Origin: Betaproteobacteria bacterium | GTDB taxonomy: Bacteria > Pseudomonadota > Gammaproteobacteria > Burkholderiales > SG8-39 | Direction: 5' to 3' | Length of the DNA: 64,000 bases | Assembly: GCA_947474715.1 (NCBI GenBank) | Contig: CANJJT010000002.1 | Coordinates: 47,500 to 111,499 of the forward strand | In this document: positions 1 to 64,000 of the stretch, piece by piece | Position numbering within the stretch: position 1 is the stretch's first letter | Layout: every line of letters begins with the position of its first letter | Program-made: the position numbers and the translations under genes | The notes under the pieces: model-generated | The model's database searches: none | The model's input: only the letters and a program-made list of their open reading frames with translations | Told to the model about the DNA's origin: nothing

Positions 1-20
1 CTCTATTGCATTTTTCGCCC

Positions 21-2327
21 TCAGGCCGGGCGCGAAAACATCCCCATCTGTATCGGCTCCCTCACGGCATTGGCATCAGCCACCAGCAGCGCCGACATGT
101 TCACCAGGCGCCGCACCGTGGCTGACGGACTGACGATGCAGGCAGGCTTGGCCGCGCCGAGCAGGATCGGCCCGATGGTGATGTTGTTGCCCGCGGTGGT
201 CATCAGCAGGTTGAAGGATATGTTGGCTGCATCGACCGAGGGCATGATGAGCAGGTTCGCATCTTCCTTCAGGCGTGAATTGGGAAAGACATTGCGGCGA
301 GTGCTTTCGTGCAATGCCGCATCGCCCTGCATCTCCCCTTCTATCTCGAGGTCGGGGGCCATCCGGTTGATGATGCCCAGGGCGGTGCGCATCTTCTGCG
401 CCGACCCGGCATTGCTGCTGCCGAAGGAGGAATGCGACAGCAGCGCCGCCTTGGGCTCGATGCCGAAACGGCGTATTTCCTCGGCCGCCAGCAGCGTCAT
501 CTCGGCGATCTGCTCAGCGCTGGGGTCGGGGTTCACGTAGGTGTCGCAGATGAACAGGGTGCGGCCCTGCAGCAAGAGCAGATTCATGGCGTAGTAGTTG
601 TGCGCGCCCTCCCGCCGGCCTATCACCTGGTCGATATAGTGCAGGTGCAGGTCATAGCTGCCGAAGGTGCCGCAGATGAGCCCATCGGCCTCGCCCATGT
701 GCATCAGCATGGCCCCCACCAGGGTTAGGCGCCGGCGCATTTCGATCTGCGCATACTGCACCGACACGCCACGCCGCTCGGTGAGGCGATGGTATTCGGT
801 CCAGAACTCGCGGTAGCGCGGGTCCCAGTCGATGTTGACCACCTCGAAATCGACGTCCGGGCGGATGCGCAAACCATAGCGCTCGATGCGGCGCCTGAGC
901 ACTTCCGGCCGGCCGATGAGAATGGGTCGAGCCAGCTTTTCGTCGACAACCACCTGCACTGCACGCAGCACCCGCTCGTCCTCCCCCTCGGCGTAGACGA
1001 TGCGGCGCTTGGGACCGCTCTTGGCCGCGGTGAACAGCGGCTTCATGATGAGCCCGGAATGATAGACGAACTGCTGCAGCGAGGTACGGTAGGCGTCCAT
1101 GTCCTCGATGGGACGCTCGGCCACGCCCGACTCCATGGCCGCCTTGGCCACCGCCGGCGCGATCACGGTGATCAGCCGGGGATCGAAGGGGCTGGGAATG
1201 AGATACTCGGGGCCGAACTTGGGGTTCTGGTCACTGTAGCTGACCATGTCGGATTTCTCCGCTTTGGCCAGCTCGGCAATGGCGTACACGGCGGCGAGCT
1301 TCATGGGCTCGTTGATCTGCGTCGCTCCGACATCCAGCGCGCCGCGGAAGATGAAGGGAAAGCACAGCGCGTTGTTCACCTGATTGGGATAGTCGGACCG
1401 GCCTGTCGCGATGATGGCGTCGGACCTCACGGCCTTCACCAGCTCAGGGAGTATTTCCGGCTCGGGATTGGCCAGTGCGAAGATCAGGGGATTGATCCCC
1501 ATGCGCTTGACCATGTCCTGCTTGAGCACGCGACCGGCGGACAGACCGAGAAATATATCCGCCCCGCTGATGATGTCGTCCAGGGTGCGCGCGTCGGTTT
1601 CGCGTGCATAGCGTGCCTTGTTGTCGTCCATTTCCTGCTGGCGGCCCTTGTAGACCACCCCGGCAATGTCCGATACCAGGATGTTTTCCATCTGCAGCCC
1701 CATGGAGACGAGCAGGTCCAGGCAGGCCAGCGCAGCCGCGCCAGCACCGGAGCAGACCAGCTTTACCTTGCCGATTTCCTTCCCGACCACGCGCAGGCCG
1801 TTGTACACGGCGGCACCGACAATGATCGAAGTGCCGTGCTGGTCATCATGGAAAACCGGGATCTTCAGCCGCTCGCGCAGCTTGCGTTCGACGTAGAAGC
1901 ATTCCGGGGCCTTGATATCCTCCAGATTGATGCCGCCGAAGGTGGGCTCGAGGGCGGCGATGATCTCCACCAGTTTGTCGGGATCGAGTTCGTTGACTTC
2001 AATGTCGAAACAGTCGATGCCGGCAAACTTCTTGAACAGAACCGACTTGCCTTCCATGACGGGCTTGGCCGCCAGCGGACCTATCGCCCCCAGGCCCAGC
2101 ACCGCCGTGCCGTTGGTGATGACACCGATGAGGTTACCGCGCGCGGTGAGGTTGCGGACTTCGGAAGGATCCTTGAAGATTGCTTCACTGGCCGCGGCAA
2201 CCCCGGGTGAGTAAGCCAGCGCAAGGTCGCGCTGGTTGGTCAGGCCCTTGGTGGGCGTGACGGAGATCTTCCCCGGCCTGGGCAGGCGGTGATAGTCGAG
2301 TGCACTTCGCTTTTGCGCCTCGTCCAT
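21..2327 (-). CDS. maeB: NADP-dependent malic enzyme, two-domain type (malic enzyme + phosphate-acetyltransferase-like C-terminus)
   Basis: 768-aa [48 protein letters not shown] and the dinucleotide-binding [10 protein letters not shown] motif are malic-enzyme signatures. The ~330-aa PTA-like tail is as in MaeB. Confidence 0.93.
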
Positions 2328-2447
2328 AATGGCTTCCGAAAAATGATTGCGTTATTGTCTACGCGGGATGCTCATGCATTATAGCCACCACTGCCTTCAA
2401 TTTAGACCATTGCACGAGCCCCTGTTGACAGCGAGGGTTTTGTTGCA

Positions 2448-3635
2448 ATGAAGCCAGATCCACGACTGAGATCCCACGCCGGCGTAGCGGCGAGGATGGC
2501 GGAGATCCAGCCCTTTCACGTGATGGAAATGATGGAGCGCGCCCGGCAACTGGAATCTGCAGGGCGCAGCATCATCCACATGGAAATCGGGCAGCCCAAT
2601 TTCGGTGCACCACCGCAGGTCATTGCGCAGGCGGTGCGCGCCATGCAATCCGATACCCTGGGTTACACGACCACCCTGGGGATCCCGGCATTGCGCGAGG
2701 CCATCGCCGGACACTATGCCAAACAGTATGGCGTGACAATTGCGCCGAAACGGGTGGCGATCACCGCCGGTGCTTCCGGCGCTTTCGTCATTGCCATGGG
2801 TGTGCTGGTCAATCCGGGCGACGAAGTGCTGATGCCTGATCCCTGCTATTCTTGCAATCCCAATTTCGTGCGAATGTTCGACGGCATCCCCGTGTTCATG
2901 CCGGTCGATGAAACCCAAAACTACCAACCGGTGCTGGCCGATGTGCAGCGCAGGTGGACAGCACGCACCCGAGGCGTGTTGCTGGCCTCACCGTCGAACC
3001 CCACGGGCACAGTGATGTCCCGGCAGGACATTCGCGCCATTGCCGACTGGGTGCATGCCCAAGGCGGTTTTGTAATCATGGACGAGATTTACCAGGGGCT
3101 GGTCTACGACGAGCCATGGGCCACCGCCGCATCGCAATCATCCGACATCTGGGTCATCAACAGTTTCTCAAAGTACTTTGGGATGACCGGCTGGCGCCTG
3201 GGCTGGATGCTGGTCCCGGAATACCGCATGCCAGAGGTGGAAAAACTGGCCCAGAATGCCTTCATCTGCCCCCCGGCACCAGCCCAGCAGGCAGCCTTGG
3301 CTGCGTTCCAGCAGGACACGCTGGAAGTGCTCGAGCGGAGGCGAGTGGAACTGCAGTGCCGGCGTGATTTCCTGCTGCCCGCACTGGCTGACCTGGGCTT
3401 CAGGATTACCTCAAAGCCTGCCGGCGCGTTCTATGTCTATGCCGACTGCGCGGCATTCAGCGATGACAGCAGCGCGATGGCGATGGACATTCTCGAGAAT
3501 GTGGGAGTTGCCATCACCCCAGGAATGGATTTCGGCAATCATCGGGCCGCCCGGCATGTGCGATTCGCCTATACACGCTCGATGGAAGAACTCGAGGAGG
3601 GCATAACTCGTCTGTCGCGCCTGCCGATCAGATAG
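2448..3635 (+). CDS. Class I/II PLP-dependent aminotransferase (aspartate/alanine aminotransferase-like)
   Basis: 395-aa ORF with PLP-lysine motif INSFSKYFGMTGWRLGW. The family-typical N-terminus MAEIQPFHVMEMMERA suggests the true start is the ATG at 2496. Confidence 0.85.
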   Translation: MKPDPRLRSHAGVAARMAEIQPFHVMEMMERARQLESAGRSIIHMEIGQPNFGAPPQVIAQAVRAMQSDTLGYTTTLGIPALREAIAGHYAKQYGVTIAPKRVAITAGASGAFVIAMGVLVNPGDEVLMPDPCYSCNPNFVRMFDGIPVFMPVDETQNYQPVLADVQRRWTARTRGVLLASPSNPTGTVMSRQDIRAIADWVHAQGGFVIMDEIYQGLVYDEPWATAASQSSDIWVINSFSKYFGMTGWRLGWMLVPEYRMPEVEKLAQNAFICPPAPAQQAALAAFQQDTLEVLERRRVELQCRRDFLLPALADLGFRITSKPAGAFYVYADCAAFSDDSSAMAMDILENVGVAITPGMDFGNHRAARHVRFAYTRSMEELEEGITRLSRLPIR

Positions 3636-4407
3636 GCCGCTTGGCCACCACTTCGGCAATTGCCGCAGAACGCGAGGACTGGGTTTCAGAGCGGCGCAGC
3701 ACTTGTTCCATGCGATTGCGTTCCGCCATCACCTTCTGGGCATAGGCATTTTCTGGATCACCGAATGCGCCGGCATACAACTGCAGGCCGGCCTGCAGCC
3801 CACCGCCTCGGCGTATGCAATCCTTGAGGATCTGGGCACCGACGAAAATGTTGGTGGATGGTTCGAGCACTGCATCGATTCCACCGAAGGCTGCCAACCT
3901 CGCCTTGTGATGCTGGGGCATCACCTGCATCAGGCCCTTTGCCCCCATTTCGCTTTCGGCAATGGGGTTGAAGCGTGACTCGACTGCAATCACGGACAGG
4001 ATGAGCACCGGGTCCAGGCCCAGTTTGAGCCCCGTGTCGTTTGCCACCCCCACAAGGTCCTCCAGCGCATCGCGGGCAATCCGGTAACGCTGCGACAAGT
4101 GCGCGATGAGTGCGTAGTGACGGGCGTCCGGCTTTCCCGCAGACTCAACTGGATCAACCGGATCCGCAGCAACTGCAACAACTGCAGCAACCAGATTGCT
4201 AGCAGACAAAGCCGGGAAGTATGCTGATATCAGAAAGAGTGGGAGCAAGGCTAGTCCAACCAAAGCCATCCCGTTACGAAGAACCAGGAGCGGCCTTCTA
4301 CATCGCTCCAGCCATTGGGTGAAATGCTGCTCTGCGTTCATGCTTAACCTCCGTATCCACCAAGCGGCCACGGCAATTGCCGGCACATGAATGCCAGACT
4401 TACCCAA
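3628..4407 (-). CDS. Lytic transglycosylase (SLT domain) with N-terminal membrane anchor
   Basis: 259-aa ORF with SLT catalytic motif VIAVESRFNPIAESEMGAKGLMQVMP. Alternative start ATG at 4341. Confidence 0.8.
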   Translation of the reverse strand: MGKSGIHVPAIAVAAWWIRRLSMNAEQHFTQWLERCRRPLLVLRNGMALVGLALLPLFLISAYFPALSASNLVAAVVAVAADPVDPVESAGKPDARHYALIAHLSQRYRIARDALEDLVGVANDTGLKLGLDPVLILSVIAVESRFNPIAESEMGAKGLMQVMPQHHKARLAAFGGIDAVLEPSTNIFVGAQILKDCIRRGGGLQAGLQLYAGAFGDPENAYAQKVMAERNRMEQVLRRSETQSSRSAAIAEVVAKRPI

Positions 4408-4745
4408 AGCACAACTTACTGAATTATTTCGCTTTTCTCCGAAGCACTATGGAACAAGGCTCCGGACCGGTGACCAGAGAAGGTCACAACTGATAGCCCT
4501 GAATGGCTATCTTTGCCAAGCACTCCTGTACCCGTTTGAGTATCAGGCGCTTCTATGGATAAAACGCTATTCTAATGAAATAGATAAGCGATTTCAAGCC
4601 CTACGATGGCCATCACGAAAGCATTCTATTGTGCACGTGAGAGTCCAAGCCAACGAAAAGAGCCCGGTTGGACTGCCTAATGACCTAATAGTCTAATCAA
4701 GTCACTCGGCTATCCAACCGGGGGATATCCCTTGAAGCTGAATGT

Positions 4746-4776
4746 CTGCGGATCAGCCCTTGCAGGCTGTCCGCAG
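4746..4776 (-). terminator. Hairpin 14 nt downstream of the H1-like gene (possible terminator, no U-tract)
   Basis: Imperfect 12-bp inverted repeat CTGCGGATCAGCC..GGCTGTCCGCAG. No T-run follows on the minus strand. Confidence 0.3.
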
Positions 4777-4789
4777 TCCATTCAAAACC

Positions 4790-5137
4790 CTAAGGCCTTG
4801 AGCCGGTCGGGAAAGGCCACGCCGCAGCAGGGTTCAGGGCGGTACGCGCCCCGGGGGCAGCTGCTGTGGACGGAGTTAAAGACTCCGATACCACCGCTTT
4901 TGCCGCCGCTACTGCGGGCTTTCTAGCCTTCTTTGCCGGCTTCTTGGTCGCTTTCTTTTTTGCGGGCTTCTTCTTAGCCGGCTTTTTGCCGGCTTTTTTT
5001 GAGGCCGCTTTCTTTTTCGCGGGTTTTTTAGCCGCTTTCTTCTTTTTCGCAGCCTTCTTCTTCGCAGCCTTCTTTTTCGCAGCCTTCTTCTTGGCTGGTT
5101 TCTTAGCGGCCTTCTTTGCTTTCTTCTTCGTTGCCAT
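4790..5137 (-). CDS. Histone H1-like / AlgP-like lysine-alanine-rich nucleoid-associated protein
   Basis: MATKKKAKKAAKKPAKKKAAKKKAAKKK..., about 90 aa of AKKx repeats. GGAGG lies 8 nt upstream of ATG 5137, so the ORF-track start at 5155 is less likely. Confidence 0.75.
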   Translation of the reverse strand: MATKKKAKKAAKKPAKKKAAKKKAAKKKAAKKKKAAKKPAKKKAASKKAGKKPAKKKPAKKKATKKPAKKARKPAVAAAKAVVSESLTPSTAAAPGARTALNPAAAWPFPTGSRP

Positions 5138-5199
5138 GGTTACTACCTCCATCAAGAGTTAAAGGACAACATTAGGAAACCCACCCGTGCGGGCATGGG

Positions 5200-5985
5200 C
5201 TATCCGGCCGACAGGGAAAAATCCCTTCCAGCCGAATTTCTCGCCTGCTCCAGCATGGAGCAGGCATGGAAAGGCCGCGGCCTTTCCCAATTCGGATCGA
5301 CAGCAAGTCTTTTCAAGCATCGTATGTATCGGGTAGGAACCAGTGATGGCTCTGGAGTGCCTGCGTTGAACAGCGTGGGACTGCTACTCATGAAGTCACA
5401 GCTGGACAGGACTTTGTAAAACTCGATCGCCCGCGCTTCGCGGTCGATCTCGAGGAGGGACTGTCCCATTGGCTTACGCACGCCTTCGTCAAGGACCGAG
5501 ATGGTGAATTCCTTTACTCCAACCCCGGAGGATGCCTTGCGGGTGACAGCCTGCGATGCGCGCGCTTCTGCTCGCTTCTGGCGGTACAGGACATAGGAAC
5601 GAGCAACTTCGTGCTCTCCGGAACGCATCAAGGCCAGTTCAACCTGATCCTGAATATCCTCGATATGGAACGTACCGCCGCCTGCCTGGCGACGGACCAG
5701 AGCGCTCACCACCAAGCCTGTGAGACTAGCGACCAGTTCCCTGATGCGGGCCGAGGCGGCACCCTGCCCGCCCTCTACAGCGAGGAAAGCCCTGGTCATC
5801 GCCACTGATATTTTTGATGGCTCGAATACGACCACGGCGCCATTGCGCCGAATCACCTTGCCATGGAAACTGGAAGCAGCAACCGGGGCTGTACTACCCT
5901 GCGATTCCGCATGTGCGCCCATGATGGCGGAGGCGGTTGCTACTTCTGCAGAAACTTGCATCGGCGGTCTCCTCAATTCTGGCAT
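5200..5985 (-). pseudogene. 5' remnant of a ribonucleotide reductase large subunit (ATP-cone plus the first part of the catalytic domain)
   Basis: ATP-cone (VIRRNGAVVVFEPSKISVAMTRAF..HIEDIQDQVELALMR..EVARSYVLYRQKR) followed by FYKVLSSCDFMSSSPTLFNAGT. Past about nt 5340 the similarity is lost and a stop follows. RNR alpha chains are >700 aa. Confidence 0.7.
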
Positions 5986-6099
5986 CAGCTGATTTCCGGT
6001 CCACTTTTACGCATTACCTGCGGAAGACTGGTTGCCGATCCAGCGCCTGCGCATGTCCACTGTTTGATGCAACGGTGCTGGAGTACCACTCACTCCAAA

Positions 6100-6115
6100 C
6101 CACAATATATAGTAG
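6100..6115 (-). promoter_or_regulatory. NrdR-box-like operator upstream of the RNR remnant
   Basis: The minus strand reads CTACTATATATTGTGG, matching 13/16 positions of the NrdR consensus acaCwAtATaTwgtgt as I recall it. It lies ~115-140 nt upstream of the RNR start. Confidence 0.45.
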
Positions 6116-6251
6116 CTCACACAGGGACTGCAACTAATTCTAGTTGCGAGGTTTTGAAGTTGCAAGCAATTTCCCGTCACAGAATGCATTGCAAGGGCAG
6201 CCAAGCAGGTTGGACTGGCGTGAAGGCGCCACTGCGCCAGCCTAGGCACGC

Positions 6252-6788
6252 TCAGCGAAGGAAGGAACGAAACAGCAACCAGTCGAAGCAGGGACCGGGA
6301 TCGGTCTTTCGTCCGGGTGCTATGTCCGAATGACCTACCACGTCACTGATGGGATAAGCAGACTGCAATAGTGTCACCAACTGGGCAAGGCAACGGTACT
6401 GGACTCGTTCGTAGGGCAAATCCTCGCTGCCCTCAAGTTCGATGCCAATGGAGAAATCGTTGCACCTTGGCCGGCCTGCCCACTGCGATGCACCAGCATG
6501 CCATGCACGCTGACAGCAAGGGACGAACTGAATCAGCGCACCGTCTCGACGTACGTAGAAGTGAGACGAGACCCGCAACCCAACCAGACCAGCATAGTAA
6601 GGGTGTGCACCAGTGTCCAAAGTGTTCGTGAAAAGCTCCGCCACCTGATTGCCGCCGAATTCACCCGGCGGCAGGCTGATGCAATGTATGACGAGCAGCG
6701 ATATGACAGTGCCTGAAGGCCTGGCATCACAATTGGGCGAATCCACCCTGCGGGCCTCGTCAACGCGTCCTTTGGCGTCCAGATTCAT
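6252..6788 (-). CDS. ampD: 1,6-anhydro-N-acetylmuramyl-L-alanine amidase AmpD
   Basis: Start at internal MNLDAKGRVDEARR. Amidase_2 motifs LLVIHCISLPPGEFGG, AWHAGASQWAGRPRCNDFSIGIELEG and GHSDIAPGRKTDPGPCFDW. The 317-aa ORF-track call overlaps pilR and is over-extended. Confidence 0.88.
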   Translation of the reverse strand: MNLDAKGRVDEARRVDSPNCDARPSGTVISLLVIHCISLPPGEFGGNQVAELFTNTLDTGAHPYYAGLVGLRVSSHFYVRRDGALIQFVPCCQRAWHAGASQWAGRPRCNDFSIGIELEGSEDLPYERVQYRCLAQLVTLLQSAYPISDVVGHSDIAPGRKTDPGPCFDWLLFRSFLR

Positions 6789-6804
6789 GCCTGGCGATCC
6801 GGAA

Positions 6805-8208
6805 CTACTGGATCCCCAACCGGGCCATTCGGTAGCGCAGCGCCCGGAAGGTGATTCCGAGTAATTTGGCCGCGGCCGTGCGATTGAACCGCGTCTGGGA
6901 AAGCGCCTCAAGTATGGCCTCGCGCTCAACCCGGTCAAGGTAGGCCTGGAGCGGCCATTTGCCATTCCCCCCTGCGTCGGCCGGACCTCCGCCTCCTGCG
7001 TCCAGCCTCGGGGGCTGCAATTGAAGGTCGTCAGGCACGATTTCATCGGCATTGGCAAGCGCAACGGCCCGCTCGAGGACGTTCTCGAGCTCACGCACAT
7101 TCCCCGGAAAATCGTAATCCGCGAGAGCCTCCTGAGCAGCGACGGACAATGTCGGAACCGAACTTCGGGACGTATCTGCAAATCGCGCAAGAATGGCGGC
7201 CGCAAGTACGGGAATGTCTTCCTTGTACTCCCTCAAGGAAGGCATGCGCAACTCGATCACGGCCAGCCTGTAGTAAAGATCCTGCCGGAAACGACCATCC
7301 TCCACTCGTTTGACAAGGTCCTCATGAGTGGCACAGATGACGCGCACGTCCACACCATCTTCTGCTGTTGCCCCGATCTTCCGAATGCGCTTCTCCTGGA
7401 TTGCGCGCAGCAGTTTCACCTGCATGGAAAGAGGCAACTCTGCGATCTCGTCCAGAAACAGGGTGCCCCCGCTGGCCGCCTGGAAAAAACCGTCACGATC
7501 GGACTCGGCGCCTGTAAACGCACCCTTCCTGTATCCAAAAAACTCACTCTCCATGAGGTTCTCTGGAATTGCCCCGCAATTGACAGGCACGAAGGGCTGT
7601 CCACGACGGCCACCCTGCTCATGGATGAGGCGGGCCGCGAGCTCCTTGCCGCTTCCGGACTCCCCCGTGATGTATACCGGCGCCTGGCTTCTGGCAACCC
7701 GCTGGATCATTCGCCTTGCCTGCTCTACAGGCAGGCTATCGCCAAGCAGGTCGCTGGCGCCACCATCGCTGGACGTGCGTGCCGCGGGCAGTGAAAGCGC
7801 CGACTTTACGAGCGTGCGCAACTGCCCCAGGGACAGCGGCTTGGTCAGGTAATCAAATGCCCCTGCCTTGAGTGCAGCCACGGCATTCTCGGCAGTGCCA
7901 TGCGCAGTAATCACTGCAACAGGTACGTCGGCACAATCACTGCCGATGTACCTTACAAGTTCGAGCCCATCGCCATCAGGCAAGCGCATGTCCGTGAGGC
8001 AAAGATCGAAATGCCTGCTTTGCAGGATCGCCTTCGCATCCCCTACAGACTGCGCGGATTCGACGGTAAGCCCCATGCGTAGCAGGGAAAGTTCGAGGAG
8101 CTCCCGGATGTCGGCCTCATCATCAACTACGAGGACGGCAGGAACTGCTCCGGCCACAGGCCGCCGGTCGGTCTTTTCACTGCGCTTCACTTCCGATTGA
8201 GTCGCCAT
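6805..8208 (-). CDS. pilR: Sigma-54-dependent response regulator, PilR type (REC + AAA+ + Fis-type HTH)
   Basis: VLVVDDE..TDMRLPDGDG receiver, GESGSGKELAARLIH Walker A, ESEFFGYRKGAFTGA (GAFTGA sigma-54 contact), C-terminal NRTAAAKLLGITFRALRYRM. Immediately downstream of a PilS-like kinase. Confidence 0.8.
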   Translation of the reverse strand: MATQSEVKRSEKTDRRPVAGAVPAVLVVDDEADIRELLELSLLRMGLTVESAQSVGDAKAILQSRHFDLCLTDMRLPDGDGLELVRYIGSDCADVPVAVITAHGTAENAVAALKAGAFDYLTKPLSLGQLRTLVKSALSLPAARTSSDGGASDLLGDSLPVEQARRMIQRVARSQAPVYITGESGSGKELAARLIHEQGGRRGQPFVPVNCGAIPENLMESEFFGYRKGAFTGAESDRDGFFQAASGGTLFLDEIAELPLSMQVKLLRAIQEKRIRKIGATAEDGVDVRVICATHEDLVKRVEDGRFRQDLYYRLAVIELRMPSLREYKEDIPVLAAAILARFADTSRSSVPTLSVAAQEALADYDFPGNVRELENVLERAVALANADEIVPDDLQLQPPRLDAGGGGPADAGGNGKWPLQAYLDRVEREAILEALSQTRFNRTAAAKLLGITFRALRYRMARLGIQ

Positions 8209-9776
8209 AAGATTCTGAAAATCGCCCCACCAGGTCGGTCGATATACTCAAGTCTGGCCCCGTTGGCAGCGCACAGTTCGCGCGCTATGTAGAGCCCCAA
8301 ACCCGTGCCACCACTGTAAGTCGTGAAGAAAGGCTCAAAAAGCTGGGTTTGCAGACTCTTCTGCACGCCTTCCCCATCATCAACAACGTCCAATTCTAGC
8401 CGCCCCCCTTGGATGAACGCGGAAATCTTCACGCTCGAAGGCAGCTTGCGGCTATGCCGCCACGCGTTCCTGACAAGATTCCATACAACGCGGTTGAAGT
8501 GCACGGGATCGAAATCGACGCGCAGGCCAGCATCGATTTTGATTTGCAGCGCCTCCGCTCCAATCTTCTCCGTCTGTACAAACTCATCAACGAACTGATG
8601 CATGAATTCCTGCAGGGCGATACTCTCCTGCTGCACCCGGTCACGCTTGGAAAGCTCGAGCACGTCCCTGACCATGCGATCCAGGCGAAGGGCGTTTTCT
8701 CGGATGATTCGGATCAGCCGCGCACTTGCCGCGCTGGCCGCATCCTCCTGAAGCAAATCACCTGCATGCGTAATAGCCGACAAGGGATTGCGAATCTCGT
8801 GGGCAATGTTGGCGGTGAGCCTGCCAAGTGCAGCTAGCTTCAGCTGCTGCGCATGCTCCTGTATGCGAGACTGGTCCTCAAGGAAAACGAGGGCAAAGCT
8901 GCCCCCGTCCACGCCGGCGGCGACGAATCTTGCCCGGACATGCTTACCGCTCTCCGGAAATCCGAGGGTGACGACGGAAGGCCCCCCACCATCGCGCCAC
9001 TGCAGCAGGCATTCAGCAAGGTCCTGTGAATAATTCTCGATTTGGTCCAGCTCCGGGGCAGGCCGGCCCATCAGGCCGCTGACAGCAGGATTCTGTTGAC
9101 GCACCAGCCCGTTTGAATCGACCACGAGAATGGCATCCTGCACATCCTGAATGACCAACTGGTTGATTTTCAGCTGATTGGCTAAATCTGTGCCACGCTG
9201 GCGTGCGACCCTCTCATTCATGATGACGCGTTGCGCCAGCTGATTCGTAATCAGCGCCGTAACAAAACAGCCAATGGCCAACAGCCCTGGCTGAAAGTAG
9301 TTGGCAGAGCTGACGTCATGAATAAGTATCCAGTAGGACTGCTCCAGGAGCAGGGCAATCGATGCAACCGCCGCATAAAAAAGCATCAGGGCGCCGCCGC
9401 TGACCAAGGCGGCAGCGGCCAGGGAGATCAAAAGCATGACCCCTATCCCGCTCCGAATGCCACCGGATGCATACATCATCACCGTGAGTGACGCGATGTC
9501 GGTCAGCACATGAACGGAAAGCTGCAGGTCAAAGTAGACAGGCCATTTTCGGAGTGCCGCCTGAAAGGCAATCGTTGCCCCCAGGTAGAGACCCGCAGTA
9601 AGCAGAAACAAGGGGCGCTCGTGACTCCCCAGGTTGAGCAGGTCGCCATAGATCAGCGCCGCTAGCAGGAACACCACAGCCAGGGAGAGGCGATAGAAAT
9701 TGAAATACCGCAGAGAAACCCAGAATGACTCGATGGCATTCATGGAGCCGTAAGAAGCTCCCAGTAGGGAATACAT
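8187..9776 (-). CDS. pilS: Sensor histidine kinase, PilS type (multi-TM N-terminus, PAS, HisKA, HATPase)
   Basis: LRYFNFYRLSLAVVFLL polytopic N-terminus. FLEDQSRIQEHAQQLKLAALGRLTANIAHEIRNPLSAITHAGDLL H-box region and LFEPFFTTYSGGTGLGLYIARELC closely resemble PilS. Start set at MYSLLG (9776) because the region upstream is occupied by the 75-aa gene. Confidence 0.8.
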   Translation of the reverse strand: MYSLLGASYGSMNAIESFWVSLRYFNFYRLSLAVVFLLAALIYGDLLNLGSHERPLFLLTAGLYLGATIAFQAALRKWPVYFDLQLSVHVLTDIASLTVMMYASGGIRSGIGVMLLISLAAAALVSGGALMLFYAAVASIALLLEQSYWILIHDVSSANYFQPGLLAIGCFVTALITNQLAQRVIMNERVARQRGTDLANQLKINQLVIQDVQDAILVVDSNGLVRQQNPAVSGLMGRPAPELDQIENYSQDLAECLLQWRDGGGPSVVTLGFPESGKHVRARFVAAGVDGGSFALVFLEDQSRIQEHAQQLKLAALGRLTANIAHEIRNPLSAITHAGDLLQEDAASAASARLIRIIRENALRLDRMVRDVLELSKRDRVQQESIALQEFMHQFVDEFVQTEKIGAEALQIKIDAGLRVDFDPVHFNRVVWNLVRNAWRHSRKLPSSVKISAFIQGGRLELDVVDDGEGVQKSLQTQLFEPFFTTYSGGTGLGLYIARELCAANGARLEYIDRPGGAIFRILWRLNRK

Positions 9777-9789
9777 CGAATGCGGCACG

Positions 9790-10017
9790 TCAGGAATCCG
9801 GTCGGCGAAGGTGCTCTTCGCTACAACAGTATCCATCTCCGTTGGGCTTGGCCTCGCTGAGGGGCAGGTGAACACCGCACCAGCAACTTACCATCGATTC
9901 TGGAGGGGCCGATCTGATGGAGGACGCCGACGAATCCCGCCTGCGAGTGCGCTTCAGAGATGCGAGCAGTACCAGAACCGCCACTAAGGCACATGCAAGC
10001 ATTAGCACTTTGGCCAA
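9790..10017 (-). CDS. Small membrane-anchored Cys-rich protein (resembles the 'PP0621 family' found upstream of PilS/PilR-like pairs)
   Basis: 75 aa. N-terminal TM helix VLMLACALVAVLVLLASL, then basic linker KRTRRR, then C-terminal CWCGVHLPLSEA..GDGYCCSEEHLRR zinc-finger-like motif. Ends 13 nt before the proposed pilS start. Confidence 0.55.
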   Translation of the reverse strand: MAKVLMLACALVAVLVLLASLKRTRRRDSSASSIRSAPPESMVSCWCGVHLPLSEAKPNGDGYCCSEEHLRRPDS

Positions 10018-10084
10018 TCACGCCCCCATTCCTGCGCAAACACAAGCGACTATATGTGTCGCTGGAAATGTCGGGAGAAGTGAA

Positions 10085-10162
<78 letters not shown>

Positions 10163-10324
10163 AATTGTTGCTATCCGGGAGGGCTGGGCTGACATCAACG
10201 CATCACAAGCCGTTCATGTATTCGCAAAGTCATCGGACGGAAGCAGCCCCATATACTATCAGTACGGCACATCCCCCACAACCGTGAGAAAAGACCCCGA
10301 CCTGGCGGGAATGACAACACCCCT

Positions 10325-11314
10325 TCAGTAACGTCGGTCGACTGCAAACCTTGCAAGGCTGGTCAGGCATTTCTTGTAGTCCGAATCAGGCAGCAAGGCA
10401 ATGGCCGTGATTGCCTGCTCGGCCTCCCGGCGTGCAGCAGCGCAGGCGTATTCAAGTGAACCCGTTGCCTGGATCGCCGCCAATACACCCTCGAATCCCT
10501 CCCGCCCACCATGCTCGATCGCATTGCGCACGAGGCTTGCATGCTCGGGTGAACCGGTTTGCAGCACATGTATCAGCGGTAACGTAGGCTTGCCCTCATT
10601 CAGGTCATCACCCAGATTCTTGCCGGTCGCTGCAGCATCTCCAGAGTAGTCCAGCACATCGTCGATCAACTGAAAAGCCGTGCCCAGGTGCATTCCGTAG
10701 CGAGCCAGTCCACCCTCTATGTCCGTAGGCGCCTTGGCCACTATGCCGCCAATCTGGCCAGCCGCCTCGAACAGCTTGGCCGTCTTGCGATGGATTATGC
10801 GCAGATACCCGGCTTCCCCGATATCGGGATTGCGGGCGTTGAGAAGCTGAAGAACCTCTCCCTCTGCAATCGCATTGGTGGCGTTGGCCAGCACTTCCAT
10901 GACCCGCATGTCCCCGACTGAGACCATCATCTGGAAGGCCCGCGAGTACAGAAAATCACCGACCAGCACGCTGGCGGCGTTGCCGAACTCCGTATTCGCG
11001 GTCTTGCGACCTCGCCTGAGATCGGACTCGTCCACCACGTCGTCATGCAGTAATGTGGCGGTGTGTATGAACTCCACTACTGCCGCAAGATCTATGTGAG
11101 AGGCGCCAGCGTAACCCGATGCGCGCGCAGCCAGTATCACCAACGCCGGCCGGAGGCGCTTGCCCCCCCCGCCGATAATGTGATCCGCAACCAGCCCCAC
11201 CAAAGCGACATCGGAGGAAAGCCGCGCCCGGATCTGCCGATCCACGGCCTCCATGTCGGCAGACACCACTGAACGAATGAAATCAGGCTGCAAGATCCAG
11301 ATCTTCCGATGCAC
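10325..11314 (-). CDS. ispB: Octaprenyl-diphosphate synthase (trans-polyprenyl synthetase)
   Basis: DDxxD motifs LLHDDVVDESDLRRG and FQLIDDVLDY. Divergent from rplU-rpmA as in many proteobacteria. Confidence 0.9.
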   Translation of the reverse strand: MHRKIWILQPDFIRSVVSADMEAVDRQIRARLSSDVALVGLVADHIIGGGGKRLRPALVILAARASGYAGASHIDLAAVVEFIHTATLLHDDVVDESDLRRGRKTANTEFGNAASVLVGDFLYSRAFQMMVSVGDMRVMEVLANATNAIAEGEVLQLLNARNPDIGEAGYLRIIHRKTAKLFEAAGQIGGIVAKAPTDIEGGLARYGMHLGTAFQLIDDVLDYSGDAAATGKNLGDDLNEGKPTLPLIHVLQTGSPEHASLVRNAIEHGGREGFEGVLAAIQATGSLEYACAAARREAEQAITAIALLPDSDYKKCLTSLARFAVDRRY

Positions 11315-11415
11315 AAAACATTATTTAATTCATAGTGTTATGACGTTGACCGCGTCCCAAGCCATAGTTTCAGCGAGCACTCCAGTCACACGGTTTCTAG
11401 AATACCATGGGAGGC

Positions 11416-11445
11416 TTGTTCGTTTGGTCCTGGCTGACGTATAAT
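11416..11445 (+). promoter_or_regulatory. Putative sigma-70 promoter of rplU-rpmA
   Basis: TTGTTC (11416-11421), 18-nt spacer, perfect TATAAT (11440-11445), about 30 nt upstream of the rplU ATG. Confidence 0.5.
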
Positions 11446-11476
11446 TGTTGGTTCTCAAAGCAATTCGGAGCAGGTC

Positions 11477-11788
11477 ATGTACGCTGTAATCAAGACCGGC
11501 GGAAAGCAGTACCGCGTCAGCGAAGGCGAAAAACTAAAAGTCGAAAGTCTTGTTGCCGACGTTGGCAGCGAACTGGTTCTGGACAAGGTTCTCGCTTGTG
11601 GGGAAGGTGAGTCCGTGAAGATCGGAACCCCTCTGGTTCAAGGCGCCCAGGTGAAAGCCCGGGTCGTGGCGCATGGCCTCGGCGTCAAAGTCAAGATTTT
11701 CAAGCTTCGCCGCAGAAAGCACTATCAGAAACATCAGGGGCACAGGCAGGCTTACACCGAGATTGAGATCACCGGCATTTCGGCCTGA
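11477..11788 (+). CDS. rplU: 50S ribosomal protein L21
   Basis: [23 protein letters not shown]..., 103 aa. Confidence 0.97.
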
Positions 11789-11806
11789 TCTTCCAGGAGA
11801 AAATTC

Positions 11807-14260
<2,454 letters not shown>

Positions 14261-14286
14261 ATCACTTCAATATCAGGCTCAGGGCC

Positions 14287-14892
14287 TCAACGCTCGAAAC
14301 CACCACGTCGTATATTCCTGATTGCATCTGAAACGGATGTGACGCGGGCCAGTCGGGGACAAAAATACTCCCTGGCAAGTTCGTTATGGTGACTCCTGAG
14401 GTTGGCTGCATAGCCCCCCCAGGCTGAAGCGCGGGCGACACCCCAAGTCTTGTCTGACTTTCCGATAGCGTAGAGTTTTCTTTCCCGCGTTTCGCAGCGG
14501 ACTCCCTCGAAGCTGACGTTCTCCCCTCCGGACTGGCTCCTGGCAACCATCACATACCGGATCACGCCATCCTGACCAATATCTATTGAGGTCGCATCAA
14601 CGGCCACCTCGAACGACTTCATAGACTCCAGCGGAATTCTGATCATGTTTTCCGACTTGGGAAAAGGTGGCAAACGCAAGCCCTGCTCGACCCACGGCTT
14701 TTCCTCTGAATCGTCAGACTGTGTCTGCCCCATGACGAAACCGCTGTGAAATAACAATGCGAGGCACGAAACGAGGCCAATACCGGAATGTGACAGCCAA
14801 ACCGCCCACAATCGACCAGACCACAAGGGCAGCGCCGGAAGATACTGTTTAGTCAACGAGGGCCCCCAGGGCCTTCTGGAAGCGGTTTGCAT
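14287..14892 (-). CDS. CNP1-like family periplasmic protein
   Basis: [74 protein letters not shown] resembles the CNP1-like domain often found next to proB. Start uncertain (ATG 14892, or TTG 14856 overlapping the rubrerythrin stop). Confidence 0.65.
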
Positions 14893-15262
14893 GGGATCTC
14901 CCTGCCTTAGCCAAGGTCTCAAACCAGTCGACATTCTCGTCAAAACCATTTTCACGAGCCGTCTTTGCCATCCCTGAATACCTGTCGGAGTATTCGTGTG
15001 TTTCTCCGACGATTGCCGCCTTCAGACTGCTGCGGGGCGGGCCAAATAGCAAATCAGTTGCTGGGTCTCCACATTGCTCGAGATGGCCATGCGCATGACC
15101 AGTTTCACCTTCAGCTGTCGAGCCGAATACGGCTGCCACATCATTCTGGCCTTCAATATCCGCCTTGGCAGCAAAGTATACATAACGACGATTCGCCTGG
15201 GATTCAGCAGAAAACGTGGATTTGAGGTTGGCCTGAGTCCTCGAGCCCTTCAGCTTCATCAT
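14849..15262 (-). CDS. Rubrerythrin-family (ferritin-like diiron) protein
   Basis: [63 protein letters not shown] has the diiron E/ExxH pattern. The upstream part of the 234-aa ORF overlaps rppH and was rejected. Confidence 0.8.
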
Positions 15263-15320
15263 CCTCTCCCAATAACCAGTCTTGAAATCAGCTAATCGGC
15301 ATGTCGCAAGATGTAAAGCC

Positions 15321-15872
15321 TCATTCACGTGACTGATGTTTTCCCTTGGAATATTCGGGATCGATACTATCGAGCGATTCAGCAGCCCTGAACGCAATCT
15401 CATGACCCAGGAAATGTGAAAGCTCGGTGAGCGCCTGAAGATAGACATCCCGCTTGAAATCGATAACTGTCTCCAATGGAGCCCAGTACTCATGCCAGCG
15501 CCACGCATCAAATTCCGGCTTTGCGGTAGCACGGAGAGAAACATCCGTATCACGTCCTACCAGGCGGAGCAGAAACCATATCTGCTTCTGGCCGCGATAA
15601 TTGCCACGCCACTCACGCTTGAGCCACTGGTTGGGCACTTCATACCTCAGCCAGTTCCTCGTCCTGCCCAGTATCCGAACGTGGTCCGGCAACAAACCGA
15701 CTTCTTCGTGCAGTTCCCGATACATGGCCTGGACAGGTGTCTCCCCATACTTCATACCTCCCTGCGGGAACTGCCAAGAGTGCTCCCGGACACGCTTGCC
15801 CCAGAACACCTCATTTCGAGAGTTGCACAAGATGATACCGACGTTCGGGCGATAGCCTTCTCGATCGAGCAT
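15321..15872 (-). CDS. rppH: RNA pyrophosphohydrolase (NUDIX)
   Basis: [45 protein letters not shown] Nudix box. Confidence 0.92.
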
Positions 15873-15994
15873 GCCTGAATACCAGTATGGATTGTCTTGA
15901 TTCTTTCACATTTTCAGCCTCTCATGGAGATGCTCGGATAGACGCCGATGACGTTCCAGTAAAATGGAGGTTTATTCCCTTACTCAAAATCACC

Positions 15995-17722
15995 ATGCGC
16001 GCCAGCAGGTTTCTCATCTCGACACTCAAGGAACCACCCTCAGAAGCGGAGGTAGTCAGCCACAAACTGATGTTGCGGGCCGGGATGGTGCGGCGTCTCG
16101 CCGGCGGCATTTATAGCTGGATGCCATTGGGATTGCGTGTTGTAAGAAAAATTGAGGGGGTAATCCGATCGGAAATGAACCGGGCGGGTGCCATAGAACT
16201 GTCCATGCCGCTGGTTCAACCAGCAGAGCTTTGGCAAGAATCTGGTCGCTGGAAGGACTATGGTGCCGAACTTCTTCGCTTCAAGGACAGGCATGACAGG
16301 GATTTCGTCATTCAGCCGACTTCAGAGGAAGTGGTGACCGACATTGCCCGTAGCGAAATTCGGAGCTATCGTCAGTTGCCTCTGCATCTGTACCAGATAC
16401 AGACCAAATTTCGGGACGAACGTCGCCCGAGATTCGGCGTGATGCGAGGTCGCGAGTTCATAATGAAGGATGGGTATTCATTCCATAGCAACTCAGAGGA
16501 TCTGAGACGTGAATACAGCGTCATGCATGACACATACACCCGGATTTTTACACGTTTGGGGCTAGATTTCCGGGCTGTAGCCGCCGATACCGGAACAATT
16601 GGCGGAACTGGTTCACATGAGTTCCACGTTCTGGCAGATTCCGGCGAGGACGCAATTGCGTTTTCACCAGCCTCCGACTACGCAGCAAACGTCGAACTGG
16701 CGGAAGCATTGGCTCCAGCAGCACCAAGACAGCCACCGACGCAAGGTATGCAGCGCATCTCGACACCAGACAAAAAAACCTGTGCGCAGGTGGTTGAACA
16801 ACTCGGCTTGCCACTCTCCCGCTCTGTCAAGGCCATTGCCGTTGTGCCGGACGTGCAGGGAGCCTCCGCGACAAATCTGAATCTGCTCCTGATCAGAGGT
16901 GACCATTCATTAAATGAGGTGAAAGCAAGCAAGATCGAAGGCTTGGCGTCCTTTCGCTTTGCCACAGACGGCGAGATTAGGGCAATGATGGACTGCGAGC
17001 CAGGATACATCGGGCCTGTCAGGGTGGGAAATGCCGTGAGAGTAATTGCAGATCGCTCTGTGGCCGCGATGAGTGATTTCGTATGTGGCGCCAACGAGCC
17101 AGGCTACCATCTATCCGGAGTCAACTGGCAGAGAGACTTGCCTGAACCGGTCATCGTCGCTGACATCCGGAATGTGATTAGTGGAGACCCTTCCTCTGAT
17201 GGGTCCGGCCCACTGGAGATCTGCAGGGGTATCGAAGTCGGGCATATTTTTCAGCTGGGCACAAAATACTCCAGGACGCTGAAATGCACCTACCTGGATG
17301 CAGAAGGTAAGCAGCAATTCGTGGAAATGGGTTGTTATGGCATCGGTGTAACCAGAATCGTCGGGGCAGCAATAGAACAAGGGCACGATGAGCGAGGAAT
17401 AGTATTTCCTGATTCAATCGCCCCATTCCAACTGACGATCATTCCCATCGGCATGAAGAAAAGTACAGCTGTTCGCGAAGTCGCGGAAGCACTTTACAAG
17501 ACTTTTCTGGAGGCAGGAATTGATGTGCTGCTGGATGACCGGGACGAACGACCTGGCGTGCTCTTGGCCGATTCCGAACTAATGGGAATCCCGCATCGGG
17601 TGGTCATTGGGGAGCGAAGCATCAAGCAAGGTGCAGTCGAGTATCAGACCAGAACCGCGAAGCAACCCTCGCAGATCCCGCTGACCGAGGCAGCCCGCAT
17701 AATCCTGGAGAAACTTGGATAA
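15995..17722 (+). CDS. proS: Proline--tRNA ligase
   Basis: [46 protein letters not shown]..; class II motifs; 575 aa from the internal ATG at 15995. Confidence 0.95.
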
Positions 17723-17730
17723 CCGACTCA

Positions 17731-18342
17731 ATGCGATCTCACGCCTTGACGACGGTTTTTCTGGCGATCCTGAGCTCGACGCAATCGTTGGCTGGCAACC
17801 AGCTGTATGAACCGCTCGTGGCCAGTGTCCAGGCAGGATTGCGCTCATCGATTGCAGACCGTCCTGCCCCGATGCATGGATTCAAGGATGGACTAAAGGC
17901 TGCCGATTGGTTGGCCGAAATGTCCCGCAGACTTGAAAAACGTCTACCAGCCTTCGAGGCTAGACTGGATTTCCTGCGAAGCGCCCACTATGAGGCGACA
18001 CGAGCAGGACTGGATCCCCAGTTGGTTCTCGCCTTGATCCAGGTGGAAAGTAATTTTCGAAAATATGCAGTCTCGGTCGCTGGTGCACGGGGGTACATGC
18101 AGGTAATGCCATTCTGGGTGAGCCTGATCGGGCGAAATGGTGACAATCTGTTCAGCCTGCGCACCAATTTGCGATATGGCTGTGTGATTCTCCGGCACTA
18201 TCTTGACATCGAAAAAGGCGACCTCTGGCGGACGCTGGCCCGTTATAACGGCAGCCTTGGGAGGACGGATTACCCCAGGCTGGTAATGGCAACCATGAAG
18301 ACGCACTGGCAATATGACAGTGCAACCACACCTACTCACTAG
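17731..18342 (+). CDS. Lytic transglycosylase (SLT domain), secreted
   Basis: Signal peptide, then LIQVESNFRKYAVSVAGARGYMQVMPFW catalytic motif. Confidence 0.8.
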   Translation: MRSHALTTVFLAILSSTQSLAGNQLYEPLVASVQAGLRSSIADRPAPMHGFKDGLKAADWLAEMSRRLEKRLPAFEARLDFLRSAHYEATRAGLDPQLVLALIQVESNFRKYAVSVAGARGYMQVMPFWVSLIGRNGDNLFSLRTNLRYGCVILRHYLDIEKGDLWRTLARYNGSLGRTDYPRLVMATMKTHWQYDSATTPTH

Positions 18343-18399
18343 CCGATGAGTAAGACGACTAATGTGGAGCATTCGAATCAAACTGCTGTCTCATTGAGT

Positions 18400-19205
18400 A
18401 TGAAACGAGACGGTAGAACTTTGGATCACAAAACGCTGGAAGCCATCAGGTTGATGGCTGTCGAGCAGGTGCGTGAAGGCGCACGGCTTCAATCGCACGA
18501 CGATTTACACATGGATTAAAACCGCGCTCAGACCCGGTGTGGGCATCAAGGCGTTCGATCGACAAGGGCGACCGGTCGCCCGCGCAGTCTGACGCCGACG
18601 CAGGCAGCGCAGGTCTTTCGGTGGGTCAACGGCGGTGACCCACGACAGTACGGCCTGGACTTCGGTTTGTGGACGCGCGCGATCGTGGTCGAACTGATCG
18701 ATCAGAAGTTTGGCCTACGGCTTGGCCAGTCGGCGGTGGGCGAATTGCTGGCCAAGCTGGGCCTGACACCGCAGAAGCCCTTGCAGCGCGACTTCGGCGG
18801 TGAATGCCAAGGCAGCGTTCTGGTTCAGCACCTACGCGGGTGGGCTCAACGCGGAGCTGTTCATCGAATTGCTGAAGAAAATGATGAAGTCACCGAAGGA
18901 AACCCAGCCATCGGGTGCTCGATCGTTTGCCTGCGTACAAGACCGCACTCGTGAGGAAATACGTTGCATCGACCGAGGGTCTTTTGACGCCGCACTTTCT
19001 GCCCGGTTACGCACCTGACTTGAATCCCGACAAGTTGGTGTGGAGCCATGTCAAACGCACCGGGACCGGACGGCATCCCTTGCAAAAAGGCGAGAAACTA
19101 CGTGACAAATCGAGGAGCGGCTTGCTGCACTCCAAAGATTGCCGCTTCTCGTTCGTTCATTCTTCAATGCTCCATCTGTCGCCTATATTGGCGACAGATG
19201 AGTAA
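18400..19205 (+). mobile_element. Decayed IS630-family transposase gene (frameshifted, internally deleted)
   Basis: Pieces lie in three frames: MKRDGRTLDHKTLEAIRLMAVEQVREG; GLDFGLWTRAIVVELIDQKFGLRLGQSAVGELLAKLGLTPQKPLQR; AAFWFSTYAGGLNAELFIELLKKMM; LTPHFLPGYAPDLNPDKLVWSHVKRTG. Most of the DDE core is missing. Confidence 0.8.
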
Positions 19206-19227
19206 AGGTAAAAGATGATGGAGCTTC

Positions 19228-19953
19228 TTATCTTTCGGCAAAAACAGATCTTATTGTGTCCTGGATGGCTTCAGCAGCCGCACGAGGATCAGGCGCCTGT
19301 CGTATCGGTCTTCCAACTACTATGTAGTCGGCGCCATTAAGGAACGCTTGCCTGACATCTACCGTCCTTTTCTGATCATCAGCGGGGCGGTTCTCCACAG
19401 GGCGGATTCCAGGGGTAATCACCAATAATCTCTGACCCAGTTCACGCTTCAAGGCTGGCGCTTCCAGGCCAGATGAAATGACGCCGTCACAACCAGCCTC
19501 TAGTGCCCTGCGTGCCCGGGACAGGACAAGTTTCTCGACATCGCACTGAAAACCCAGATCATCGAGATCTCCCCTGTCTAGACTGGTCAATGCAGTGACT
19601 GCCAGAATTTTCACTTCCCCCTTGTCTGCGCCGGCCGCCTCAAGAATGGCCTGATTTCCGTGCACAGTAGCAAAAGTAACGCCACGATTACGCAAGCCAC
19701 GAACAGCCGCCCTCACAGTTTCAGGTACGTCAAAAAATTTCAGATCGACAAATACCTTGTTACCCCGCCGTACCAGCCATTCAACAAGCTCAAAATAGCC
19801 GCCAGACATGAATAACTCAAGACCGACCTTGTAGAAACATGCAGCATCTCCCAATAGCTCCACCAGCACCTTAGCCTCATCTGCCGAAGGCACATCAAGG
19901 GCGACAATAAGTCGCTCTCGATCGGGGATGAATTTTGGAGAGTCAGATGTCAT
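19228..19953 (-). CDS. pyrF: Orotidine 5'-phosphate decarboxylase
   Basis: LIVALDVPSADEA..FYKVGLELF..VFVDLKFFDVPETV..ILAVTALTSL motifs; 241 aa. Confidence 0.93.
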   Translation of the reverse strand: MTSDSPKFIPDRERLIVALDVPSADEAKVLVELLGDAACFYKVGLELFMSGGYFELVEWLVRRGNKVFVDLKFFDVPETVRAAVRGLRNRGVTFATVHGNQAILEAAGADKGEVKILAVTALTSLDRGDLDDLGFQCDVEKLVLSRARRALEAGCDGVISSGLEAPALKRELGQRLLVITPGIRPVENRPADDQKRTVDVRQAFLNGADYIVVGRPIRQAPDPRAAAEAIQDTIRSVFAER

Positions 19954-20496
19954 GATTAGGGTCCGGAATCTGCAGATAACGAGATTTTACTATTCTCCAG
20001 GCGTTCGAATTTGAAGCCGTCGGTGCAGACGAATTCAGATTGCCCACTCATCTACGATAACTTCGTGAAGACTCATCTGAAGCGCCTGATCCATCTGCAA
20101 GCCAACTTTGTTCATCAGAGAAGACAGCGAATCGTATGCAGGCTCCCTGGATAGACTTTCAGGGTTCGCCAGATAACTCCTTGCAATATCTGCAATCTTG
20201 TTGGACGGTGGATCACATAGCAGTGTCCACCCCCCGTTCTCAAGCCTTCCAACCCAACCATGCCTGGGCAGCCGGCTGAAGGAACGCAAGCAGGATCTCA
20301 TGGACAACCCCGAGCTGCTGGAACAGGCTGCTGCCGCAACACGCAGGAGCAAACCCAGCGCCGACAGCCAGGCACGATCACAGCGTTAGGCAGGGGACCT
20401 TCGCGACCCGGGGGCCCTCCCGAGACACCCCGCGCGCAGGCTCACCGTCGCGCGCGGGGTGGCGCACCACGCGATAGCCATCGGGCGCATCGACCG

Positions 20497-21690
20497 CTAT
20501 AGCCCGAGAATTCGCTTGGCAATGATATTGCGCTGCACCTCGTTCGAGCCTCCAACTATCGAGACGGCGCGACTGTAATAATAAGCAGCGGCAATCCCAG
20601 GAGGCCATTCCGGACCAATCGCCTCATCAGCGGCTGCCAGGAAACCTTCCTGCTTTGCCAGGGCGAGTGGACCAGCCACTTCCATCAGAAGTTCGGCAGT
20701 CAATTGCTGCAGCTCCCCTCCTTTTAACTTCAGGATGCTCGCTCTGGGATCCTGTTTGATTTCGTTTCTTTTCAGTTGGTCTGCAACGATACGCATATTG
20801 GTAATTTCAGTGGCTTTGAGATCAATTTCCAGAGCAGCCAGCCTTTCCCGAAAGCGAGAATTTTCAGCCAGCGTCTCATCGCCAACCATCACCTGTCCAG
20901 CCAGGGACTTCGCACGTTCAATACGGCCAGTCGCAAGCCCTATGCGCGCGACGTTGATTCTTGAATTGCCCATCAAGAATTTCGCATAATCCCACCCTTT
21001 ATTCTCCTCGCCTATCCGATTGCTGACCGGGACGATGACCTTGTCAAAAAATATCTCGTTCACCCGATGTCCGCCCATGATGTGGACTGGACGAATCGTA
21101 ATGCCCGGTGACTTCAGGTCCATCAACAAATAGCTGATTCCCTTTTGCTTCCTGGCGTTATCGTCAGTGCGAACCAGGCAAAACATCCAATTCGCCCTGT
21201 GGCCCTGGGTTGTCCATAGCTTCTGACCGCTTACTTCATAAAACTCTCCATTACGAACAGCTCTCGTTTTGAGCGAGGCAAGATCCGATCCGGAATCTGG
21301 CTCAGAGAAGCCCTGGCAGAACCAGTAATCAAGGTTTCTGATTTTGGGCAGGAACCGCTGTTTTTGCTCCTCCGTGCCAAAGGCGATGATGACTGGACCG
21401 ACTTGCGCGGTGTTATGGTTTTCTGGCAAGAGCGCTGGAAAACGCAGGAGTTCCTCATTGAATATATAAAGCTGGCTGGCACTCCACCCTCTGCCGCCCC
21501 ACTGTGTTGGCCAATGCGGCACAGCGAGGCCATTTTGGTCAAGAATGCGCTGCCAATTCACGTAGTCTTCATGTTCCAAGTGTTGACCAAGCTCAAGCTT
21601 CCGGCGCAGGGCAGAGGGCTGCTTGGCCCTGCAGAATTCCCTGATTTCGGCGCGCAGCAACAGATCGTTCTCGGAAAAGCGCAAATCCAT
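20497..21690 (-). CDS. Acyl-CoA dehydrogenase family protein
   Basis: 397-aa ORF with ACAD N/M/C layout (..WFCQGFSEPDSGSDLASLKT..LWTTQGHRANWMFCLVRT..YYYSRAVSIVGGSNEVQRNIIAKRILGL). Confidence 0.88.
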   Translation of the reverse strand: MDLRFSENDLLLRAEIREFCRAKQPSALRRKLELGQHLEHEDYVNWQRILDQNGLAVPHWPTQWGGRGWSASQLYIFNEELLRFPALLPENHNTAQVGPVIIAFGTEEQKQRFLPKIRNLDYWFCQGFSEPDSGSDLASLKTRAVRNGEFYEVSGQKLWTTQGHRANWMFCLVRTDDNARKQKGISYLLMDLKSPGITIRPVHIMGGHRVNEIFFDKVIVPVSNRIGEENKGWDYAKFLMGNSRINVARIGLATGRIERAKSLAGQVMVGDETLAENSRFRERLAALEIDLKATEITNMRIVADQLKRNEIKQDPRASILKLKGGELQQLTAELLMEVAGPLALAKQEGFLAAADEAIGPEWPPGIAAAYYYSRAVSIVGGSNEVQRNIIAKRILGL

Positions 21691-21715
21691 GGTCGTATCC
21701 TATTCGAATGAAACT

Positions 21716-21810
21716 CTGATCAAGTCTTGAATCGAGAATCGTCGTTCAAATGTTTCTCTGAAGTGAGGTATACCCAAGGGGGCCTAGCCCACTTGTTCAG
21801 TCCATCCCTG
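21716..21810. repeat. ~95-bp dispersed repeat, copy A (leader-like element)
   Basis: Aligns end to end (about 80% identity by eye) with 38518-38612. Starts CTGATCAAGT and contains the hairpin CAAGGGGGC-CTA-GCCCACTTG (21775-21795). The core ends 25 nt from the acyl-CoA dehydrogenase ATG. Confidence 0.8.
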
Positions 21811-21851
21811 ATAAAACACTCAAAAAGTTCCCATTCAAGGAAATAGGCAAA

Positions 21852-21918
21852 CAGTGTTTCTGCTGAAGTGGGATATGCAAGGGAAGCGGTTACGAGTCTG
21901 AGCCCGCTTGTTCTTCCT
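21852..21918. repeat. Partial third copy (A') of the same repeat
   Basis: CAGTGTTTCTGCTGAAGTGGGATATGCAAGGGAAGCGG..GAGCCCGCTTGTTCTTCC parallels the TGTTTCTCTGAAGTGAGGTATACCCAAGGGGGCCTAGCCCACTTGTTCAGTCC part of copy A, with an insertion in the hairpin. Confidence 0.6.
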
Positions 21919-22064
21919 TAATCTCAGGGTCTTGTTCGCCGGTCCTGACATGCGGCGCCTTCAGCTAAGGTTCTACCTTCGCTCCGCTCCAGCTCGCTCC
22001 GTCGATTGGAGACGAATCTTCACTTGCCAAGCTGTGCAAATCCCTGACGCCAGTTCTCATGCCC

Positions 22065-23039
22065 TTACTTGGGCACTATTCCCGCTTCTTTCAGAACCCG
22101 GCCCAAGTGAGCAACCTCATGTTGAATTCTCGCCCTGAGTTCTTCGGCTGTACTCCCTACCGGGTCCAGCCCTGCAGCAAGTAACTGTGCCTTTCCCTCG
22201 GGGCTGGCGATGAACCTCACGACTTCGCTATTGAGCCCCTTGATGATCGCATCAGGCGTTTTTGCAGGCGCAAACATGCCCACTATCGCAGCCGACTCAT
22301 AGCCAGGCAAACCGGAAGCCGCCATCGTATCCAGGCCCGGCGTCAAGGCAGAAGGACTCAGGCTCGTAACGGCCAGCGCTTTGACCTTCCCGGCCTTCCA
22401 CTGCGGCATGCCCAAGGGCACGGAAGTAAACATGAGATGCACTCTTCCACTCATTATGTCCGTCATTGCCTGACCCACCGCCTTGTAGGAGACTCGAGCC
22501 ACATCGACGCCCGCCATCGATTTGAACAGCTCACCGGCCAAGTGCGAAGCGGAGGCGGTACCGGGTGTGCCATAGTTGAGCACACCAGGCTTCTGCTTGG
22601 CCAGGGTGATCAACTCCTTAAGGGATTCAACAGGCAAAGATGGGGACACGATCAACATCTGTGGTGAGATCCCGACAAGGGTGATCGGCGAGAAGTCTCC
22701 CAGAGGATCGAAGGGCACGTCAGATTGAAAGAACTGGGTCACCCACAATGCATTGGTTGATATCAGCAAGGTGTGACCGTCTGGCTTAGCCCTGAAAACC
22801 CCTATTCCAGGAAGGACACCAGTTCCTCGATTCTCGACGATCACCGGATAAGAAAAATTCTTGCCTACCCCATGGGCGACTATACGAGAAATGACATCGC
22901 CGGACCCACCTGATCCAGTTGTCAGGATTCGAATGGGCTCACTGGGATAGGTTTGCGCGACGCTGATGTTCTGATGTAGCACACCAACCAACAGCACCAG
23001 AATGAAAACCAATGTGTGAAACATGATTTGCTCCTCCAA
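22065..23039 (-). CDS. Bug-family (TctC-like) tripartite tricarboxylate transporter substrate-binding protein, no. 1
   Basis: Signal peptide then QTYPSEPIRILTTGSGGSGD; NYGTPGTASASHLAGELF..VSYKAVGQAMTDIMSGRV are Bug hallmarks. Confidence 0.9.
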   Translation of the reverse strand: MEEQIMFHTLVFILVLLVGVLHQNISVAQTYPSEPIRILTTGSGGSGDVISRIVAHGVGKNFSYPVIVENRGTGVLPGIGVFRAKPDGHTLLISTNALWVTQFFQSDVPFDPLGDFSPITLVGISPQMLIVSPSLPVESLKELITLAKQKPGVLNYGTPGTASASHLAGELFKSMAGVDVARVSYKAVGQAMTDIMSGRVHLMFTSVPLGMPQWKAGKVKALAVTSLSPSALTPGLDTMAASGLPGYESAAIVGMFAPAKTPDAIIKGLNSEVVRFIASPEGKAQLLAAGLDPVGSTAEELRARIQHEVAHLGRVLKEAGIVPK

Positions 23040-23260
23040 AGTATCCTGACACTACTGTCCTGGACAACCGAAAAGCCGGTCTCAATCCGATGTGACTCAT
23101 AGAGGTAAGCCCCCGACTTGCCGGTGGACTCACCAAGGCCTGATCTTTCGAAGGTCTGCAGAAATTTCAATTCTTCGCCGGAAGAAAGCAAATTCATGCT
23201 GAAAGATTACCAGAGCTTTCGCCATACCGGGCACGGTCAACATTGGCCGAGACCAGACTG

Positions 23261-24286
23261 CTACTCCTGCAGCCGGATGCCATTGTCGTCCACCACCTTC
23301 TGCCAGCGCGCCGTCTCGGTGGCGATGAGCTGGCGGAACTGCGCTGGCGTGCTGCCCACTGCGGTGCTGCCCTCGGCCTCCAGGGCGGCCACCACCTCGG
23401 GCACCCGCGCAACCCTGGCGAAGGCCTCGCTCAGCTTGTTGACGATGGCCGGTGGTGTTCCCGCCGAGGCGATGAAGCCGATCCAGTTCGAGTAGTTGTA
23501 GCCAGGCACACCCTGCTCGGCCACAGTGGGCACCTCCGGCATCAGCCGGGAACGCTTGTCGTTGAGGATGGCAATGGGCCGCACCTTGCCCTGGCGGATG
23601 ATGGGCAGGGCCGCCACCAGCGTGCCCGAAGCCACATCGACGCGCCCGGCCACCAGTTCCAGCAGCAACGGCCCGGTGCCCTTGTAAGGGATGAAGGTGA
23701 CCCGGGTGCCGGTGGCGCCATGCATCCAGGCGCCCGCCAGATGGGTGATGCTGCCCGCGCCGGTGGTGCCATAGTTGATCTTGCCCGGGTTGGCACGCGC
23801 ATGGGCGATGTACTCGGGGAAGCTCTTCACCGGGAAGGACTCCGGCACCTGCAGCACCGAGGTGCGCTCGCTCATCAGCGACACCGGAGCGAAGTCCTTC
23901 ACCACATCGAAGCTCAAATCCTTGTAGAACGAGGGGAACACGGTGAAGCCGGCTGACACCACCATCAGCGTGTAACCATCGGGTTTCGCCCGCGCCACCA
24001 GCGCTGCGCCGATGGTGCCCGAGGCACCCGGCTTGAAATCCAGCACGAAGGACTGGCCCAGCATGGCGCCGATACGCGGGGTGTACAGGCGCGCTTCCAG
24101 GTCGATGGGACCGCCCGCCGCAATGCCCGCCACCACCATCACCGGCCGCGCCGGGTAGCCATCGGCCGCCTGCGCCTTCGCCGCGGGCGCCCAGCCTGTC
24201 GCTCCCGCGCCAAGGGTCATGGTCATAGTCAGTGCTGCAACAGCCCGGGGCGTCATCAGACAGGTCTCAAACCAGCAGGTCTTCAT
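23261..24286 (-). CDS. Bug-family substrate-binding protein, no. 2
   Basis: AADGYPARPVMVVAGIAAGGPID..INYGTTGAGSITHLAGAW..IPYKGTGPLLLELVAGRVD. Start ATG at 24286 (or 24256); the longer ORF-track N-terminus was rejected. Confidence 0.9.
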   Translation of the reverse strand: MKTCWFETCLMTPRAVAALTMTMTLGAGATGWAPAAKAQAADGYPARPVMVVAGIAAGGPIDLEARLYTPRIGAMLGQSFVLDFKPGASGTIGAALVARAKPDGYTLMVVSAGFTVFPSFYKDLSFDVVKDFAPVSLMSERTSVLQVPESFPVKSFPEYIAHARANPGKINYGTTGAGSITHLAGAWMHGATGTRVTFIPYKGTGPLLLELVAGRVDVASGTLVAALPIIRQGKVRPIAILNDKRSRLMPEVPTVAEQGVPGYNYSNWIGFIASAGTPPAIVNKLSEAFARVARVPEVVAALEAEGSTAVGSTPAQFRQLIATETARWQKVVDDNGIRLQE

Positions 24287-24453
24287 AGGCATGCCTTCGT
24301 TCGTCGGTGACCGTGGAAACCCAAGCTTAGGCGCGCAATCCATCAGAGTAAAATAGCATCTGGTGATCCTCCCATCACAAATCATGATGTGACCGCGCTG
24401 CCGGCGCGGGGTGAATGGCGTGGCACCCGCTTCGCAACAGACGCCCGGGCCCC

Positions 24454-25449
24454 ATGGAAATCCGCCAGCTCCGCTACTTCGCCCGCACCTTCGAGATGGG
24501 CAACATCACGCGTGCCGCCGCGGCGCTGTCCATCGTGCAACCAGCGCTGAGCCAGCAGCTGTTGCGCCTGGAGAACGAATTAGGCGTGCGCCTGCTGGTG
24601 CGCTCCTCCAAGGGCATCGTCCCCACCGAGGCAGGCCGGGTGTTCTACCAGTACGTGCGCTCCGTGCTGCGCCAGCTGGAGCATGCTCGCTCGGCCGTGC
24701 AGCTGAAGTCCTCGTCCTCGCCCATGCCGCTGGTGGGCGCGGTGACCATGGGTCTTGCCCCGACCACCGCCTCGGCCATCGGCTTCAATCTGCTGCAGGT
24801 GTTTCGCGACAAGCATCCCGGGGTGGTGCTCAATATCGTCGAGGCCTTCGCCGGTGACCTGGAGAAGATGCTGCTCTCGCGCAAGCTCGACCTGGCCATT
24901 CTGTTCTCACCCAAGCTGCCGCGCGACATCGAGCGCACCCACATGGTCGACGAGCGCATCTACCTCATCCTCAAGAAGAAGCGCGGCACACGCGTGCCGC
25001 CGCAAGTGAGCCTGCGCGAGGCGGCCACCCACCCGCTGGTGCTGCCCACGCGCCTGCATGGCTTTCGCCAGACGCTGGACAACGCCATGGCGCAGCAGCG
25101 ACTGCGCCCCAACATCGTCGCCGAGGTGGACTCGGTGAGCGTGCTCATGGAATGCGTGGCCCACGGCCTGGCCGGCACCATACAGCCCTGGTCGGCCGTA
25201 CACCGCATTGCCGGCGAAGTGAGCCATGCGGAAATCATCGACCGCGACCTGTTCCGGCCGAACTTCCTCTGCTCGCTCTCCAGCGAGCTGCTGTCGCCGG
25301 TGGCCAGCGTGGCCCGCGACCTGATCCGCGATGAGACCCTCAAGCTGGTGGCGGGCGACGGGTGGACGGGCATGGCTGCTGCAAGACCTGTCAGGCCGGC
25401 GAGGAAAGCGCCCAACCCGCGCAGGAAGGCCGACCATCACCCCGGCTGA
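24454..25449 (+). CDS. LysR-family transcriptional regulator
   Basis: MEIRQLRYFARTFEMGNITRAAAALSIVQPALSQQLLRLENELGVRLL HTH. Divergent from Bug no. 2. Confidence 0.9.
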   Translation: MEIRQLRYFARTFEMGNITRAAAALSIVQPALSQQLLRLENELGVRLLVRSSKGIVPTEAGRVFYQYVRSVLRQLEHARSAVQLKSSSSPMPLVGAVTMGLAPTTASAIGFNLLQVFRDKHPGVVLNIVEAFAGDLEKMLLSRKLDLAILFSPKLPRDIERTHMVDERIYLILKKKRGTRVPPQVSLREAATHPLVLPTRLHGFRQTLDNAMAQQRLRPNIVAEVDSVSVLMECVAHGLAGTIQPWSAVHRIAGEVSHAEIIDRDLFRPNFLCSLSSELLSPVASVARDLIRDETLKLVAGDGWTGMAAARPVRPARKAPNPRRKADHHPG

Positions 25450-25518
25450 TAGGGGCATCAGCATTCCATATTGGTGACAAATGTGGCGGACGCTTAAGCT
25501 GCCGACAGTCGCAAGGAG

Positions 25519-26502
25519 ATGTCCATGCCCCACTTCAACTTCACCATCCGCTTGATGCGCAGACTGGCTGCCTGCACAGCTGGTGCGCTGCTCGCCACCA
25601 CTGCCTGGTCCCAGGCTTATCCGACCCGGCCTGTCACCCTGATTGCCGCCGAAGCCGGCGGTGCCAACGACATCCCCGCCCGGCTGATCGCCCAGGCCCT
25701 GTCGGGCCGGCTCAGCCAGCAGTTCGTCGTGGTGAACCGGCCCGGCGGTGTGGTCGCCGGCGGCCTGCTGGCGAAGGCCGCGCCCGACGGCCACACCCTG
25801 ATGTTCTACGGCAGCAGCATCTGGCTGCTGCCCTTCCTGCAGGATGGCGTGACCTGGGATCCGGCGAAGGATTTCGCCCCCATCACCCTCTCGTCCAGCT
25901 CACCCAACATGCTGGTGGTGAACAACGAGCTGCCGGTGGCCACGGTGCAGGAACTGATTGCCCTCGCCAAAGCCAGGCCCGGCCAGCTCAATTACGGTAC
26001 CGCCTCGGCGGGCTCGGGCAACCACCTGGCGGCGGAACTGTTCAAGATCATGGGTGGGGTGAATGTGGTGGGCGTGAAGTACAAGGGTGCCGCCCTGGCG
26101 CTCAATGACCTCATGGCCGGACGCCTGCAGTTCATGTTCCCCGCGGCCGCCTCGGTGAGCGGCCACATCAAGACCGGCAAGGTCAAGGCCCTGGCCGTCA
26201 CCAGCCTCAAGCCCTCGCCACTGGCGCCGGGCCTGCCGACCGTGGCATCGGCCGGACTGGCCGGCTACGAATCCCGCCAGGTGCACGGCATCTTCGCCAC
26301 CGGCGGCACGCCCGCCTCCATCATCAATCGCCTGAACCAGGAAATCATCGCCTACCTCTCCCTGCCCGAAACCCGGGAACGCTTTCAGGGTATCGGTCTG
26401 GAAACCGTGGGCTCCACACCGGAGGAGTTGTCCGCCGTGGTGAAGAAGGACATGGCGGTGCTGGGCAAGCTCATCAGGGATTTGGCGATACGGATCGAGT
26501 GA
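25519..26502 (+). CDS. Bug-family substrate-binding protein, no. 3
   Basis: QAYPTRPVTLIAAEAGGANDI..LNYGTASAGSGNHLAAELF..VKYKGAALALNDLMAGRLQ. Confidence 0.9.
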   Translation: MSMPHFNFTIRLMRRLAACTAGALLATTAWSQAYPTRPVTLIAAEAGGANDIPARLIAQALSGRLSQQFVVVNRPGGVVAGGLLAKAAPDGHTLMFYGSSIWLLPFLQDGVTWDPAKDFAPITLSSSSPNMLVVNNELPVATVQELIALAKARPGQLNYGTASAGSGNHLAAELFKIMGGVNVVGVKYKGAALALNDLMAGRLQFMFPAAASVSGHIKTGKVKALAVTSLKPSPLAPGLPTVASAGLAGYESRQVHGIFATGGTPASIINRLNQEIIAYLSLPETRERFQGIGLETVGSTPEELSAVVKKDMAVLGKLIRDLAIRIE

Positions 26503-26526
26503 GGCGGGGAACAAAACCGCAGTACT

Positions 26527-26781
26527 GTTAACCCCCTTGTCAAAGGGGGCCGACTGGCCGCAGGCCAGCGGGGGGATTTTGGCCGACCAGGCTGGTCTCA
26601 TGGCCTTTCGCCGACATTGCATGAACCCTGCACACGGCTGTTGCCTTGTAGATGGGAAGCACCGGAGAACACTCAGGGCCCGCATCCGGTCATGACTGGC
26701 GAACGATCAAGGCATCGGTAGAAAATCCCCCCGCTCGTTCTCTGCGCTCACGTGTCGGCCCCCTTTGACAAGGGGGTAAAC
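26527..26781. mobile_element. ~255-bp MITE-like element, copy 1
   Basis: Terminal inverted repeats GTTAACCCCCTTGTCAAAGGGGGCCGAC ... GTCGGCCCCCTTTGACAAGGGGGTAAAC. Its reverse complement aligns along the whole length with 54344-54600. No intact ORF. Confidence 0.85.
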
Positions 26782-26807
26782 CTGCTGATGGCCGCAGCCC
26801 CCGGATC

Positions 26808-26840
26808 AGAAAAAAGGCCGCACCCTTGCGGATGCGGCCT
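26808..26840 (-). terminator. Intrinsic terminator of the enoyl-CoA hydratase gene
   Basis: The minus strand reads GGCCGCATCCGCAAGGGTGCGGCC followed by TTTTTT, about 45 nt after the stop at 26883. Confidence 0.8.
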
Positions 26841-26843
26841 GCG

Positions 26844-26874
26844 GCCTTGCTGCCTTGCTGCCTTGCTGCCTTGC
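26844..26874. repeat. 8-bp microsatellite (GCCTTGCT) x ~3.9
   Basis: GCCTTGCTGCCTTGCTGCCTTGCTGCCTTGC between the stop codon and the terminator. Confidence 0.9.
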
Positions 26875-26882
26875 GGTGCAGC

Positions 26883-27680
26883 TCAGCGCGCGTTGAAGGG
26901 CTTGGGCGCACGCTTCTCGACAAAGGCGCGCGTGGCTTCCTGGAAGTCCTCGGACAGGTAGAGCTTGTTCAGGCTGGCATAGCGCAGCGCCTGCTGCTTG
27001 CGGTCTTCCAGTTCCCAGCGGCGCTGCTGGATGCAGGCACGCACCGCCAGCGGCGGGTTCTTGTTGATGGTGGCGGCCAGTTCCTTGGCTACCTCCAGAT
27101 GCTGGCCCTTGGGCGCGAGGCGGTCGACAACACCGGCCTTGTGGGCCTCGGCGGCGTCGAAGAAGCGCCCGGTGAGGCTCACGTCCACGGCAAAGCTGCC
27201 CAGGCCGCGATAGGCCATCAGGTTGATCAGCTTGCCCGAGCCGGCCAGGCCGCGCGGGGTCTCGGTGATCTGGAACTTCGCATCTTCGCCCGCCACGCAC
27301 ATGTCGGCGTCGAAGGCGAGCGTGATACCCAGGCCCAGGCAGTAACCGTGCACGGCTGACAGCACCGGCTTCCAGTTGACCGAGCGGCTGAAGATGTCCG
27401 AGCTTTTGGCATCCTGGGCCGAGGGGCCGCCGCGCTTTTTCAGGTCGGCCGCACTGCTGGCCTGGCGCGCCTTGACGTCGGCGCCGCTGGTGAAGGCACG
27501 GCCGTTGCCGCAGATGATGGCGGTCCAGGCATCGTCATCCATGTCGAAATGGCGCAGGGCGGCCATCAACTCGCGCACCATGTTGTCGTCGAAGGCGTTC
27601 AGCTTTTCCGGGCGGTTGAGCGTGATCACGGCAATGCGGTCGGCGCACTCGTAGGTCACAACGGATTTCTGTTCTTCCAT
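26883..27680 (-). CDS. Enoyl-CoA hydratase/isomerase (crotonase) family protein
   Basis: 265 aa; VITLNRPEKLNAF..GNGRAFTSGADV..VHGYCLGLGITLAFDADMCVAGEDAKF crotonase motifs. Confidence 0.88.
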   Translation of the reverse strand: MEEQKSVVTYECADRIAVITLNRPEKLNAFDDNMVRELMAALRHFDMDDDAWTAIICGNGRAFTSGADVKARQASSAADLKKRGGPSAQDAKSSDIFSRSVNWKPVLSAVHGYCLGLGITLAFDADMCVAGEDAKFQITETPRGLAGSGKLINLMAYRGLGSFAVDVSLTGRFFDAAEAHKAGVVDRLAPKGQHLEVAKELAATINKNPPLAVRACIQQRRWELEDRKQQALRYASLNKLYLSEDFQEATRAFVEKRAPKPFNAR

Positions 27681-27732
27681 GGGAAATTCCTGTCAGGGTT
27701 GGGGTTGAAGAAAGCTTGGTGAGTGTAGAGCC

Positions 27733-29862
27733 TCAGCGCAGGACGACCAGCGCATCGGCGGCAATGGCGCCCTCGCCACGCGCGCGAAGCAGGAGCGGAT
27801 TGATATCAATTTCGGATACTTGTTCTCGTCGATAATAAGCAAATTCGGATATTGTAATCAGCACATCAGCCAGCGCATCGATGTCGCAGGCGGGCCGGCC
27901 GCGCACGCCGCCGAACACGCTGGACGCGCGCAGCTCGCCGATCATCTGCAGCGCCTGGCTGCGGTCCACCGGCGCCACGCGATAGGTGACATCGCGCATG
28001 GCCTCGGCCAGCACGCCGCCCATGCCCAGCATCAGCACCGGGCCGAACACCTCGTCCGTGACCACGCCGACGATGAGCTCGACGCCGTCGCGGACCATCT
28101 CCGACACCAGCACGCCCTCGATGTGCGCGTCAGGCCTGGCGCGGCGGGCGTTGGCCAGCACCGTGTCCACGGCGCGCTGCAGCCCGGCCGCATCGGCGAT
28201 GTCGAGCAGCACGCCACCGACTTCGGTTTTGTGCGCGATGTCGGGCGAGAGAATCTTCACGGCCACCGGCCAGCCCATGCCGGCAGGCAGGCCCGCCCTG
28301 ATCGAGCCCTGTTGGTCCACGGCCAGCACGGCGTCACGCGTCACGCGGATGCCGATGGACTGCAGCAGCGCCTTGCTGTGCGCCTCGTCGAGCACCCCGC
28401 GGGCGCCCTCCAGCCCTGGCAGCTCGTGAAACGCCGATCCCGCCGCCACCGCCGGCCGGCGCTGCGCCAATGCACTGCGCGCCTCGGCGTAATCGCAGAG
28501 CATGGCGGCCGCGCGTGCCACGCGCACCGGCGAGCGCAGCACCGGGATGCGCGCCGCCTCGTAAATGGCCATGGGCTCGGGCACCAGCTCGCGATCGATG
28601 GCGGTGAAGACGAACAAGGGCTTGTCGGTACGCGCGGCCGCCGCCGCCATCACCTCGGCCCCGGTCCTGGCACGCTCGCCCAACGCGGTGGGCGTCATCA
28701 GCATGATCTGGTGCATGTCCGGATCGTCAATGAGCGCATTCACGGTCTCGGTGAAGCTGTCGCGCTGGGCATGGCTGATGCCGCCGCCGCCCAGGTCCAG
28801 GGGATTGCGCCGGGTGTGCGCCTTGGGCACGGCCCGTGCAATCCGCTCGGCGGTGGCATCGGCCGGCGCCGGCAGGTTCAGCCGGTACTGGTCGGCGGCA
28901 TCGGACATCACCACTGCGGTGCCACCCGAGGGGGTCAGCACGGCGATGTTGCGCCCGCGCGGATAGCGCCGGCCGGCCAGCGATTTGATGTAGTCGGTGA
29001 CCTGCTCCATCTCGGTGAGGTCGATGATGCCGTGCTGGCGAAAAGCGGCGCGCCAGACGTCATAGCTGCCAGTCATGTTGGCGGTGTGGCTGGCCGCGGC
29101 GCGCACGCCCTGCGTGCCCTTGCCCGCCTTCCAGATCATCAGCGGTTTGCCTGCGGCGAGCGCACGGTCGGCCGCGGCCAGCAACGCCAGGCCATCCATC
29201 ACGCCCTCCAGATAGGCGACGATGATTTCCGTCTGCGGGTCATCCACCAGCAGGTCGATCAGTTCCGGCGCGGTGAGGTCGGCCTCGTTGCCACTGGCGA
29301 TCAGCATGCGCATGCCGATGCCCTCGCTGCGGCAGGCCAGCGCCAGACCATAGCCGAAGCCACCGCTCTGCAGCACCATGGACACCGGGCCGGGCGCCAT
29401 CTGTGGCGGGCGCGACATGCTGCCGAAGCAGGCGTACATGCGGCTGTGGATGTTGGCGATGCCATTGCAGTTGGGGCCGATGATGCGCAGGCCATGCGCG
29501 CGCGCATGGGCCACCATCTGCTGCTGCAGCGCCAGGCCCGCCGGCCCCACTTCACGAAAACCACCGCCCAGCACCACGGCATAGCCGATGCCGCATTCAC
29601 CGCAGGTCTTCACCATGTCCACCGCCGCGGCCGCAGGCAGCGCGATCACGGCAATGTCCACCGGCTCCGTGATGTCGGCGGGCGAGGCATGGCAGCGATA
29701 GCCGCCCACCGTCTGGTAGCGCGGGTTGACCGGATAAATGCCGCCCTGGTAACCATCGCGCTTGAGCGCGGCAATGGGCTGGCTGCCGGGGCGGCCGGGA
29801 TCATCGGAGGCGCCGATGATGGCGATGCCGCGGGCATTGAACAGGCGGTCGTGGCGATTCAT
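27733..29862 (-). CDS. Acyl-CoA synthetase, NDP-forming type (CoA-binding + succinyl-CoA-synthetase-like + ATP-grasp)
   Basis: 709 aa. LFNARGIAIIGASDDPGRPGSQ..GGIYPVNPRY CoA-binding start, QSGGFG, C-terminal ATP-grasp (WPVAVKILSPDIAHKTEVGGVLL). Confidence 0.85.
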   Translation of the reverse strand: MNRHDRLFNARGIAIIGASDDPGRPGSQPIAALKRDGYQGGIYPVNPRYQTVGGYRCHASPADITEPVDIAVIALPAAAAVDMVKTCGECGIGYAVVLGGGFREVGPAGLALQQQMVAHARAHGLRIIGPNCNGIANIHSRMYACFGSMSRPPQMAPGPVSMVLQSGGFGYGLALACRSEGIGMRMLIASGNEADLTAPELIDLLVDDPQTEIIVAYLEGVMDGLALLAAADRALAAGKPLMIWKAGKGTQGVRAAASHTANMTGSYDVWRAAFRQHGIIDLTEMEQVTDYIKSLAGRRYPRGRNIAVLTPSGGTAVVMSDAADQYRLNLPAPADATAERIARAVPKAHTRRNPLDLGGGGISHAQRDSFTETVNALIDDPDMHQIMLMTPTALGERARTGAEVMAAAAARTDKPLFVFTAIDRELVPEPMAIYEAARIPVLRSPVRVARAAAMLCDYAEARSALAQRRPAVAAGSAFHELPGLEGARGVLDEAHSKALLQSIGIRVTRDAVLAVDQQGSIRAGLPAGMGWPVAVKILSPDIAHKTEVGGVLLDIADAAGLQRAVDTVLANARRARPDAHIEGVLVSEMVRDGVELIVGVVTDEVFGPVLMLGMGGVLAEAMRDVTYRVAPVDRSQALQMIGELRASSVFGGVRGRPACDIDALADVLITISEFAYYRREQVSEIDINPLLLRARGEGAIAADALVVLR

Positions 29863-30070
29863 GGGGTCAGGAACGCGGGCGCTGCGCCAGAGCGGGTGAC
29901 GCCGGACTGCTGCGGCCGTGGTCGGCGGTGGATGGCTGCGGTGAATTCACGCGACAGCCTAAAGGGTCTGGCCCACGCCGTAAAATAGCTTGTACTGATC
30001 CCCCCATCACCATTCGTGATGAAGGCTCTGCGGGCGATCACCAAACAAGAAAGACCTGAGAGGAAACGCC

Positions 30071-30952
30071 ATGGATTCCGCCACGCCGCCCGCCCCCCTT
30101 CCCTCGGCCCCCGCCTTCAAGGCACCGGCCGGCTCGGCCGACTGCCACGTGCACGTGATGGGCCCCTTCGACCGCTTCCCGCTGCCCGACCGGCCCGGCT
30201 ACCTGCCGCCGCTCGCCCCCGCGGAGAACTTCATCGCCGGACTCGACCGGCGCGGCCTCACCCGTGGGGTCATCGTGCAATCCTCCTCGCACGGCAAGGA
30301 CATCCGGGTGCTGCTCGATGCCCTGCAGCGCTACCCGCAACGCCTGCGCGGCGTGGGGCTGGCCGACGAGACGGTCACCGACAAGGAACTCGAGGCCATG
30401 CGCGCGGCCGGCGTGAAGGGCCTGCGCTTCACCGGCCACCCGCACGTCGGCAAGAACAAGGGCGGGCACTCCGGCAGCGTGCCGCTGGACACCCTGTACG
30501 TCATGGCACCGCGGTTGAAGGCATTCGGCCTGCACGCCCAGTTGTGGATGCACTGCGACGAACTGGCCGAGCACGTGCCCAAATTGCTGGTGCTGGGCGT
30601 GCCGCTGGTGCTGGACCACATGGGGCGCTTCGACACGGCCAGCGGGCTTGATCATCCGGGTTTTCGCAACCTCGTCTCCCTGCTGCGCAACGAGGACATC
30701 TGGACCAAGCTGATCCCGGCGCGCAATTCGGTGCAGTTTCCCGGCTTTGCCGATGTGCGCCCTTTCCACGAGGCGCTGGTGGAGGCCAACCCCGACCGCC
30801 TGGTCTGGGGCAGCGACTGGCCACACACCAATTCGGGCGACCAGATCCCCGATGGCGGCAAACTGCTCGATCTGTTCGCCGGGTGGACCCCCTCGCCGGA
30901 CCTGCAAAGGAAGATTTTGTCGAGCAATGCGGCAAAGTTGTACGGGTTCTGA
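30071..30952 (+). CDS. Amidohydrolase-2 family hydrolase (LigI / 2-pyrone-4,6-dicarboxylate lactonase-like)
   Basis: GSADCHVHVMGPFDRFPL..GVIVQSSSHGKD..PLVLDHMGRFD..LVWGSDWPH metal-ligand pattern. Confidence 0.8.
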   Translation: MDSATPPAPLPSAPAFKAPAGSADCHVHVMGPFDRFPLPDRPGYLPPLAPAENFIAGLDRRGLTRGVIVQSSSHGKDIRVLLDALQRYPQRLRGVGLADETVTDKELEAMRAAGVKGLRFTGHPHVGKNKGGHSGSVPLDTLYVMAPRLKAFGLHAQLWMHCDELAEHVPKLLVLGVPLVLDHMGRFDTASGLDHPGFRNLVSLLRNEDIWTKLIPARNSVQFPGFADVRPFHEALVEANPDRLVWGSDWPHTNSGDQIPDGGKLLDLFAGWTPSPDLQRKILSSNAAKLYGF

Positions 30953-31250
30953 AACACGTGCAGTTTGCGAGGTCTTCCGAAGCCATTGCGAATTAGTTCG
31001 CAGGCGCGGGAAGATATCTGAAAGCGCATAATAGTCGGCGCAATCAACGAGGGAGGGAGGCCCATGCCTCGGGGCATCGTCGGAGGTCCGCCAGACAGCG
31101 TGGCTTCAACCCGCCCGGGGCTGCCATCCCGCTCGGCACGCCGAGCCGCTCTTGCTTCGGAGCAGTGCAACACTGTCGTGTCACTGTCATGCGCGCAAGT
31201 CATCACGCTGCCTGCTGGAGCGCCAACCTGTCCGGGCCGGGACTGCTGAC

Positions 31251-32261
31251 ATGACTGCCCCTGCCTTTCCCACATTCCGGGCAGGCTTGGCCGACAGCAT
31301 GATCACGCTGCTGATCTGCCTCGGCATCAGCATGCCGGGCATGGTGATGGCCCAGGGAGCAGGCACACCGGTCATCGCTTGGCTCTCCCCGGATGGCGAT
31401 CGATACAGCCGCGCCGGCTTCGATGGCTTCACCGCCGGGCTGCGCAATCTAGGGCTGGCCGACGGTCGCAATATCCGCATAACCCCTTATTGGGCCATGG
31501 GCTCCGATGCCAAGCTGGAGCAGATGGCGCGCGCGGCGGTACGCAGCCGCCCGGCCATCATCGTCACGCAGACCAAGGCGGTGTTCCAGGCCAAAGCAGC
31601 CGGGGCCGACATGCCGGTGGTGTTCGGTTTCAGTGGCGATCCGGTGGTGGGCAAGCTGGTGTCGTCCCTGGCGCGGCCCGGCGGCAATTACACCGGTGTG
31701 TCGCTCATGTCGCTGGAACTGGTGGGCATGCGCATGCAGGTGCTGAAGGAACTGCTGCCGCAACTGCGTCGCGTTGGTGTCATGGCCAATCCCGGTCACC
31801 CGGGGGAAGAGGCTGAGCGACACGCCTCCGAAGCCGCAGCCAGGCAACTGGGCCTGGAGATCGACTATCACCCGGTGCGCAACAAGGAGGACGTCGAGCG
31901 GGCCCTGGAAGCCATTGCGCGTGCAGGCAACGGCGCCATCCTGCTGTTTCCCGACAATGGCACCCTCCGATACAGCAAGCGCATCGCCGATTTCTCGAAG
32001 AAAACCCGCATCCCGGCCATCTCGGGCTGGGCAGAATTCGCCGACCGGGGCAACCTGGCCAGCTACGGCCCCGACCTGCGCGAGTCCTATGGCAGCCTTT
32101 CCGGATATGTGGACAAGATACTCAAGGGAGCCAAGCCCGGTGAACTGCCAGTGCAGTTGCCTTCGCGCGTGGAACTGGTGGTGAACCTCAAGACCGCCCG
32201 GGCCATCGGGCTGAAAGTGCCCCGCAGCGTATTGCTGCGCGCCAACCGGGTCATCGAATGA
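31251..32261 (+). CDS. Periplasmic substrate-binding protein of the ABC_sub_bind type (PF04392-like)
   Basis: Signal peptide, VIAWLSPDG.., PVVFGFSGDPVVGKLVSSLARPGGNYTGVS, ELVVNLKTARAIGLKVPRSVLLRANRVIE. The stop overlaps the kinase start (ATGA). Start is ATG 31251 or 31299. Confidence 0.75.
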   Translation: MTAPAFPTFRAGLADSMITLLICLGISMPGMVMAQGAGTPVIAWLSPDGDRYSRAGFDGFTAGLRNLGLADGRNIRITPYWAMGSDAKLEQMARAAVRSRPAIIVTQTKAVFQAKAAGADMPVVFGFSGDPVVGKLVSSLARPGGNYTGVSLMSLELVGMRMQVLKELLPQLRRVGVMANPGHPGEEAERHASEAAARQLGLEIDYHPVRNKEDVERALEAIARAGNGAILLFPDNGTLRYSKRIADFSKKTRIPAISGWAEFADRGNLASYGPDLRESYGSLSGYVDKILKGAKPGELPVQLPSRVELVVNLKTARAIGLKVPRSVLLRANRVIE

Positions 32262-34117
32262 GCAGTGCCAGCGAGGATCACCCCGTGACCGGCAGCCGCG
32301 GTTCGCTGTTTCGCAAGTACGCGGTCTATTTTCTTGCGCTGATGTTCGTCACCCTCGCCTCCAGCAGCGGCCTGGGGCTGTACTTCACCTATCAGGAAAG
32401 CAAGTCCGCCCTGCTCGACCTGCAGCAGGAAAAGGCCGCCGCCGCCGCCTCGCGCATCGAAACCTATGTCCGGGAGATCGAGCACCAGCTGGGTTGGGTA
32501 CGCCTCGGCCAGCCCGAGGGCAACCCCATCGAATCGCAGCGGATCGACTACCTCAAATTGCTGCGCCAGGTACCCGCCATCACCGAAGTGTCGCTGCTCG
32601 ACCGCTACGGCCGCGAGCAGTTGAAGGTGTCGCGGCTGGGCATGGACGTGATCGGCAGCAAGGAGGATTTTTCGCAGGACCCTAAGTTCACCGCCACGCG
32701 CAAGGGCAAGACCTATTTCAGCCCGATCTATTTCCGCAAGGACACCGAGCCCTACATGACGATCTCGGTCGCGGGAATCGGCAAAGCGGCCGGCATCACG
32801 GTCACCGAAGTCAACCTCAAATTCATCTGGGACGTGATCACCCGCATCCGCATCGGCGGCAACGGACTGGCCTATGCCGTCGATTCGCGCGGGCAGCTGA
32901 TCGCCCACCCGGACATCAGCCGCGTGCTGCAAAAGTCGGATCTCTCCGCCATGCCGCAGATCCAGGCCGCCATCGCATCCGGCGATCCAGCCACGTCGCG
33001 GCGCGTGAGCATTGCGCGGGACCTGAAGAACCAGGAGGTCCTCACCGCCCATGCCTCCATCCCGGAGCTGGGTTGGCATGTGTTCGCCGAACAGCCGCTG
33101 GCCGAGGCGCTGGGGCCGCTGTTCGCCTCGCTGCAGCGCACCGCCCTGCTGCTGCTGATGGGCCTGGTTCTGGCCGCCGCCGCCAGTCTATACGCGGCTC
33201 AGCGCATGGTGCGCCCGATCCAGGCCCTTCGCGCCGGCGCCGCCGAGATCGCCCGCGGCCATCTCAACCAGCGCATCGAGGTGCGCACCGGTGACGAGCT
33301 GGAAGCCCTCGGCGACGAGTTCAACAACATGGCCAGGCAGCTTCAGGAGTCCTATGCGGACCTGGAACGCAGGGTGCAGGAGCGCACGCGCGACCTGCAG
33401 ATCGCCAACCGCCACAAGACGGAGTTCCTGGCCAACATGTCGCATGAGCTGCGCACCCCGCTCAACGCCATCATCGGCTTTTCCGAAGTGCTCCAGGAGC
33501 GCATGTTCGGCGAGCTGAACGGGAAGCAGGCCGAGTACATCAACGACATCCACAGCTCCGGCCGCCATCTGCTCTCGCTCATCAACGACATCCTCGATCT
33601 GTCCAAGATCGAGGCCGGCCGCATGGAGCTGGAGATCACCACCTTTCACCTTCCCACGGCCATCGACAATGCGCTCACCCTGATGCGCGAGCGCGCCGGG
33701 CGCAATCACATCAATCTCAAGGCGGATGTCGACCCGGCGATCGAGGGCATCACGGCCGATGAGCGCAAGGTCAAACAGATCCTGCTCAACCTGCTATCCA
33801 ACGCGGTGAAGTTCACCCCTGAAGGCGGCCGGGTCGAGATCAACGCACGCCAGGACGAGCATCAGGTGGTGATTGCAGTGTCCGACACCGGCGTGGGCAT
33901 CGCGCCTGAGGACCACGAGGCGGTGTTCAAGGAGTTCCGTCAGGTAGGCGATGACTACACCCGTAAATCCGAAGGCACAGGCCTCGGCCTGACGCTCACG
34001 CGCCGCATGGTCGAGTTGCACGGCGGGACCATCACCCTGGAGAGCGCCCCCGGTCAGGGCTCGTGCTTCCGCTTCACCCTGCTGCGGCAGCCGTACGCCG
34101 CAGCAGCAACGGCATAG
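32258..34117 (+). CDS. Sensor histidine kinase (periplasmic Cache-like domain, HAMP, HisKA, HATPase)
   Basis: Two TM segments flank a ~270-aa sensor. HAMP (RPIQALRAGAAEIARGHLNQRIEVRTGDELEALGDEFNNMARQL), H-box FLANMSHELRTPLNAIIGFSE, G-boxes DTGVGI and GTGLGLT. Confidence 0.9.
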   Translation: MSSASEDHPVTGSRGSLFRKYAVYFLALMFVTLASSSGLGLYFTYQESKSALLDLQQEKAAAAASRIETYVREIEHQLGWVRLGQPEGNPIESQRIDYLKLLRQVPAITEVSLLDRYGREQLKVSRLGMDVIGSKEDFSQDPKFTATRKGKTYFSPIYFRKDTEPYMTISVAGIGKAAGITVTEVNLKFIWDVITRIRIGGNGLAYAVDSRGQLIAHPDISRVLQKSDLSAMPQIQAAIASGDPATSRRVSIARDLKNQEVLTAHASIPELGWHVFAEQPLAEALGPLFASLQRTALLLLMGLVLAAAASLYAAQRMVRPIQALRAGAAEIARGHLNQRIEVRTGDELEALGDEFNNMARQLQESYADLERRVQERTRDLQIANRHKTEFLANMSHELRTPLNAIIGFSEVLQERMFGELNGKQAEYINDIHSSGRHLLSLINDILDLSKIEAGRMELEITTFHLPTAIDNALTLMRERAGRNHINLKADVDPAIEGITADERKVKQILLNLLSNAVKFTPEGGRVEINARQDEHQVVIAVSDTGVGIAPEDHEAVFKEFRQVGDDYTRKSEGTGLGLTLTRRMVELHGGTITLESAPGQGSCFRFTLLRQPYAAAATA

Positions 34118-34128
34118 GGGAATCCACC

Positions 34129-34509
34129 ATGGCACAGAAGATACTCATCGTCGAGGACAATGAAAAGAACCGCAAGCTGGCACGCGACATCCTGCAGTAT
34201 CACGGCTTCGACATCCTCGAGGCGGACAATGCGGAGTCCGGGATAGAGATCGCCAATCGCGAGTCACCGGCCTTGATCCTGATGGACTTCCATCTGCCCG
34301 GCATGAATGGCATCGAGGCGCTGGCCGCACTGCGCTCGGGCGAGGCCACCAGGGGCATCCCGGTGATGGCCGTCACCGCCTCGGCCATGACCGAAGAGAG
34401 GGTGAAAATCATTGCCGCCGGCTTTGACGGGCTGCAGACCAAGCCGATTCACCTCAAGGAATTCGTGGAGGCGGTCAAGATCCTGGCAGCCAAGGGTTCG
34501 GCAAGATGA
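34129..34509 (+). CDS. Single-domain (CheY-like) response regulator
   Basis: MAQKILIVEDNEKNRKLARDIL..LILMDFHLPGMNG..VTASAM..KP; 126 aa. The stop overlaps the next start (ATGA). Confidence 0.9.
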   Translation: MAQKILIVEDNEKNRKLARDILQYHGFDILEADNAESGIEIANRESPALILMDFHLPGMNGIEALAALRSGEATRGIPVMAVTASAMTEERVKIIAAGFDGLQTKPIHLKEFVEAVKILAAKGSAR

Positions 34510-35647
34510 GCAGCCAGGCTTCGCAACCTGCCCCAGCGCGTCCATCAAGGATACTGGTCGTCGATGACACGCCCATGAATGTGAAGATGCTGGCCGACAT
34601 TCTGACCTTCCGGGGTTATCAGGTGCATACCGCGTCCGGCGGGCGCGAGGGCCTGCAGTCCATGGCGGAACACGCCCCGGACCTGGTGCTGCTGGACGTG
34701 ATGATGCCGGAGATGAACGGCTATGAAGTATGCAAAGCCATCCGCGCCGACCCGGCCACCGAAATGACCCCGTCGTGATGGTCACTGCGCTCGACCCCGC
34801 GCAGGAGCGGGTGAAGGGCATCGAGGCCGGTGCCGATGACTTTCTCAGCAAGCCCATCAACCAGGCCGAACTGCTGGCGCGCGTTCGCTCCCTGCTGCGG
34901 ATCAAGGCTTATCAGGACACCATCGCCGAGCAAGCGCGCGAACTGAAGGCCTGGAACGAGACCCTGGGGCAGCGCGTGCACCAGCAGGTCGCCGAACTCG
35001 AATCCCTGGGCCGGCTGAAGGGGTTTTTCTCTCCGGAACTGGCCCAGGCCATCGTGTCCGGTGGTGCCAATGAAATCCTCAAGCCGCATCGGCGCGAGAT
35101 CACCGTGCTGTTCCTCGACCTGCGTGGCTTCACCGCCTTTACCGAGTCGGCCGAGCCCGAGGAGGTGCTGGGCGCGCTCGCCCAGTATCACGAACTGGTG
35201 GGCAGCCTCGTGTCCCGGCACCAGGGCATGGTGGAGCACTTTGCGGGCGATGGCATGATGATCTTCTTCAACGATCCGATACCGCTGCCGGATGCACCGG
35301 CCCAGGCTGCCACCATGGCCCTCACGCTGACGGAGCGCTTCGCGTCGCTGCGCACCGCCTGGCGCCGGCAAGGCCACGAACTGGACCTTGGCATCGGCAT
35401 GGCCGTGGGTTACGCCACCCTGGGGGCCATCGGCTTCGAAGGCCGGCGCGAGTACGCCGCCATCGGCAGCGTGAACAATCTCAGCGCTCGTCTGTGCAGC
35501 GAGGCGCAGGGCGGACAGATACTGACCAATCTGAAAACCCTGAACCGGATCGAGGACGTGGTACTCGCCGAACCCGTGGGCGAGCGTATCCTGAAAGGCT
35601 TTGCCCAGCCGGTATCCCTATTCAATATCACCGGACTGCGGGGCTGA
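34506..35647 (+). pseudogene. Response-regulator receiver fused to a class III adenylate/guanylate cyclase, interrupted as sequenced by a 1-nt frameshift near 34768-34771
   Basis: Frame 1 gives [49 protein letters not shown]. The next frame continues [29 protein letters not shown], a coiled coil, then the cyclase core ([51 protein letters not shown]). Confidence 0.85.
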
Positions 35648-35768
35648 ACTCCATGGCCATGCAGATCAGTCACTTTTGTCCGGACAGAGAGGGTGCTGCG
35701 TACGGCATGGTGCCGCCGCACAGGTATCCTGTGCTCCGCCGGCAGACTCAACACAGGAAGGGAAGTCC

Positions 35769-36818
35769 ATGAGCATCCACACCATCAAACCCGCTGACTG
35801 GATGGACGACGACTGGGAGCGCTCGCAGGCCGCGCTCGAGGGCATGGGCGACGGACTGCCGCTGGTGGTGCCCACCCCCGCCCGGGTGGAAGCCATGCTG
35901 AAGGCAGTGGGCGCCAATGGCAGCGAGGCGATCGCCGTGCTGGCCCCGGCCTTCGGCGAGGCCACCTGGCGCAATGTCGCCGAGAACGCCGTGATGGCGG
36001 GCTGCCTGCCTGAATACCTGCCGGTGGTCGCCGCCGCTGCAGCGGCAGTGGCGAAGGATGAATACAACCTGCTCGGCATCCAGACCACCACCGGCAATGC
36101 CGCGCCCATGCTCATCGTCAACGGCCCTGTCGCCCTGCGCATCGGCATGAATGCCGCCGGCAATGCGCTCGGGCCGGGCAACCGCGCCAACGCCACCATC
36201 GGCCGCGCCCTGCGCCTGGTGCTGCAGAACGTCGCCGGTGCCAAGCCGGGCGAGATGGACATGGCCACCCTTGGGCATCCGGGCAAGTACACCTGCGCCT
36301 TTGCCGAGAACGAAGCCGCCAGCCCCTGGCCGCCTTTCCACACCACGCGCGGCTACACCCGCGAGCAGAGCGTGGTCACCGTGCTGGGCTGCTCCGGCTT
36401 CATCGAGGTGGTGGACTCCACCAGCGCCAAACCGGAAGACCTGATCCGCACCTTTGCCAGCTCCATGGTGTTCGCCGGCAGCGTCGGCCAGACCGGCATC
36501 GTCGCCAGCGGCCAGCCCCTGCTGATCATGCCGCCCGAACACGCCGAGCATTTCCACCGCGAAGGCTGGTCACGCGAGGACGTGCAGGCCGCGCTGCTGC
36601 GCGAAGCCACGCTGCCGCTGGAACGGCTGTCGCCCGCGGTGCGGCAACGCATCACCGAACATCGCGCCAGTACCGGCGAGGACATCGGCGCGCCGGTGCA
36701 TATCGCGCACGAGGCGAAGGACATCCTCATCGTCGTCGCGGGCGGCCCCGGCGTGAAGGCGGCCTATGTGCCGACCTGGAGCGGGTCGAAGGCCGTGAGT
36801 CAGCTGATCCGCACGTGA
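35769..36818 (+). CDS. Conserved protein of unknown function; paralog of the C-terminal domain of the UGSC fusion protein
   Basis: 349 aa from ATG 35769 (AGGAAGGGAAG upstream). Shares the blocks NAVMAG, LLGIQTTT, GRALRLVLQNVAGAKPGEMDMATLGHPGKYTC..AENE, PPEHAEH and ILIVVAGGPG with 42425-43500 (minus strand). Confidence 0.8.
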   Translation: MSIHTIKPADWMDDDWERSQAALEGMGDGLPLVVPTPARVEAMLKAVGANGSEAIAVLAPAFGEATWRNVAENAVMAGCLPEYLPVVAAAAAAVAKDEYNLLGIQTTTGNAAPMLIVNGPVALRIGMNAAGNALGPGNRANATIGRALRLVLQNVAGAKPGEMDMATLGHPGKYTCAFAENEAASPWPPFHTTRGYTREQSVVTVLGCSGFIEVVDSTSAKPEDLIRTFASSMVFAGSVGQTGIVASGQPLLIMPPEHAEHFHREGWSREDVQAALLREATLPLERLSPAVRQRITEHRASTGEDIGAPVHIAHEAKDILIVVAGGPGVKAAYVPTWSGSKAVSQLIRT

Positions 36819-36926
36819 TGCATGCCGGGATACGCGCCGAACCCGGGCAGTGAAGCCGATAAAATCTGGCGCAATATAGTGCGTCGGCGTGCGCTAATAG
36901 AACGCCTCCCACTTCGGAGAATCCCC

Positions 36927-37913
36927 ATGACCACCCCATCCCGAACCCTCCTGCAGGCCACGCTGGGCGCAGCCGTTGCCAGCGGGATCCTCACCGCCCC
37001 CGCCCACGCTCAGACCGGCTATCCCAATCGCCCGGTGCGCGTGGTGGTGCCCTTCGTGCCCGGCGGCAGTACCGACATCATCGGCCGCACGGTGGCGCAG
37101 AAGCTGAGCGAGGCCTGGGGCCAGTCGGTGCTGGTGGACAACCGCGGCGGCGGGGCGACCATCATGGGCACGGAGATCGTGGCCAAGGCGCCCCCTGACG
37201 GCTACACGCTGCTGATCGCCTCGGCTTCCTTCACCACCAAAATGAGTCTGGTGGACAAGCTCCCCTACGACACGCAGGCCGACTTCACGCCAATCACCCT
37301 GATCAACACCACGCCGCTGGTGCTGGTCGTGTCGCCCAACAGCCCGGCGAAGACGGTGAAGGACCTGATCGCGCTGGCAAAGGCCAAGCCCGGCCAGTTG
37401 AATTACGGGTCGTCAGGGATGGGCGGGTCCAACCACCTGTCAGGGGAATTGTTCGCCGCCATGGCCGGCATCCAGGCCTCGCATGTGCCCTACAAGGGCA
37501 ATGCGCCGGCGCTCACCGACCTGATGGGCGGCCGCGTTGATTTCATCTTCAATGGCGCCACCGCCGTGATGCCGCTGGTCAAGGCGGGCAAGCTGCGCGC
37601 CCTGGGCGTGACCAGCCGCGAACGCGCGGGCGCGGCGCCGGACCTGCCCACCATGGACGAATCCGGACTCAAGGGCTATTCGGCCGTGGCCTTCAATGGC
37701 ATCGTCGCTCCGGCCAGGACGCCGCGGGACATCATCGCCAGGATCAATGCCGATGCGGTGAAAGGCATCCAATCCGCCGATACCCGCGAGCGCCTGAAGG
37801 CCGACGGCTCCGACCCGGTGGGCAGCACGCCCGAACAGTTCGCCGCCTTCCTCAAGGAGGAGATGGGCAAGTGGGCGAAGATCATCAAGGACAACGGGAT
37901 CAGAGGCGAGTGA
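36927..37913 (+). CDS. Bug-family substrate-binding protein, no. 4
   Basis: AQTGYPNRPVRVVVPFVPGGSTDI..LNYGSSGMGGSNHLSGELF..VPYKGNAPALTDLMGGRVD. Confidence 0.9.
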   Translation: MTTPSRTLLQATLGAAVASGILTAPAHAQTGYPNRPVRVVVPFVPGGSTDIIGRTVAQKLSEAWGQSVLVDNRGGGATIMGTEIVAKAPPDGYTLLIASASFTTKMSLVDKLPYDTQADFTPITLINTTPLVLVVSPNSPAKTVKDLIALAKAKPGQLNYGSSGMGGSNHLSGELFAAMAGIQASHVPYKGNAPALTDLMGGRVDFIFNGATAVMPLVKAGKLRALGVTSRERAGAAPDLPTMDESGLKGYSAVAFNGIVAPARTPRDIIARINADAVKGIQSADTRERLKADGSDPVGSTPEQFAAFLKEEMGKWAKIIKDNGIRGE

Positions 37914-38081
37914 GGCTGGCGCACGGCCTGCGGTAATCGGCGCAGTGATGGTTACGGCGCCCCGCAAGGCAGCGCAGACACTGCGCAAGCGTTGAAACCC
38001 GGAAATGATTCCAAGCCCTAGTAATATGATCAATTAGAGATCATATCTTCTGTGTTTATTACGTCTACATAAGCATTGTGA

Positions 38082-38492
38082 TCACGGCTCCGGGGTGCCG
38101 GTGTCCTGGGTGCCCAGCGCTATGCCCGCCCGCGCAGCAGCAGCCAGGGCCTGGTATCTGACCTTGAAGGCGTCCAGAGTTTCTTCCTCCAGTTCTTCCA
38201 GGTCGAGCAGGGCGTTGTGCGCGCCACGGGTGGCGCGTATCAGCTCGTCGAGCTTGAGCTGTATCGCCTCGGTGTCGCGGTTCTGGGTGTTCTGGATGAG
38301 AAAGACCATGAGGAAAGTGACGATGGTGGTGCCGGTGTTGATGACCAGTTGCCAGGTGTCGCTGAAACCGAAGACCGGTCCGGTAATGACCCAAACGATG
38401 ATGATGGCCACGGCAAAGGTGAACATGGGCGGGCGGCCGCAATAGCGGGAGGCGGTCTTGGCCAGGCCTGAGTACAGCGCGGTGGGTTTCAT
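38082..38492 (-). CDS. Low-affinity iron permease family (Fet4-like, PF04120-type) membrane protein
   Basis: FTFAVAIIIVWVITGPVFGFSDTWQLVINTGTTIVTFLMVFLIQNTQNRDTEAIQLKLDELI is the family core. Start at MKPTALYS (38492). Confidence 0.8.
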   Translation of the reverse strand: MKPTALYSGLAKTASRYCGRPPMFTFAVAIIIVWVITGPVFGFSDTWQLVINTGTTIVTFLMVFLIQNTQNRDTEAIQLKLDELIRATRGAHNALLDLEELEEETLDAFKVRYQALAAAARAGIALGTQDTGTPEP

Positions 38493-38517
38493 GGGCGAAC
38501 TCCAGTCTGAAGAAACG

Positions 38518-38612
38518 CTGATCAAGTATCGAACGAGGATAGCCGTTGAAATGTTTCCTCTGAAGTAGGAGATATACAAGGGGACCTAGCCCACTTGTTC
38601 AGTCCTTCCCTG
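38518..38612. repeat. ~95-bp dispersed repeat, copy B (leader-like element)
   Basis: Homologous to 21716-21810. The core again ends exactly 25 nt from a minus-strand ATG (38492). Its distal 27 nt supply the last codons and the stop of the upstream DinB-like gene. Confidence 0.8.
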
Positions 38613-39425
38613 GGCGCGTCCCTGCGTGTAACGGCTGCCCGGCGCTGGCGGCACCCGCGGCGGGCCGGCAAAGCACTGGGCATTGGCCATCCAGTTCGCG
38701 GCAACTTCGCCGGACACCTGCAAGCGGGTGTCGGCGACGTTGCGCGTCTGCGCCACCACCTGGCAGAACTCGCTGGCGGAACCGGCGATACATTCTGCTG
38801 CAGGCGCCGTGCCGGGCCACTCCCAGGCCTTGCCCGAAGGCGCGACCAGGCTGACGGTGGGACGTTCCGCCGGCACCGGCAGACCACGGTTGGAGAAGCT
38901 CCAGCCGAAGGTGTTCACGCCCAACGTGGCGATGTGGTGGATGCGGTCGGTGTCCTCGCGCCCCACGCCCAGCAGGTCGTAGATCTCCTGGCCGTGAGCC
39001 CAGGTCTCCATGAGCCGCGCGCTGATGCTGGAGCGTGCACTCATGTCCCGCCCGGCCCAGGGCACGCGCTGCCTGGGATCGGCCTCTGCGAAGGCCGCCA
39101 CCAGCGCCAAATACTGCGCATGCCACCGGGCCAGCAGCTCGCGGCCGGTGATGTTGCCGATGCTGTGGTGCTGCAGGGTGAGGTTGCTGGCACCGGTCTG
39201 GCGCGCCACCTGCGCGCGCTCCTGCCGGGTCTTCAGGTAGGCATCGCGATCGGTGAGTGACACCAGGGCCGAGATATTGCCGCTGTGCAGGTGGGCCATG
39301 ACGTCATTGATGGTCCAGCCATTGAACTGCGTGGGCTCGGCCCATGCGCCGTCCGTGAGCGGCTGGAGCAGTCGGTACAGGGCCTCGCTCTCCTCGCCGA
39401 ATGCCGCGCTCTCTGCTGCAAGCAT
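38586..39425 (-). CDS. DinB-like / mycothiol-maleylpyruvate-isomerase N-terminal domain protein (TIGR03084-like)
   Basis: Start at MLAAESAAFGEESEALYRLL. WTINDVMAHLH..SARLMETWAHGQEIYDLLG..SASEFCQVVAQTRNVADTRLQVSG. The longer 425-aa ORF N-terminus (Arg/Pro-rich) was rejected. Confidence 0.75.
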   Translation of the reverse strand: MLAAESAAFGEESEALYRLLQPLTDGAWAEPTQFNGWTINDVMAHLHSGNISALVSLTDRDAYLKTRQERAQVARQTGASNLTLQHHSIGNITGRELLARWHAQYLALVAAFAEADPRQRVPWAGRDMSARSSISARLMETWAHGQEIYDLLGVGREDTDRIHHIATLGVNTFGWSFSNRGLPVPAERPTVSLVAPSGKAWEWPGTAPAAECIAGSASEFCQVVAQTRNVADTRLQVSGEVAANWMANAQCFAGPPRVPPAPGSRYTQGRAQGRTEQVG

Positions 39426-39661
39426 GTTTCCTCCTCCGGGCTGATGGTTGTCGCGGGTGTGGCTGTCGCGCTTATGGTCACGCACGCGCTGATCAAGTTC
39501 AAGGCATGCCCATGATCGGGAAAGCCTGCCTCTGACGTGGGGCAGGCCCCAAGGGGATCGTGTCCCTCTTTGATCAATACTTCGTCCTGACTGGCCGGGG
39601 CAGTGTAGCCCTCTTGCAGCGGGCCATGCTTCCCCGGACAGTGGACGTCCGAAGCGCCGCT

Positions 39662-40069
39662 TCAATCCCCGCGCCTGAAGCGCTCCAGCTCGCGCCGGTC
39701 GCGTTTGGTGGGACGACCGGGCACCACCGGCTGGGGGCCGGACTTGCGCATGGCGATCAGGGTCTTGCGCCGCTCGATGCTCTGCTCGCTTTCTTCGTAC
39801 AGGCGTGCCGCCTCCACTGCCGGGCCGCGCTGGTCGGACAGGGCACGCACCTGGATCTGCCACACCAGTTCTCCGGCGCGGATTTCGATCTGGTCACCCG
39901 GTTTGAGTTCACGCGCCGGCTTGACGCGATCACCCGCCACCCGCACACGCCCCGCCTCCACGGCCTGCGCCGCCAGGCTGCGCGTCTTGAAAAAGCGCGC
40001 AGCCCATAACCACTTGTCGATGCGCAGGCGGCCAAGTCCGGCATCGGCTGCGCTGTTGGTGTGCTTCAT
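39662..40069 (-). CDS. hslR: Heat-shock protein 15-like RNA-binding S4-domain protein
   Basis: LRIDKWLWAARFFKTRSLAAQAVEAGRVRVAGDRVKPARELKPGDQIEI S4 domain with a basic C-terminal tail. Confidence 0.8.
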   Translation of the reverse strand: MKHTNSAADAGLGRLRIDKWLWAARFFKTRSLAAQAVEAGRVRVAGDRVKPARELKPGDQIEIRAGELVWQIQVRALSDQRGPAVEAARLYEESEQSIERRKTLIAMRKSGPQPVVPGRPTKRDRRELERFRRGD

Positions 40070-40249
40070 CAGCTCTCCGCTTTACGCTTTCCGCGCTGCA
40101 CATGGCAGGCGGCAAATGTTTTCAGATCGGTAATAGTTGGCATGGTGCCGGGCTGCTTCCATCTTATGCTGACATCATGAAATCGGCAGCAGGCCGCGCA
40201 CCGACCACAGACGCAGCAAAAAAGCCGCACCACAAAGTCAGGATGCACC

Positions 40250-40951
40250 ATGACACGCCCGCAATCCATCCCCCATGGCGGACTGATTTCCCGCAAGGTC
40301 GAGGAGATCAACGAAGTCCTCAACGCCCTGCTGGAAGAGGAGCAGTCCGTCACCACCATCCTGGACAAGGAAGGCACGGCCTTCAGCTCGCAACTGGTGT
40401 TCATCGACCCGCAACGGCACTATATCTGCCTCGCCCTGTCGGCCAATCCGCAGGCCAACGCCTCGCTGCTGGCACGCCCGCGCGCGAGCTTCATCTCGGC
40501 CTCGCCGCACTGGCACCACGAATTCGTGGCGGCCGAACCATGCCGATCCGAACTGCTGGGCGAACCGGTGATACGCATGGCCTTTCCCAGTGTCGTGGTC
40601 AGCCAGGAACGGCGCCGTGTCGAACCGCGTGCCGAAGCCCCGGGCCCCTTCATGCTGAAGTGCCTGGCCGACGCGCGCGGCATTGCCCCTTTCGAGGGTG
40701 ACATCATCGACATCAGCCATCGCGGCATTGGTTTTCTGCTCTACCAGGTGGACATCACGCTGGAGCCGGGCACGGTGCTGCACGGCTGCCGCATCGAGCG
40801 CGCCGGCGAAGCGCCCATCTCGGTGGACCTGGAAGTCCGCTATTCCACCAGCGTGCCCCTGCCCAACGGCGGCTACGCGCACCGCTCCGGCTGCCTGTTC
40901 CTCAATCCCACGCGGCGCGTGACCGAACTGATCGAGGCCTTCAACGCCTGA
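40250..40951 (+). CDS. YcgR-like PilZ-domain (c-di-GMP binding) protein
   Basis: YcgR-type N-domain, then PilZ motifs QERRRVEPR and DIIDISHRGIGF (RxxxR ... D/NxSxxG). Confidence 0.75.
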   Translation: MTRPQSIPHGGLISRKVEEINEVLNALLEEEQSVTTILDKEGTAFSSQLVFIDPQRHYICLALSANPQANASLLARPRASFISASPHWHHEFVAAEPCRSELLGEPVIRMAFPSVVVSQERRRVEPRAEAPGPFMLKCLADARGIAPFEGDIIDISHRGIGFLLYQVDITLEPGTVLHGCRIERAGEAPISVDLEVRYSTSVPLPNGGYAHRSGCLFLNPTRRVTELIEAFNA

Positions 40952-41004
40952 GGCAGGCGGGTGGCGTTCCGTCACCGGGATCATGTGCAAACGGTCTCGC
41001 CGCG

Positions 41005-41994
41005 TTACTCCCCGACGATCCCCAGGTCGGTGATCAGCTTGCCCCAGGCAGCCCGCTCCGACTGCAGGAAGGCGGTCAGTTGCTCCGGTGTGCCGCCGGT
41101 CACTTCCAGCCCCAGCTTCTCCGTCTGCGCCCGGTAGGACGGCTTGTTCACCGCGGCATTGCCCGCGGCATTCATGCGCGAAACGATGGCGGTCGGCAGC
41201 CTGGCTGGCGCGACGATGCACCAGAAGGTGTAGGTGGTGAAGCCCTTCAATCCGGCCTCGGTGAAGGACGGCACATCAGGCAAGGCTGCAACACGCTTGT
41301 CCGAAGAAATGGCGAGGATACGCAGCTTGCCTGAACGCACCTGCTCCGACAGTTGCAGCGGATGGCCGAAGGTCATGTGGATCTGCCCGGCGAGCAGGTC
41401 GGTGAGCGCAGGACCGGTGCCCTTGTAGGGAATGTGCACCAGGTGGATGCCCGCCATGTGCTCGAACATTTCGCCGGCCAGGTGACTGCCGGTGCCCACG
41501 CCGGCGCTGCTGTAGTTGAACCTGCCCGGCCCGGCCTTGGCGAGCGCAATGAACTCACGCAGGTTCTTTGCCGGCACCTGCGGATTCACGTACAGGGCCA
41601 GGCCGTTGCGCGTGAGATTGACCACCGAGGTGAAATCCCGGTCCGGGTCATAGGGCAGGGTCTTGCCGGCGTTCTTCGCCAGATAGGGTGCCGAAATCAG
41701 GCTGCCCGCCGCACCGAACAGGAAGGTGTAGCCATCGGGTGTGGCGCGCGCCACCAGTTCCGAGCCGACCGATCCGCCTGCGCCAGGCCGGTGCTCCATC
41801 AGCACCGACTGCCCGAGTTCCGTCGTCAGCAGGTCCACCACGGGACGCATCACCACGTCGCCGATGCCACCGGCGGCAAAGGGCATGACGATGCGCACCG
41901 GCTTCTGCGGCCAGGTCTGGGCCTGTGCGGGCTGCAGTGCTGCGAGGCTGAGTGCGAGGACGGCGAAGGCGCTGCGGATGTGGATGCGGGTCAT
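41005..41994 (-). CDS. Bug-family substrate-binding protein, no. 5
   Basis: Start MTRIHIRS (AGGAGGAAGC upstream). AQTWPQKPVRIVMPFAAGGIGD..FNYSSAGVGTGSHLAGEMF..IPYKGTGPALTDLLAGQIH. Confidence 0.9.
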   Translation of the reverse strand: MTRIHIRSAFAVLALSLAALQPAQAQTWPQKPVRIVMPFAAGGIGDVVMRPVVDLLTTELGQSVLMEHRPGAGGSVGSELVARATPDGYTFLFGAAGSLISAPYLAKNAGKTLPYDPDRDFTSVVNLTRNGLALYVNPQVPAKNLREFIALAKAGPGRFNYSSAGVGTGSHLAGEMFEHMAGIHLVHIPYKGTGPALTDLLAGQIHMTFGHPLQLSEQVRSGKLRILAISSDKRVAALPDVPSFTEAGLKGFTTYTFWCIVAPARLPTAIVSRMNAAGNAAVNKPSYRAQTEKLGLEVTGGTPEQLTAFLQSERAAWGKLITDLGIVGE

Positions 41995-42230
41995 GCTTCC
42001 TCCTGTTTCATTGCATGGGCAAAGTCCCTGCCCCTTGTTCAAATCACGCCTGCGAAATCCTCCGCTCGCGCTTGCGCGCGAGCCACCCCCTTGGACAAGG
42101 CTCTTCACCGATTTCCGGAGGAATGAACTGCGCTCCAGGATGAGTCAATACACCGCGTCTTTATCCTGAAAGGTACCTTTTCGGTGCCTGTAAATTGCGA
42201 CTTGAGCATTGCTGAACACTGTGAATCCCC

Positions 42231-42318
42231 GGCGTCATCCCCGTGGAAACGGGGATCCAGTGTCTCTCGCCTGAACAAAACTGAAGACACTGGATTCCCG
42301 CTTTCGCGGGAATGACGG
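42231..42318. repeat. Inverted pair of ~33-bp REP-type units
   Basis: GGCGTCATCCCCGTGGAAACGGGGATCCAGTGTC, a 21-nt spacer, then GACACTGGATTCCCGCTTTCGCGGGAATGACGG. Spurious ORFs through it give the VIPAKAGIQ / RGNDG-type peptides common in betaproteobacterial REPs. Confidence 0.75.
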
Positions 42319-42350
42319 TATTGGGAATAGAACTCCCCGGAAACGTTAAA

Positions 42351-42373
42351 AAACCTTTGACAAGGGGGTTAAC
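42351..42373. repeat. Solo (degenerate) copy of the MITE terminal hairpin
   Basis: AAACCTTTGACAAGGGGGTTAAC. Confidence 0.6.
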
Positions 42374-42424
42374 ACTGCGCGGCAGCACGGTGCGAACGCT
42401 TTCACAGCGTACCGCCCCATACCC

Positions 42425-44065
42425 TTACTTGAAATCCCCCGGCAGCCATGGGCTGCCATCGGGTTTCAGTACTGCCCTGGTCACCGAGCGCGTGCCGCCG
42501 AAGGTGGGGACGTACATGGAGTGTTTGCCGGTGCCGCCGGCCACCACGATCATGAAATCCTCCCAGCGTTGCGCCAGCGGTACACCGGTGTCCAGCGGCC
42601 GGTCCTTGAAGCGCTTGGGCAGGTAACGGCGCAGGCGGCGCTCGATCTGCTCGGCCGAAAAATGCGACAGCGGGATGCGCGCGTCCTCGTAGAAGGCACG
42701 CCGCACATCGTCCTTGGAGTAGCCATCCTTGGCGATGGTCCCGGCATGCTCGGGCCCGAGCAGCACCAGTGGTTCGCCAGCATGGTTGACGTTGTTCTGC
42801 CCGGTCTCGGTGATGGTGTGACCGATCATGGTCAGCAGGCCGCCGGCATTGGTGCTGTCGTGGTCGTTGATGTTGTGCGGGGCTTCCGCACCGATCATGG
42901 TCACGGTGCTCACCTCAGGCGCAAAGCCGCGCTCGGCGCGCAGCGACGGCCAGGTGGCCGGCAGCGCCGCCTCGTTCTCGGCAATGCAGTAGGTGTACTT
43001 GCCCGGATGACCCATGGTGGCCTTGTCCATCTCCACCGGCTTGGCGCCACCGATATTGAGCAGGATGAGGCGTATGGCGCGCCCCACCACGCCATTGGAC
43101 CAGGGGCCGGGGCCGAACAGGCCGCTGCCCGAATGAATGCCCAGGGTCTCGGCCAGCGGTCCGCTCACCAGCATCAGCGGCGCCACGCAGTGCGTGGTGC
43201 CCTGGATGCCGTAGAGATTGAACTGTTCCTCGACCATGCCCTGCACCGCGGCGATGATGAGCGGCATGTGCTGCGGCTTGGCACCGGCCATCACCGCATT
43301 GGCAGCGATGCATTCGATGGTGGCCACTCCCATCTTGGGCGCCATCACGGCCACCACATGGCTGCCCGGGTAACCGGAGGCCTGCACCATGGCGCTGACA
43401 CGCGCCTCGGTGGGCGGCGCGGCCAGCATGCCATCGCTCCAGCCGCGCGCCATGAATTCCTGTTGCAGCGCGCCCCATTCGTCGCTGATGTCCAGATCCA
43501 CCCATTCGCTGCGCACCTTGACCTCTTCCACCAGCGGGGCCGGCAGCGGCGAGGTGAGCTTGGCGATGAGTTCCTCGTAGACCGCGTCGATCTTCGCGAT
43601 CACATTGGGCACCGGCAGGCCGCCCAGCGGGTGCGGCATGATCGCCGCCTGCAGGTTGGGCAGGCCGAACACGCGCGACTGGTTGCGCGCCAGCGCCGTG
43701 AAAGGCGTGGTCATCAGCAGCACGGCGGGTACGCCGCGCTTTTCCATCTCTACGGCGTCGTGGACACTCCACGACGTGCAGGAGCCTCAGTCGCCGAAGC
43801 CGGTGATGACGACGTCGCAGTTATCCTGCAGGGATTGCAGCATCGCCGGGGTGGCCGGCATGGAGGCGGCGTTCTTGGAGACGTAGTGGCTCTGCATGCC
43901 CGGGAAGCTCTCGCGCAGGCGACGGTCGAGGTGCTCCATGACGCGGTCAGCCGGGGGCTTGGTGTTGTCGAGAAAACCGATGCGCAGACCCTGCAGCGAC
44001 TTCGGCCGTGCCACCGCAGTAACTTTCGAGGGCTGTAACTGCGCCTCGGGTGAACAGATTCTCAC
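42425..44065 (-). CDS. Putative selenoprotein: UGSC-motif domain fused to a ~350-aa domain of unknown function (in-frame UGA at 43787-43789 read as Sec)
   Basis: GTG start at 44065 with AAGGAG 5 nt upstream. ...DVVITGFGD-TGA-GSCTSWSVHDAVEMEKRGVPAVLLMTTPF... is continuous in one frame, 546 aa in total. A SECIS-like hairpin lies 10 nt 3' of the TGA. The ORF track splits it into 43787..44065 and 42425..43747. Confidence 0.7.
43756..43776 (-). promoter_or_regulatory. SECIS-like stem-loop
   Basis: The mRNA reads UGA-GGCUCCUGCA-CGUCGUGG-AGUGU-CCACGACG: a perfect 8-bp stem and a 5-nt loop containing GU, starting 10 nt after the UGA. Confidence 0.6.
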
Positions 44066-44205
44066 ATTGACTCCTTTTTGCTCGATGGTTTGATGTCCGG
44101 GGTCAGCAGGGCCGTGCGGGACGGACCTGCCGCTATGGCAGCGAACGCAGATTTGCGTTCACGCTGCGAAGACCCGCCCTGCAGGCGCGGGCCGGCGGTG
44201 TGGCC

Positions 44206-45423
44206 TCAGGCCACCTTCCGCACCGCCGGCCGGTCGGCACGGCCGGTGAGTTCCGGGTCGACATGGCGTAGCAGCACGCTGGAATCGATTTCATCCACGG
44301 TGTTGCAGCCGATCTGGCCCATGGTGCGCGTGATTTCCTCCCGGTACAGCTGCAGCGCGCGAGAGGCGCCCGCGTAACCGGCTGCGGCCGTGCCAAACAA
44401 CGTGCCCCGTCCGACCAGCACCAGGTCCGCGCCCATGGCCAGGGCCTTGACGATGTCGGTGCCGCGGCGAAAGCCGCTGTCCACGATCACCGTGGTCTTG
44501 TGGCCCACCGCCTTGATGATGGAGGGCAGCACCTCGATGGGCGTGGGCGCCGAATCGAAATTGCGCCCGCCGTGGTTGGACACGATGACGCCGTCGGCGC
44601 CCTGCTCCAGGGACATCTCGGCATCGTCCGGATGCAGGATGCCCTTCACCAGCAGCTTGCCCGGCCACATGTCGCGCAGGGCCTTCAGGTCTTCCCAGTT
44701 GAGCGTGTCATTGCGCGTCTCGCCGCCATTGCCGTATTCGGAGGTAATGCGGCCGCGCAGTTCGGCCGGAAAATTCTCCCGCTGCGGCATGCCACCGTTG
44801 GCGATGTAGCGGCCCAGGCAGCCCAGCATCCAGCGTGGGTGGGTGAGCACATCCAGGGTGTTCTTGCGGTTGTAGCTGAAGGGCACGGAAAAGCCGTTGC
44901 GCCGGTTGTACTCGCGGTTGCCCGCCACCGTGCCGTCCACCGTCACCAGCAGCGCCTCGAAGCCGGCGGCGGCGGCGCGCTTGACCAGCTGGTGGGAGAG
45001 CGAGCGGTCCTTCCACATGTACAACTGCATCCACAGCGTGCCGCCCACCTCGTCACGGATCTGCTCCATGCTGGTGATGGAGCCAGTGGCCAGGGAGAAC
45101 GGAATGCCGGCATCGCGCGCGGCCTTGGCCAGCTCGAGCTCGCCCTTGTACCACATCATCCCGGCCACGCCGGTGGGGGCGATGGCGATGGGCATGTTGA
45201 TCGGCTTGCCGAAGATGGTGGTCTTGGGGCTGCGCTTGGACACATCGCGCAGCATGCGCGGCACCAGGCGGATGTTGTCGAACACCTCGCGGTTGTGGCG
45301 CAGGATCACTTCGTCTTCAGTGCCGCGGTCGACGAATTCGAACAGCCACTTGGGCAGGCGCTGCTTGGCCATGTCACGCAGGTCAAATATGTTCTGTGCA
45401 TCTGCCGGATCAGGAAAAAACAT
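44206..45423 (-). CDS. FMN-dependent alpha-hydroxy-acid dehydrogenase (L-lactate / mandelate dehydrogenase-like)
   Basis: Start MFFPDPADAQNIFDLRDMAKQRLPKWLFEFVDRG (GGAGG 5 nt upstream). VIVSNHGGRNFD and DSGFRRGTDIVKALAMGA motifs. The upstream 262 codons of the 667-aa ORF were rejected. Confidence 0.88.
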   Translation of the reverse strand: MFFPDPADAQNIFDLRDMAKQRLPKWLFEFVDRGTEDEVILRHNREVFDNIRLVPRMLRDVSKRSPKTTIFGKPINMPIAIAPTGVAGMMWYKGELELAKAARDAGIPFSLATGSITSMEQIRDEVGGTLWMQLYMWKDRSLSHQLVKRAAAAGFEALLVTVDGTVAGNREYNRRNGFSVPFSYNRKNTLDVLTHPRWMLGCLGRYIANGGMPQRENFPAELRGRITSEYGNGGETRNDTLNWEDLKALRDMWPGKLLVKGILHPDDAEMSLEQGADGVIVSNHGGRNFDSAPTPIEVLPSIIKAVGHKTTVIVDSGFRRGTDIVKALAMGADLVLVGRGTLFGTAAAGYAGASRALQLYREEITRTMGQIGCNTVDEIDSSVLLRHVDPELTGRADRPAVRKVA

Positions 45424-45751
45424 GGCCCCTCCTAGGTCATTGATAGTCGGTGAGACGCCGGGCGGGTGGTTCTGCTGCCACCGCGGGCCGCAGGCGTCCT
45501 TCTGGTCCTTCGAGTCCTTCGTCCTGGGCCGCTTTCCCCGTTGCCGCCACATCACCGTCACAGGGTCGCCGCCGCAGGGCGTAATTGTGCGCCTATTTTC
45601 AGACAGGCCGAAATGGCGGGCGCCCCTCTGGCCGGCACGCCGTCCACAACGCCGGGAAGACCTGCCCTTGTCCTGTCTTTGTCGTGCCCTTTGAGCAGGA
45701 TCAATACCCCGGGCCCGCGGCGGGTTAGGGTCATCGGGAAGGAAGAACACC

Positions 45752-48031
45752 ATGACCGCCACTGACCAGACACCCGCAGCAACGCCTGCGCTCACCACAC
45801 CAGCGCCTGCACCAGCCCCCGGCCCGGCCTCTGCCGGACCAGGCAAACTGACCAATGACCTGTGGGGCGGCCTGGCGGCCATGCTGGTCGCCCTGCCCTC
45901 GGCCATCGCCTTCGGGGTGGCGACTTTCGCCGCCCTGGGCGAAGGCTTCGCCGCCCAGGGCGCGCTGGCCGGGATGCTGGGTGCCACGGCCCTGGGCCTG
46001 GTGGCCTCGGCCTGGGGCGGGGCACCGCGCCTGATCAGCGCACCGTGCGCACCGGCCGCGGCAGTGCTCTCGGCACTGGCACTGGAACTGTCGCAGCGCG
46101 GCGCGGAAGCCCCGGAGATCATGCTCATGCTGCTGGTGACCGCGGCGCTGGCCGGCGGCCTGCAGATCCTGTTCGGCACCGTGGGCCTGGGCCGGCTGAT
46201 CAAGTACATGCCCTACCCCGTGGTGAGCGGCTATCTGAGCGGCGTGGGCCTCACCATCATCCTCAGCCAGATTCCCAAGCTGCTGGGCGCCCCCACCGGG
46301 GCCAGTTGGCAGGAAGCGCTGGCGCTGCCTTCGGTGTGGACCTGGCAGGCGGCCGCGGTGGGCGCCATCACCATCGCCGTGATGATGCTGGCCCCGCGCC
46401 TGACCAAGGCAGTCCCTGCCGCGATCCTGGCGCTGGTGGCCGGCGTGCTGGCCTACTTCTCGTTCTCGCTGCTCGACCCGGCGCTGCTGCAGTTGCGCAA
46501 CAACCCGCTGGTGATCGGCCCGATGGGCGGCGAGGGTCCGGGCTTCATGGATACGCTGACCATGCGCTGGAAGGCGGCGGAGACCCTGGGCTGGTCGCAG
46601 CTGGCCCAACTGGCCGTGCCGGCGATGACGCTGGCAGTGCTGCTCTCCATCGACTCGCTGAAGACCTGCGTCGTGCTGGATGCCATGACCCGCTCGCGCC
46701 ATGACTCCAACCGCACCCTCATCGGCCAGGGCCTGGGCAATCTCGCCTCCGCAGCAACCGGCGGCGTGCCGGGTGCGGGCACCATGGGCGCCACGCTGGT
46801 CAATATCGCCAGCGGCGGACGCACCCGCTGGTCCGGCCTCATCGAAGGGGCGCTGGCGCTGCTGGCCTTCCTGCTGCTCGCTCCGGTGCTCGCCTGGGTG
46901 CCCATCGGTGCGCTGGCCGGCATCCTGATCGTCATCGGCATGCGCATGCTCGACCGCGACAGCCTGCATTTCCTGAGGTCACGCCAGACCATGCTGGACT
47001 TCGCCGTGATCGCAGCCGTGGTCATCGTCGCGCTGACGGTCGGCCTGATCGCCGCCTCCGGCACGGGCATCCTGCTGGCCATCGCCCTGTTCGTGCGTGA
47101 GCAGGTCGGCGGCGCGGTGGTGGCGCACAAGGGCTATGGCAACCGCATGTTCTCCAAGCGCGTGCACACCACCGAGGAAATGGAAATCCTGGAGAAGCAG
47201 GGCGAACAGACTGTGGTCTTCGAACTGCAGGGCAGCCTGTTCTTCGGCACCACTGACCAGCTCTACACAGCGCTCGAGCCGGAACTGGCAACGCACCGCC
47301 ACCTGATACTCGACTTCCGGCGCGTGCAGTCGGTGGATGTCACCGCCGTGCACCTGCTGCAGCAGATCGAGGACCGTCTGGCCGAGCGCGGCGCGCAACT
47401 GCTGTTCAGCAACGTGCCCAAGCGCGTGCCCAGCGGACGCGACCTGCACCAGTATTTCCAGGAGGTCGGCCTGGCGAAGTCCACGGGCGTGGAAAGCCAT
47501 GCGCACGTCTTCGATGAACTGGATGACGCACTGGAGTGGGTGGAAGAGCGGCTGATCGAGGAGGCGCATGTGGCGCAGGCCCGGGAAAAGCCGCTGGAAC
47601 TGCGCGAGATCGACCTGTTCGCACGGCGCAAGCAGGACACGCTGGCGGCGCTGGAAGCCTGCATGGAAGCCCGCGCCTGCAAGGCGGGCGAGCGCATCTT
47701 CGCGCGCGGCGATACCGGCGACGAGATCTACCTGATCCGGCGCGGCGCGGTGCGCATCATGCTGCCATTGGCGGACGGCCGCAGCCACCACCTGGCCACC
47801 TTCGGCCGCGGCTCCTTCTTCGGCGAGATGGCCTTCCTCGACCAGCAACCGCGCTCGGCCGAAGCAGTCGCCTTCACCGACTGCGATCTGTATGTGCTGT
47901 CACGGCAGCGTTTCGACGCACTCGTGGAGTCCCACAAACGCCTGGGCCTGGGCATGATGGAAGGTCTGGCACGGGTGCTCTCGGCGAGGCTGCGACATGC
48001 CGATGCCGAGCTGAATGCACTGGAGGGGTAG
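45752..48031 (+). CDS. SulP-family anion transporter with STAS domain and C-terminal cyclic-nucleotide-binding domain
   Basis: Polytopic SulP core (..LIKYMPYPVVSGYLSGVGLTII..), STAS (VVFELQGSLFFGTTDQL..LILDFRRVQSVDVTAV), cNMP-binding (IFARGDTGDEIYLIRRGAV..FFGEMAFLDQQPRSAEAVA). Confidence 0.88.
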   Translation: MTATDQTPAATPALTTPAPAPAPGPASAGPGKLTNDLWGGLAAMLVALPSAIAFGVATFAALGEGFAAQGALAGMLGATALGLVASAWGGAPRLISAPCAPAAAVLSALALELSQRGAEAPEIMLMLLVTAALAGGLQILFGTVGLGRLIKYMPYPVVSGYLSGVGLTIILSQIPKLLGAPTGASWQEALALPSVWTWQAAAVGAITIAVMMLAPRLTKAVPAAILALVAGVLAYFSFSLLDPALLQLRNNPLVIGPMGGEGPGFMDTLTMRWKAAETLGWSQLAQLAVPAMTLAVLLSIDSLKTCVVLDAMTRSRHDSNRTLIGQGLGNLASAATGGVPGAGTMGATLVNIASGGRTRWSGLIEGALALLAFLLLAPVLAWVPIGALAGILIVIGMRMLDRDSLHFLRSRQTMLDFAVIAAVVIVALTVGLIAASGTGILLAIALFVREQVGGAVVAHKGYGNRMFSKRVHTTEEMEILEKQGEQTVVFELQGSLFFGTTDQLYTALEPELATHRHLILDFRRVQSVDVTAVHLLQQIEDRLAERGAQLLFSNVPKRVPSGRDLHQYFQEVGLAKSTGVESHAHVFDELDDALEWVEERLIEEAHVAQAREKPLELREIDLFARRKQDTLAALEACMEARACKAGERIFARGDTGDEIYLIRRGAVRIMLPLADGRSHHLATFGRGSFFGEMAFLDQQPRSAEAVAFTDCDLYVLSRQRFDALVESHKRLGLGMMEGLARVLSARLRHADAELNALEG

Positions 48032-48050
48032 CGGCCGAGGCTCCAACGTG

Positions 48051-48082
48051 GTTTAGCCCCTTGTCAAAGGGGGTTTACACCG
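48051..48082. repeat. Solo copy of the MITE terminal hairpin
   Basis: GTTTAGCCCCTTGTCAAAGGGGGTTTACACCG between the convergent SulP and PPK2 genes. Confidence 0.7.
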
Positions 48083-48097
48083 CCGGGGATCACGCCA

Positions 48098-49585
48098 CTA
48101 CAGCAATGCCTCTATCCGGTCGCACAGCGACTTGATGATCTTCAATCGGGCCACGTACTTGTCGTTGGAGGGCACCAGGACCCAGGGTGCCAGCGAAGTG
48201 CTGGTTCGCTCGATCATCTCGGCCGCCGCCACCTGGTACTGCGCCCACTTCTTGCGGTTGCGCCAGTCCTCCTCGGTTATCTTGAACTGCTTGTGGCGGG
48301 TCTTCTCGCGCTCCTTGAAGCGGCGGTACTGCTCTTCCTTGGAAATCTGCAGCCAGAACTTCATGACGATGCCGCCGTTGCGTGCGAGCTGCTCCTCGAA
48401 GTCGTTGATCTCGGCATAGGCGCGCATCCAGTCCGCCTCGGCGGCGAACTTCTCCACCCGCTCCACCAGCACGCGACCGTACCAGCTGCGGTCATAAATG
48501 GTGTAGCGGCCCTTCATCGGCACATGGCGCCAAAAGCGCCACAGGTAGGGCTGCGCCTTCTCCTCGTCGGTGGGTGCGGCGATCGGGATGATCCGGTAAA
48601 GCCTGGCATCCAGCGCGCTGGCAATCCGGCGCACCGCACCGCCCTTGCCGGCGGCATCCATGCCCTCGAACACCGCCACGACATTGCGCTCGCGGAACTT
48701 CGGGTGGCGCGTGAGCAGGGCCAGGCGGCGCTGCTCCTTGCGCAGCTCGGATTCATAGCGCTTCTTGGGGATGGTCTGGCTGAGGTCGAGCTGATTGAGC
48801 AGGTCGCGATTGTCGGCCGGCAGTGCCAGCCTGGTGACCTTCTGCGGCGGCAACGATATGGATTTTGTCGACGTGGCGACAAGCCGCGCCTTCATAGCCT
48901 CCAGCAAGGTGCGCGCCACCGTCACCACGCGATACTCCGGATCGGAGCCTTCCACCACGCTCCAGGGGGCCCAGGCCATGCTGGTCTCGCGCAGAGTGTC
49001 CTCGCTGATGCGGTAGAAGCGGTCGTAATACTTGAAGAAGTCCCAATCGCGTTCGGTGACGCGCCAGCGAGTCTCGGGGTCCGCCTCCAGCGACTTGAGG
49101 CGCTCGCGCTGGCGTTTCTTCGACAGGTGGAACCAGAACTTCAGGATCAGCGCGCCGTCATCGGCCAGCATGCGCTCGAAGCGGTTGATGTCCTCGATGG
49201 AGCGCACCATGTCGTTGGCGCGGGCCTGCTTGAACACCCGGTTGACGATGGGCTGGGTATACCAGGAGCCGAATAGCATGCCGATCTTGCCCTTGGGCGG
49301 CAGCGCACGCCAGAAGCGCCACATCGGCGGGCGGGTGCGCTCTTCGTCGGTGGGCGTGTCAAAGGCGTGGGTGTGGATGTGGCGCGGATCCATCCATTCG
49401 TTGAGCAGGTTGACGGTCTCGCCCTTGCCCGCCCCACGCACCCCGGAGAACAGGACGATGACGGGGAATTTGCCGTTCTTCGACAATTCGTACTGGGCGT
49501 CCAGCAGGTCGCCGCGCAGCTGCGGCTCCATGCACTTGAACTCGCCCTTGGAAAGCTTGTGCCCTATCTCGGCGGCTTCGAACAT
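48098..49585 (-). CDS. Two-domain polyphosphate kinase 2 (polyphosphate:AMP phosphotransferase type)
   Basis: Two PPK2 repeats with P-loops GVRGAGKGETVNLLNEWMDPR and GMDAAGKGGAVRRIASALDAR; 495 aa. Confidence 0.88.
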   Translation of the reverse strand: MFEAAEIGHKLSKGEFKCMEPQLRGDLLDAQYELSKNGKFPVIVLFSGVRGAGKGETVNLLNEWMDPRHIHTHAFDTPTDEERTRPPMWRFWRALPPKGKIGMLFGSWYTQPIVNRVFKQARANDMVRSIEDINRFERMLADDGALILKFWFHLSKKRQRERLKSLEADPETRWRVTERDWDFFKYYDRFYRISEDTLRETSMAWAPWSVVEGSDPEYRVVTVARTLLEAMKARLVATSTKSISLPPQKVTRLALPADNRDLLNQLDLSQTIPKKRYESELRKEQRRLALLTRHPKFRERNVVAVFEGMDAAGKGGAVRRIASALDARLYRIIPIAAPTDEEKAQPYLWRFWRHVPMKGRYTIYDRSWYGRVLVERVEKFAAEADWMRAYAEINDFEEQLARNGGIVMKFWLQISKEEQYRRFKEREKTRHKQFKITEEDWRNRKKWAQYQVAAAEMIERTSTSLAPWVLVPSNDKYVARLKIIKSLCDRIEALL

Positions 49586-49665
49586 GTCATTCCTCCCGCG
49601 GCCAGTTGCCGCATTTCTTGATCCCGTTTCGCGCCTGTTGCTGCCTGAAGCGGCCGGCCCCGGCG

Positions 49666-50127
49666 CTAGCCAGCATGCCCGATGTTGCGCGCCATGAGCA
49701 CGGCCAGCAGGGGCAGCACGGCAACCAGGCTCAGTTCAGCCGTCAGGAACAGCCTGACCACCTTCAATTCATTGGCCGGAACCGTGAACGCCCCATCCAT
49801 GTTCACATGATGGCGCCAGCGTGAATAGTACCGAGTCGGCATCAGGGACAGGCCAGCGACGATGCCAAACACCAGCAGCTTCAGCCAGAACATGGAATTG
49901 CCGGCGTAGAAGACCAGGCCCTTGCTCGAGGCGAAAAAACGCGCGAAGCCGGAGAGCACCACCACGCCCAGGGCAAGAAAATAGAAAGTGTCCAGCCTGC
50001 CAAGGCGTTCGATGGCGTCGCGATTGCCGATCTGGCCGATCTGGCCGAGCAATGCGTATTCGGATGCCACGCAGGCGGCGACCACCAGAATGGCCAGATA
50101 GTGCAGGTATGCAACCAGTACGTCCAT
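49666..50127 (-). CDS. Small polytopic membrane protein (DUF2214-like)
   Basis: 153 aa with 4 predicted TM helices. MDVLVAYLHYLAILVV..FYFLALGVVVLSGF..WLKLLVFGIVAGLS..RWRH resembles DUF2214 as I recall it. Confidence 0.6.
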   Translation of the reverse strand: MDVLVAYLHYLAILVVAACVASEYALLGQIGQIGNRDAIERLGRLDTFYFLALGVVVLSGFARFFASSKGLVFYAGNSMFWLKLLVFGIVAGLSLMPTRYYSRWRHHVNMDGAFTVPANELKVVRLFLTAELSLVAVLPLLAVLMARNIGHAG

Positions 50128-50387
50128 GAAAGTCCCTTCCCGAACCAGCGACTCGCCTCACAATCCGGCAGATCCACCCCTTCAATGAGTAAAGCTTAGT
50201 CCTGCACCGCCCCGGGCCCTTGATCCGCATCAAATGCCCCCGGCGCGGCGCCTGGGCAAGAATCGCGCGTCAGCCGCTGCACCCACCCCAACAGAAAAGC
50301 CCCTACGTCGGCATGCGCGGGCCACCGACAGCAATTTCCATCAGGAAATCTAGCGTGAAAGGGTCTCCACTCCTGAAGGAACCCGAC

Positions 50388-50550
50388 ATGATCTCCTGGG
50401 CGTCACTTTTCTGGTCATTGCACTCGTCGCTGCGGTCCTTGGCTTCAGTGGCATTGCCGGCACCGCTGTGAACATCGCCTGGCTACTGGCCGTGGTCGGC
50501 ATCGTGCTGCCATCGCGTTTGCCATCATGGGACGGCGGCGGCCTATCTGA
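50388..50550 (+). pseudogene. UPF0391/DUF1328-type small membrane protein gene carrying two 1-nt frameshifts as sequenced
   Basis: Frame 0 gives MISWA. Frame -1 gives [36 protein letters not shown]. Frame -2 gives [13 protein letters not shown]. Joined, they reproduce the family pattern MxxWAxxFLVIALxAAxLGFxGIAG....GRRR. Confidence 0.55.
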
Positions 50551-50644
50551 ACGAAGAAGAGGGAACGAAAAAGACCGCGCGATGAAATCGCAACCAGCTG
50601 CCGGGCCGGCGCATGGCCGCCCGATTCCACCCAGGGCTGCCGGT

Positions 50645-52258
50645 TCAGGAGCTGCAAGACAGAGCCGAGCAGCCCGGACGATTGCGCGCCCATTCCGGAC
50701 GACGGGCGGCCAGCAACGCTTCGTCTGGCTGTTCATCATAGGGATGGCGCAACACCCGCATCAGCCTTTCCAGGGGCCCGGCATCCCCCGCAGCCAGCGC
50801 ATCGATGGCCTGCTGCGCCAGATAGTTGCGCGGAACGTATTTTGGATTGACCCGGTCCATGTGGGCGCGCCGCACGGCCGCCGGTAGCGCCTCTGCCGCC
50901 GCCCGCTGCAGGTATTGCCGCAACCAGCCGGTCAGTTGCCCGGCGTAGTCGCCCTCCAATACGGTCGGCAGGTAGAGCGCCGGCCGGATGCAGTCGATCA
51001 GCGCAGCATCCTCCACCTCGCCATCGGGCAGGCGTGACAGCGCGCGGAAGAACAGCGTCATGTCGGTCTCGGTGGCCTGCAGCAGCTTGAACAGGCCGTC
51101 GATCAGCGCCTCGTCCCCCGGACGATCCAGCCCGGCGACACCCAGCTTACCGGCCAGCATGCGCGCCGACTCGCGCTCGAAGGTATCGGCAAACACCGTC
51201 AGCCCGTGTTCCAGCGGTGCGGTGCCCTGCATCAGGGGCAGCAAGGCATTGGCCAGGCGCACCAGGTTCCATTGCGCGATGTGCGGCTGGTTGCCGTAGC
51301 AGTAGCGGCGTCCCGGGAGGTCGGTGGTATTGGGCGTCCAGTCCAGTTCGTAGCCCTCCAGCCAGCCATAGGGGCCGTAGTCGATGGTGAGCCCGAGGAT
51401 GGACATGTTGTCGGTGTTCATCACGCCATGCACGAAACCCACACGCATCCATTCCGAGACCATCACCGCGGTGCGCCGGCACACTTCGGCAAACCACTGT
51501 GCATAGACCTCGGGCGAAGGCGTGCCCAGCTCCGGGTAGTGGCTGGTGATGACGAAGTCGGCCAGCTGGCGCAATAACTGCAGTTCCTGCTGCGCTGCGA
51601 ATATCTCGAAATTGCCGAAGCGGATGAAGCTGGGCGCGACACGACAAACGATGGCGCCGGGCTCGGCCTCGGGGCGCCCGTCATAGAACATGTCGCGCAC
51701 CACGGGGTCGCCCGTGCCCACCAGGCTGAGGGCACGCGTGGTGGGCACGCCCAGGTGGTGCATGGCCTCGCTGCAGAGGAATTCACGCACCGAGGAACGC
51801 AGCACCGCGCGCCCGTCGGCGGTGCGGGAGTAAGGCGTGGGGCCCGCCCCCTTCAGCTGCATTTCGTAGTGACGGCCATCGGCGCCCTCGAGTTCGGCCA
51901 GGGTGATGGCACGTCCATCGCCCAGCTGGCCGGCCCAGTTGCCGAACTGATGGCCGCCATAGCGCGCGGCAAACGGCTGCATGCCGGAGAGCACGCGATT
52001 GCCACCCAGCACTTCGGCGGCGGCACCTGTGGCAGCCGGTCGAGCCAGTCCCAGCAGGGCCGCCGCCTCATCCGACCACGCGAGCAGTTGCGGGGCAGCT
52101 ACCGGCGTGGGTGTCACCAGGGTATACCCGGCATTGCGCACCTGACGCGGGCGGTTGTCGGCCAGCGGATCCCCCGGCAGCGCCTGCACGAAACCGTTCT
52201 CCCAGCTGTCGATGCTGGCAAGCTCGCGTGCAATTTGTACGGGGGTGATCTGGTTCAC
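50645..52258 (-). CDS. selO: Protein adenylyltransferase SelO (YdiU/UPF0061)
   Basis: [45 protein letters not shown]; C-terminus ..CSALSCSS (Cys, not Sec). Confidence 0.9.
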
Positions 52259-52286
52259 TGCGATGTCTCCGAAGATGGCCTGGGCA

Positions 52287-53879
52287 TTATCCCTGCCTGA
52301 GGGGGATTGCGCTGCTGTCGTTCGGTGCGGCGCCGGTGACGACCGTCGGTGGCGTGGACGGCTGCGACTGTACTGCCGGGCGGGCCTCGGCAGCGGGCGC
52401 CGCCAGGTTGCGCGAGCGCCAGGCCAGCAACAAGGTCAGCGCGCCGGCCAGGCAAACGCCCCAGAACACCCAGTGCAGCCCGCCTGCCAGCCCCTCGCGC
52501 AACACTGCCAGCACCGCCGGGTCGGCAGCCGTTCGGGCCGGGCCTGACGCGGCAGGCAGTCCGCCCAGCAGTTGCTGCAGGTCATCCACGCCCAGCCGCC
52601 CGGCCCAGCCTTCGCGCTCCAGATGGCGCTGCACCATGACATTGAGCAGGCCGCCGAACAGGGCTGAGCCCACCGCGTTGCCCAGCATGCGCATCAGCAT
52701 GTTCGAGGCGGTGGCCGCACCGCGCTGGGTCCAGGGCACACTGGACTGTATGGTGATCATGAAGGTGATGCTGATGGTGCCCATGCCGGCCCCCAGCAGC
52801 ACCGCGCCCAGGGTGAGCAGCGTCACCCCGGTGCTGAACTGTACCGCCAGCGCAATCACCAGGCTGCCGAAAAACACGGCCACGCCGCCGATGCGGGCCA
52901 GGCGGCGGGCGCCCACCCGCACCAGCAACCGGCCTGCCACCACCGTAGCGATGGGCCAGCCGATCGACATGGCCGACAGCGCAAAGCCGGCGCGGATGGC
53001 CGAGGCGCCCAGCACCCCCTGGGCAAAGGTCGGCACGAAGGTCACGACCCCGGCAATCACCACGCCCGAGAGCAGCGTGGTGGCATTGGCCACGGCGATG
53101 AGCGGCGTTCGCCACAGCTCGAAATTCACCACCGGCTCCGCAGCGCGGCGCTCCTGGCGCACGAACAACACCGCGCAGACCACGAACACCAGTCCGAGCA
53201 CCGCCAGGCCCGCCGGCCCGAGGTCGCCGGCGTGGGTGAGGCACAGCATCAGCGAGGACAGCCCGGCCAGCAGCAGCACCGCGCCGGGGTAATCGACCTG
53301 CACGCGCCGGTGTGACACATCCTCGTGCAGGCAGGTAGCAATGATGAAGACGGCGACGATGCCGAAGGGCACATTCACCCAGAACACCCAGGACCAGTCG
53401 ACGTACTGCACGATGAGCGCCCCGGCCAGCGGGCCGACGATGGCCGACACCCCCCAGACGCTGGCCACATAGCCCTGCACACGGCCGCGCTCCTCGATGG
53501 GATAGAGGTCGCCGATGAGCGTCATCGCCAGGGGCACCACGGCACCGCCGCCAATGCCCTGTATCAGCCGGAACACCACCAGCGAGGGCATGGACCAGGC
53601 GATGCCGCACAGCACCGAGCCGGCGATGAACATGGCCAGCCCGAACAGCAGCACGCGCTTGCGCCCGAACAGATCGGAGAGCTTGCCGTACACCGGCACG
53701 GTCACCACCTGCATCAGCAGGTAGGAGGAAAACACCCAGCTGTACAGCGACATGTCGCCAAGGCGCGCCACGATGGTCGGCATGGAGGTGGCCACGATGG
53801 TCGCCTCGATGGCGCCCATGAACATGGACATGATGACGGCACCCAGCACCAGCGGCCGCCGCGTTTGCTTGCTGATCAT
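52287..53879 (-). CDS. MFS transporter, 14-TM DHA2 (EmrB-like) type
   Basis: MISKQTRRPLVLGAVIMSMFMGAIEATIVATSMPTI.., GKLSDLFGRKRVL motif A. Start at ATG 53879. 28 nt upstream of selO on the same strand. Confidence 0.85.
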   Translation of the reverse strand: MISKQTRRPLVLGAVIMSMFMGAIEATIVATSMPTIVARLGDMSLYSWVFSSYLLMQVVTVPVYGKLSDLFGRKRVLLFGLAMFIAGSVLCGIAWSMPSLVVFRLIQGIGGGAVVPLAMTLIGDLYPIEERGRVQGYVASVWGVSAIVGPLAGALIVQYVDWSWVFWVNVPFGIVAVFIIATCLHEDVSHRRVQVDYPGAVLLLAGLSSLMLCLTHAGDLGPAGLAVLGLVFVVCAVLFVRQERRAAEPVVNFELWRTPLIAVANATTLLSGVVIAGVVTFVPTFAQGVLGASAIRAGFALSAMSIGWPIATVVAGRLLVRVGARRLARIGGVAVFFGSLVIALAVQFSTGVTLLTLGAVLLGAGMGTISITFMITIQSSVPWTQRGAATASNMLMRMLGNAVGSALFGGLLNVMVQRHLEREGWAGRLGVDDLQQLLGGLPAASGPARTAADPAVLAVLREGLAGGLHWVFWGVCLAGALTLLLAWRSRNLAAPAAEARPAVQSQPSTPPTVVTGAAPNDSSAIPLRQG

Positions 53880-53995
53880 GACAGACAGGACTTTCGTGAT
53901 ACCCGTCACTGCGGCTGGCAAACCCCTGGCGGGGTCCGGCTCGCTGCATGCGACTCGAGGAAGACATTCTAAGTCGCCCGAATGAAATGACCGTC

Positions 53996-54247
53996 AGCCT
54001 CTCTGAATCGGGGCAGCATGAGACACGCATCCGCTCGCGCAGGGGCTCACTCTGTCAGTCCGACACCCCGGACAATGCCAGTCAGTGGCCTGAAAGCTTG
54101 CGCGTGTATCTTGACCCCCTGCCGTAGTCGCGGGCGCTGCAGGGCCTGCCGGGGCAACCCGGCGAGTCAGGTGGAATGCGCGGAAACGGTTTTCTCCGAT
54201 AGTACGTTCAGGCCCGCCCGTGCATGTCACGCGCGGGCTGTTTTTTT
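53996..54247 (+). ncRNA. Candidate unclassified structured small RNA ending at an intrinsic terminator
   Basis: No credible ORF. Helices: GCAGGGG/CCCCUGC, GUCCG-ACACCC-CGGAC, GCCA-GUCAG-UGGC, and GCCGGG-GCAA-CCCGGC with a GNRA loop (54148-54163). Possible promoter AAGACA-16 nt-TGAAAT at 53961-53988. The 5' end is a guess. Confidence 0.3.
54212..54247 (+). terminator. Strong intrinsic terminator on the plus strand
   Basis: GCCCGCCCGUG-CAUGU-CACGCGCGGGC (10 bp, one mismatch) followed by UG-UUUUUUU. Confidence 0.7.
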
Positions 54248-54286
54248 GGTGACTCACCGAAAGCCGGTGATGAAGCCGATGCGGGT

Positions 54287-54306
54287 GTTAACCCCCTTGT
54301 TAAAGG
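54287..54306. repeat. Degenerate solo MITE-end hairpin
   Basis: GTTAACCCCCTTGTTAAAGG, 38 nt before the full MITE copy 2. Confidence 0.55.
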
Positions 54307-54343
54307 TTCTTCGTCAAATTCCGGGGAGACGTGGCTGCGACGC

Positions 54344-54600
54344 GGTTTACCCCCTTGTCAAAGGGGGCCGACTCGTGAGCGCAGCGCACGAGCGGGGGGA
54401 TTTTCTCTCGCTGCCTTTACCGTTCGCCAGTCATGACCGCATGGAGGCCCTGAATGTCGTCCGGCACCTCACAGCTTGCAAGGCAACAAGCATGAGCTGG
54501 GCTCATGCAGAGCCGGAAAAAGGCAATGAGACCAGCCCGGCTGGCCAAAATCCCCCCGCGCGACTGCGTCGCGTCGGCCCCCTTTGACAAGGGGGTTTAC
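54344..54600. mobile_element. ~257-bp MITE-like element, copy 2 (opposite orientation to copy 1)
   Basis: GGTTTACCCCCTTGTCAAAGGGGGCCGAC ... GTCGGCCCCCTTTGACAAGGGGGTTTAC. The internal sequence is collinear with the reverse complement of 26527-26781. Confidence 0.85.
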
Positions 54601-54693
54601 ACCGCCGTGCCTGCCAAGCTTGCTGCCAATGCCGTCCCCGGAAATCGACGAAGAACCTGCTTTGTCGGGCTGTCACAGAGCGTCGGTCCTGGC

Positions 54694-54966
54694 TCAGCAG
54701 GCTGCAGATGACCCCGTGGCCGGATCAGCGTCGACATCATCACCGCCCTCTTGCCCTTGTTCATTCCTGCTGCCACCTTCCAGGCCGGCACTTCGGGACG
54801 CCGTCACGGTCGCCCCATCATTCAACAGGCCGACCCAGCTCAGCTGCCGCCCCTTGCGATGGTCCTTGCGTGCGAGATGCATGCCCTCGGGCGAAAGGGT
54901 GAGCGTATAAGCCTGACCCGCAATGTGGATTTCACGCTTGAGTGGTCCCTGCAGCAGGGTGGTCAT
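54694..54966 (-). CDS. Hypothetical 90-aa protein
   Basis: MTTLLQGPLKREIHIAGQAYTLTLSPEGMHLARKDHRKGRQLSWVGLLN.. has a plausible SD (AGGGGAAGG) and is divergent from the dehalogenase-like gene. No family recognised; the acidic/Gly-rich tail is low complexity. Confidence 0.35.
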   Translation of the reverse strand: MTTLLQGPLKREIHIAGQAYTLTLSPEGMHLARKDHRKGRQLSWVGLLNDGATVTASRSAGLEGGSRNEQGQEGGDDVDADPATGSSAAC

Positions 54967-55126
54967 GCCTTCCCCTGGTGGTGAGATTGAGTGGCCGGTC
55001 CAGCCAGTCCGGACGGTGGCCGGTGGTTGCTACACTGTCTGGACAACATCCGGCAGCGGCAATTCCCGCAATCGCGCAACAGCAGGCAGGCCTGCGCCGG
55101 ATTCATCCATTCAAGGAGAGGCATCC

Positions 55127-55873
55127 ATGCAGGCGGTTTCGCAAGGCGGCGGGACAGCGGGAAACATTCCGGCGGTGCGGGCACTGGTGTTCGACGTGTT
55201 CGGCACGGTGGTCGACTGGCGCAGTTCCATCATCCGCGAAGGCGAGATGCTGACGGCCAGCCGCGGCCTGAAAGCAGACTGGCCGGCCTTTGCCGATGCC
55301 TGGCGCGCCGGCTACAAGCCGGCCATGGACCGGGTGCGCAAGGGCGCCCTGTCCTGGACCAACATCGATGTGCTGCACCGGGAGATCCTCGACAGCCTGC
55401 TACCCGCCTTCGGACTGCAGTCGCTATCGCCCGCGGATCTGGAACACCTGAACCGCGTCTGGCACCGGCTGATGCCCTGGCCGGACACGGTCTCCGGCCT
55501 CAACCGCCTGAAGTCACGCTACCTCATCAGCACCTTGTCCAATGGCAACGTGGCCTTGCTGGTCAATATGGCCAAGAACGCCGGGCTGCCCTGGGACTGC
55601 GTGATGTCGGCAGAGCTGTTCTCTCACTACAAGCCCGATCCCGAGGTCTACGAAGGCGCAGCGCGCATGCTGGACCTGCCGCGCGAACAGGTGATGATGG
55701 TGGCCGCACACACCAATGACCTGCGCGCGGCACGTGCGGCCGGACTGGCCACCGCCTATGTGCATCGCCCGCTGGAGCACGGCCCGGGATCGAAACCGGA
55801 AGTGGTGGCACAGGGAGACTTCGATGTGGTGGCCAGCGACTTCCTCGATCTGGCGCGTCGCATCGGCGCCTGA
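55127..55873 (+). CDS. HAD-superfamily hydrolase, haloacid dehalogenase type II-like
   Basis: Start MQAVSQGG (AAGGAGAG upstream). ALVFDVFGTVVDW motif I, STLSNGN motif II, HYKPDPEVY..VAAHTNDLRAARAAG motifs III/IV. Confidence 0.8.
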   Translation: MQAVSQGGGTAGNIPAVRALVFDVFGTVVDWRSSIIREGEMLTASRGLKADWPAFADAWRAGYKPAMDRVRKGALSWTNIDVLHREILDSLLPAFGLQSLSPADLEHLNRVWHRLMPWPDTVSGLNRLKSRYLISTLSNGNVALLVNMAKNAGLPWDCVMSAELFSHYKPDPEVYEGAARMLDLPREQVMMVAAHTNDLRAARAAGLATAYVHRPLEHGPGSKPEVVAQGDFDVVASDFLDLARRIGA

Positions 55874-56509
55874 TGGTCACGGCACCGCCCTGGACAGGCG
55901 TGGGCAGCCATGATAACAATCATCATGAAAACCTAATATCCAAATTGATCATGTCTTGTTATTGATCACAATATCCGGAAAGACGTCGCATCATGGCGGA
56001 TCCGCCAATACGCCGAAAGGTCGTCGGCTCGAGCCTGCCGCCTTCACATTGCGAGCGCATCGAAAGCGCCCCGCTGCAGTGAGAAACGCTCCGGTGGCGC
56101 CCCTTGATCCGGCCTCAACCACCCTCGCCGGGCAGGACCTCAGGACATCATCGATGCGAGCAGGGCCAGGCTGACGACGGCCAGCATCAGCGAAGTCAGG
56201 CTGACCAGGCAGGCCTGGTTTTTACTGTGCTGGCGCTCACTGGATGGGGGGTCACTGCTTCCGGGTTCACTGCGTCGCGGTCGCAATGCCGGCATGCGCC
56301 TGGGACGCATTGCTGCCCATATGGCCTGGGCGGGCCGGGCTCCGCCCACAGGTCTCAGTCTTCTGCTTGCGCTTGCGCTTGCGTGCATGGATGGTCTTCC
56401 CTCTGGCGACAGCATGCCCCGGAGGTGTTACACGCTGATGAAGGCGGGATTGCATCTCTGACCCGACTGGCGCAGGGGCCGCGCCTTCCGGCCCCTGCCG
56501 CGACTCCCG

Positions 56510-57520
56510 TTACTGCGCCAGCATGCGCGCCGTTTCCAGCAACCCGACATCGAGGCCCTTGGTGCGGCCGGCGACGTCCGCCAGTGGCGTGGTGCGGATC
56601 TCGCCGGCGCGCAGGCCGACCAGCACGCCGTGGATACCCTGGGCCAGTTGACCCACCGCCGCCACACCCAATCGCGTCGCCAGGATGCGATCGGTTGCCG
56701 TGGGGACGCCGCCGCGCACCACATGGCCCAGGCGCGTGATGCGCAGTTCGAAGCCGATCTCGTCGCCATGATCGACAAAGTGGCGCAGGATGGTCTCGGC
56801 GCCGTTCTTCACGCCCTCGGCCACCACCACCAGCGCATGATTCTTGCCGCGCGTCCAGGCAGCCTGCAGACGCACCGCCACTTCATGTGGCTGGATTTCC
56901 TGCTCGGGAATGACGATCACCTCGGCGCCACCGGCAAGGCCCGCCATCAGTGCAATGTAGCCGCAGTGCCGGCCCATGGTCTCCACCAGGAAGGCGCGGT
57001 GCAGCGACGCGCCGGTGGTACGCAGCCGGTCCATCGCTTCCAGGGTGACGCTCACGGCCGTGTCCACGCCGATGGTGACATCGGTGCCTTCCAGGTCGTT
57101 ATCGATGGTGGACGGCACGCCCACCACCGGAAAGCCGGCCAGCGCCAGGCTTTGCGAGCCGGTCTGCGAACCATTGCCGCCAATCACGAACAGCGCGTCG
57201 ATGCCGCGCCGGCGCAGGTTGGCCAGCGCCGTGGTTCGGCCGGCCTCGGTCTGGAAGGCCTTGCTGCGCGCGCTGCCCAGCACGGTGCCACCACACTGGA
57301 TGATGCCGCCCACGGCACGCGCGCTCAAGGGTTCGATCTGGTCGGCCAGCAGGCCGGCAAAACCGTTGCGCACGCCATGCGGTTCCCAGCCCTGGGCAAT
57401 CGAGGCCCGCGCCAGCGCACGGATGGCGGCATTCATGCCCGGCGCATCGCCACCGCTGGTGAGTATGGCTGTCTTTCGTATCGTGGTCGGGTTCATACCT
57501 GCGGTCATCCTTGGCTTCAT
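56510..57520 (-). CDS. pfkA: 6-phosphofructokinase
   Basis: AILTSGGDAPGMNAAIRA, FVIGGNGS, GVPSTIDNDLEGTD, ETMGRHCGYIAL. The start could be ATG 57496. Confidence 0.88.
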   Translation of the reverse strand: MKPRMTAGMNPTTIRKTAILTSGGDAPGMNAAIRALARASIAQGWEPHGVRNGFAGLLADQIEPLSARAVGGIIQCGGTVLGSARSKAFQTEAGRTTALANLRRRGIDALFVIGGNGSQTGSQSLALAGFPVVGVPSTIDNDLEGTDVTIGVDTAVSVTLEAMDRLRTTGASLHRAFLVETMGRHCGYIALMAGLAGGAEVIVIPEQEIQPHEVAVRLQAAWTRGKNHALVVVAEGVKNGAETILRHFVDHGDEIGFELRITRLGHVVRGGVPTATDRILATRLGVAAVGQLAQGIHGVLVGLRAGEIRTTPLADVAGRTKGLDVGLLETARMLAQ

Positions 57521-58024
57521 CGTCGCTGCAAACCGGGAAATTCATCATAACGCATGGCCCCGCCGCGCCGGCTGCACGGGGATACCCCTCAGCAAGGACC
57601 ACGTCACGCAATGGACCCTGCATCCACCGTGCACGCAAGGCTGACCTTGCCAGATGACCGCTTTGCAAGGGCGGGAGGCATTGCATACAATCCCCTCACC
57701 ATATAAAGCCGGGTCCGGACCTTTCCGGATCGCCATGGCAGACAAGACGGCCTCCGCGCAGCAGGAAGGCCGCCAGCGACCACCAGAGGGAACCAGCATG
57801 AAGCGGCCAGCCGCCCATTGCCATCATCATCGTCTTTGCGGCCCTGTTGCAGCCACCCGGGTTGAAGTCCCCCGGGGCACCGCCATGGCCGGCGCCAGCC
57901 CCCACGCAATGGATGCGGGCCGCCCATGCACCCGCCCCCTTTCGCACCACCCTGCACTGCTGCCGCACGCAGCAGGCTGAACATTTGAGCAACCCGCCGG
58001 CAAACCGGCACACAGGAGAGAGAA

Positions 58025-58819
58025 ATGGCCCAGGAAGAAACCGGCGTTCGCGTCGAGATCAAGAACTACATCGCCGTGGTGACCTTCGACCGCCCGCCGG
58101 TCAATGCCACCTCGCGCCCCATGGTGCTGGCCACGCAGCAGGCCTTCGACAGCTTCAACAACAACCCGGATGTGCGGGTGGCCATCCTCACCGGACACGG
58201 CAAGGCCTTCTGCGCCGGCGCCGACATCAAGGCACGCTCTTCCAGCCTGGAGAGCGGCGCCGCGCTGCAGCCAGGCGCGCAGTCGGCGCACTCGCGCGCC
58301 GGCCGTGAAGGCTTCAACTGCATCCTCGACTGTGACGTGCCGGTGATCGCCGCACTCAATGGCCCGGCCATCGGCGCGGGTCTGGCCTTTCTCACCTCCT
58401 GCGACTACATCATCGCCGCCGAGACGGCCTTCGTGGCGCTGGGCGAGATCAATGTCGGCCTGATGGGCGGCGGGCGCCACGCGCAGCGGATGTTCGGCAC
58501 CTACACGGCGCGCCGCATGATGTACACCGGCGATCGCATCTCGGCCCAGGAGATGTACCGCCGCGGCCTGGTCGAGAAGGTGGTGCCGGCCGACAAGCTG
58601 ATGGAAGAAGCCATGGCCATGGCCGCCACCGTGGCCGAGAAGAGCCCGATCGCCATCAAGCTTGCCAAGCGCGCCATGAACACGGTCGAGGATATGACCC
58701 TCAAGGACGGCTACCGCTTCGAGCAGCAGCTCACCGCGGACCTGTCGCACACCGAAGACGCGAAGGAAGCCGCCGCCGCCTTCGTGCAAAAGCGCAAAGC
58801 CAACTTCAAGGGCCGCTGA
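58025..58819 (+). CDS. Enoyl-CoA hydratase/isomerase (crotonase) family protein
   Basis: VVTFDRPPVNA..GHGKAFCAGADIK..ALNGPAIGAGLAFLTSCDYIIAAETAF. Confidence 0.88.
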   Translation: MAQEETGVRVEIKNYIAVVTFDRPPVNATSRPMVLATQQAFDSFNNNPDVRVAILTGHGKAFCAGADIKARSSSLESGAALQPGAQSAHSRAGREGFNCILDCDVPVIAALNGPAIGAGLAFLTSCDYIIAAETAFVALGEINVGLMGGGRHAQRMFGTYTARRMMYTGDRISAQEMYRRGLVEKVVPADKLMEEAMAMAATVAEKSPIAIKLAKRAMNTVEDMTLKDGYRFEQQLTADLSHTEDAKEAAAAFVQKRKANFKGR

Positions 58820-58820
58820 G

Positions 58821-60272
58821 ATGGCCCGGACGCAGGCGGCGCGCAAGCCGGTCGGAAAACCCAAGGCCAAACCAGCCCCGGTGAAGAAGGCCGGGCCGGT
58901 GAAGCCGGCCGGCCAGGCCGGCGCACGTGCCACGGCCGCGGCAGGCAAGCCTGTTCGCAAGCTCGTCCGCAAGACTGTCCGCAAAGCCACCGCGTCGCCG
59001 GCGCCCCGGAAGAAAGCCGCCGCCAAGCCAGGCGCCCGCCGTGGCGGCGACCGCCTGCCCCTGTCGGGCATCCGCGTGCTCGATCTCTCACGCGTGCTGG
59101 CCGGCCCCTGGGCCGGGCAGAACCTGGCCGACCTCGGCGCCGAGGTCATCAAGGTGGAGCGCCCGGGCACCGGCGACGACACGCGCATGTGGGGCCCGCC
59201 CTTCCTCAAGGACGAGCAGGGCAATGTCACGAAGGAAGCCGCCTACTTCCTCGGCATCAACCGCTCCAAGCGCTCCATCACCATCGACATCGGTAAACCC
59301 GAGGGCCAGGACCTGGTGCGGCAACTGGCGGCCAAGGCCGATGTCATCCTGGAGAACTACAAGGTCGGCACGCTCAAGCGCTACCGGCTGGACTACGCCT
59401 CGCTGCGCAAGCTCAACCCCGGCCTCATCTACTGCTCCATCACCGGCTTCGGCCAGAGCGGCCCCTACAGCGAACGTCCGGCCTACGACTTCCTCATCCA
59501 GGCCATGAGCGGCCTGATGAGCATCACCGGCGAGCGCGCCGACAAGCCCGGCGGCGGGCCGATGAAGGTGGGCATCCCCATCGCCGACCTGATGACCGGC
59601 CTGTATGCCGACATCGCCATCCTGGGGGCCCTCGCCTGGCGGGCGAAATCCGGCAAGGGCCAGCACATCGACCTCGCCCTGCTGGATGTGCAGATCGCCG
59701 TCATGACCGGGCGCAACCTCGGCTACTTCGTCACCGGCCAGTCGCCGAAAGCCAATGGCAACGAGCATCCCAACATCGTGCCGCAGACGGTCTACCCGGC
59801 GCGTGACGGCCATCTCATCGTGGTGGTGGGCAACGACGGGCAGTTCGTGAAGTTCTGCGAGGCACTGGACATGGCCGACATGGCGCGCGACCCGCGCTTT
59901 GCCACCAACCCGCAGCGCGTCATCAACCGCGAGGACCTCAACGCCGCCATCGTTGCGCGCCTGGCGCTGGGCGACTGCGCCCACTGGGTGGCGAAGTTCG
60001 AGGCGGCCGGCGTGCCCTGCGGCCCGATCAACACCGTGGCCCAGGTGTTCGACGACCCGCAGGTCATCCATCGCGGCATGAAGATCCACATGCAGCACCC
60101 GCTGGCGGGCCGGGTGCCGCTGGTGGCCAATCCGATCAAATACTCCGAGACACCCATCCGCTATCGCAGTGCACCGCCGCTGCTGGGACAGCACACCGGT
60201 GACATCCTGAAAAAGGAACTGGGCCTCAGCACCGCGCGGATCGCGGCACTGAAAAAATCAGGCGCCATCTGA
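58821..60272 (+). CDS. CaiB/BaiF family III CoA-transferase with a ~77-aa Lys/Ala/Pro-rich N-terminal extension
   Basis: Core LSGIRVLDLSRVLAGPWAGQNLADLGAEVIKVERPGTGDDTR... The ATG lies 1 nt after the crotonase stop. The N-terminus is MARTQAARKPVGKPKAKPAPVKKAGPVKPAG..RKKAAAKPGARR. Confidence 0.85.
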   Translation: MARTQAARKPVGKPKAKPAPVKKAGPVKPAGQAGARATAAAGKPVRKLVRKTVRKATASPAPRKKAAAKPGARRGGDRLPLSGIRVLDLSRVLAGPWAGQNLADLGAEVIKVERPGTGDDTRMWGPPFLKDEQGNVTKEAAYFLGINRSKRSITIDIGKPEGQDLVRQLAAKADVILENYKVGTLKRYRLDYASLRKLNPGLIYCSITGFGQSGPYSERPAYDFLIQAMSGLMSITGERADKPGGGPMKVGIPIADLMTGLYADIAILGALAWRAKSGKGQHIDLALLDVQIAVMTGRNLGYFVTGQSPKANGNEHPNIVPQTVYPARDGHLIVVVGNDGQFVKFCEALDMADMARDPRFATNPQRVINREDLNAAIVARLALGDCAHWVAKFEAAGVPCGPINTVAQVFDDPQVIHRGMKIHMQHPLAGRVPLVANPIKYSETPIRYRSAPPLLGQHTGDILKKELGLSTARIAALKKSGAI

Positions 60273-60335
60273 ACCACCCCGGGTACACCCCTCGGAAACC
60301 ATGAAGCCATGAAGTCATCCCCAACGGAGGTCGCC

Positions 60336-61331
60336 ATGCCATCATCGCCGCAATATTCGCCGCAATCGCCGCTTCGCACGCTGCTGCTGGCCGCGCTGCT
60401 GCTGCAGCCCCTTGCGGCACAGGCCCAGGCGGAGGACTTCCCCGCCCGCGCCATGCGCTTCATCATCCCCTATCCGCCCGGGGGCATTACCGACACCATT
60501 GGCCGGCTGGTCGGCAACAAGCTGTCGCAGGATTTCAACCAGACCATCATCATCGACAACCGTCCCGGCGCCGGCGGCAACATCGGTGCGCAGATCGCCG
60601 CCAAGGCCTCGCCCGACGGCCACACCCTGTTCATGGGTTTTCCCGGCACCCATGGCATCAACGTGCACATGTACAAGGACATGGGCTACGACCCGATCAA
60701 GGACTTCCAGCCCATCACCCTGCTGATCAAGTCGCCCATGGTGCTGCTCATCCATGCCTCGGTGCCGGCCAACAACCTGCAGGAACTGATTGCCCATGCC
60801 AAGGCCAACCCGGGCAAGCTCAACTTCGGCTCCTCCGGCACCGGCGGCGCTTCGCATTTCGCGCTGGTGAGCTTCCAGCTGGCCGCCGGCGTGGACATCA
60901 CCCACGTCCCCTACAAGGGCACGGCCGGTGTCGAAACCGACGTCATGGCCGGGCGCCTCTCCGGCCACTTCGGTTCGGAGATCAGCTCCATGGGCGGGGT
61001 GAAGACCGGGGTGAAGAAGCCCATCGCCGTCACCAGCCAGAAACGGCTGAAGAACTGGCCCGCCATTCCTGCGCTGGCCGAAACCTTTTCAGGCTTCGAG
61101 TATGGCACCTGGCTGGGCGTGCTCACGCCCGCAGGCGTGCCTGCGGCGCGGGTGGACAAGCTCAACCGCGGCCTGAGGAAGGCCATGGAGGATGCCGACG
61201 TTCAGAAGCGCTTTGCCGAGAACGGCGTGGAGGCCGCCGGCGGCACACCAGCCGAGTTCGCCGCCTTCATTGCCTCGGAGACGAAGAAGTTCGCGCAGAT
61301 CGTCAAGGTCTCGGGCGCCAAGCCGGAATAG
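60336..61331 (+). CDS. Bug-family substrate-binding protein, no. 6
   Basis: AEDFPARAMRFIIPYPPGGITD..LNFGSSGTGGASHFALVSF..VPYKGTAGVETDVMAGRL. Start at ATG 60336 (GGAGG upstream). Confidence 0.9.
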   Translation: MPSSPQYSPQSPLRTLLLAALLLQPLAAQAQAEDFPARAMRFIIPYPPGGITDTIGRLVGNKLSQDFNQTIIIDNRPGAGGNIGAQIAAKASPDGHTLFMGFPGTHGINVHMYKDMGYDPIKDFQPITLLIKSPMVLLIHASVPANNLQELIAHAKANPGKLNFGSSGTGGASHFALVSFQLAAGVDITHVPYKGTAGVETDVMAGRLSGHFGSEISSMGGVKTGVKKPIAVTSQKRLKNWPAIPALAETFSGFEYGTWLGVLTPAGVPAARVDKLNRGLRKAMEDADVQKRFAENGVEAAGGTPAEFAAFIASETKKFAQIVKVSGAKPE

Positions 61332-61391
61332 GCTAACCGCGGGCATCCTACACACCACACACACCATTCAGACAACAACGAGGAATCCGCA

Positions 61392-62900
61392 ATGAGCATG
61401 ACCGAAGGCGCGAAGATACGCAGCCAGCTGAACCACCCCATCATCGACGGCGACGGCCACTGGGTCGAAACCATCCCGGTGCACCTGGATTACATCCGGC
61501 AGGTGGCGGGACCCGACATGGCCAAGCGCTACGCTGCCTACTGCTCCTCACACCCGCGCTGGTACCAGGCGAGCGACGAGGAACGCCGCAACAAGCGCAT
61601 GCGCCGCGCCACCTGGTGGCTCACCCCCACCCACACCGAAGACCGCGCCGCCATCATGATGCCCAAGCTGCTGCGCCAGCGCATGGACAACCTGGGCATC
61701 GACTTTGCGGTGATGTACACCTCGATCGGCCTGAACCTGCACCGTATCCAGTCCGAGGACATGCGCAAGGCCGTGGGCCGCGCCTACAACATCATGGCGC
61801 GCGACTGGTTCGCCGAGCACATGGACCGCTTCGCGCCCGCGGCCGTGGTCACCGCCATCACGCCTGACGAGGCGGTGGAGGAAATCCGCTTCATCCGCCA
61901 GGAGCTGGGTCTCAAGGTCATCATGATGGCGGGTGCCTTCCCGCGCGTGATCCCGGCCCACGCCGACAAGCTGGCCACCGCTGCGGCCGGCGACTTCCGC
62001 ATGAAGCCCAACGAGCTGCCCTACTACATCGAGGCGCTGGGCTTGGACAACCAGTACGACTACGACCCGGTGTGGAAGACCTGCACCGAGCTGGGCGTGG
62101 CGGTGTCCGCGCATGGTGGCAGCCGTGACTGGGTGGACCGCATGTCCTGGACCAATGACGTGTACAACCACATCGACCACTTCGCTAACGCCAACCACAC
62201 CTTTGCCAAGGCGGTGTTCCTGGGCGGGGTGGTGAAGCGTTTCCCCAACCTGAACTTCGCCTTCCTCGAAGGCGGCATGGGCTGGGCGGCCTCACTCTGC
62301 TGCGACCTGCAGGGCCACTGGGAAAAACGCAACTGGCCGTCCATGCAGGAGAACCTGCGCCCCACCAACCTCGACCAGGCGCGCATGCGCCAGCTGATGG
62401 AACAGTACGGCGGGCCGCGCATGCGCGAACACATCGACGAGATCTTCGCCAGCTTCGAATGGAGCAAGGTGGGCGCCACCGTGGAAGACCTCACCGCGCG
62501 CGAGAAGGAACACTACGACGACTTCGGCCACGTCGGCCCCTTCGCCAACAAGCGCGAAGTGCGCGAACTGTTCGCCCGCAACTTCCACTTCGGCTGCGAG
62601 GCCGACGACCCCACCACCATGTTCGCCTTCGACCCGCGCATGAAGGTACGCCTGAAGGCGGTGTTCAGCTCCGACATCGGCCACTGGGACGTGCCGCACA
62701 TCGACGAGGTGGTGCCCGAAGTGCACGAGGCGCTGGAGAAAGGCATCCTCACGCAGCAGGACTTCCGCGACTTCACCTTCTCGCACGTCGTGAACCTGCA
62801 TGGGGGCATGAACCCGGATTTCTTCAAAGGCACGGTGGTTGAGGAAGCGGCCGGAGCGGAGCTCGCGCGCCTGAAGGGCTTGCGGGCGAAGGCGGCCTGA
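61392..62900 (+). CDS. Amidohydrolase-2 (PF04909-like) family protein, long form
   Basis: IIDGDGHWVE.. metal-binding start, AVSAHGG, SDIGHWD. 502 aa. Confidence 0.75.
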   Translation: MSMTEGAKIRSQLNHPIIDGDGHWVETIPVHLDYIRQVAGPDMAKRYAAYCSSHPRWYQASDEERRNKRMRRATWWLTPTHTEDRAAIMMPKLLRQRMDNLGIDFAVMYTSIGLNLHRIQSEDMRKAVGRAYNIMARDWFAEHMDRFAPAAVVTAITPDEAVEEIRFIRQELGLKVIMMAGAFPRVIPAHADKLATAAAGDFRMKPNELPYYIEALGLDNQYDYDPVWKTCTELGVAVSAHGGSRDWVDRMSWTNDVYNHIDHFANANHTFAKAVFLGGVVKRFPNLNFAFLEGGMGWAASLCCDLQGHWEKRNWPSMQENLRPTNLDQARMRQLMEQYGGPRMREHIDEIFASFEWSKVGATVEDLTAREKEHYDDFGHVGPFANKREVRELFARNFHFGCEADDPTTMFAFDPRMKVRLKAVFSSDIGHWDVPHIDEVVPEVHEALEKGILTQQDFRDFTFSHVVNLHGGMNPDFFKGTVVEEAAGAELARLKGLRAKAA

Positions 62901-62927
62901 GCAGGCAGGCGCCTCGGCATACCGGAC

Positions 62928-62959
62928 GGGGGCGAGCCAGGGCTCGCCCCCGTTTTTTT
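62928..62959 (+). terminator. Intrinsic terminator after the amidohydrolase gene
   Basis: GGGGGCGAGC-CAGG-GCTCGCCCCC followed by G-TTTTTTT. Confidence 0.85.
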
Positions 62960-62965
62960 GTCTGG

Positions 62966-64000
62966 CTATTCGATGACCAGACCGATCTGTTTCACCAGTT
63001 TCGAATAGGTCTCGAATTCAGCCTGGTATGCCCTGGCCCCGTCCTCAGGCGAGCTGGCGATGATGTTGTAGCCATTGGCGGAGACCTTGGCGGCCAGGTC
63101 CGGTGAGCGCAGCGCCTTGACGATGGCTGCGTTGAGCTGGTTCACCAGCGCGGTCGGAGTGGCCGAGGGAACCAGGTAGTAATTCCGGGTGGCCGCACCG
63201 TTGACGCCCAGGGTTTCACGCATGGTGGGGATGTCCGGCAGGCTGTCCCAGCGTCCCGAGGAGCTCACCGCCAGCGGGCGCACCTTGCCTGACTTGATGT
63301 GCGGGCGAATGGTGTTGTCGACAAAGGCAAAGTCGACCTGCTCGCCCAGCAGCGCGGTCGCCGCCTCGGAGGTGCCCTTGTAGGGAACATGCACCCCCTT
63401 GGCCTGCGCGGCCAGCAGGACCATTTCAGCATTCAGGTGCTGGGTGCCGCCCAGGCCGGTCGAGCCGAAGGTGAGCTGCCTGGGGGATTTGCGTGCAATT
63501 TCCAGCAGGTCCTTGATGGAACGTGCCTCCGAGGAGGCTGGAACGGCCAGGATGCTGGGCACCTCGGTCAGCCAGGACACCAGGGTCAGGGTCTTCAGGA
63601 TATCCAGGGGATATTCCTTCAGGCTGGCGGCCGCGGTGAGCATGGAGGAATAGGTGCTGAGGATGGTGTAGCCATCCGGCGCGGCCCTGGCGACGATGCC
63701 TGCGGAGATGGCAAAAGCGCCGCCGGGCCGGTTCTCGACCAGCACCGGCTGCCCCCAGAATTCCGACAGCTTGCCGGCCATCAGGCGGGTCTGCGTCTCG
63801 GCGCCGCCGCCGGGCGCATACGGAATGACCAGCCGCACCGGCTTGACGGGAAAGGTCTGCGCGCTGGCACTGGCCGGAAACACCGCTGGCAGGGCCAGGG
63901 GCATCATCAGGCCCAGCAGGCATGCGCGCCACCGGCCCCGTCGCCCCGTACCGACTTTTTCACTGAAACGCTGCAAGGCTTTGTGCCTGAACTGTGTCAT
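62966..64000 (-). CDS. Bug-family substrate-binding protein, no. 7 (start codon at the window edge)
   Basis: AQTFPVKPVRLVIPYAPGGGAE..LTFGSTGLGGTQHLNAEMV..VPYKGTSEAATALLGEQVD. ATG at 63998-64000. Confidence 0.88.
   Translation of the reverse strand: MTQFRHKALQRFSEKVGTGRRGRWRACLLGLMMPLALPAVFPASASAQTFPVKPVRLVIPYAPGGGAETQTRLMAGKLSEFWGQPVLVENRPGGAFAISAGIVARAAPDGYTILSTYSSMLTAAASLKEYPLDILKTLTLVSWLTEVPSILAVPASSEARSIKDLLEIARKSPRQLTFGSTGLGGTQHLNAEMVLLAAQAKGVHVPYKGTSEAATALLGEQVDFAFVDNTIRPHIKSGKVRPLAVSSSGRWDSLPDIPTMRETLGVNGAATRNYYLVPSATPTALVNQLNAAIVKALRSPDLAAKVSANGYNIIASSPEDGARAYQAEFETYSKLVKQIGLVIE

What the first reader, a model, noticed from the sequence alone, without database searches (positions are those of the whole stretch)
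35769..44065. An uncharacterised ~350-aa domain occurs twice (stand-alone and fused to the UGSC domain), each copy followed by a Bug-family binding protein
The protein at 35769-36818 and residues ~190-546 of the UGSC fusion share long collinear blocks. These include NAVMAG; L(L/Y)GIQ(T/G)TT; GRA(L/I)RL(V/I)L(Q/L)N(V/I)(A/G)GAKP.EMD.AT(L/M)GHPGKYT..AENEA; PEHA; and I(L/M)IVVAGG.G. I cannot assign these blocks to any family I know. In both loci the next gene on the same strand is a Bug (TctC-like) binding protein (36927-37913 and 41994-41005). A Cys next to the HPGKYT block (KYTC / KYTYC) is kept in both copies and could partner the U/C of the UGSC domain; that point is inference only. Fusion in one copy and separation in the other is a Rosetta-stone type link between the UGSC redox domain, this domain, and a carboxylate delivered by a TTT system.
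Basis: partly seen in the sequence, partly recalled or inferred. Interest (0 to 1): 0.65.

Follow-up and report, generated by a model that had tools for sequence, protein, structure and literature searches.

The report
Partner domain of UGSC selenoproteins, 41 copies
The unknown 350-residue domain is the regular partner of the selenium-containing UGSC protein, a common aquatic protein of unknown function, and this lake bacterium carries 41 such pairs, most beside carboxylate-binding proteins.

Summary
The product of 35769-36818 and residues 186-546 of the TGA-read-through product of 42425-44065 are 38% identical over 352 residues (E 1e-79). A TctC/Bug gene follows each copy. The domain, here called X, matches no Pfam or NCBIfam model and no PDB sequence.

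The window shows only two of 44 copies in this genome. Forty-one sit beside or are fused to a UGSC domain, and every one of those has an in-frame TGA. In 301 genomes of the same order, X was found in 29 and UGSC in 28, all 28 among the 29. X and UGSC also pair across many phyla.

UGSC is a distant relative of the selenocysteine core of GrdB/PrdB reductase subunits.

My best reading is a two-part selenol/thiol reductase in which X holds the substrate.

The Bug link is real here (33 of 44 against 19% of controls). It is confined to Betaproteobacteria-type loci and shows no co-diversification.

The "stand-alone" copy belongs to a clade without UGSC. It is not a split form.

This scan has already noted the X-UGSC pairing on other DNA.

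The parts
35769..36818 (+). Stand-alone copy of domain X (349 aa). It is the only full-length copy in the genome without an adjacent UGSC gene, and it belongs to a UGSC-less clade.
   Evidence: Translation. No Pfam, NCBIfam or PDB match. X profile hit at 519 bits. No U partner. Clade support 0.998.
36927..37913 (+). Bug/TctC-family periplasmic binding protein, 108 nt downstream of the stand-alone X.
   Evidence: PF03401, 256.4 bits.
42425..44065 (-). UGSC-X fusion selenoprotein gene (546 aa with U93). Ordinary ORF calling splits it at the TGA.
43541..44065 (-). UGSC domain (residues 1-175) with the D-U-G-S-C-T motif.
   Evidence: PF24696 161 bits and NF041046 128.8 bits. Weak TIGR01917 (GrdB) match over residues 79-149.
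43787..43789 (-). In-frame TGA read as selenocysteine (U93).
   Evidence: The same position is TGA in 41 of 41 UGSC domains of the genome.
43756..43776 (-). SECIS-like hairpin: 9-bp stem and 3-nt loop, starting 10 nt after the TGA.
   Evidence: Sequence. Fold. The stem starts 10-11 nt after the TGA in 30 of 41 paralogs. Stems of 6 bp or more occur in 39 of 41, against 60 of 205 control windows.
42425..43510 (-). Domain X of the fusion (residues about 186-546). It carries the column-177 Cys but has Ala in place of the NAVMAGC Cys.
41005..41994 (-). Bug/TctC-family binding protein, 431 nt downstream of the fusion.
   Evidence: PF03401, 234.2 bits.
44206..45450 (-). FMN-dependent alpha-hydroxy-acid dehydrogenase family gene, 140 nt upstream of the fusion on the same strand. 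This is local context and does not recur at other modules.
   Evidence: PF01070, 435.7 bits. No recurring enzyme neighbour was found.

Best explanation
**What it is.** Domain X is the obligate partner subunit, often fused, of the UGSC selenoprotein. Together they form a two-part selenium-dependent redox enzyme.

**Proposed division of labour.**
- UGSC supplies a selenocysteine nucleophile and, in most members, a resolving cysteine three residues on (U-x-x-C). This resembles the Sec-bearing core of the GrdB/PrdB "selenoprotein B" subunits of glycine, betaine, sarcosine and D-proline reductases, to which UGSC is distantly related.
- X plays the part that GrdE/PrdA plays there: it binds and activates the small-molecule substrate. 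X is not related to GrdE/PrdA, and there is no evidence that it carries a pyruvoyl group.

**Proposed cycle.**
1. The selenol attacks the substrate held on X.
2. A selenenyl-sulfide forms with the resolving Cys of UGSC. In members that have Ser there, it may form with a Cys of X.
3. The reduced product leaves.
4. The Se-S bond is re-reduced by a thioredoxin-type donor. In some members this donor is fused to the N-terminus of X or encoded next door as a TrxR-like flavoprotein.

**In this genome.** The unit has multiplied to 41 distinct paralogs. Most lie beside a Bug/TctC binding-protein gene, which suggests many different organic-acid substrates.

**Status of each step.**
- Shown: the pairing, the TGA and hairpin, the Sec machinery, the expansion, the Bug adjacency, the Trx-fold fusions.
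- Supported by weak homology: the relation of UGSC to GrdB/PrdB.
- Inferred: complex formation, the reductase chemistry, the nature of the substrates.

**Confidence by layer.** X as the standing partner of UGSC, about 0.9. The reductase mechanism with X as substrate holder, about 0.45 (the figure given as overall confidence). Organic acids from the TTT system as substrates here, about 0.4.
For: **Pairing**
- The genome has 44 X hits and 41 UGSC hits.
- They form 25 fusions, 10 split U>X pairs and 6 split X>U pairs.
- In 9 of the 16 split pairs the second gene's start overlaps the first gene's stop (ATGA or GTGA). Four more have a 2-nt gap.
- In 80 loci from other genomes, 74 of 82 judgeable X copies have UGSC within 900 nt on the same strand. 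The phyla include Chloroflexota, Methylomirabilota, Binatia, Acidobacteriota, Bacillota and a haloarchaeon.
- In 301 genomes of the order, X is in 29 and UGSC in 28, and all 28 are among the 29.

**Selenocysteine**
- 41 of 41 UGSC domains have TGA at U-G-x-C.
- Distinct stem sequences occupy the same place (GTCGTGGA/TCCACGAC, GCCCGC/GCGGGC, GGCGGC/GTCGCC, GTCGAGC/GCTCGAC).
- selB, selA, selD and tRNA-Sec are all present.
- In other genomes, 70 of 75 UGSC domains have Sec, 4 have Cys and 1 has neither.

**Relation to GrdB/PrdB**
- Of 30 UGSC domains, 18 hit TIGR01917 (best E 1.1e-5), 14 GrdF, 10 TIGR01918, 8 GrdH and 6 PrdB.
- hhalign against a PF07355-family alignment from this genome's own homolog gives probability 45%, E 2.2e-4, over 86 columns. 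It places U-x-x-C on C-P-x-C and LEkxGIpTV on LEAxGIaTV.

**Redox relay**
- X carries an N-terminal CPTC extension at C27.
- Redoxin/AhpC-TSA hits occur in 4 of 5 long forms tested. Only L098 is above Pfam's cut-off.
- The Atlas lists structural neighbours with AhpC-TSA/Redoxin fusions.
- A TrxR-like flavoprotein gene lies 134 nt downstream of a fusion.

**The redox residues of UGSC are the better kept ones.** They are invariant in alignment A2 (30 of 30), while the Cys of X are lost in some clades.

**Bug adjacency**
- 33 of 44 modules, against 19.3% of controls.
- 76 Bug genes among 263 neighbours, against 33.4 expected (p 2.5e-13).

**Precedent in print (passages read)**
- PrdA/PrdB mechanism: PMC11229817.
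- GrdB/GrdE homologs proposed for C-F cleavage, and diversification of substrate-specific protein B: PMC10838667.
Against: - The GrdB/PrdB relation is weak.
  - NCBIfam scores are far below the curated cut-offs (about 17 bits against 602).
  - PF07355 does not hit any UGSC domain at E <= 0.01.
  - The hhalign probability is only 45%.
- X shows no similarity to GrdE/PrdA (PF09338) or to the PF07355 family.
- No pyruvoyl-forming residue is universally kept in X. The column-177 Cys is present in 98 of 126.
- No enzyme neighbour recurs that would name a pathway.
  - In this genome, CoA-transferase III (p 0.18) and MmgE/PrpD (p 0.065) are not significantly enriched.
  - In other phyla the commonest neighbour families reach only 3-4 of the 98 ORFs scanned.
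- Bug genes are so numerous here (about 540-560) that adjacency is partly background.
- X and adjacent Bug paralogs do not co-diversify.
- A UGSC clade with U-G-x-S lacks the resolving Cys.
- No fold, no expression of protein and no activity has been shown.
Confidence: 0.45

Rival explanations
1. X is a Cys-based enzyme in its own right, using the NAVMAGC Cys and the GKYTxC Cys. It becomes oxidised in each turnover. UGSC is only its dedicated redoxin, an electron relay like thioredoxin for methionine sulfoxide reductase or arsenate reductase.
For: - Two well-kept Cys in X: 122 of 126 and 98 of 126, with both present in 98 of 126.
- Trx-fold domains fused to X.
- A UGSC clade without the resolving Cys would need a thiol from X.
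Against: - The Cys of X are dispensable in whole clades. The window's own fusion lacks the first. Seventeen fusions of the CTPAV type lack the second, and one copy lacks both.
- Sec and its partner Cys are invariant in 30 of 30 aligned UGSC domains.
- Sec is usually kept where it performs the chemistry itself (general knowledge, not tested here).
Confidence: 0.25
2. The pair is a non-reductive enzyme, such as an isomerase, racemase or lyase. Sec would act as a transient nucleophile or base, as the Cys of maleate isomerase does, with no net electron input.
For: - No dedicated electron donor is encoded at most modules.
- Neighbours such as MmgE/PrpD and CoA-transferases are non-redox organic-acid enzymes.
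Against: - The U-x-x-C spacing is typical of redox-cycling motifs.
- Trx-fold fusions and TrxR-like neighbours recur.
- UGSC resembles reductase subunits.
Confidence: 0.12
3. The pair is a stress or detoxification protein, for example a peroxidase or an electrophile reductase, and not a catabolic enzyme. The Bug adjacency would then be background in a genome packed with Bug genes.
For: - Most selenoproteins with a UxxC motif are described as thiol oxidoreductases (PMC2398784 and PMC13188914, passages).
- There is no co-diversification with Bug.
- There are about 540-560 Bug genes in the genome.
Against: - Forty-one distinct paralogs, 25-78% identical to each other, fit substrate diversification better than a single defence role.
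- Adjacency to Bug is about four times background.
Confidence: 0.08
4. The TGA codons are ordinary stops. The "UGSC" N-terminal pieces and the downstream ORFs would be separate or decaying genes.
For: Public gene calls mostly start after the TGA, giving products of about 430 aa.
Against: - 41 of 41 TGA codons sit at the same motif position, and the frame stays open after each.
- The hairpin is conserved at a fixed distance.
- The full Sec machinery is present.
- Cys occupies the same column in Natrialba and Sphingomonas homologs.
- A contig from an RNA library bridges the TGA.
Confidence: 0.02

Closest known systems
UGSC-containing selenoprotein family (Pfam PF24696, NCBIfam NF041046), including the "UGSC/Unknown_1 fusion" of Zhang and Gladyshev 2008 (PMC2398784, passages read; Fig. 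S1A not seen because supplements are closed)
   Same: The N-terminal 175 residues of the fusion are a member, above both curated cut-offs. A fusion of UGSC to a conserved unknown domain is already in print. [quoted passage not shown]
   Different: The paper gives no function and calls UGSC Trx-like. From what I could read, it does not report the near-obligate pairing, the split and reversed gene orders, the Trx-fold fusions, the link to GrdB/PrdB, or expansions to dozens of copies. I could not confirm that Unknown_1 is X.
D-proline reductase PrdA/PrdB (PMC11229817, passages read)
   Same: A small Sec subunit (PrdB, U151) is encoded beside a larger substrate-binding partner and forms a complex with it. 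Sec attacks the bound substrate, and the oxidised enzyme is re-reduced by a separate electron carrier. Six of 30 UGSC domains hit the PrdB model weakly.
   Different: The partner here is unrelated to PrdA, since PF09338 finds nothing. No universally kept Cys or Ser could yield a pyruvoyl group. I did not look for a PrdH-like maturase. The host has haem-copper oxidases and comes from lake water, so it is not a Stickland fermenter.
Glycine/sarcosine/betaine reductase protein B (GrdB/F/H with GrdE) and the proposed fluoroacetate reductase FarB/FarE (PMC10838667, passages read)
   Same: Substrate-specific Sec subunits diversify by duplication. The U-x-x-C core aligns with UGSC. Transporter genes lie next to each substrate-specific set.
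   Different: UGSC is about 170 residues against about 430 for GrdB. The scores are far below family cut-offs. I did not search for GrdA, GrdC or GrdD.
Thioredoxin-dependent reductases with fused or dedicated redoxins (methionine sulfoxide reductases, arsenate reductase); recalled, not tested
   Same: A catalytic Sec or Cys, a resolving Cys, and re-reduction by a Trx-fold domain that is sometimes fused.
   Different: No sequence relation of X to these families was found in Pfam or NCBIfam.

Membership tests
UGSC family (PF24696 / NF041046) | Match to the family models above the curated cut-offs | tested here: met
   PF24696 161.1 bits (cut-off 25). NF041046 128.8 bits (cut-off 125)..
UGSC family (PF24696 / NF041046) | U/C-G-S-C motif with Sec encoded by in-frame TGA, followed by a SECIS-like hairpin, in a genome with Sec machinery | tested here: met
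   U93 in D-U-G-S-C. Hairpin 10 nt after the TGA. selA, selB, selD and tRNA-Sec present.
GrdB/PrdB selenoprotein B family (PF07355, TIGR01917, TIGR01918, TIGR04483) | Match to the family models above the curated cut-offs | tested here: not met
   TIGR01917 gives 14-17 bits against 602. PF07355 hits no UGSC domain at E <= 0.01 in the genome. UGSC is therefore not a member, only a distant relative.
GrdB/PrdB selenoprotein B family (PF07355, TIGR01917, TIGR01918, TIGR04483) | Sec/Cys-x-x-Cys redox motif in the homologous position | tested here: inconclusive
   hhalign puts U-x-x-C on C-P-x-C of the genome's own PF07355 family, but at probability 45%, E 2.2e-4. I did not check the alignment against a Sec-bearing GrdB.
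GrdB/PrdB selenoprotein B family (PF07355, TIGR01917, TIGR01918, TIGR04483) | Adjacent pyruvoyl proenzyme partner GrdE/PrdA (PF09338) | tested here: not met
   PF09338 finds no gene in the genome. The only hit is 9.6 bits, E 0.56, inside a UGSC domain.
Pyruvoyl proenzymes (X considered as a PrdA/GrdE analogue) | A universally kept Cys or Ser at a self-cleavage site | tested here: not met
   The column-177 Cys is present in 98 of 126. It is Val, Ala or Leu in the rest, including 17 CTPAV-type fusions. Cleavage itself cannot be tested with these tools.
Bug / TctC binding proteins (PF03401), for the two downstream genes | Match above the curated cut-off | tested here: met
   256.4 and 234.2 bits (cut-off 27).
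Thioredoxin-fold (Redoxin PF08534 / AhpC-TSA PF00578), for N-terminal extensions of some X proteins (not the two window copies) | Match above the curated cut-off, and a CxxC motif | tested here: inconclusive
   L098 is above the cut-off (41.2 bits). L081, L094 and L096 are below it, and L107 has no hit. The C27 copy has CPTC. The two window copies have no such extension.

The most novel reading that the evidence does not exclude
UGSC plus X is a very large, unrecognised class of two-component selenoenzymes. A minimal GrdB/PrdB-like Sec module works with a partner of new fold and without a pyruvoyl cofactor. The enzymes carry out thiol-driven reductive cleavage or reduction of many different organic acids in oxygen-respiring freshwater and soil bacteria. 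Lineages such as this one carry more than 40 substrate-specific paralogs. That would put aerobic Burkholderiales among the most selenoprotein-rich organisms known, and would make selenium a broad requirement for carbon turnover in lakes.
Probability: 0.3. Interest if true: 0.85.

Novelty: new variant of a known kind. Interest (0 to 1): 0.72.

Why it matters
**An old open question.** UGSC has been listed among the most abundant selenoprotein families of aquatic metagenomes. The GOS survey counted 255 Sec sequences, and UGSC was the top family in several non-marine samples (PMC2398784, passages). A 2026 review still lists it with selenoproteins whose "biological functions remain largely uncharacterized" (PMC13188914, passage).

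**What this adds.** UGSC comes with one fixed partner domain, and its Sec core resembles the substrate-specific subunits of Stickland-type reductases. Together these turn the open question into an experiment. Express one module, identify the ligand of the neighbouring Bug protein, and look for thiol-dependent turnover.

**Size of the selenoproteome.** The copy number is notable in itself. There are 41 UGSC genes plus a Sec-type selD in a genome that is 82% complete. The same review gives the record bacterial selenoproteomes as 57 and 63 genes, and says the richest organisms are predominantly anaerobes. This genome encodes two haem-copper oxidases, and its DNA is found in lake-water samples.

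**Cultured handles.** Cultured carriers exist for genetics: Robertmurraya sp. 2P01SA (Sec form) and Natrialba asiatica DSM 12278 (Cys form).

Tried and rejected
**Remote homology of X led nowhere.**
- Pfam and NCBIfam on single proteins.
- Pfam on all 40 alignment members at E <= 10. Only PF24696 tails appeared, in 3 members.
- PDB by sequence and by profile at E <= 10.
- The Atlas restricted to named clusters gave no usable hit.
- hmmsearch with the X profile, filters off, against my 3650 crude gene calls. The best non-family hit had E 0.61.
- hhalign of X against the PF07355 family.
- PF09338 on the genome.

**PDB search with UGSC** found only chance-level hits, with E >= 0.18.

**X as a pyruvoyl proenzyme cleaved at the T-C or x-C next to GKY.** PrdA's T420/C421 site suggested this. 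I rejected it as a general mechanism, because the Cys is missing in 28 of 126 copies.

**A P-loop reading of VVAGGxGK.** Rejected by eye. The spacing does not fit a Walker A motif, and the Lys is absent in the stand-alone copy.

**Bug and U-X duplicating as one unit.** Not supported. Mantel r was -0.075, with 4651 of 5000 permutations at or above it. In 7 of 32 modules the closest X paralog also has a close Bug.

**A recurring pathway neighbour.**
- In this genome none beyond Bug was significant. Two apparent families were antisense ORFs over the modules.
- In non-Betaproteobacteria loci I scanned only the first 98 of 197 neighbour ORFs. The top families reached only 3-4 members.

**Expression.**
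- RNA-library runs held only 6-12% of the sampled words.
- When laid, their contigs covered parts of the fusion. One 151-nt contig with no mismatch bridges the TGA.
- Such libraries can contain DNA, and contigs show neither strand nor level. I count this as a weak hint only. Uncovered parts mean nothing.

**Literature.**
- The source of the "63 selenoprotein" Methylomirabilota MAG (reference 66 of PMC13188914) was not found in the library. It may bear on UGSC expansions.
- Searches for UGSC, PF24696 and NF041046 and for selenoprotein with tripartite tricarboxylate found no paper that gives UGSC or X a function.
- Subscription journals are not covered, and supplements were closed. Fig. S1A of PMC2398784 may show that Unknown_1 is X.

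**Unused or limited tools.**
- Fold search could not be used, because there was no model.
- In one search only 6 candidates per genome were scored, and only 11. Copy numbers from those calls are therefore capped.
- The Bug count rests on my own jackhmmer profile (542 hits). It agrees with PF03401: 559 first-look candidates, of which 150 were scored and all 150 matched.

Full report
**1. The observation**

Read with TGA as selenocysteine, 42425-44065 (-) is one open frame of 546 residues with U93 in the motif D-U-G-S-C-T. 35769-36818 (+) encodes 349 residues. The two share 134 of 352 identical residues (38%, E 1e-79), over residues 9-347 of the small protein and 186-532 of the fusion.

Residues 4-171 of the fusion match Pfam PF24696 (UGSC, 161 bits) and NCBIfam NF041046 (128.8 bits, cut-off 125). 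The ~350-residue part, which I call X, matches nothing:
- nothing in Pfam or NCBIfam;
- nothing in PDB sequences at E <= 10, by single sequence or by a 40-member profile;
- nothing in Pfam when each of 40 family members is scanned at E <= 10.

Both downstream genes are TctC/Bug family (PF03401, 256 and 234 bits).

**2. The selenocysteine reading**

The TGA is at 43787-43789. Ten nucleotides after it comes a 9-bp stem with a 3-nt loop, at 43756-43776.

The genome (4.72 Mb, 190 contigs, 82% complete) encodes the Sec machinery:
- selB (394 bits), directly downstream of another UGSC-X fusion on contig C54;
- selA (579 bits), with tRNA-Sec beside it on C8;
- selD, itself carrying an in-frame TGA.

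**3. The window shows 2 of 44 copies**

A profile of X finds 44 matches in the genome. PF24696 finds 41, each with exactly one TGA inside. My own six-frame analysis gave three results.
- All 41 TGAs lie at the same U-G-[SGA/R]-C position.
- The stem starts 10-11 nt after the TGA in 30 of 41. Stems of 6 bp or more occur in 39 of 41, against 60 of 205 control windows from the same genes.
- Several different stem sequences occupy the same place.

The architectures are as follows.

| Form | Count |
|---|---|
| In-frame U-X fusions (two cut by contig ends) | 25 |
| Split pairs, UGSC gene first | 10 |
| Split pairs, X first | 6 |
| Contig-end fragments without visible UGSC | 2 |
| Full-length X with no UGSC | 1 (the window's 35769-36818) |

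In 9 of the 16 split pairs the second start codon overlaps the first stop (ATGA or GTGA). Four more have a 2-nt gap. That is typical of subunits made in equal amounts.

The X paralogs are 25-78% identical to each other. They are therefore distinct genes and not assembly duplicates.

**4. The pairing is general**

X is a very large family. The sources give no name beyond "hypothetical protein".

A scan of one genome per species found 596 loci. Of these, 80 were fetched, from:
- Burkholderiales and other Proteobacteria;
- Methylomirabilota/Rokubacteria;
- Chloroflexota, Binatia, Acidobacteriota, Actinomycetota and Myxococcota-type MAGs;
- Robertmurraya sp. 2P01SA, a Sphingomonas MAG and Natrialba asiatica DSM 12278.

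In these loci, 74 of 82 judgeable X copies have a UGSC domain within 900 nt on the same strand, either upstream or downstream. Of 75 UGSC domains there, 70 have TGA, 4 have Cys (Natrialba and Sphingomonas among them) and 1 has neither. A small clade reads U-G-x-S and lacks the second Cys.

In an even sample of 301 genomes of the order, X occurs in 29 and UGSC in 28, and all 28 are among the 29. One of the positives, G227, is unpublished. Kin are not independent: the positives fall in 14 and 13 of 143 genera.

All 10 other sampled genomes of the window's genus carry X, with 2 to 35 matches each. Another family of the order carries 20.

**5. What UGSC resembles**

Of 30 diverse UGSC domains, several weakly hit models of the Sec-bearing subunits of Stickland-type reductases.

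| Model | Members hitting (of 30) | Best E |
|---|---|---|
| TIGR01917 (GrdB) | 18 | 1.1e-5 |
| NF040794 (GrdF) | 14 | 5.6e-4 |
| TIGR01918 | 10 | 4.5e-4 |
| NF040795 (GrdH) | 8 | 6.8e-4 |
| TIGR04483 (PrdB) | 6 | 7.8e-4 |

In the window's domain the matched stretch is residues 79-149, which contains the Sec.

The genome has one true PF07355 (GRDB) family gene, a Cys form with N-C-P-V-C. Its relatives are named [quoted passage not shown] or "PrdB" by their sources. A profile-profile comparison of UGSC with that family gives probability 45%, E 2.2e-4, over 86 columns. It places U-x-x-C on C-P-x-C and LEkxGIpTV on LEAxGIaTV.

This is consistent, repeated and weak. UGSC is not a member of the GrdB/PrdB family, since its scores are far below the cut-offs. 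It looks like a reduced relative of the family's redox core.

X has no detectable relation to GrdE/PrdA (PF09338) or to PF07355.

**6. Other redox hints**

- One X of this genome (C27) has a 157-residue N-terminal extension with C-P-T-C, and a UGSC gene follows it.
- Long X forms in other phyla carry Redoxin/AhpC-TSA-like N-termini. This holds for 4 of 5 tested, with L098 above Pfam's cut-off.
- The ESM Atlas lists structural neighbours of X in clusters with AhpC-TSA/Redoxin and with UGSC. Its own model of X has pTM 0.91.
- A TrxR-like flavoprotein gene lies 134 nt after the C27 fusion. Two of the four genome members of that family are near modules (p 0.028).

**7. Conserved residues of X**

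- Across 126 copies, the Cys of NAVMAGC is kept in 122 and the Cys after GKY(T/S)x in 98. Both are present in 98, and one copy has neither.
- The window's fusion lacks the first Cys. The stand-alone copy has its second Cys shifted by one position.
- In the stand-alone copy's own clade (118 relatives) the two Cys are kept in 115 and 113.
- By contrast, Sec/Cys and the second Cys are invariant in the 30-member UGSC alignment.
- Invariant polar residues of X in alignment A1 include T107, T108, N141, R146, N154, D164, K173, E180 and D318. No His or Cys is invariant, so a classical metal site is unlikely. That last point is inference.

**8. The Bug link**

The genome is extraordinarily rich in TctC/Bug genes. 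My profile finds 542 hits. PF03401 gives 559 first-look candidates, of which 150 were scored and all 150 matched.

Even against that background the modules are enriched.
- 33 of 44 have a Bug gene within 400 nt, against 19.3% of 3125 other genes.
- 76 of 263 genes within 5 kb are Bug, against 33.4 expected (p 2.5e-13).

Three points limit the link.
- Pairwise distances of X paralogs and of their adjacent Bug paralogs are uncorrelated (Mantel r -0.075).
- Bug genes occur in only 27 of the 80 loci from other genomes. All 27 are Betaproteobacteria-type by label or gene content.
- Elsewhere the neighbours are varied: MFS, SBP_bac_5, CoA-transferase III, MmgE/PrpD and DUF6282, each in 3-4 of the 98 ORFs scanned.

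The core unit is therefore U+X. The Bug association is a lineage-specific layer. It fits organic-acid substrates but does not prove them.

**9. The stand-alone copy**

In a tree of 126 X sequences it falls in a clade of 7 with support 0.998. Four of its members were judged to have no UGSC gene of their own, and one lies at a contig end. One is followed by a UGSC that belongs to the next X.

In L031 and L034 a member of this clade lies directly beside a complete U-X module. In L029 it lies 1.4 kb from one. In the window it lies 5.6 kb from the fusion. It may work with a UGSC encoded by a neighbouring module. That is a guess.

**10. Expression and habitat**

The DNA is held by lake-water and freshwater metagenomes of several studies. 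Contigs from four metatranscriptome libraries match parts of the fusion at 95-100%. One 151-nt contig without mismatch spans the TGA. This is a weak hint only.

The genome encodes two COX1-family oxidases.

**11. Print and earlier notes**

- Zhang and Gladyshev 2008 reported a "UGSC/Unknown_1 fusion" and ranked UGSC among the commonest aquatic selenoproteins (PMC2398784, passages; the figure is in a closed supplement).
- A 2026 review still lists UGSC without a function, and gives 57 and 63 genes as the largest bacterial selenoproteomes (PMC13188914, passages).
- An older survey gave 39 (PMC5029168, passage).
- Mechanistic precedents are PrdA/PrdB (PMC11229817, passages) and FarB/FarE (PMC10838667, passages).
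- This scan has already noted the X-UGSC pairing in at least ten other windows of other genomes. My results agree with those notes and were obtained independently, before I read them.
- One note, about a TrxB-like flavoprotein, led me to annotate the C27 neighbour.

**12. Verdict**

The finding is real and larger than stated. I place the claims at these levels:
- X is the standing partner of UGSC: about 0.9.
- The pair is a thiol/selenol-cycling reductase with X as the substrate-holding part: about 0.45.
- Its substrates here are organic acids brought in by the TTT system: about 0.4.

Noticed in passing
whole genome G000 (window examples 36927-37913 and 41005-41994): About 540-560 TctC/Bug-family genes in a 4.72-Mb genome that is 82% complete. 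That is roughly one gene in seven by my crude gene call (460 of 3650). PF03401 gives 559 first-look candidates, and all 150 that were scored match at 225 bits or more.
   Followed up: partly
window 42287-42320: A roughly 30-nt hairpin (GGATTCCCGC TTTC GCGGGAAT) lies between the fusion and its Bug gene. It is matched by many unrelated contigs in four RNA libraries, with differing flanks on both sides. It looks like a dispersed REP-like or terminator repeat.
   Followed up: no
G000:C54:3257-6823: selB lies directly downstream of a UGSC-X fusion on the same strand. The fusion's X match ends at 5198 and the selB match starts at 5152.
   Followed up: no
G000:C24:11438-12469 (L109:939-1970, minus strand): A Cys-type (N-C-P-V-C) member of the GRDB/PrdB family (PF07355, 26.4 bits) in this oxidase-bearing genome. 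Its close relatives are widespread in Burkholderiales and are named PrdB or selenoprotein B family by their sources. I did not examine its partner or context.
   Followed up: partly
G000:C26:2950-3873: selD itself carries one in-frame TGA, so it is a Sec-type SelD.
   Followed up: no
loci L047, L054, L065, L066, L067: A UGSC sub-clade reads U-G-(T/S)-S in place of U-G-S-C. It keeps Sec, or Cys in L066, but lacks the resolving Cys. Their X partners keep both Cys.
   Followed up: partly
L033, L047, L065: Three MAG contigs labelled Streptomyces or Streptomycetaceae. Two of them (L033, L065) carry Bug genes together with Burkholderiales-like X copies, so the taxon labels of these bins look doubtful.
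   Followed up: no
window 31251-35647: Directly upstream of the stand-alone X lies a sensor kinase, CheY and receiver-cyclase cassette. The last gene, 34730-35647, matches Guanylate_cyc and Response_reg. I found no evidence that it is linked to X.
   Followed up: no

Follow-up and report, generated by a model that had tools for sequence, protein, structure and literature searches.

An in-frame UGA followed by a conserved hairpin marks a predicted UGSC selenoprotein gene that gene callers split in two

The betaproteobacterial DNA analysed here, a stretch of 64,000 nucleotides that we call the window, carries two minus-strand open reading frames that lie in the same frame on either side of a TGA codon. 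We asked whether this codon ends one gene ahead of another or is read as selenocysteine (Sec) within a single gene. The upstream frame has 92 codons, ends in ...VVITGFGD and runs into the TGA at 43789-43787; exactly 13 sense codons, GSCTSWSVHDAVE, then lead to the ATG at 43747. Translated through the TGA, the locus is a single frame from a GTG at 44065 to a TAA at 42427-42425, a complete gene (42425..44065, minus strand) for 546 residues including U93. The UGA at 43787..43789 lies within the motif D-U-G-S-C-T-S-W (codons 92–99), and the peptide across U93 reads ...VVITGFGD-U-GSCTSWSVHDAVEMEK. A Shine-Dalgarno sequence, AAGGAG, read directly at 44071..44076 on the same strand, stands 5 nt ahead of the GTG, and the N terminus of the 546-residue protein, MRIxxPEGQ, is conserved in its orthologs. 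An earlier note on this DNA had described the common frame, the interval of 13 sense codons and a strong AAGGAG ahead of the upstream GTG, and the sequence and its translation agree with each. TGA is the normal stop of 19 of the 28 window genes, so the UGA at codon 93 would be a case of local recoding and not of a changed genetic code. When we scanned the window for other coding pairs joined by an in-frame TGA, no second selenoprotein candidate was found, and a promoter and terminator scan around the gene returned nothing informative.

The read-through protein was compared with family models and homologs. It matches PF24696 with an E value of 3.6e-47 (161.1 bits, cut-off 25) and NF041046 with 128.8 bits, or 132 bits for the domain alone (cut-off 125). 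These matches delimit a UGSC domain at residues 4–171 (43553..44056, minus strand) and extend across the TGA. Six full-length homologs (533–581 aa) carry Cys aligned to the TGA, in GDCGNCTSW and AECGSCTSW, and are continuous across the site; the suggestion that the TGA cuts one continuous domain, and that family models and Cys homologs would reveal this, proved sound. TGA itself is present in 76 of 76 related copies with sequence at this site, drawn from Betaproteobacteria, Rokubacteria/Methylomirabilota, Binatia, Entotheonella and Syntrophaceae. A phmmer search with the 92-residue query showed the same pattern, with 142 of the best 150 representatives being N-terminal fragments that end exactly at the TGA site. 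The N-terminal 170 residues score above both cut-offs, the UGA of the U-G-S-C motif aligns with the Cys of homologs, Sec forms predominate over a few Cys forms and a conserved hairpin follows the UGA; the window protein is a typical, ordinary member of the UGSC family. The curated UGSC models cover only ~150–170 residues, whereas the window protein adds a 357-residue domain that neither library models.

If the TGA were a genuine stop, the locus would encode two products, a peptide of 92 residues and a protein of 440 residues with its own start at the ATG at 43747. This is how public gene callers treat it, with products of 92 aa and ~434 aa that both match PF24696; the 100% identical database entry (P0001) is likewise 440 aa long, and TGA is the usual stop codon in the window. 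Against termination, one Pfam domain covers both pieces, Cys homologs are unbroken at the site, and the TGA and its hairpin are conserved across phyla, whereas the downstream Met lacks conservation and gene calls begin at differing points, giving proteins of 403–448 aa with different first residues. We regard a genuine stop as very improbable. A sequencing error or an inactivating mutation that leaves a pseudogene is something a single window cannot exclude by itself, but each of the 76 related copies, which come from independent assemblies, has this codon in the same place, and the coding sequence is intact and conserved on both sides of it. The comparative data effectively refute this explanation, and we give it a vanishingly small chance of being right. 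By these comparisons 42425–44065 is one real gene for a predicted selenoprotein, wrongly split by gene callers at its UGA. All of the public gene calls that we examined for Sec forms are split, into fragments of ~92 and ~430 residues, and the annotations of this widespread gene are thus systematically wrong.

The mRNA just 3' of the UGA provides a candidate Sec insertion signal (SECIS). A hairpin with an 8-bp stem and an AGUGU loop, CGUCGUGG-AGUGU-CCACGACG (43776-43756; 43756..43776, minus strand), begins 10 nt past the UGA, and RNAfold predicts the same perfect stem, with GU in the loop, that the earlier note had pointed out. On its own, the folding z-score of the 71-nt stretch is unremarkable (−0.96), so that the window sequence by itself is no proof of a structure; the comparative evidence does prove one. 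The consensus GUCGUGG-xGUxU-CCACGAC and the TGA are both kept in 76 of 76 related copies covering the site in GTDB genomes, and every relative conserves the seven inner pairs (43757-43775). An alignment of 77 sequences, 67 of them distinct, has pairing in 94% of stem cells. Two stem pairs show compensatory changes from G-C to A-U, one in six distinct sequences and the other in one, and none of 500 shuffles matched the observed count of double-changed cells. The codons that encode the hairpin, for T-S-W-S-V-H-D, are frozen at synonymous sites: third-position entropy is 0–0.6 bits in codons +4 to +10 and 1.1–1.7 bits in the flanks (codons −4 to −2, +1, +2 and +11 to +15), with 0.88 and 0.35 bits at the two-fold codons Asp −1 and Cys +3. 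TCG encodes Ser +5 in 75 of 76 copies, AGT encodes Ser +7 in 70 of 70, and the loop codon +8 is always NTC. The hairpin is absent from a Cys homolog (L082).

Like bacterial SECIS elements such as that of Escherichia coli fdhF, the hairpin is part of the coding region, follows directly 3' of the UGA and has a conserved G-U in its apical loop; unlike such elements, it has a shorter stem and no bulged U. The distance from UGA to loop is 18 nt, within the 16–37 nt of the general bacterial SECIS model. No Rfam family matched the hairpin. What would cause codon 93 to be read as Sec is a SelB-binding hairpin, with a stem of 7–8 bp and an xGUxU loop, formed by the mRNA just past it, and the comparative evidence for this predicted decoding is such that we hold it to be nearly certain.

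Genes for Sec decoding were sought in the window and next to orthologs. Searches of the 64-kb window with Rfam, ARAGORN and Pfam, the last on 20 selected ORFs that exclude some ten others of high GC content and the low-GC region at 2.4-24.4 kb, found no tRNA-Sec, selA, selB or selD. Directly downstream of the ortholog in locus L003 lies selB (TIGR00475, 393.8 bits). A selB copy also lies directly downstream of the ortholog in L010; it was identified by its clustering with the L003 selB and by having the same N-terminal GTPase sequence start. An upstream 500-residue ORF in L003 was considered as SelA and dropped, its sequence resembling, by inspection, an HlyD-type secretion protein. The central claim of the earlier note, that ORF calling splits what is one selenoprotein of the UGSC type with a SECIS of the bacterial kind, is upheld by the HMM matches, the Cys alignment, the conserved TGA and hairpin and the selB genes adjoining two orthologous loci.

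What might such a protein do? The family was first described as a 'UGSC-containing protein' in marine metagenomes, with 255 Sec forms and 21 Cys forms in the GOS data, and was the top selenoprotein family in most non-marine GOS samples (PMC2398784); it is listed without a function in a 2026 review (PMC13188914) and, in the same way, in a 2022 review. We read the fold of the UGSC part from an AF2 model of P0093, a full-length Cys homolog with 41% identity (pTM of the full-length model, 0.86). The predicted fold is a flavodoxin-like alpha/beta domain, a five-strand beta-alpha repeat in which U93-x-x-C96 is placed at the start of the helix that follows strand 3. Its best Foldseek matches in the PDB are flavodoxin-like or Rossmann-like (the NagZ C-domain, FtsZ, SurE, MdaB and SpaF) and weak. 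A thioredoxin fold around the UxxC was not seen in the AF2 model, a result that the weak structural matches make indicative only.

Profile searches relate the UGSC domain to the 'selenoprotein B' subunits of Sec-dependent reductases. TIGR01917 is matched by 16 of 20 UGSC domains (best E, 1.2e-7), and the same set gives matches to GrdF (8), TIGR01918 (6) and PrdB (3), as well as to GrdH. The matched GrdB stretch comprises ~65 residues, model positions 333–397 of 431, and presumably includes the GrdB Sec, which we take to be near residue 350. Similarity to GrdB, GrdF, GrdH and PrdB (TIGR01917, NF040794, NF040795, TIGR01918 and TIGR04483), remote but significant, is found around the Sec/UxxC and the HP-x-G motif that follows, and here, as in GrdB and PrdB, a Sec-x-x-Cys centre is coupled to a separate substrate-binding partner. 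Unlike selenoprotein B of the glycine, sarcosine, betaine and D-proline reductases, the UGSC protein lacks the rest of GrdB; its scores are far under the cut-offs, and as a full-length member of the GrdB family it falls short with 16.6 bits against 602.2 (TIGR01917). The hosts also differ, being betaproteobacteria, Rokubacteria and similar bacteria here and Stickland-fermenting clostridia for GrdB and PrdB. Among the window neighbours and the recurrent neighbour clusters scanned there was no GrdE/PrdA pyruvoyl proenzyme, GrdA, GrdC/D or trxB/trxA. Judged by these profile matches, UGSC and the Sec region of the GrdB/PrdB reductases are distantly homologous, a relationship that is new here.

The C-terminal ~357 residues (42428..43498, minus strand) form a domain of an unannotated family. 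Neither the domain nor its paralog in the window matches anything in Pfam or NCBIfam at E<=10, and the domain matches no model of the GrdE/PrdA, GrdA or GrdC/D type at that threshold. A PDB sequence profile search returned only a chance-level match to 5o15 (AmbC, E 0.4). The domain has a confident model, and a Foldseek search of the PDB with the model of the window's C-terminal domain alone gave nothing convincing. It belongs to a very large family for which Pfam has no model and the PDB no convincing fold match, which is new here.

This domain is the constant companion of UGSC. Among 76 relatives, 60 have the two parts fused and 16 have them as adjacent split genes. Stand-alone UGSC genes of the Cys type show the same pairing, as each of the four distinct ones examined directly adjoins a gene for the C-terminal domain. 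Since the two are encoded together, fused or adjacent, in every locus examined, gene arrangement shows them to be a predicted functional unit. The earlier note had taken UGSC to be normally stand-alone and the fusion to be an exception that might be the first functional clue to the family; neither view held. Fusion is the majority architecture, the stand-alone genes abut the same domain, and a 'UGSC/Unknown_1 fusion' had already been reported in 2008 (Zhang and Gladyshev, PLoS Genet, Figure S1A; PMC2398784). Unknown_1 has a conserved Cys and also occurs alone in aquatic organisms (PMC2398784); our domain has a single conserved Cys, C360, and a stand-alone family with a GOS member, and is probably Unknown_1. 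That paper assumed a Trx-like fold (PMC2398784), whereas the model here is flavodoxin-like.

A comparison of residues identified H292, C360, N398, N400, D401, H402, N424, K514 and H515 as particular to UGSC-linked copies of the C-terminal domain, with C360 substituted in 4 of 15 split copies. Among 3Di matches of the domain, class I (iron-sulfur) fumarate hydratases rank best (7xky_A, E 6e-4; 6uoi_A, E 6.7e-4, probability 0.80), and such local similarity extends to Toblerone-fold cyclic amide hydrolases (E ~6e-4 to 9e-4, probability 0.77-0.82 for the two folds). Unlike proteins of these folds, the domain has no cluster-binding Cys triad, and with TM-scores of 0.19-0.30, an rmsd of 14-18 Å and no sequence-profile match the 3Di resemblance is no evidence of a common fold or function. 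For class I fumarate hydratases in particular, the TM-scores of 0.26-0.30 lie below 0.5, no Pfam family matches, and one Cys compares with three that bind the cluster. We nevertheless considered that U93, C96 and C360 with H292, H402 and H515 might ligate a metal or iron-sulfur centre in a catalyst resembling a hydro-lyase, not a redox enzyme. The fumarate hydratases are the best fold matches, if weak ones, the positions that set UGSC-linked copies apart hold His, Cys, Asn and Asp, and genes of the MmgE/PrpD dehydratase family lie nearby in some loci. The fold is not convincingly common, however, at an rmsd above 15 Å, the fumarase and tartrate dehydratase Pfam families remain unmatched even at E<=10, and C360 is replaced in some split copies. 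The GrdB/PrdB relatives of UGSC, moreover, employ Sec as a nucleophile and not as a metal ligand. A metal centre seems improbable to us.

The neighbourhood of the gene contains a second copy of the domain and several genes for transport. The stand-alone paralog (35769..36818, plus strand; 349 aa) is 38% identical to the C-terminal domain (E 1e-77) and has no UGSC-linked His/Cys set. A paralog adjoins the UGSC module in L001, L002 and many Rokubacteria loci, an association that is new here; that it is a second subunit is possible, though we find it doubtful. In L089, the gene that comes after an orphan paralog encodes a Thioredoxin_2 protein. A gene for a TctC substrate-binding protein comes right after the window paralog (36819..37913, plus strand; PF03401, 6.2e-76). 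Downstream of the selenoprotein gene and co-directional with it is another gene for a TctC/Bug substrate-binding protein of a tripartite tricarboxylate transporter (41005..41994, minus strand; PF03401, 4.3e-69), and TctC lies directly downstream in at least nine other betaproteobacterial loci (ten with the window). TctC genes abound in these genomes, the window alone having four, which weakens the neighbourhood argument. Upstream and co-directional, across a gap of 140 nt, is a gene for an FMN-dependent alpha-hydroxy-acid dehydrogenase (44206..45423, minus strand; PF01070, 1.5e-130), a weak linkage since it is common only to the 77% ortholog L002. An MFS transporter neighbours the module in 30 loci, and other neighbours include CoA-transferase, enoyl-CoA hydratase and acyl-CoA dehydrogenase genes.

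We infer from domain kinship and gene neighbours that the protein is probably a reductase of the selenol/thiol type whose substrate is an imported carboxylate. The substrate would enter through the neighbouring TctC, MFS or TRAP-type transporter, and the C-terminal domain would bind this small organic acid via conserved Arg, Lys, Asp, Glu and His residues. The selenolate of U93 would attack or reduce the substrate, and C96 would resolve the intermediate to give an Se-S bond, which a cellular thiol reductase would re-reduce, as in GrdB/PrdB. Taken as a whole, this sequence of binding, import, attack and resolution is a tentative proposal that we would not yet favour, and for want of an informative homolog the substrate and chemistry of the C-terminal domain are guesses. 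Alternatively, the UGSC domain might be no more than a generic thioredoxin-like disulfide reductase that holds Cys360 in the reduced state, with no direct substrate chemistry; in favour of this, the UxxC was taken as a Trx-like redox motif (PMC2398784), and the Thioredoxin_2 protein of L089 suggests that thiol-redox partners are interchangeable. The predicted fold, though, is a parallel alpha/beta flavodoxin-like sandwich and not thioredoxin, the sequence relatives are GrdB and PrdB, and Sec is strongly preferred to Cys (142 of the best 150 representatives; 255 against 21 in GOS, PMC2398784), which argues for demanding chemistry at U93. We judge such a generic reductase unlikely.

The preferred explanation, comprising one selenoprotein gene, SECIS decoding, a two-part architecture and a reductase mechanism that is conjectural, appears on the whole likely. 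It is a bolder and somewhat speculative step, with the chances against it, to suppose that the UGSC domain, the C-terminal domain and the paralog form an unrecognised GrdB/PrdB-like reductase of an imported organic acid in aerobic freshwater and soil bacteria. If true, this would assign a function to an abundant aquatic selenoprotein family, whose members are among the most abundant selenoproteins of aquatic metagenomes, and to a protein family of thousands that has no Pfam model. The constant pairing with an unannotated 360-residue domain is a usable lead to UGSC function, and together with kinship to Stickland-type reductases and nearby carboxylate transporters it points to a concrete unit of two or three proteins. 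A TrxB-like reductase was considered as a general redox partner and dropped, as BLAST finds none in 77 loci; in L090 only, a TrxB-like flavoprotein gene overlaps the 3' end of a divergent fusion.

Read on the minus strand across 42300-44200, the gene starts at a GTG at 44065 that is preceded by AAGGAG at 44076-44071 with a spacer of 5 nt. The N-terminal 92 codons finish ...DVVITGFGD, and the codon after them is a TGA (43789-43787). Between this TGA and the ATG at 43747 lie thirteen sense codons, GSCTSWSVHDAVE, and the frame continues unbroken to a TAA at 42427-42425; with the TGA decoded, one-frame translation of 42425-44065 (-) would give 546 residues. The minus-strand reading, the ORF listing and the translation matched every detail of an earlier note, which had described the two called ORFs as one frame split by the TGA. 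TGA is the stop of 19 of the 28 window genes, so the genetic code is standard and recoding is local.

We conducted family searches with Cys substituted for the putative selenocysteine. Two models matched, both across the TGA: PF24696 'UGSC family' from Pfam (residues 4-171; E 3.6e-47, 161 bits) and NF041046 'UGSC family (seleno)protein' from NCBIfam, where the score of 128.8 bits exceeds the cut-off of 125. A protein database search returned 3270 homologs, the majority of ~430 residues and called from start codons 3' of the TGA. Six homologs were full-length (533-581 residues, 92-96% query coverage) and had GDCGNCTSW or AECGSCTSW opposite GD-TGA-GSCTSW of the window, which places a Cys opposite the TGA in a chain that is continuous across it, as a read-through protein had been expected to show. 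The start sites called for truncated homologs vary between proteins and Met107 of the window protein is unconserved, and a conserved downstream initiation site is therefore absent. A GTDB scan using one genome per species identified 584 stretches that encode a relative, and we fetched 77 loci, in part from Betaproteobacteria/Burkholderiales MAGs (57-77% identity) and in part from Rokubacteria/Methylomirabilota, Binatia, Entotheonella, Syntrophaceae and others (38-47% identity). The TGA was kept in 76 of 76 related gene copies covering the site; one locus, L072, starts 3' of the site and is outside this count. The model matches, the Cys at the TGA position and the retained TGA sustain the proposal of a UGSC-type selenoprotein and show by comparison that 42425-44065 is a single gene for a Sec-containing two-domain protein. 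A true stop, which is how the public gene calls treat the codon, or a pseudogene is, even taking the two together, extremely improbable. The observation in the earlier note was thus real and correctly interpreted overall. The gene belongs to a known selenoprotein family, of which it is a typical representative, and its architecture is common and was already noted in 2008. Public gene calls split the Sec forms into a piece of ~92-105 residues and a piece of ~430 residues with arbitrary starts (for example at the related loci L078, 7659-9305, and L084, 6116-7773, and among homologs from the database search), a systematic annotation error in public data that affects hundreds of genomes.

The TGA is followed, 10 nt downstream, by a hairpin predicted by RNAfold, CGUCGUGG-AGUGU-CCACGACG at 43776-43756 (-). 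Folding of the 71-nt stretch was no better than that of shuffles (z = -0.96), which leaves the structure unproven from a single sequence. Across species, GUCGUGG-xGUxU-CCACGAC follows the TGA in all 76 copies covering the site. Pairs were counted in an alignment of 77 sequences, 67 of them distinct: standard pairs occupied 94% of stem cells and the seven inner pairs were formed essentially always. Compensatory changes from G-C to A-U were found at two pairs (ACA...GAU in six distinct sequences, UCA...CAU in one), and 500 shuffles never produced as many double changes as observed. Most stem pairs are invariant, which alone is uninformative on structure, yet this invariance sits on synonymous sites. 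Third-position entropy was 0-0.6 bits at codons +4 to +10 and 1.1-1.7 bits at the flanking codons -4 to -2, +1, +2 and +11 to +15, with lower values at the two-fold codons Asp -1 (0.88 bits) and Cys +3 (0.35 bits). At Ser +5, 75 of 76 sequences use TCG; at Ser +7, AGT is the only codon (70 of 70), with no AGC or TCN; and codon +8 is NTC throughout, whether the residue is V, I, L or F. A Cys-containing homolog (L082) uses other codons and the hairpin is absent. The UGA lies 18 nt from the apical loop, in which GU is conserved, and we take this spacing and loop to agree with the general description of bacterial SECIS elements. What had been proposed from one sequence as a SECIS-like hairpin is thus shown to be a SECIS under strong selection.

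We found no selA, selB or selD among the 20 window ORFs scanned, and no second candidate gene with an in-frame TGA in the window. In two betaproteobacterial MAG loci, selB lies directly downstream of the ortholog on the same strand, at ~10142-12185 (+) in L003 and ~3283-5320 (+) in L010. With 393.8 bits, the L003 copy clears the TIGR00475 cut-off of 242. The assignment of the L010 copy is only by clustering with the L003 copy and by a shared N-terminal GTPase sequence. Several MAGs hold two to four TGA-containing paralogs of the selenoprotein gene. Within the L003 selB coding region, ARAGORN called a 79-nt 'tRNA-Lys (ctt)' at 10419-10497 (+), which is not tRNA-Sec and is probably a false positive. 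The only tRNA gene in the window encodes tRNA-Pro (10086-10162, -). It lies in a 20-kb stretch (~4000-24000) with a GC content of 53-59%, compared with 63-70% elsewhere, and no ORF start passed the high-GC3 filter between 2351 and 24415; this stretch may be a horizontally acquired island. The window also encodes a SelO-family protein adenylyltransferase (50648-52435, -; PF02696, E 2.5e-126), with no in-frame TGA flagged; the SelO name derives from eukaryotic selenoprotein O.

Sixty of the 76 TGA genes are fused, extending 405-480 codons past the TGA, and the other 16 end 79-106 codons past it with a separate ORF for the C-terminal domain directly next. A phmmer search with the 92-residue fragment against 1.84 billion representatives found 349 relatives; among the best 150, 142 stop precisely where the TGA lies. 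The remaining eight are Cys forms, seven of them stand-alone (148-187 residues) and one fused (549 residues). All four distinct stand-alone Cys-type genes examined (on five contigs: L092, L093, L094/L095 and L096) adjoin a gene for the same C-terminal domain, often overlapping it. Fusion is therefore the prevailing arrangement and not an exception, and a UGSC domain that is 'normally stand-alone', as the note had it, was not what we found. Every UGSC locus examined here pairs the domain with this unannotated partner, showing that the two form an obligate pair, and this comparative picture is what the analysis contributes. As a first functional clue the fusion had been anticipated: a 'UGSC/Unknown_1 fusion' has been on record since 2008, with Unknown_1 also occurring alone in aquatic organisms (PMC2398784), a description that fits the C-terminal domain here, which is probably Unknown_1. 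Reviews from 2022 and 2026 still list the function of UGSC proteins as unknown.

The comparative picture also provides a remote link to GrdB/PrdB. In an NCBIfam scan of 20 diverse UGSC domains, TIGR01917 (glycine reductase selenoprotein B) matched 16 (best E 1.2e-7), GrdF (NF040794) eight (1.4e-6), TIGR01918 six (2e-5), GrdH four (0.0027) and PrdB three (0.0098). The GrdB-type matches always fell at UGSC-domain residues 79-149 and model positions ~333-397 of 431, a stretch that presumably includes the GrdB selenocysteine, and thus connect the UGSC domain, as a distant relative, to the catalytic Sec region of Stickland-type reductases. Membership is far off (16.6 bits versus 602 for GrdB), and the neighbouring genes scanned included neither GrdE/PrdA nor GrdA. 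In a confident AlphaFold2 model of P0093, a full-length Cys homolog with 41% identity (mean pLDDT 86, pTM 0.86), the N-terminal domain has a beta-alpha unit repeated five times, and C-x-x-C opens the helix after strand 3. Its structural neighbours were only flavodoxin-like or Rossmann-like sandwiches (NagZ C-domain, FtsZ, SurE, MdaB and SpaF), all weak matches; on this model, the domain bears little resemblance to the thioredoxin fold that was assumed in 2008. That the UGSC domain serves purely as an accessory disulfide reductase is unlikely.

Residues 190-546, the C-terminal domain, had no Pfam or NCBIfam match even at E<=10 and no PDB sequence match. The model of this domain from the window protein was confident (pLDDT 90.7, pTM 0.90) and gave only borderline Foldseek matches in the PDB, to class I fumarate hydratase and Toblerone-fold hydrolases (E 6e-4 to 9e-4), and with TM 0.19-0.30 and rmsd 14-18 A we assign no fold. 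A stand-alone paralog of 349 residues (38% identity, E 1e-77) is encoded at 35769-36818 (+), directly before a TctC gene at 36819-37913 (+). Its family is very large (7952 matches, one a GOS sequence); every match is named 'hypothetical', none has a Pfam domain, and neither Pfam nor NCBIfam models the family. In 25 of 74 fetched loci carrying the site, as well as in the window, an orphan paralog of this kind is located no more than a few kb from the UGSC module. They are convergent and just past the TctC gene in the two 77% orthologs (L001 and L002), convergent also in an unrelated soil contig set (L084), and downstream on the same strand in Rokubacteria, directly after the fused gene in ~9 loci. 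We compared 61 fused, 15 split and 26 orphan copies. All three types share D211, G212, N256, N324, R329, R332, D347, K356, E363, N364, E439 and H440; UGSC-linked copies alone keep Q288, H292, C360, N398, N400, D401, H402, N424, K514 and H515, and the window paralog is without their typical His/Cys residues. From sequence comparison, a site working with U93 and C96 would most naturally be sought in this second set. A rival reading, in which U93, C96, C360 and histidines would ligate a metal or iron-sulfur centre, draws on some of the same residues, and we consider it quite improbable. We tentatively favour a redox scheme, drawn from homology and context, in which the C-terminal domain would bind a carboxylate substrate, U93 would act as nucleophile or reductant, C96 would then form a selenenylsulfide to resolve the intermediate, in the manner proposed for PrdB/GrdB, and a cellular thiol system would re-reduce it; this scheme is possible rather than probable.

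The selenoprotein gene lies 140 nt downstream of a same-strand gene for an FMN-dependent alpha-hydroxy-acid dehydrogenase (44206-45423, -), from which a SulP-family permease gene with STAS and C-terminal cyclic-nucleotide-binding domains diverges (45752-48031, +). A TctC/Bug binding protein gene follows ~430 nt downstream (41005-41994, -), and a co-directional TctC directly follows the selenoprotein gene in at least nine other betaproteobacterial loci (ten with the window), often with zero gap. An organic-anion-type MFS transporter neighbours the gene in 30 loci, and CaiB-type CoA-transferase, enoyl-CoA hydratase, acyl-CoA dehydrogenase, acyl-CoA synthetase, SDR and MmgE/PrpD recur, the usual setting of organic-acid catabolism. 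The 64 kb hold four TctC/Bug genes (also 25498-26502, +, and 62966-64000, -), as is typical of Burkholderiales; such genomes are rich in TctC genes, so adjacency is weak evidence of functional linkage and the neighbourhood argument is suggestive only. In L090, a TrxB-like flavoprotein gene with a CAHC motif (7045-7980, -) shares an overlap with the 3' end of a divergent UGSC fusion, whose motif is C-U-G-S-C-T-P, and in L089 a Thioredoxin_2 protein (7107-8111, +) follows an orphan paralog. Neither partner was found in any of the 77 fetched loci, so neither is a general feature. Alongside Cys-type UGSC modules there is a conserved protein of ~80 residues that carries the motif G-A/V-C-x-D/E-C-L-x-P-K and has no Pfam match (L082, 1520-1762; L083, 1429-1665; L092, 279-536; L093, 827-1084; L096, 1719-1967). 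By tblastn it is absent from the window and from all 77 Sec-type loci, and it may serve as an additional redox partner that only modules with Cys in place of Sec require.
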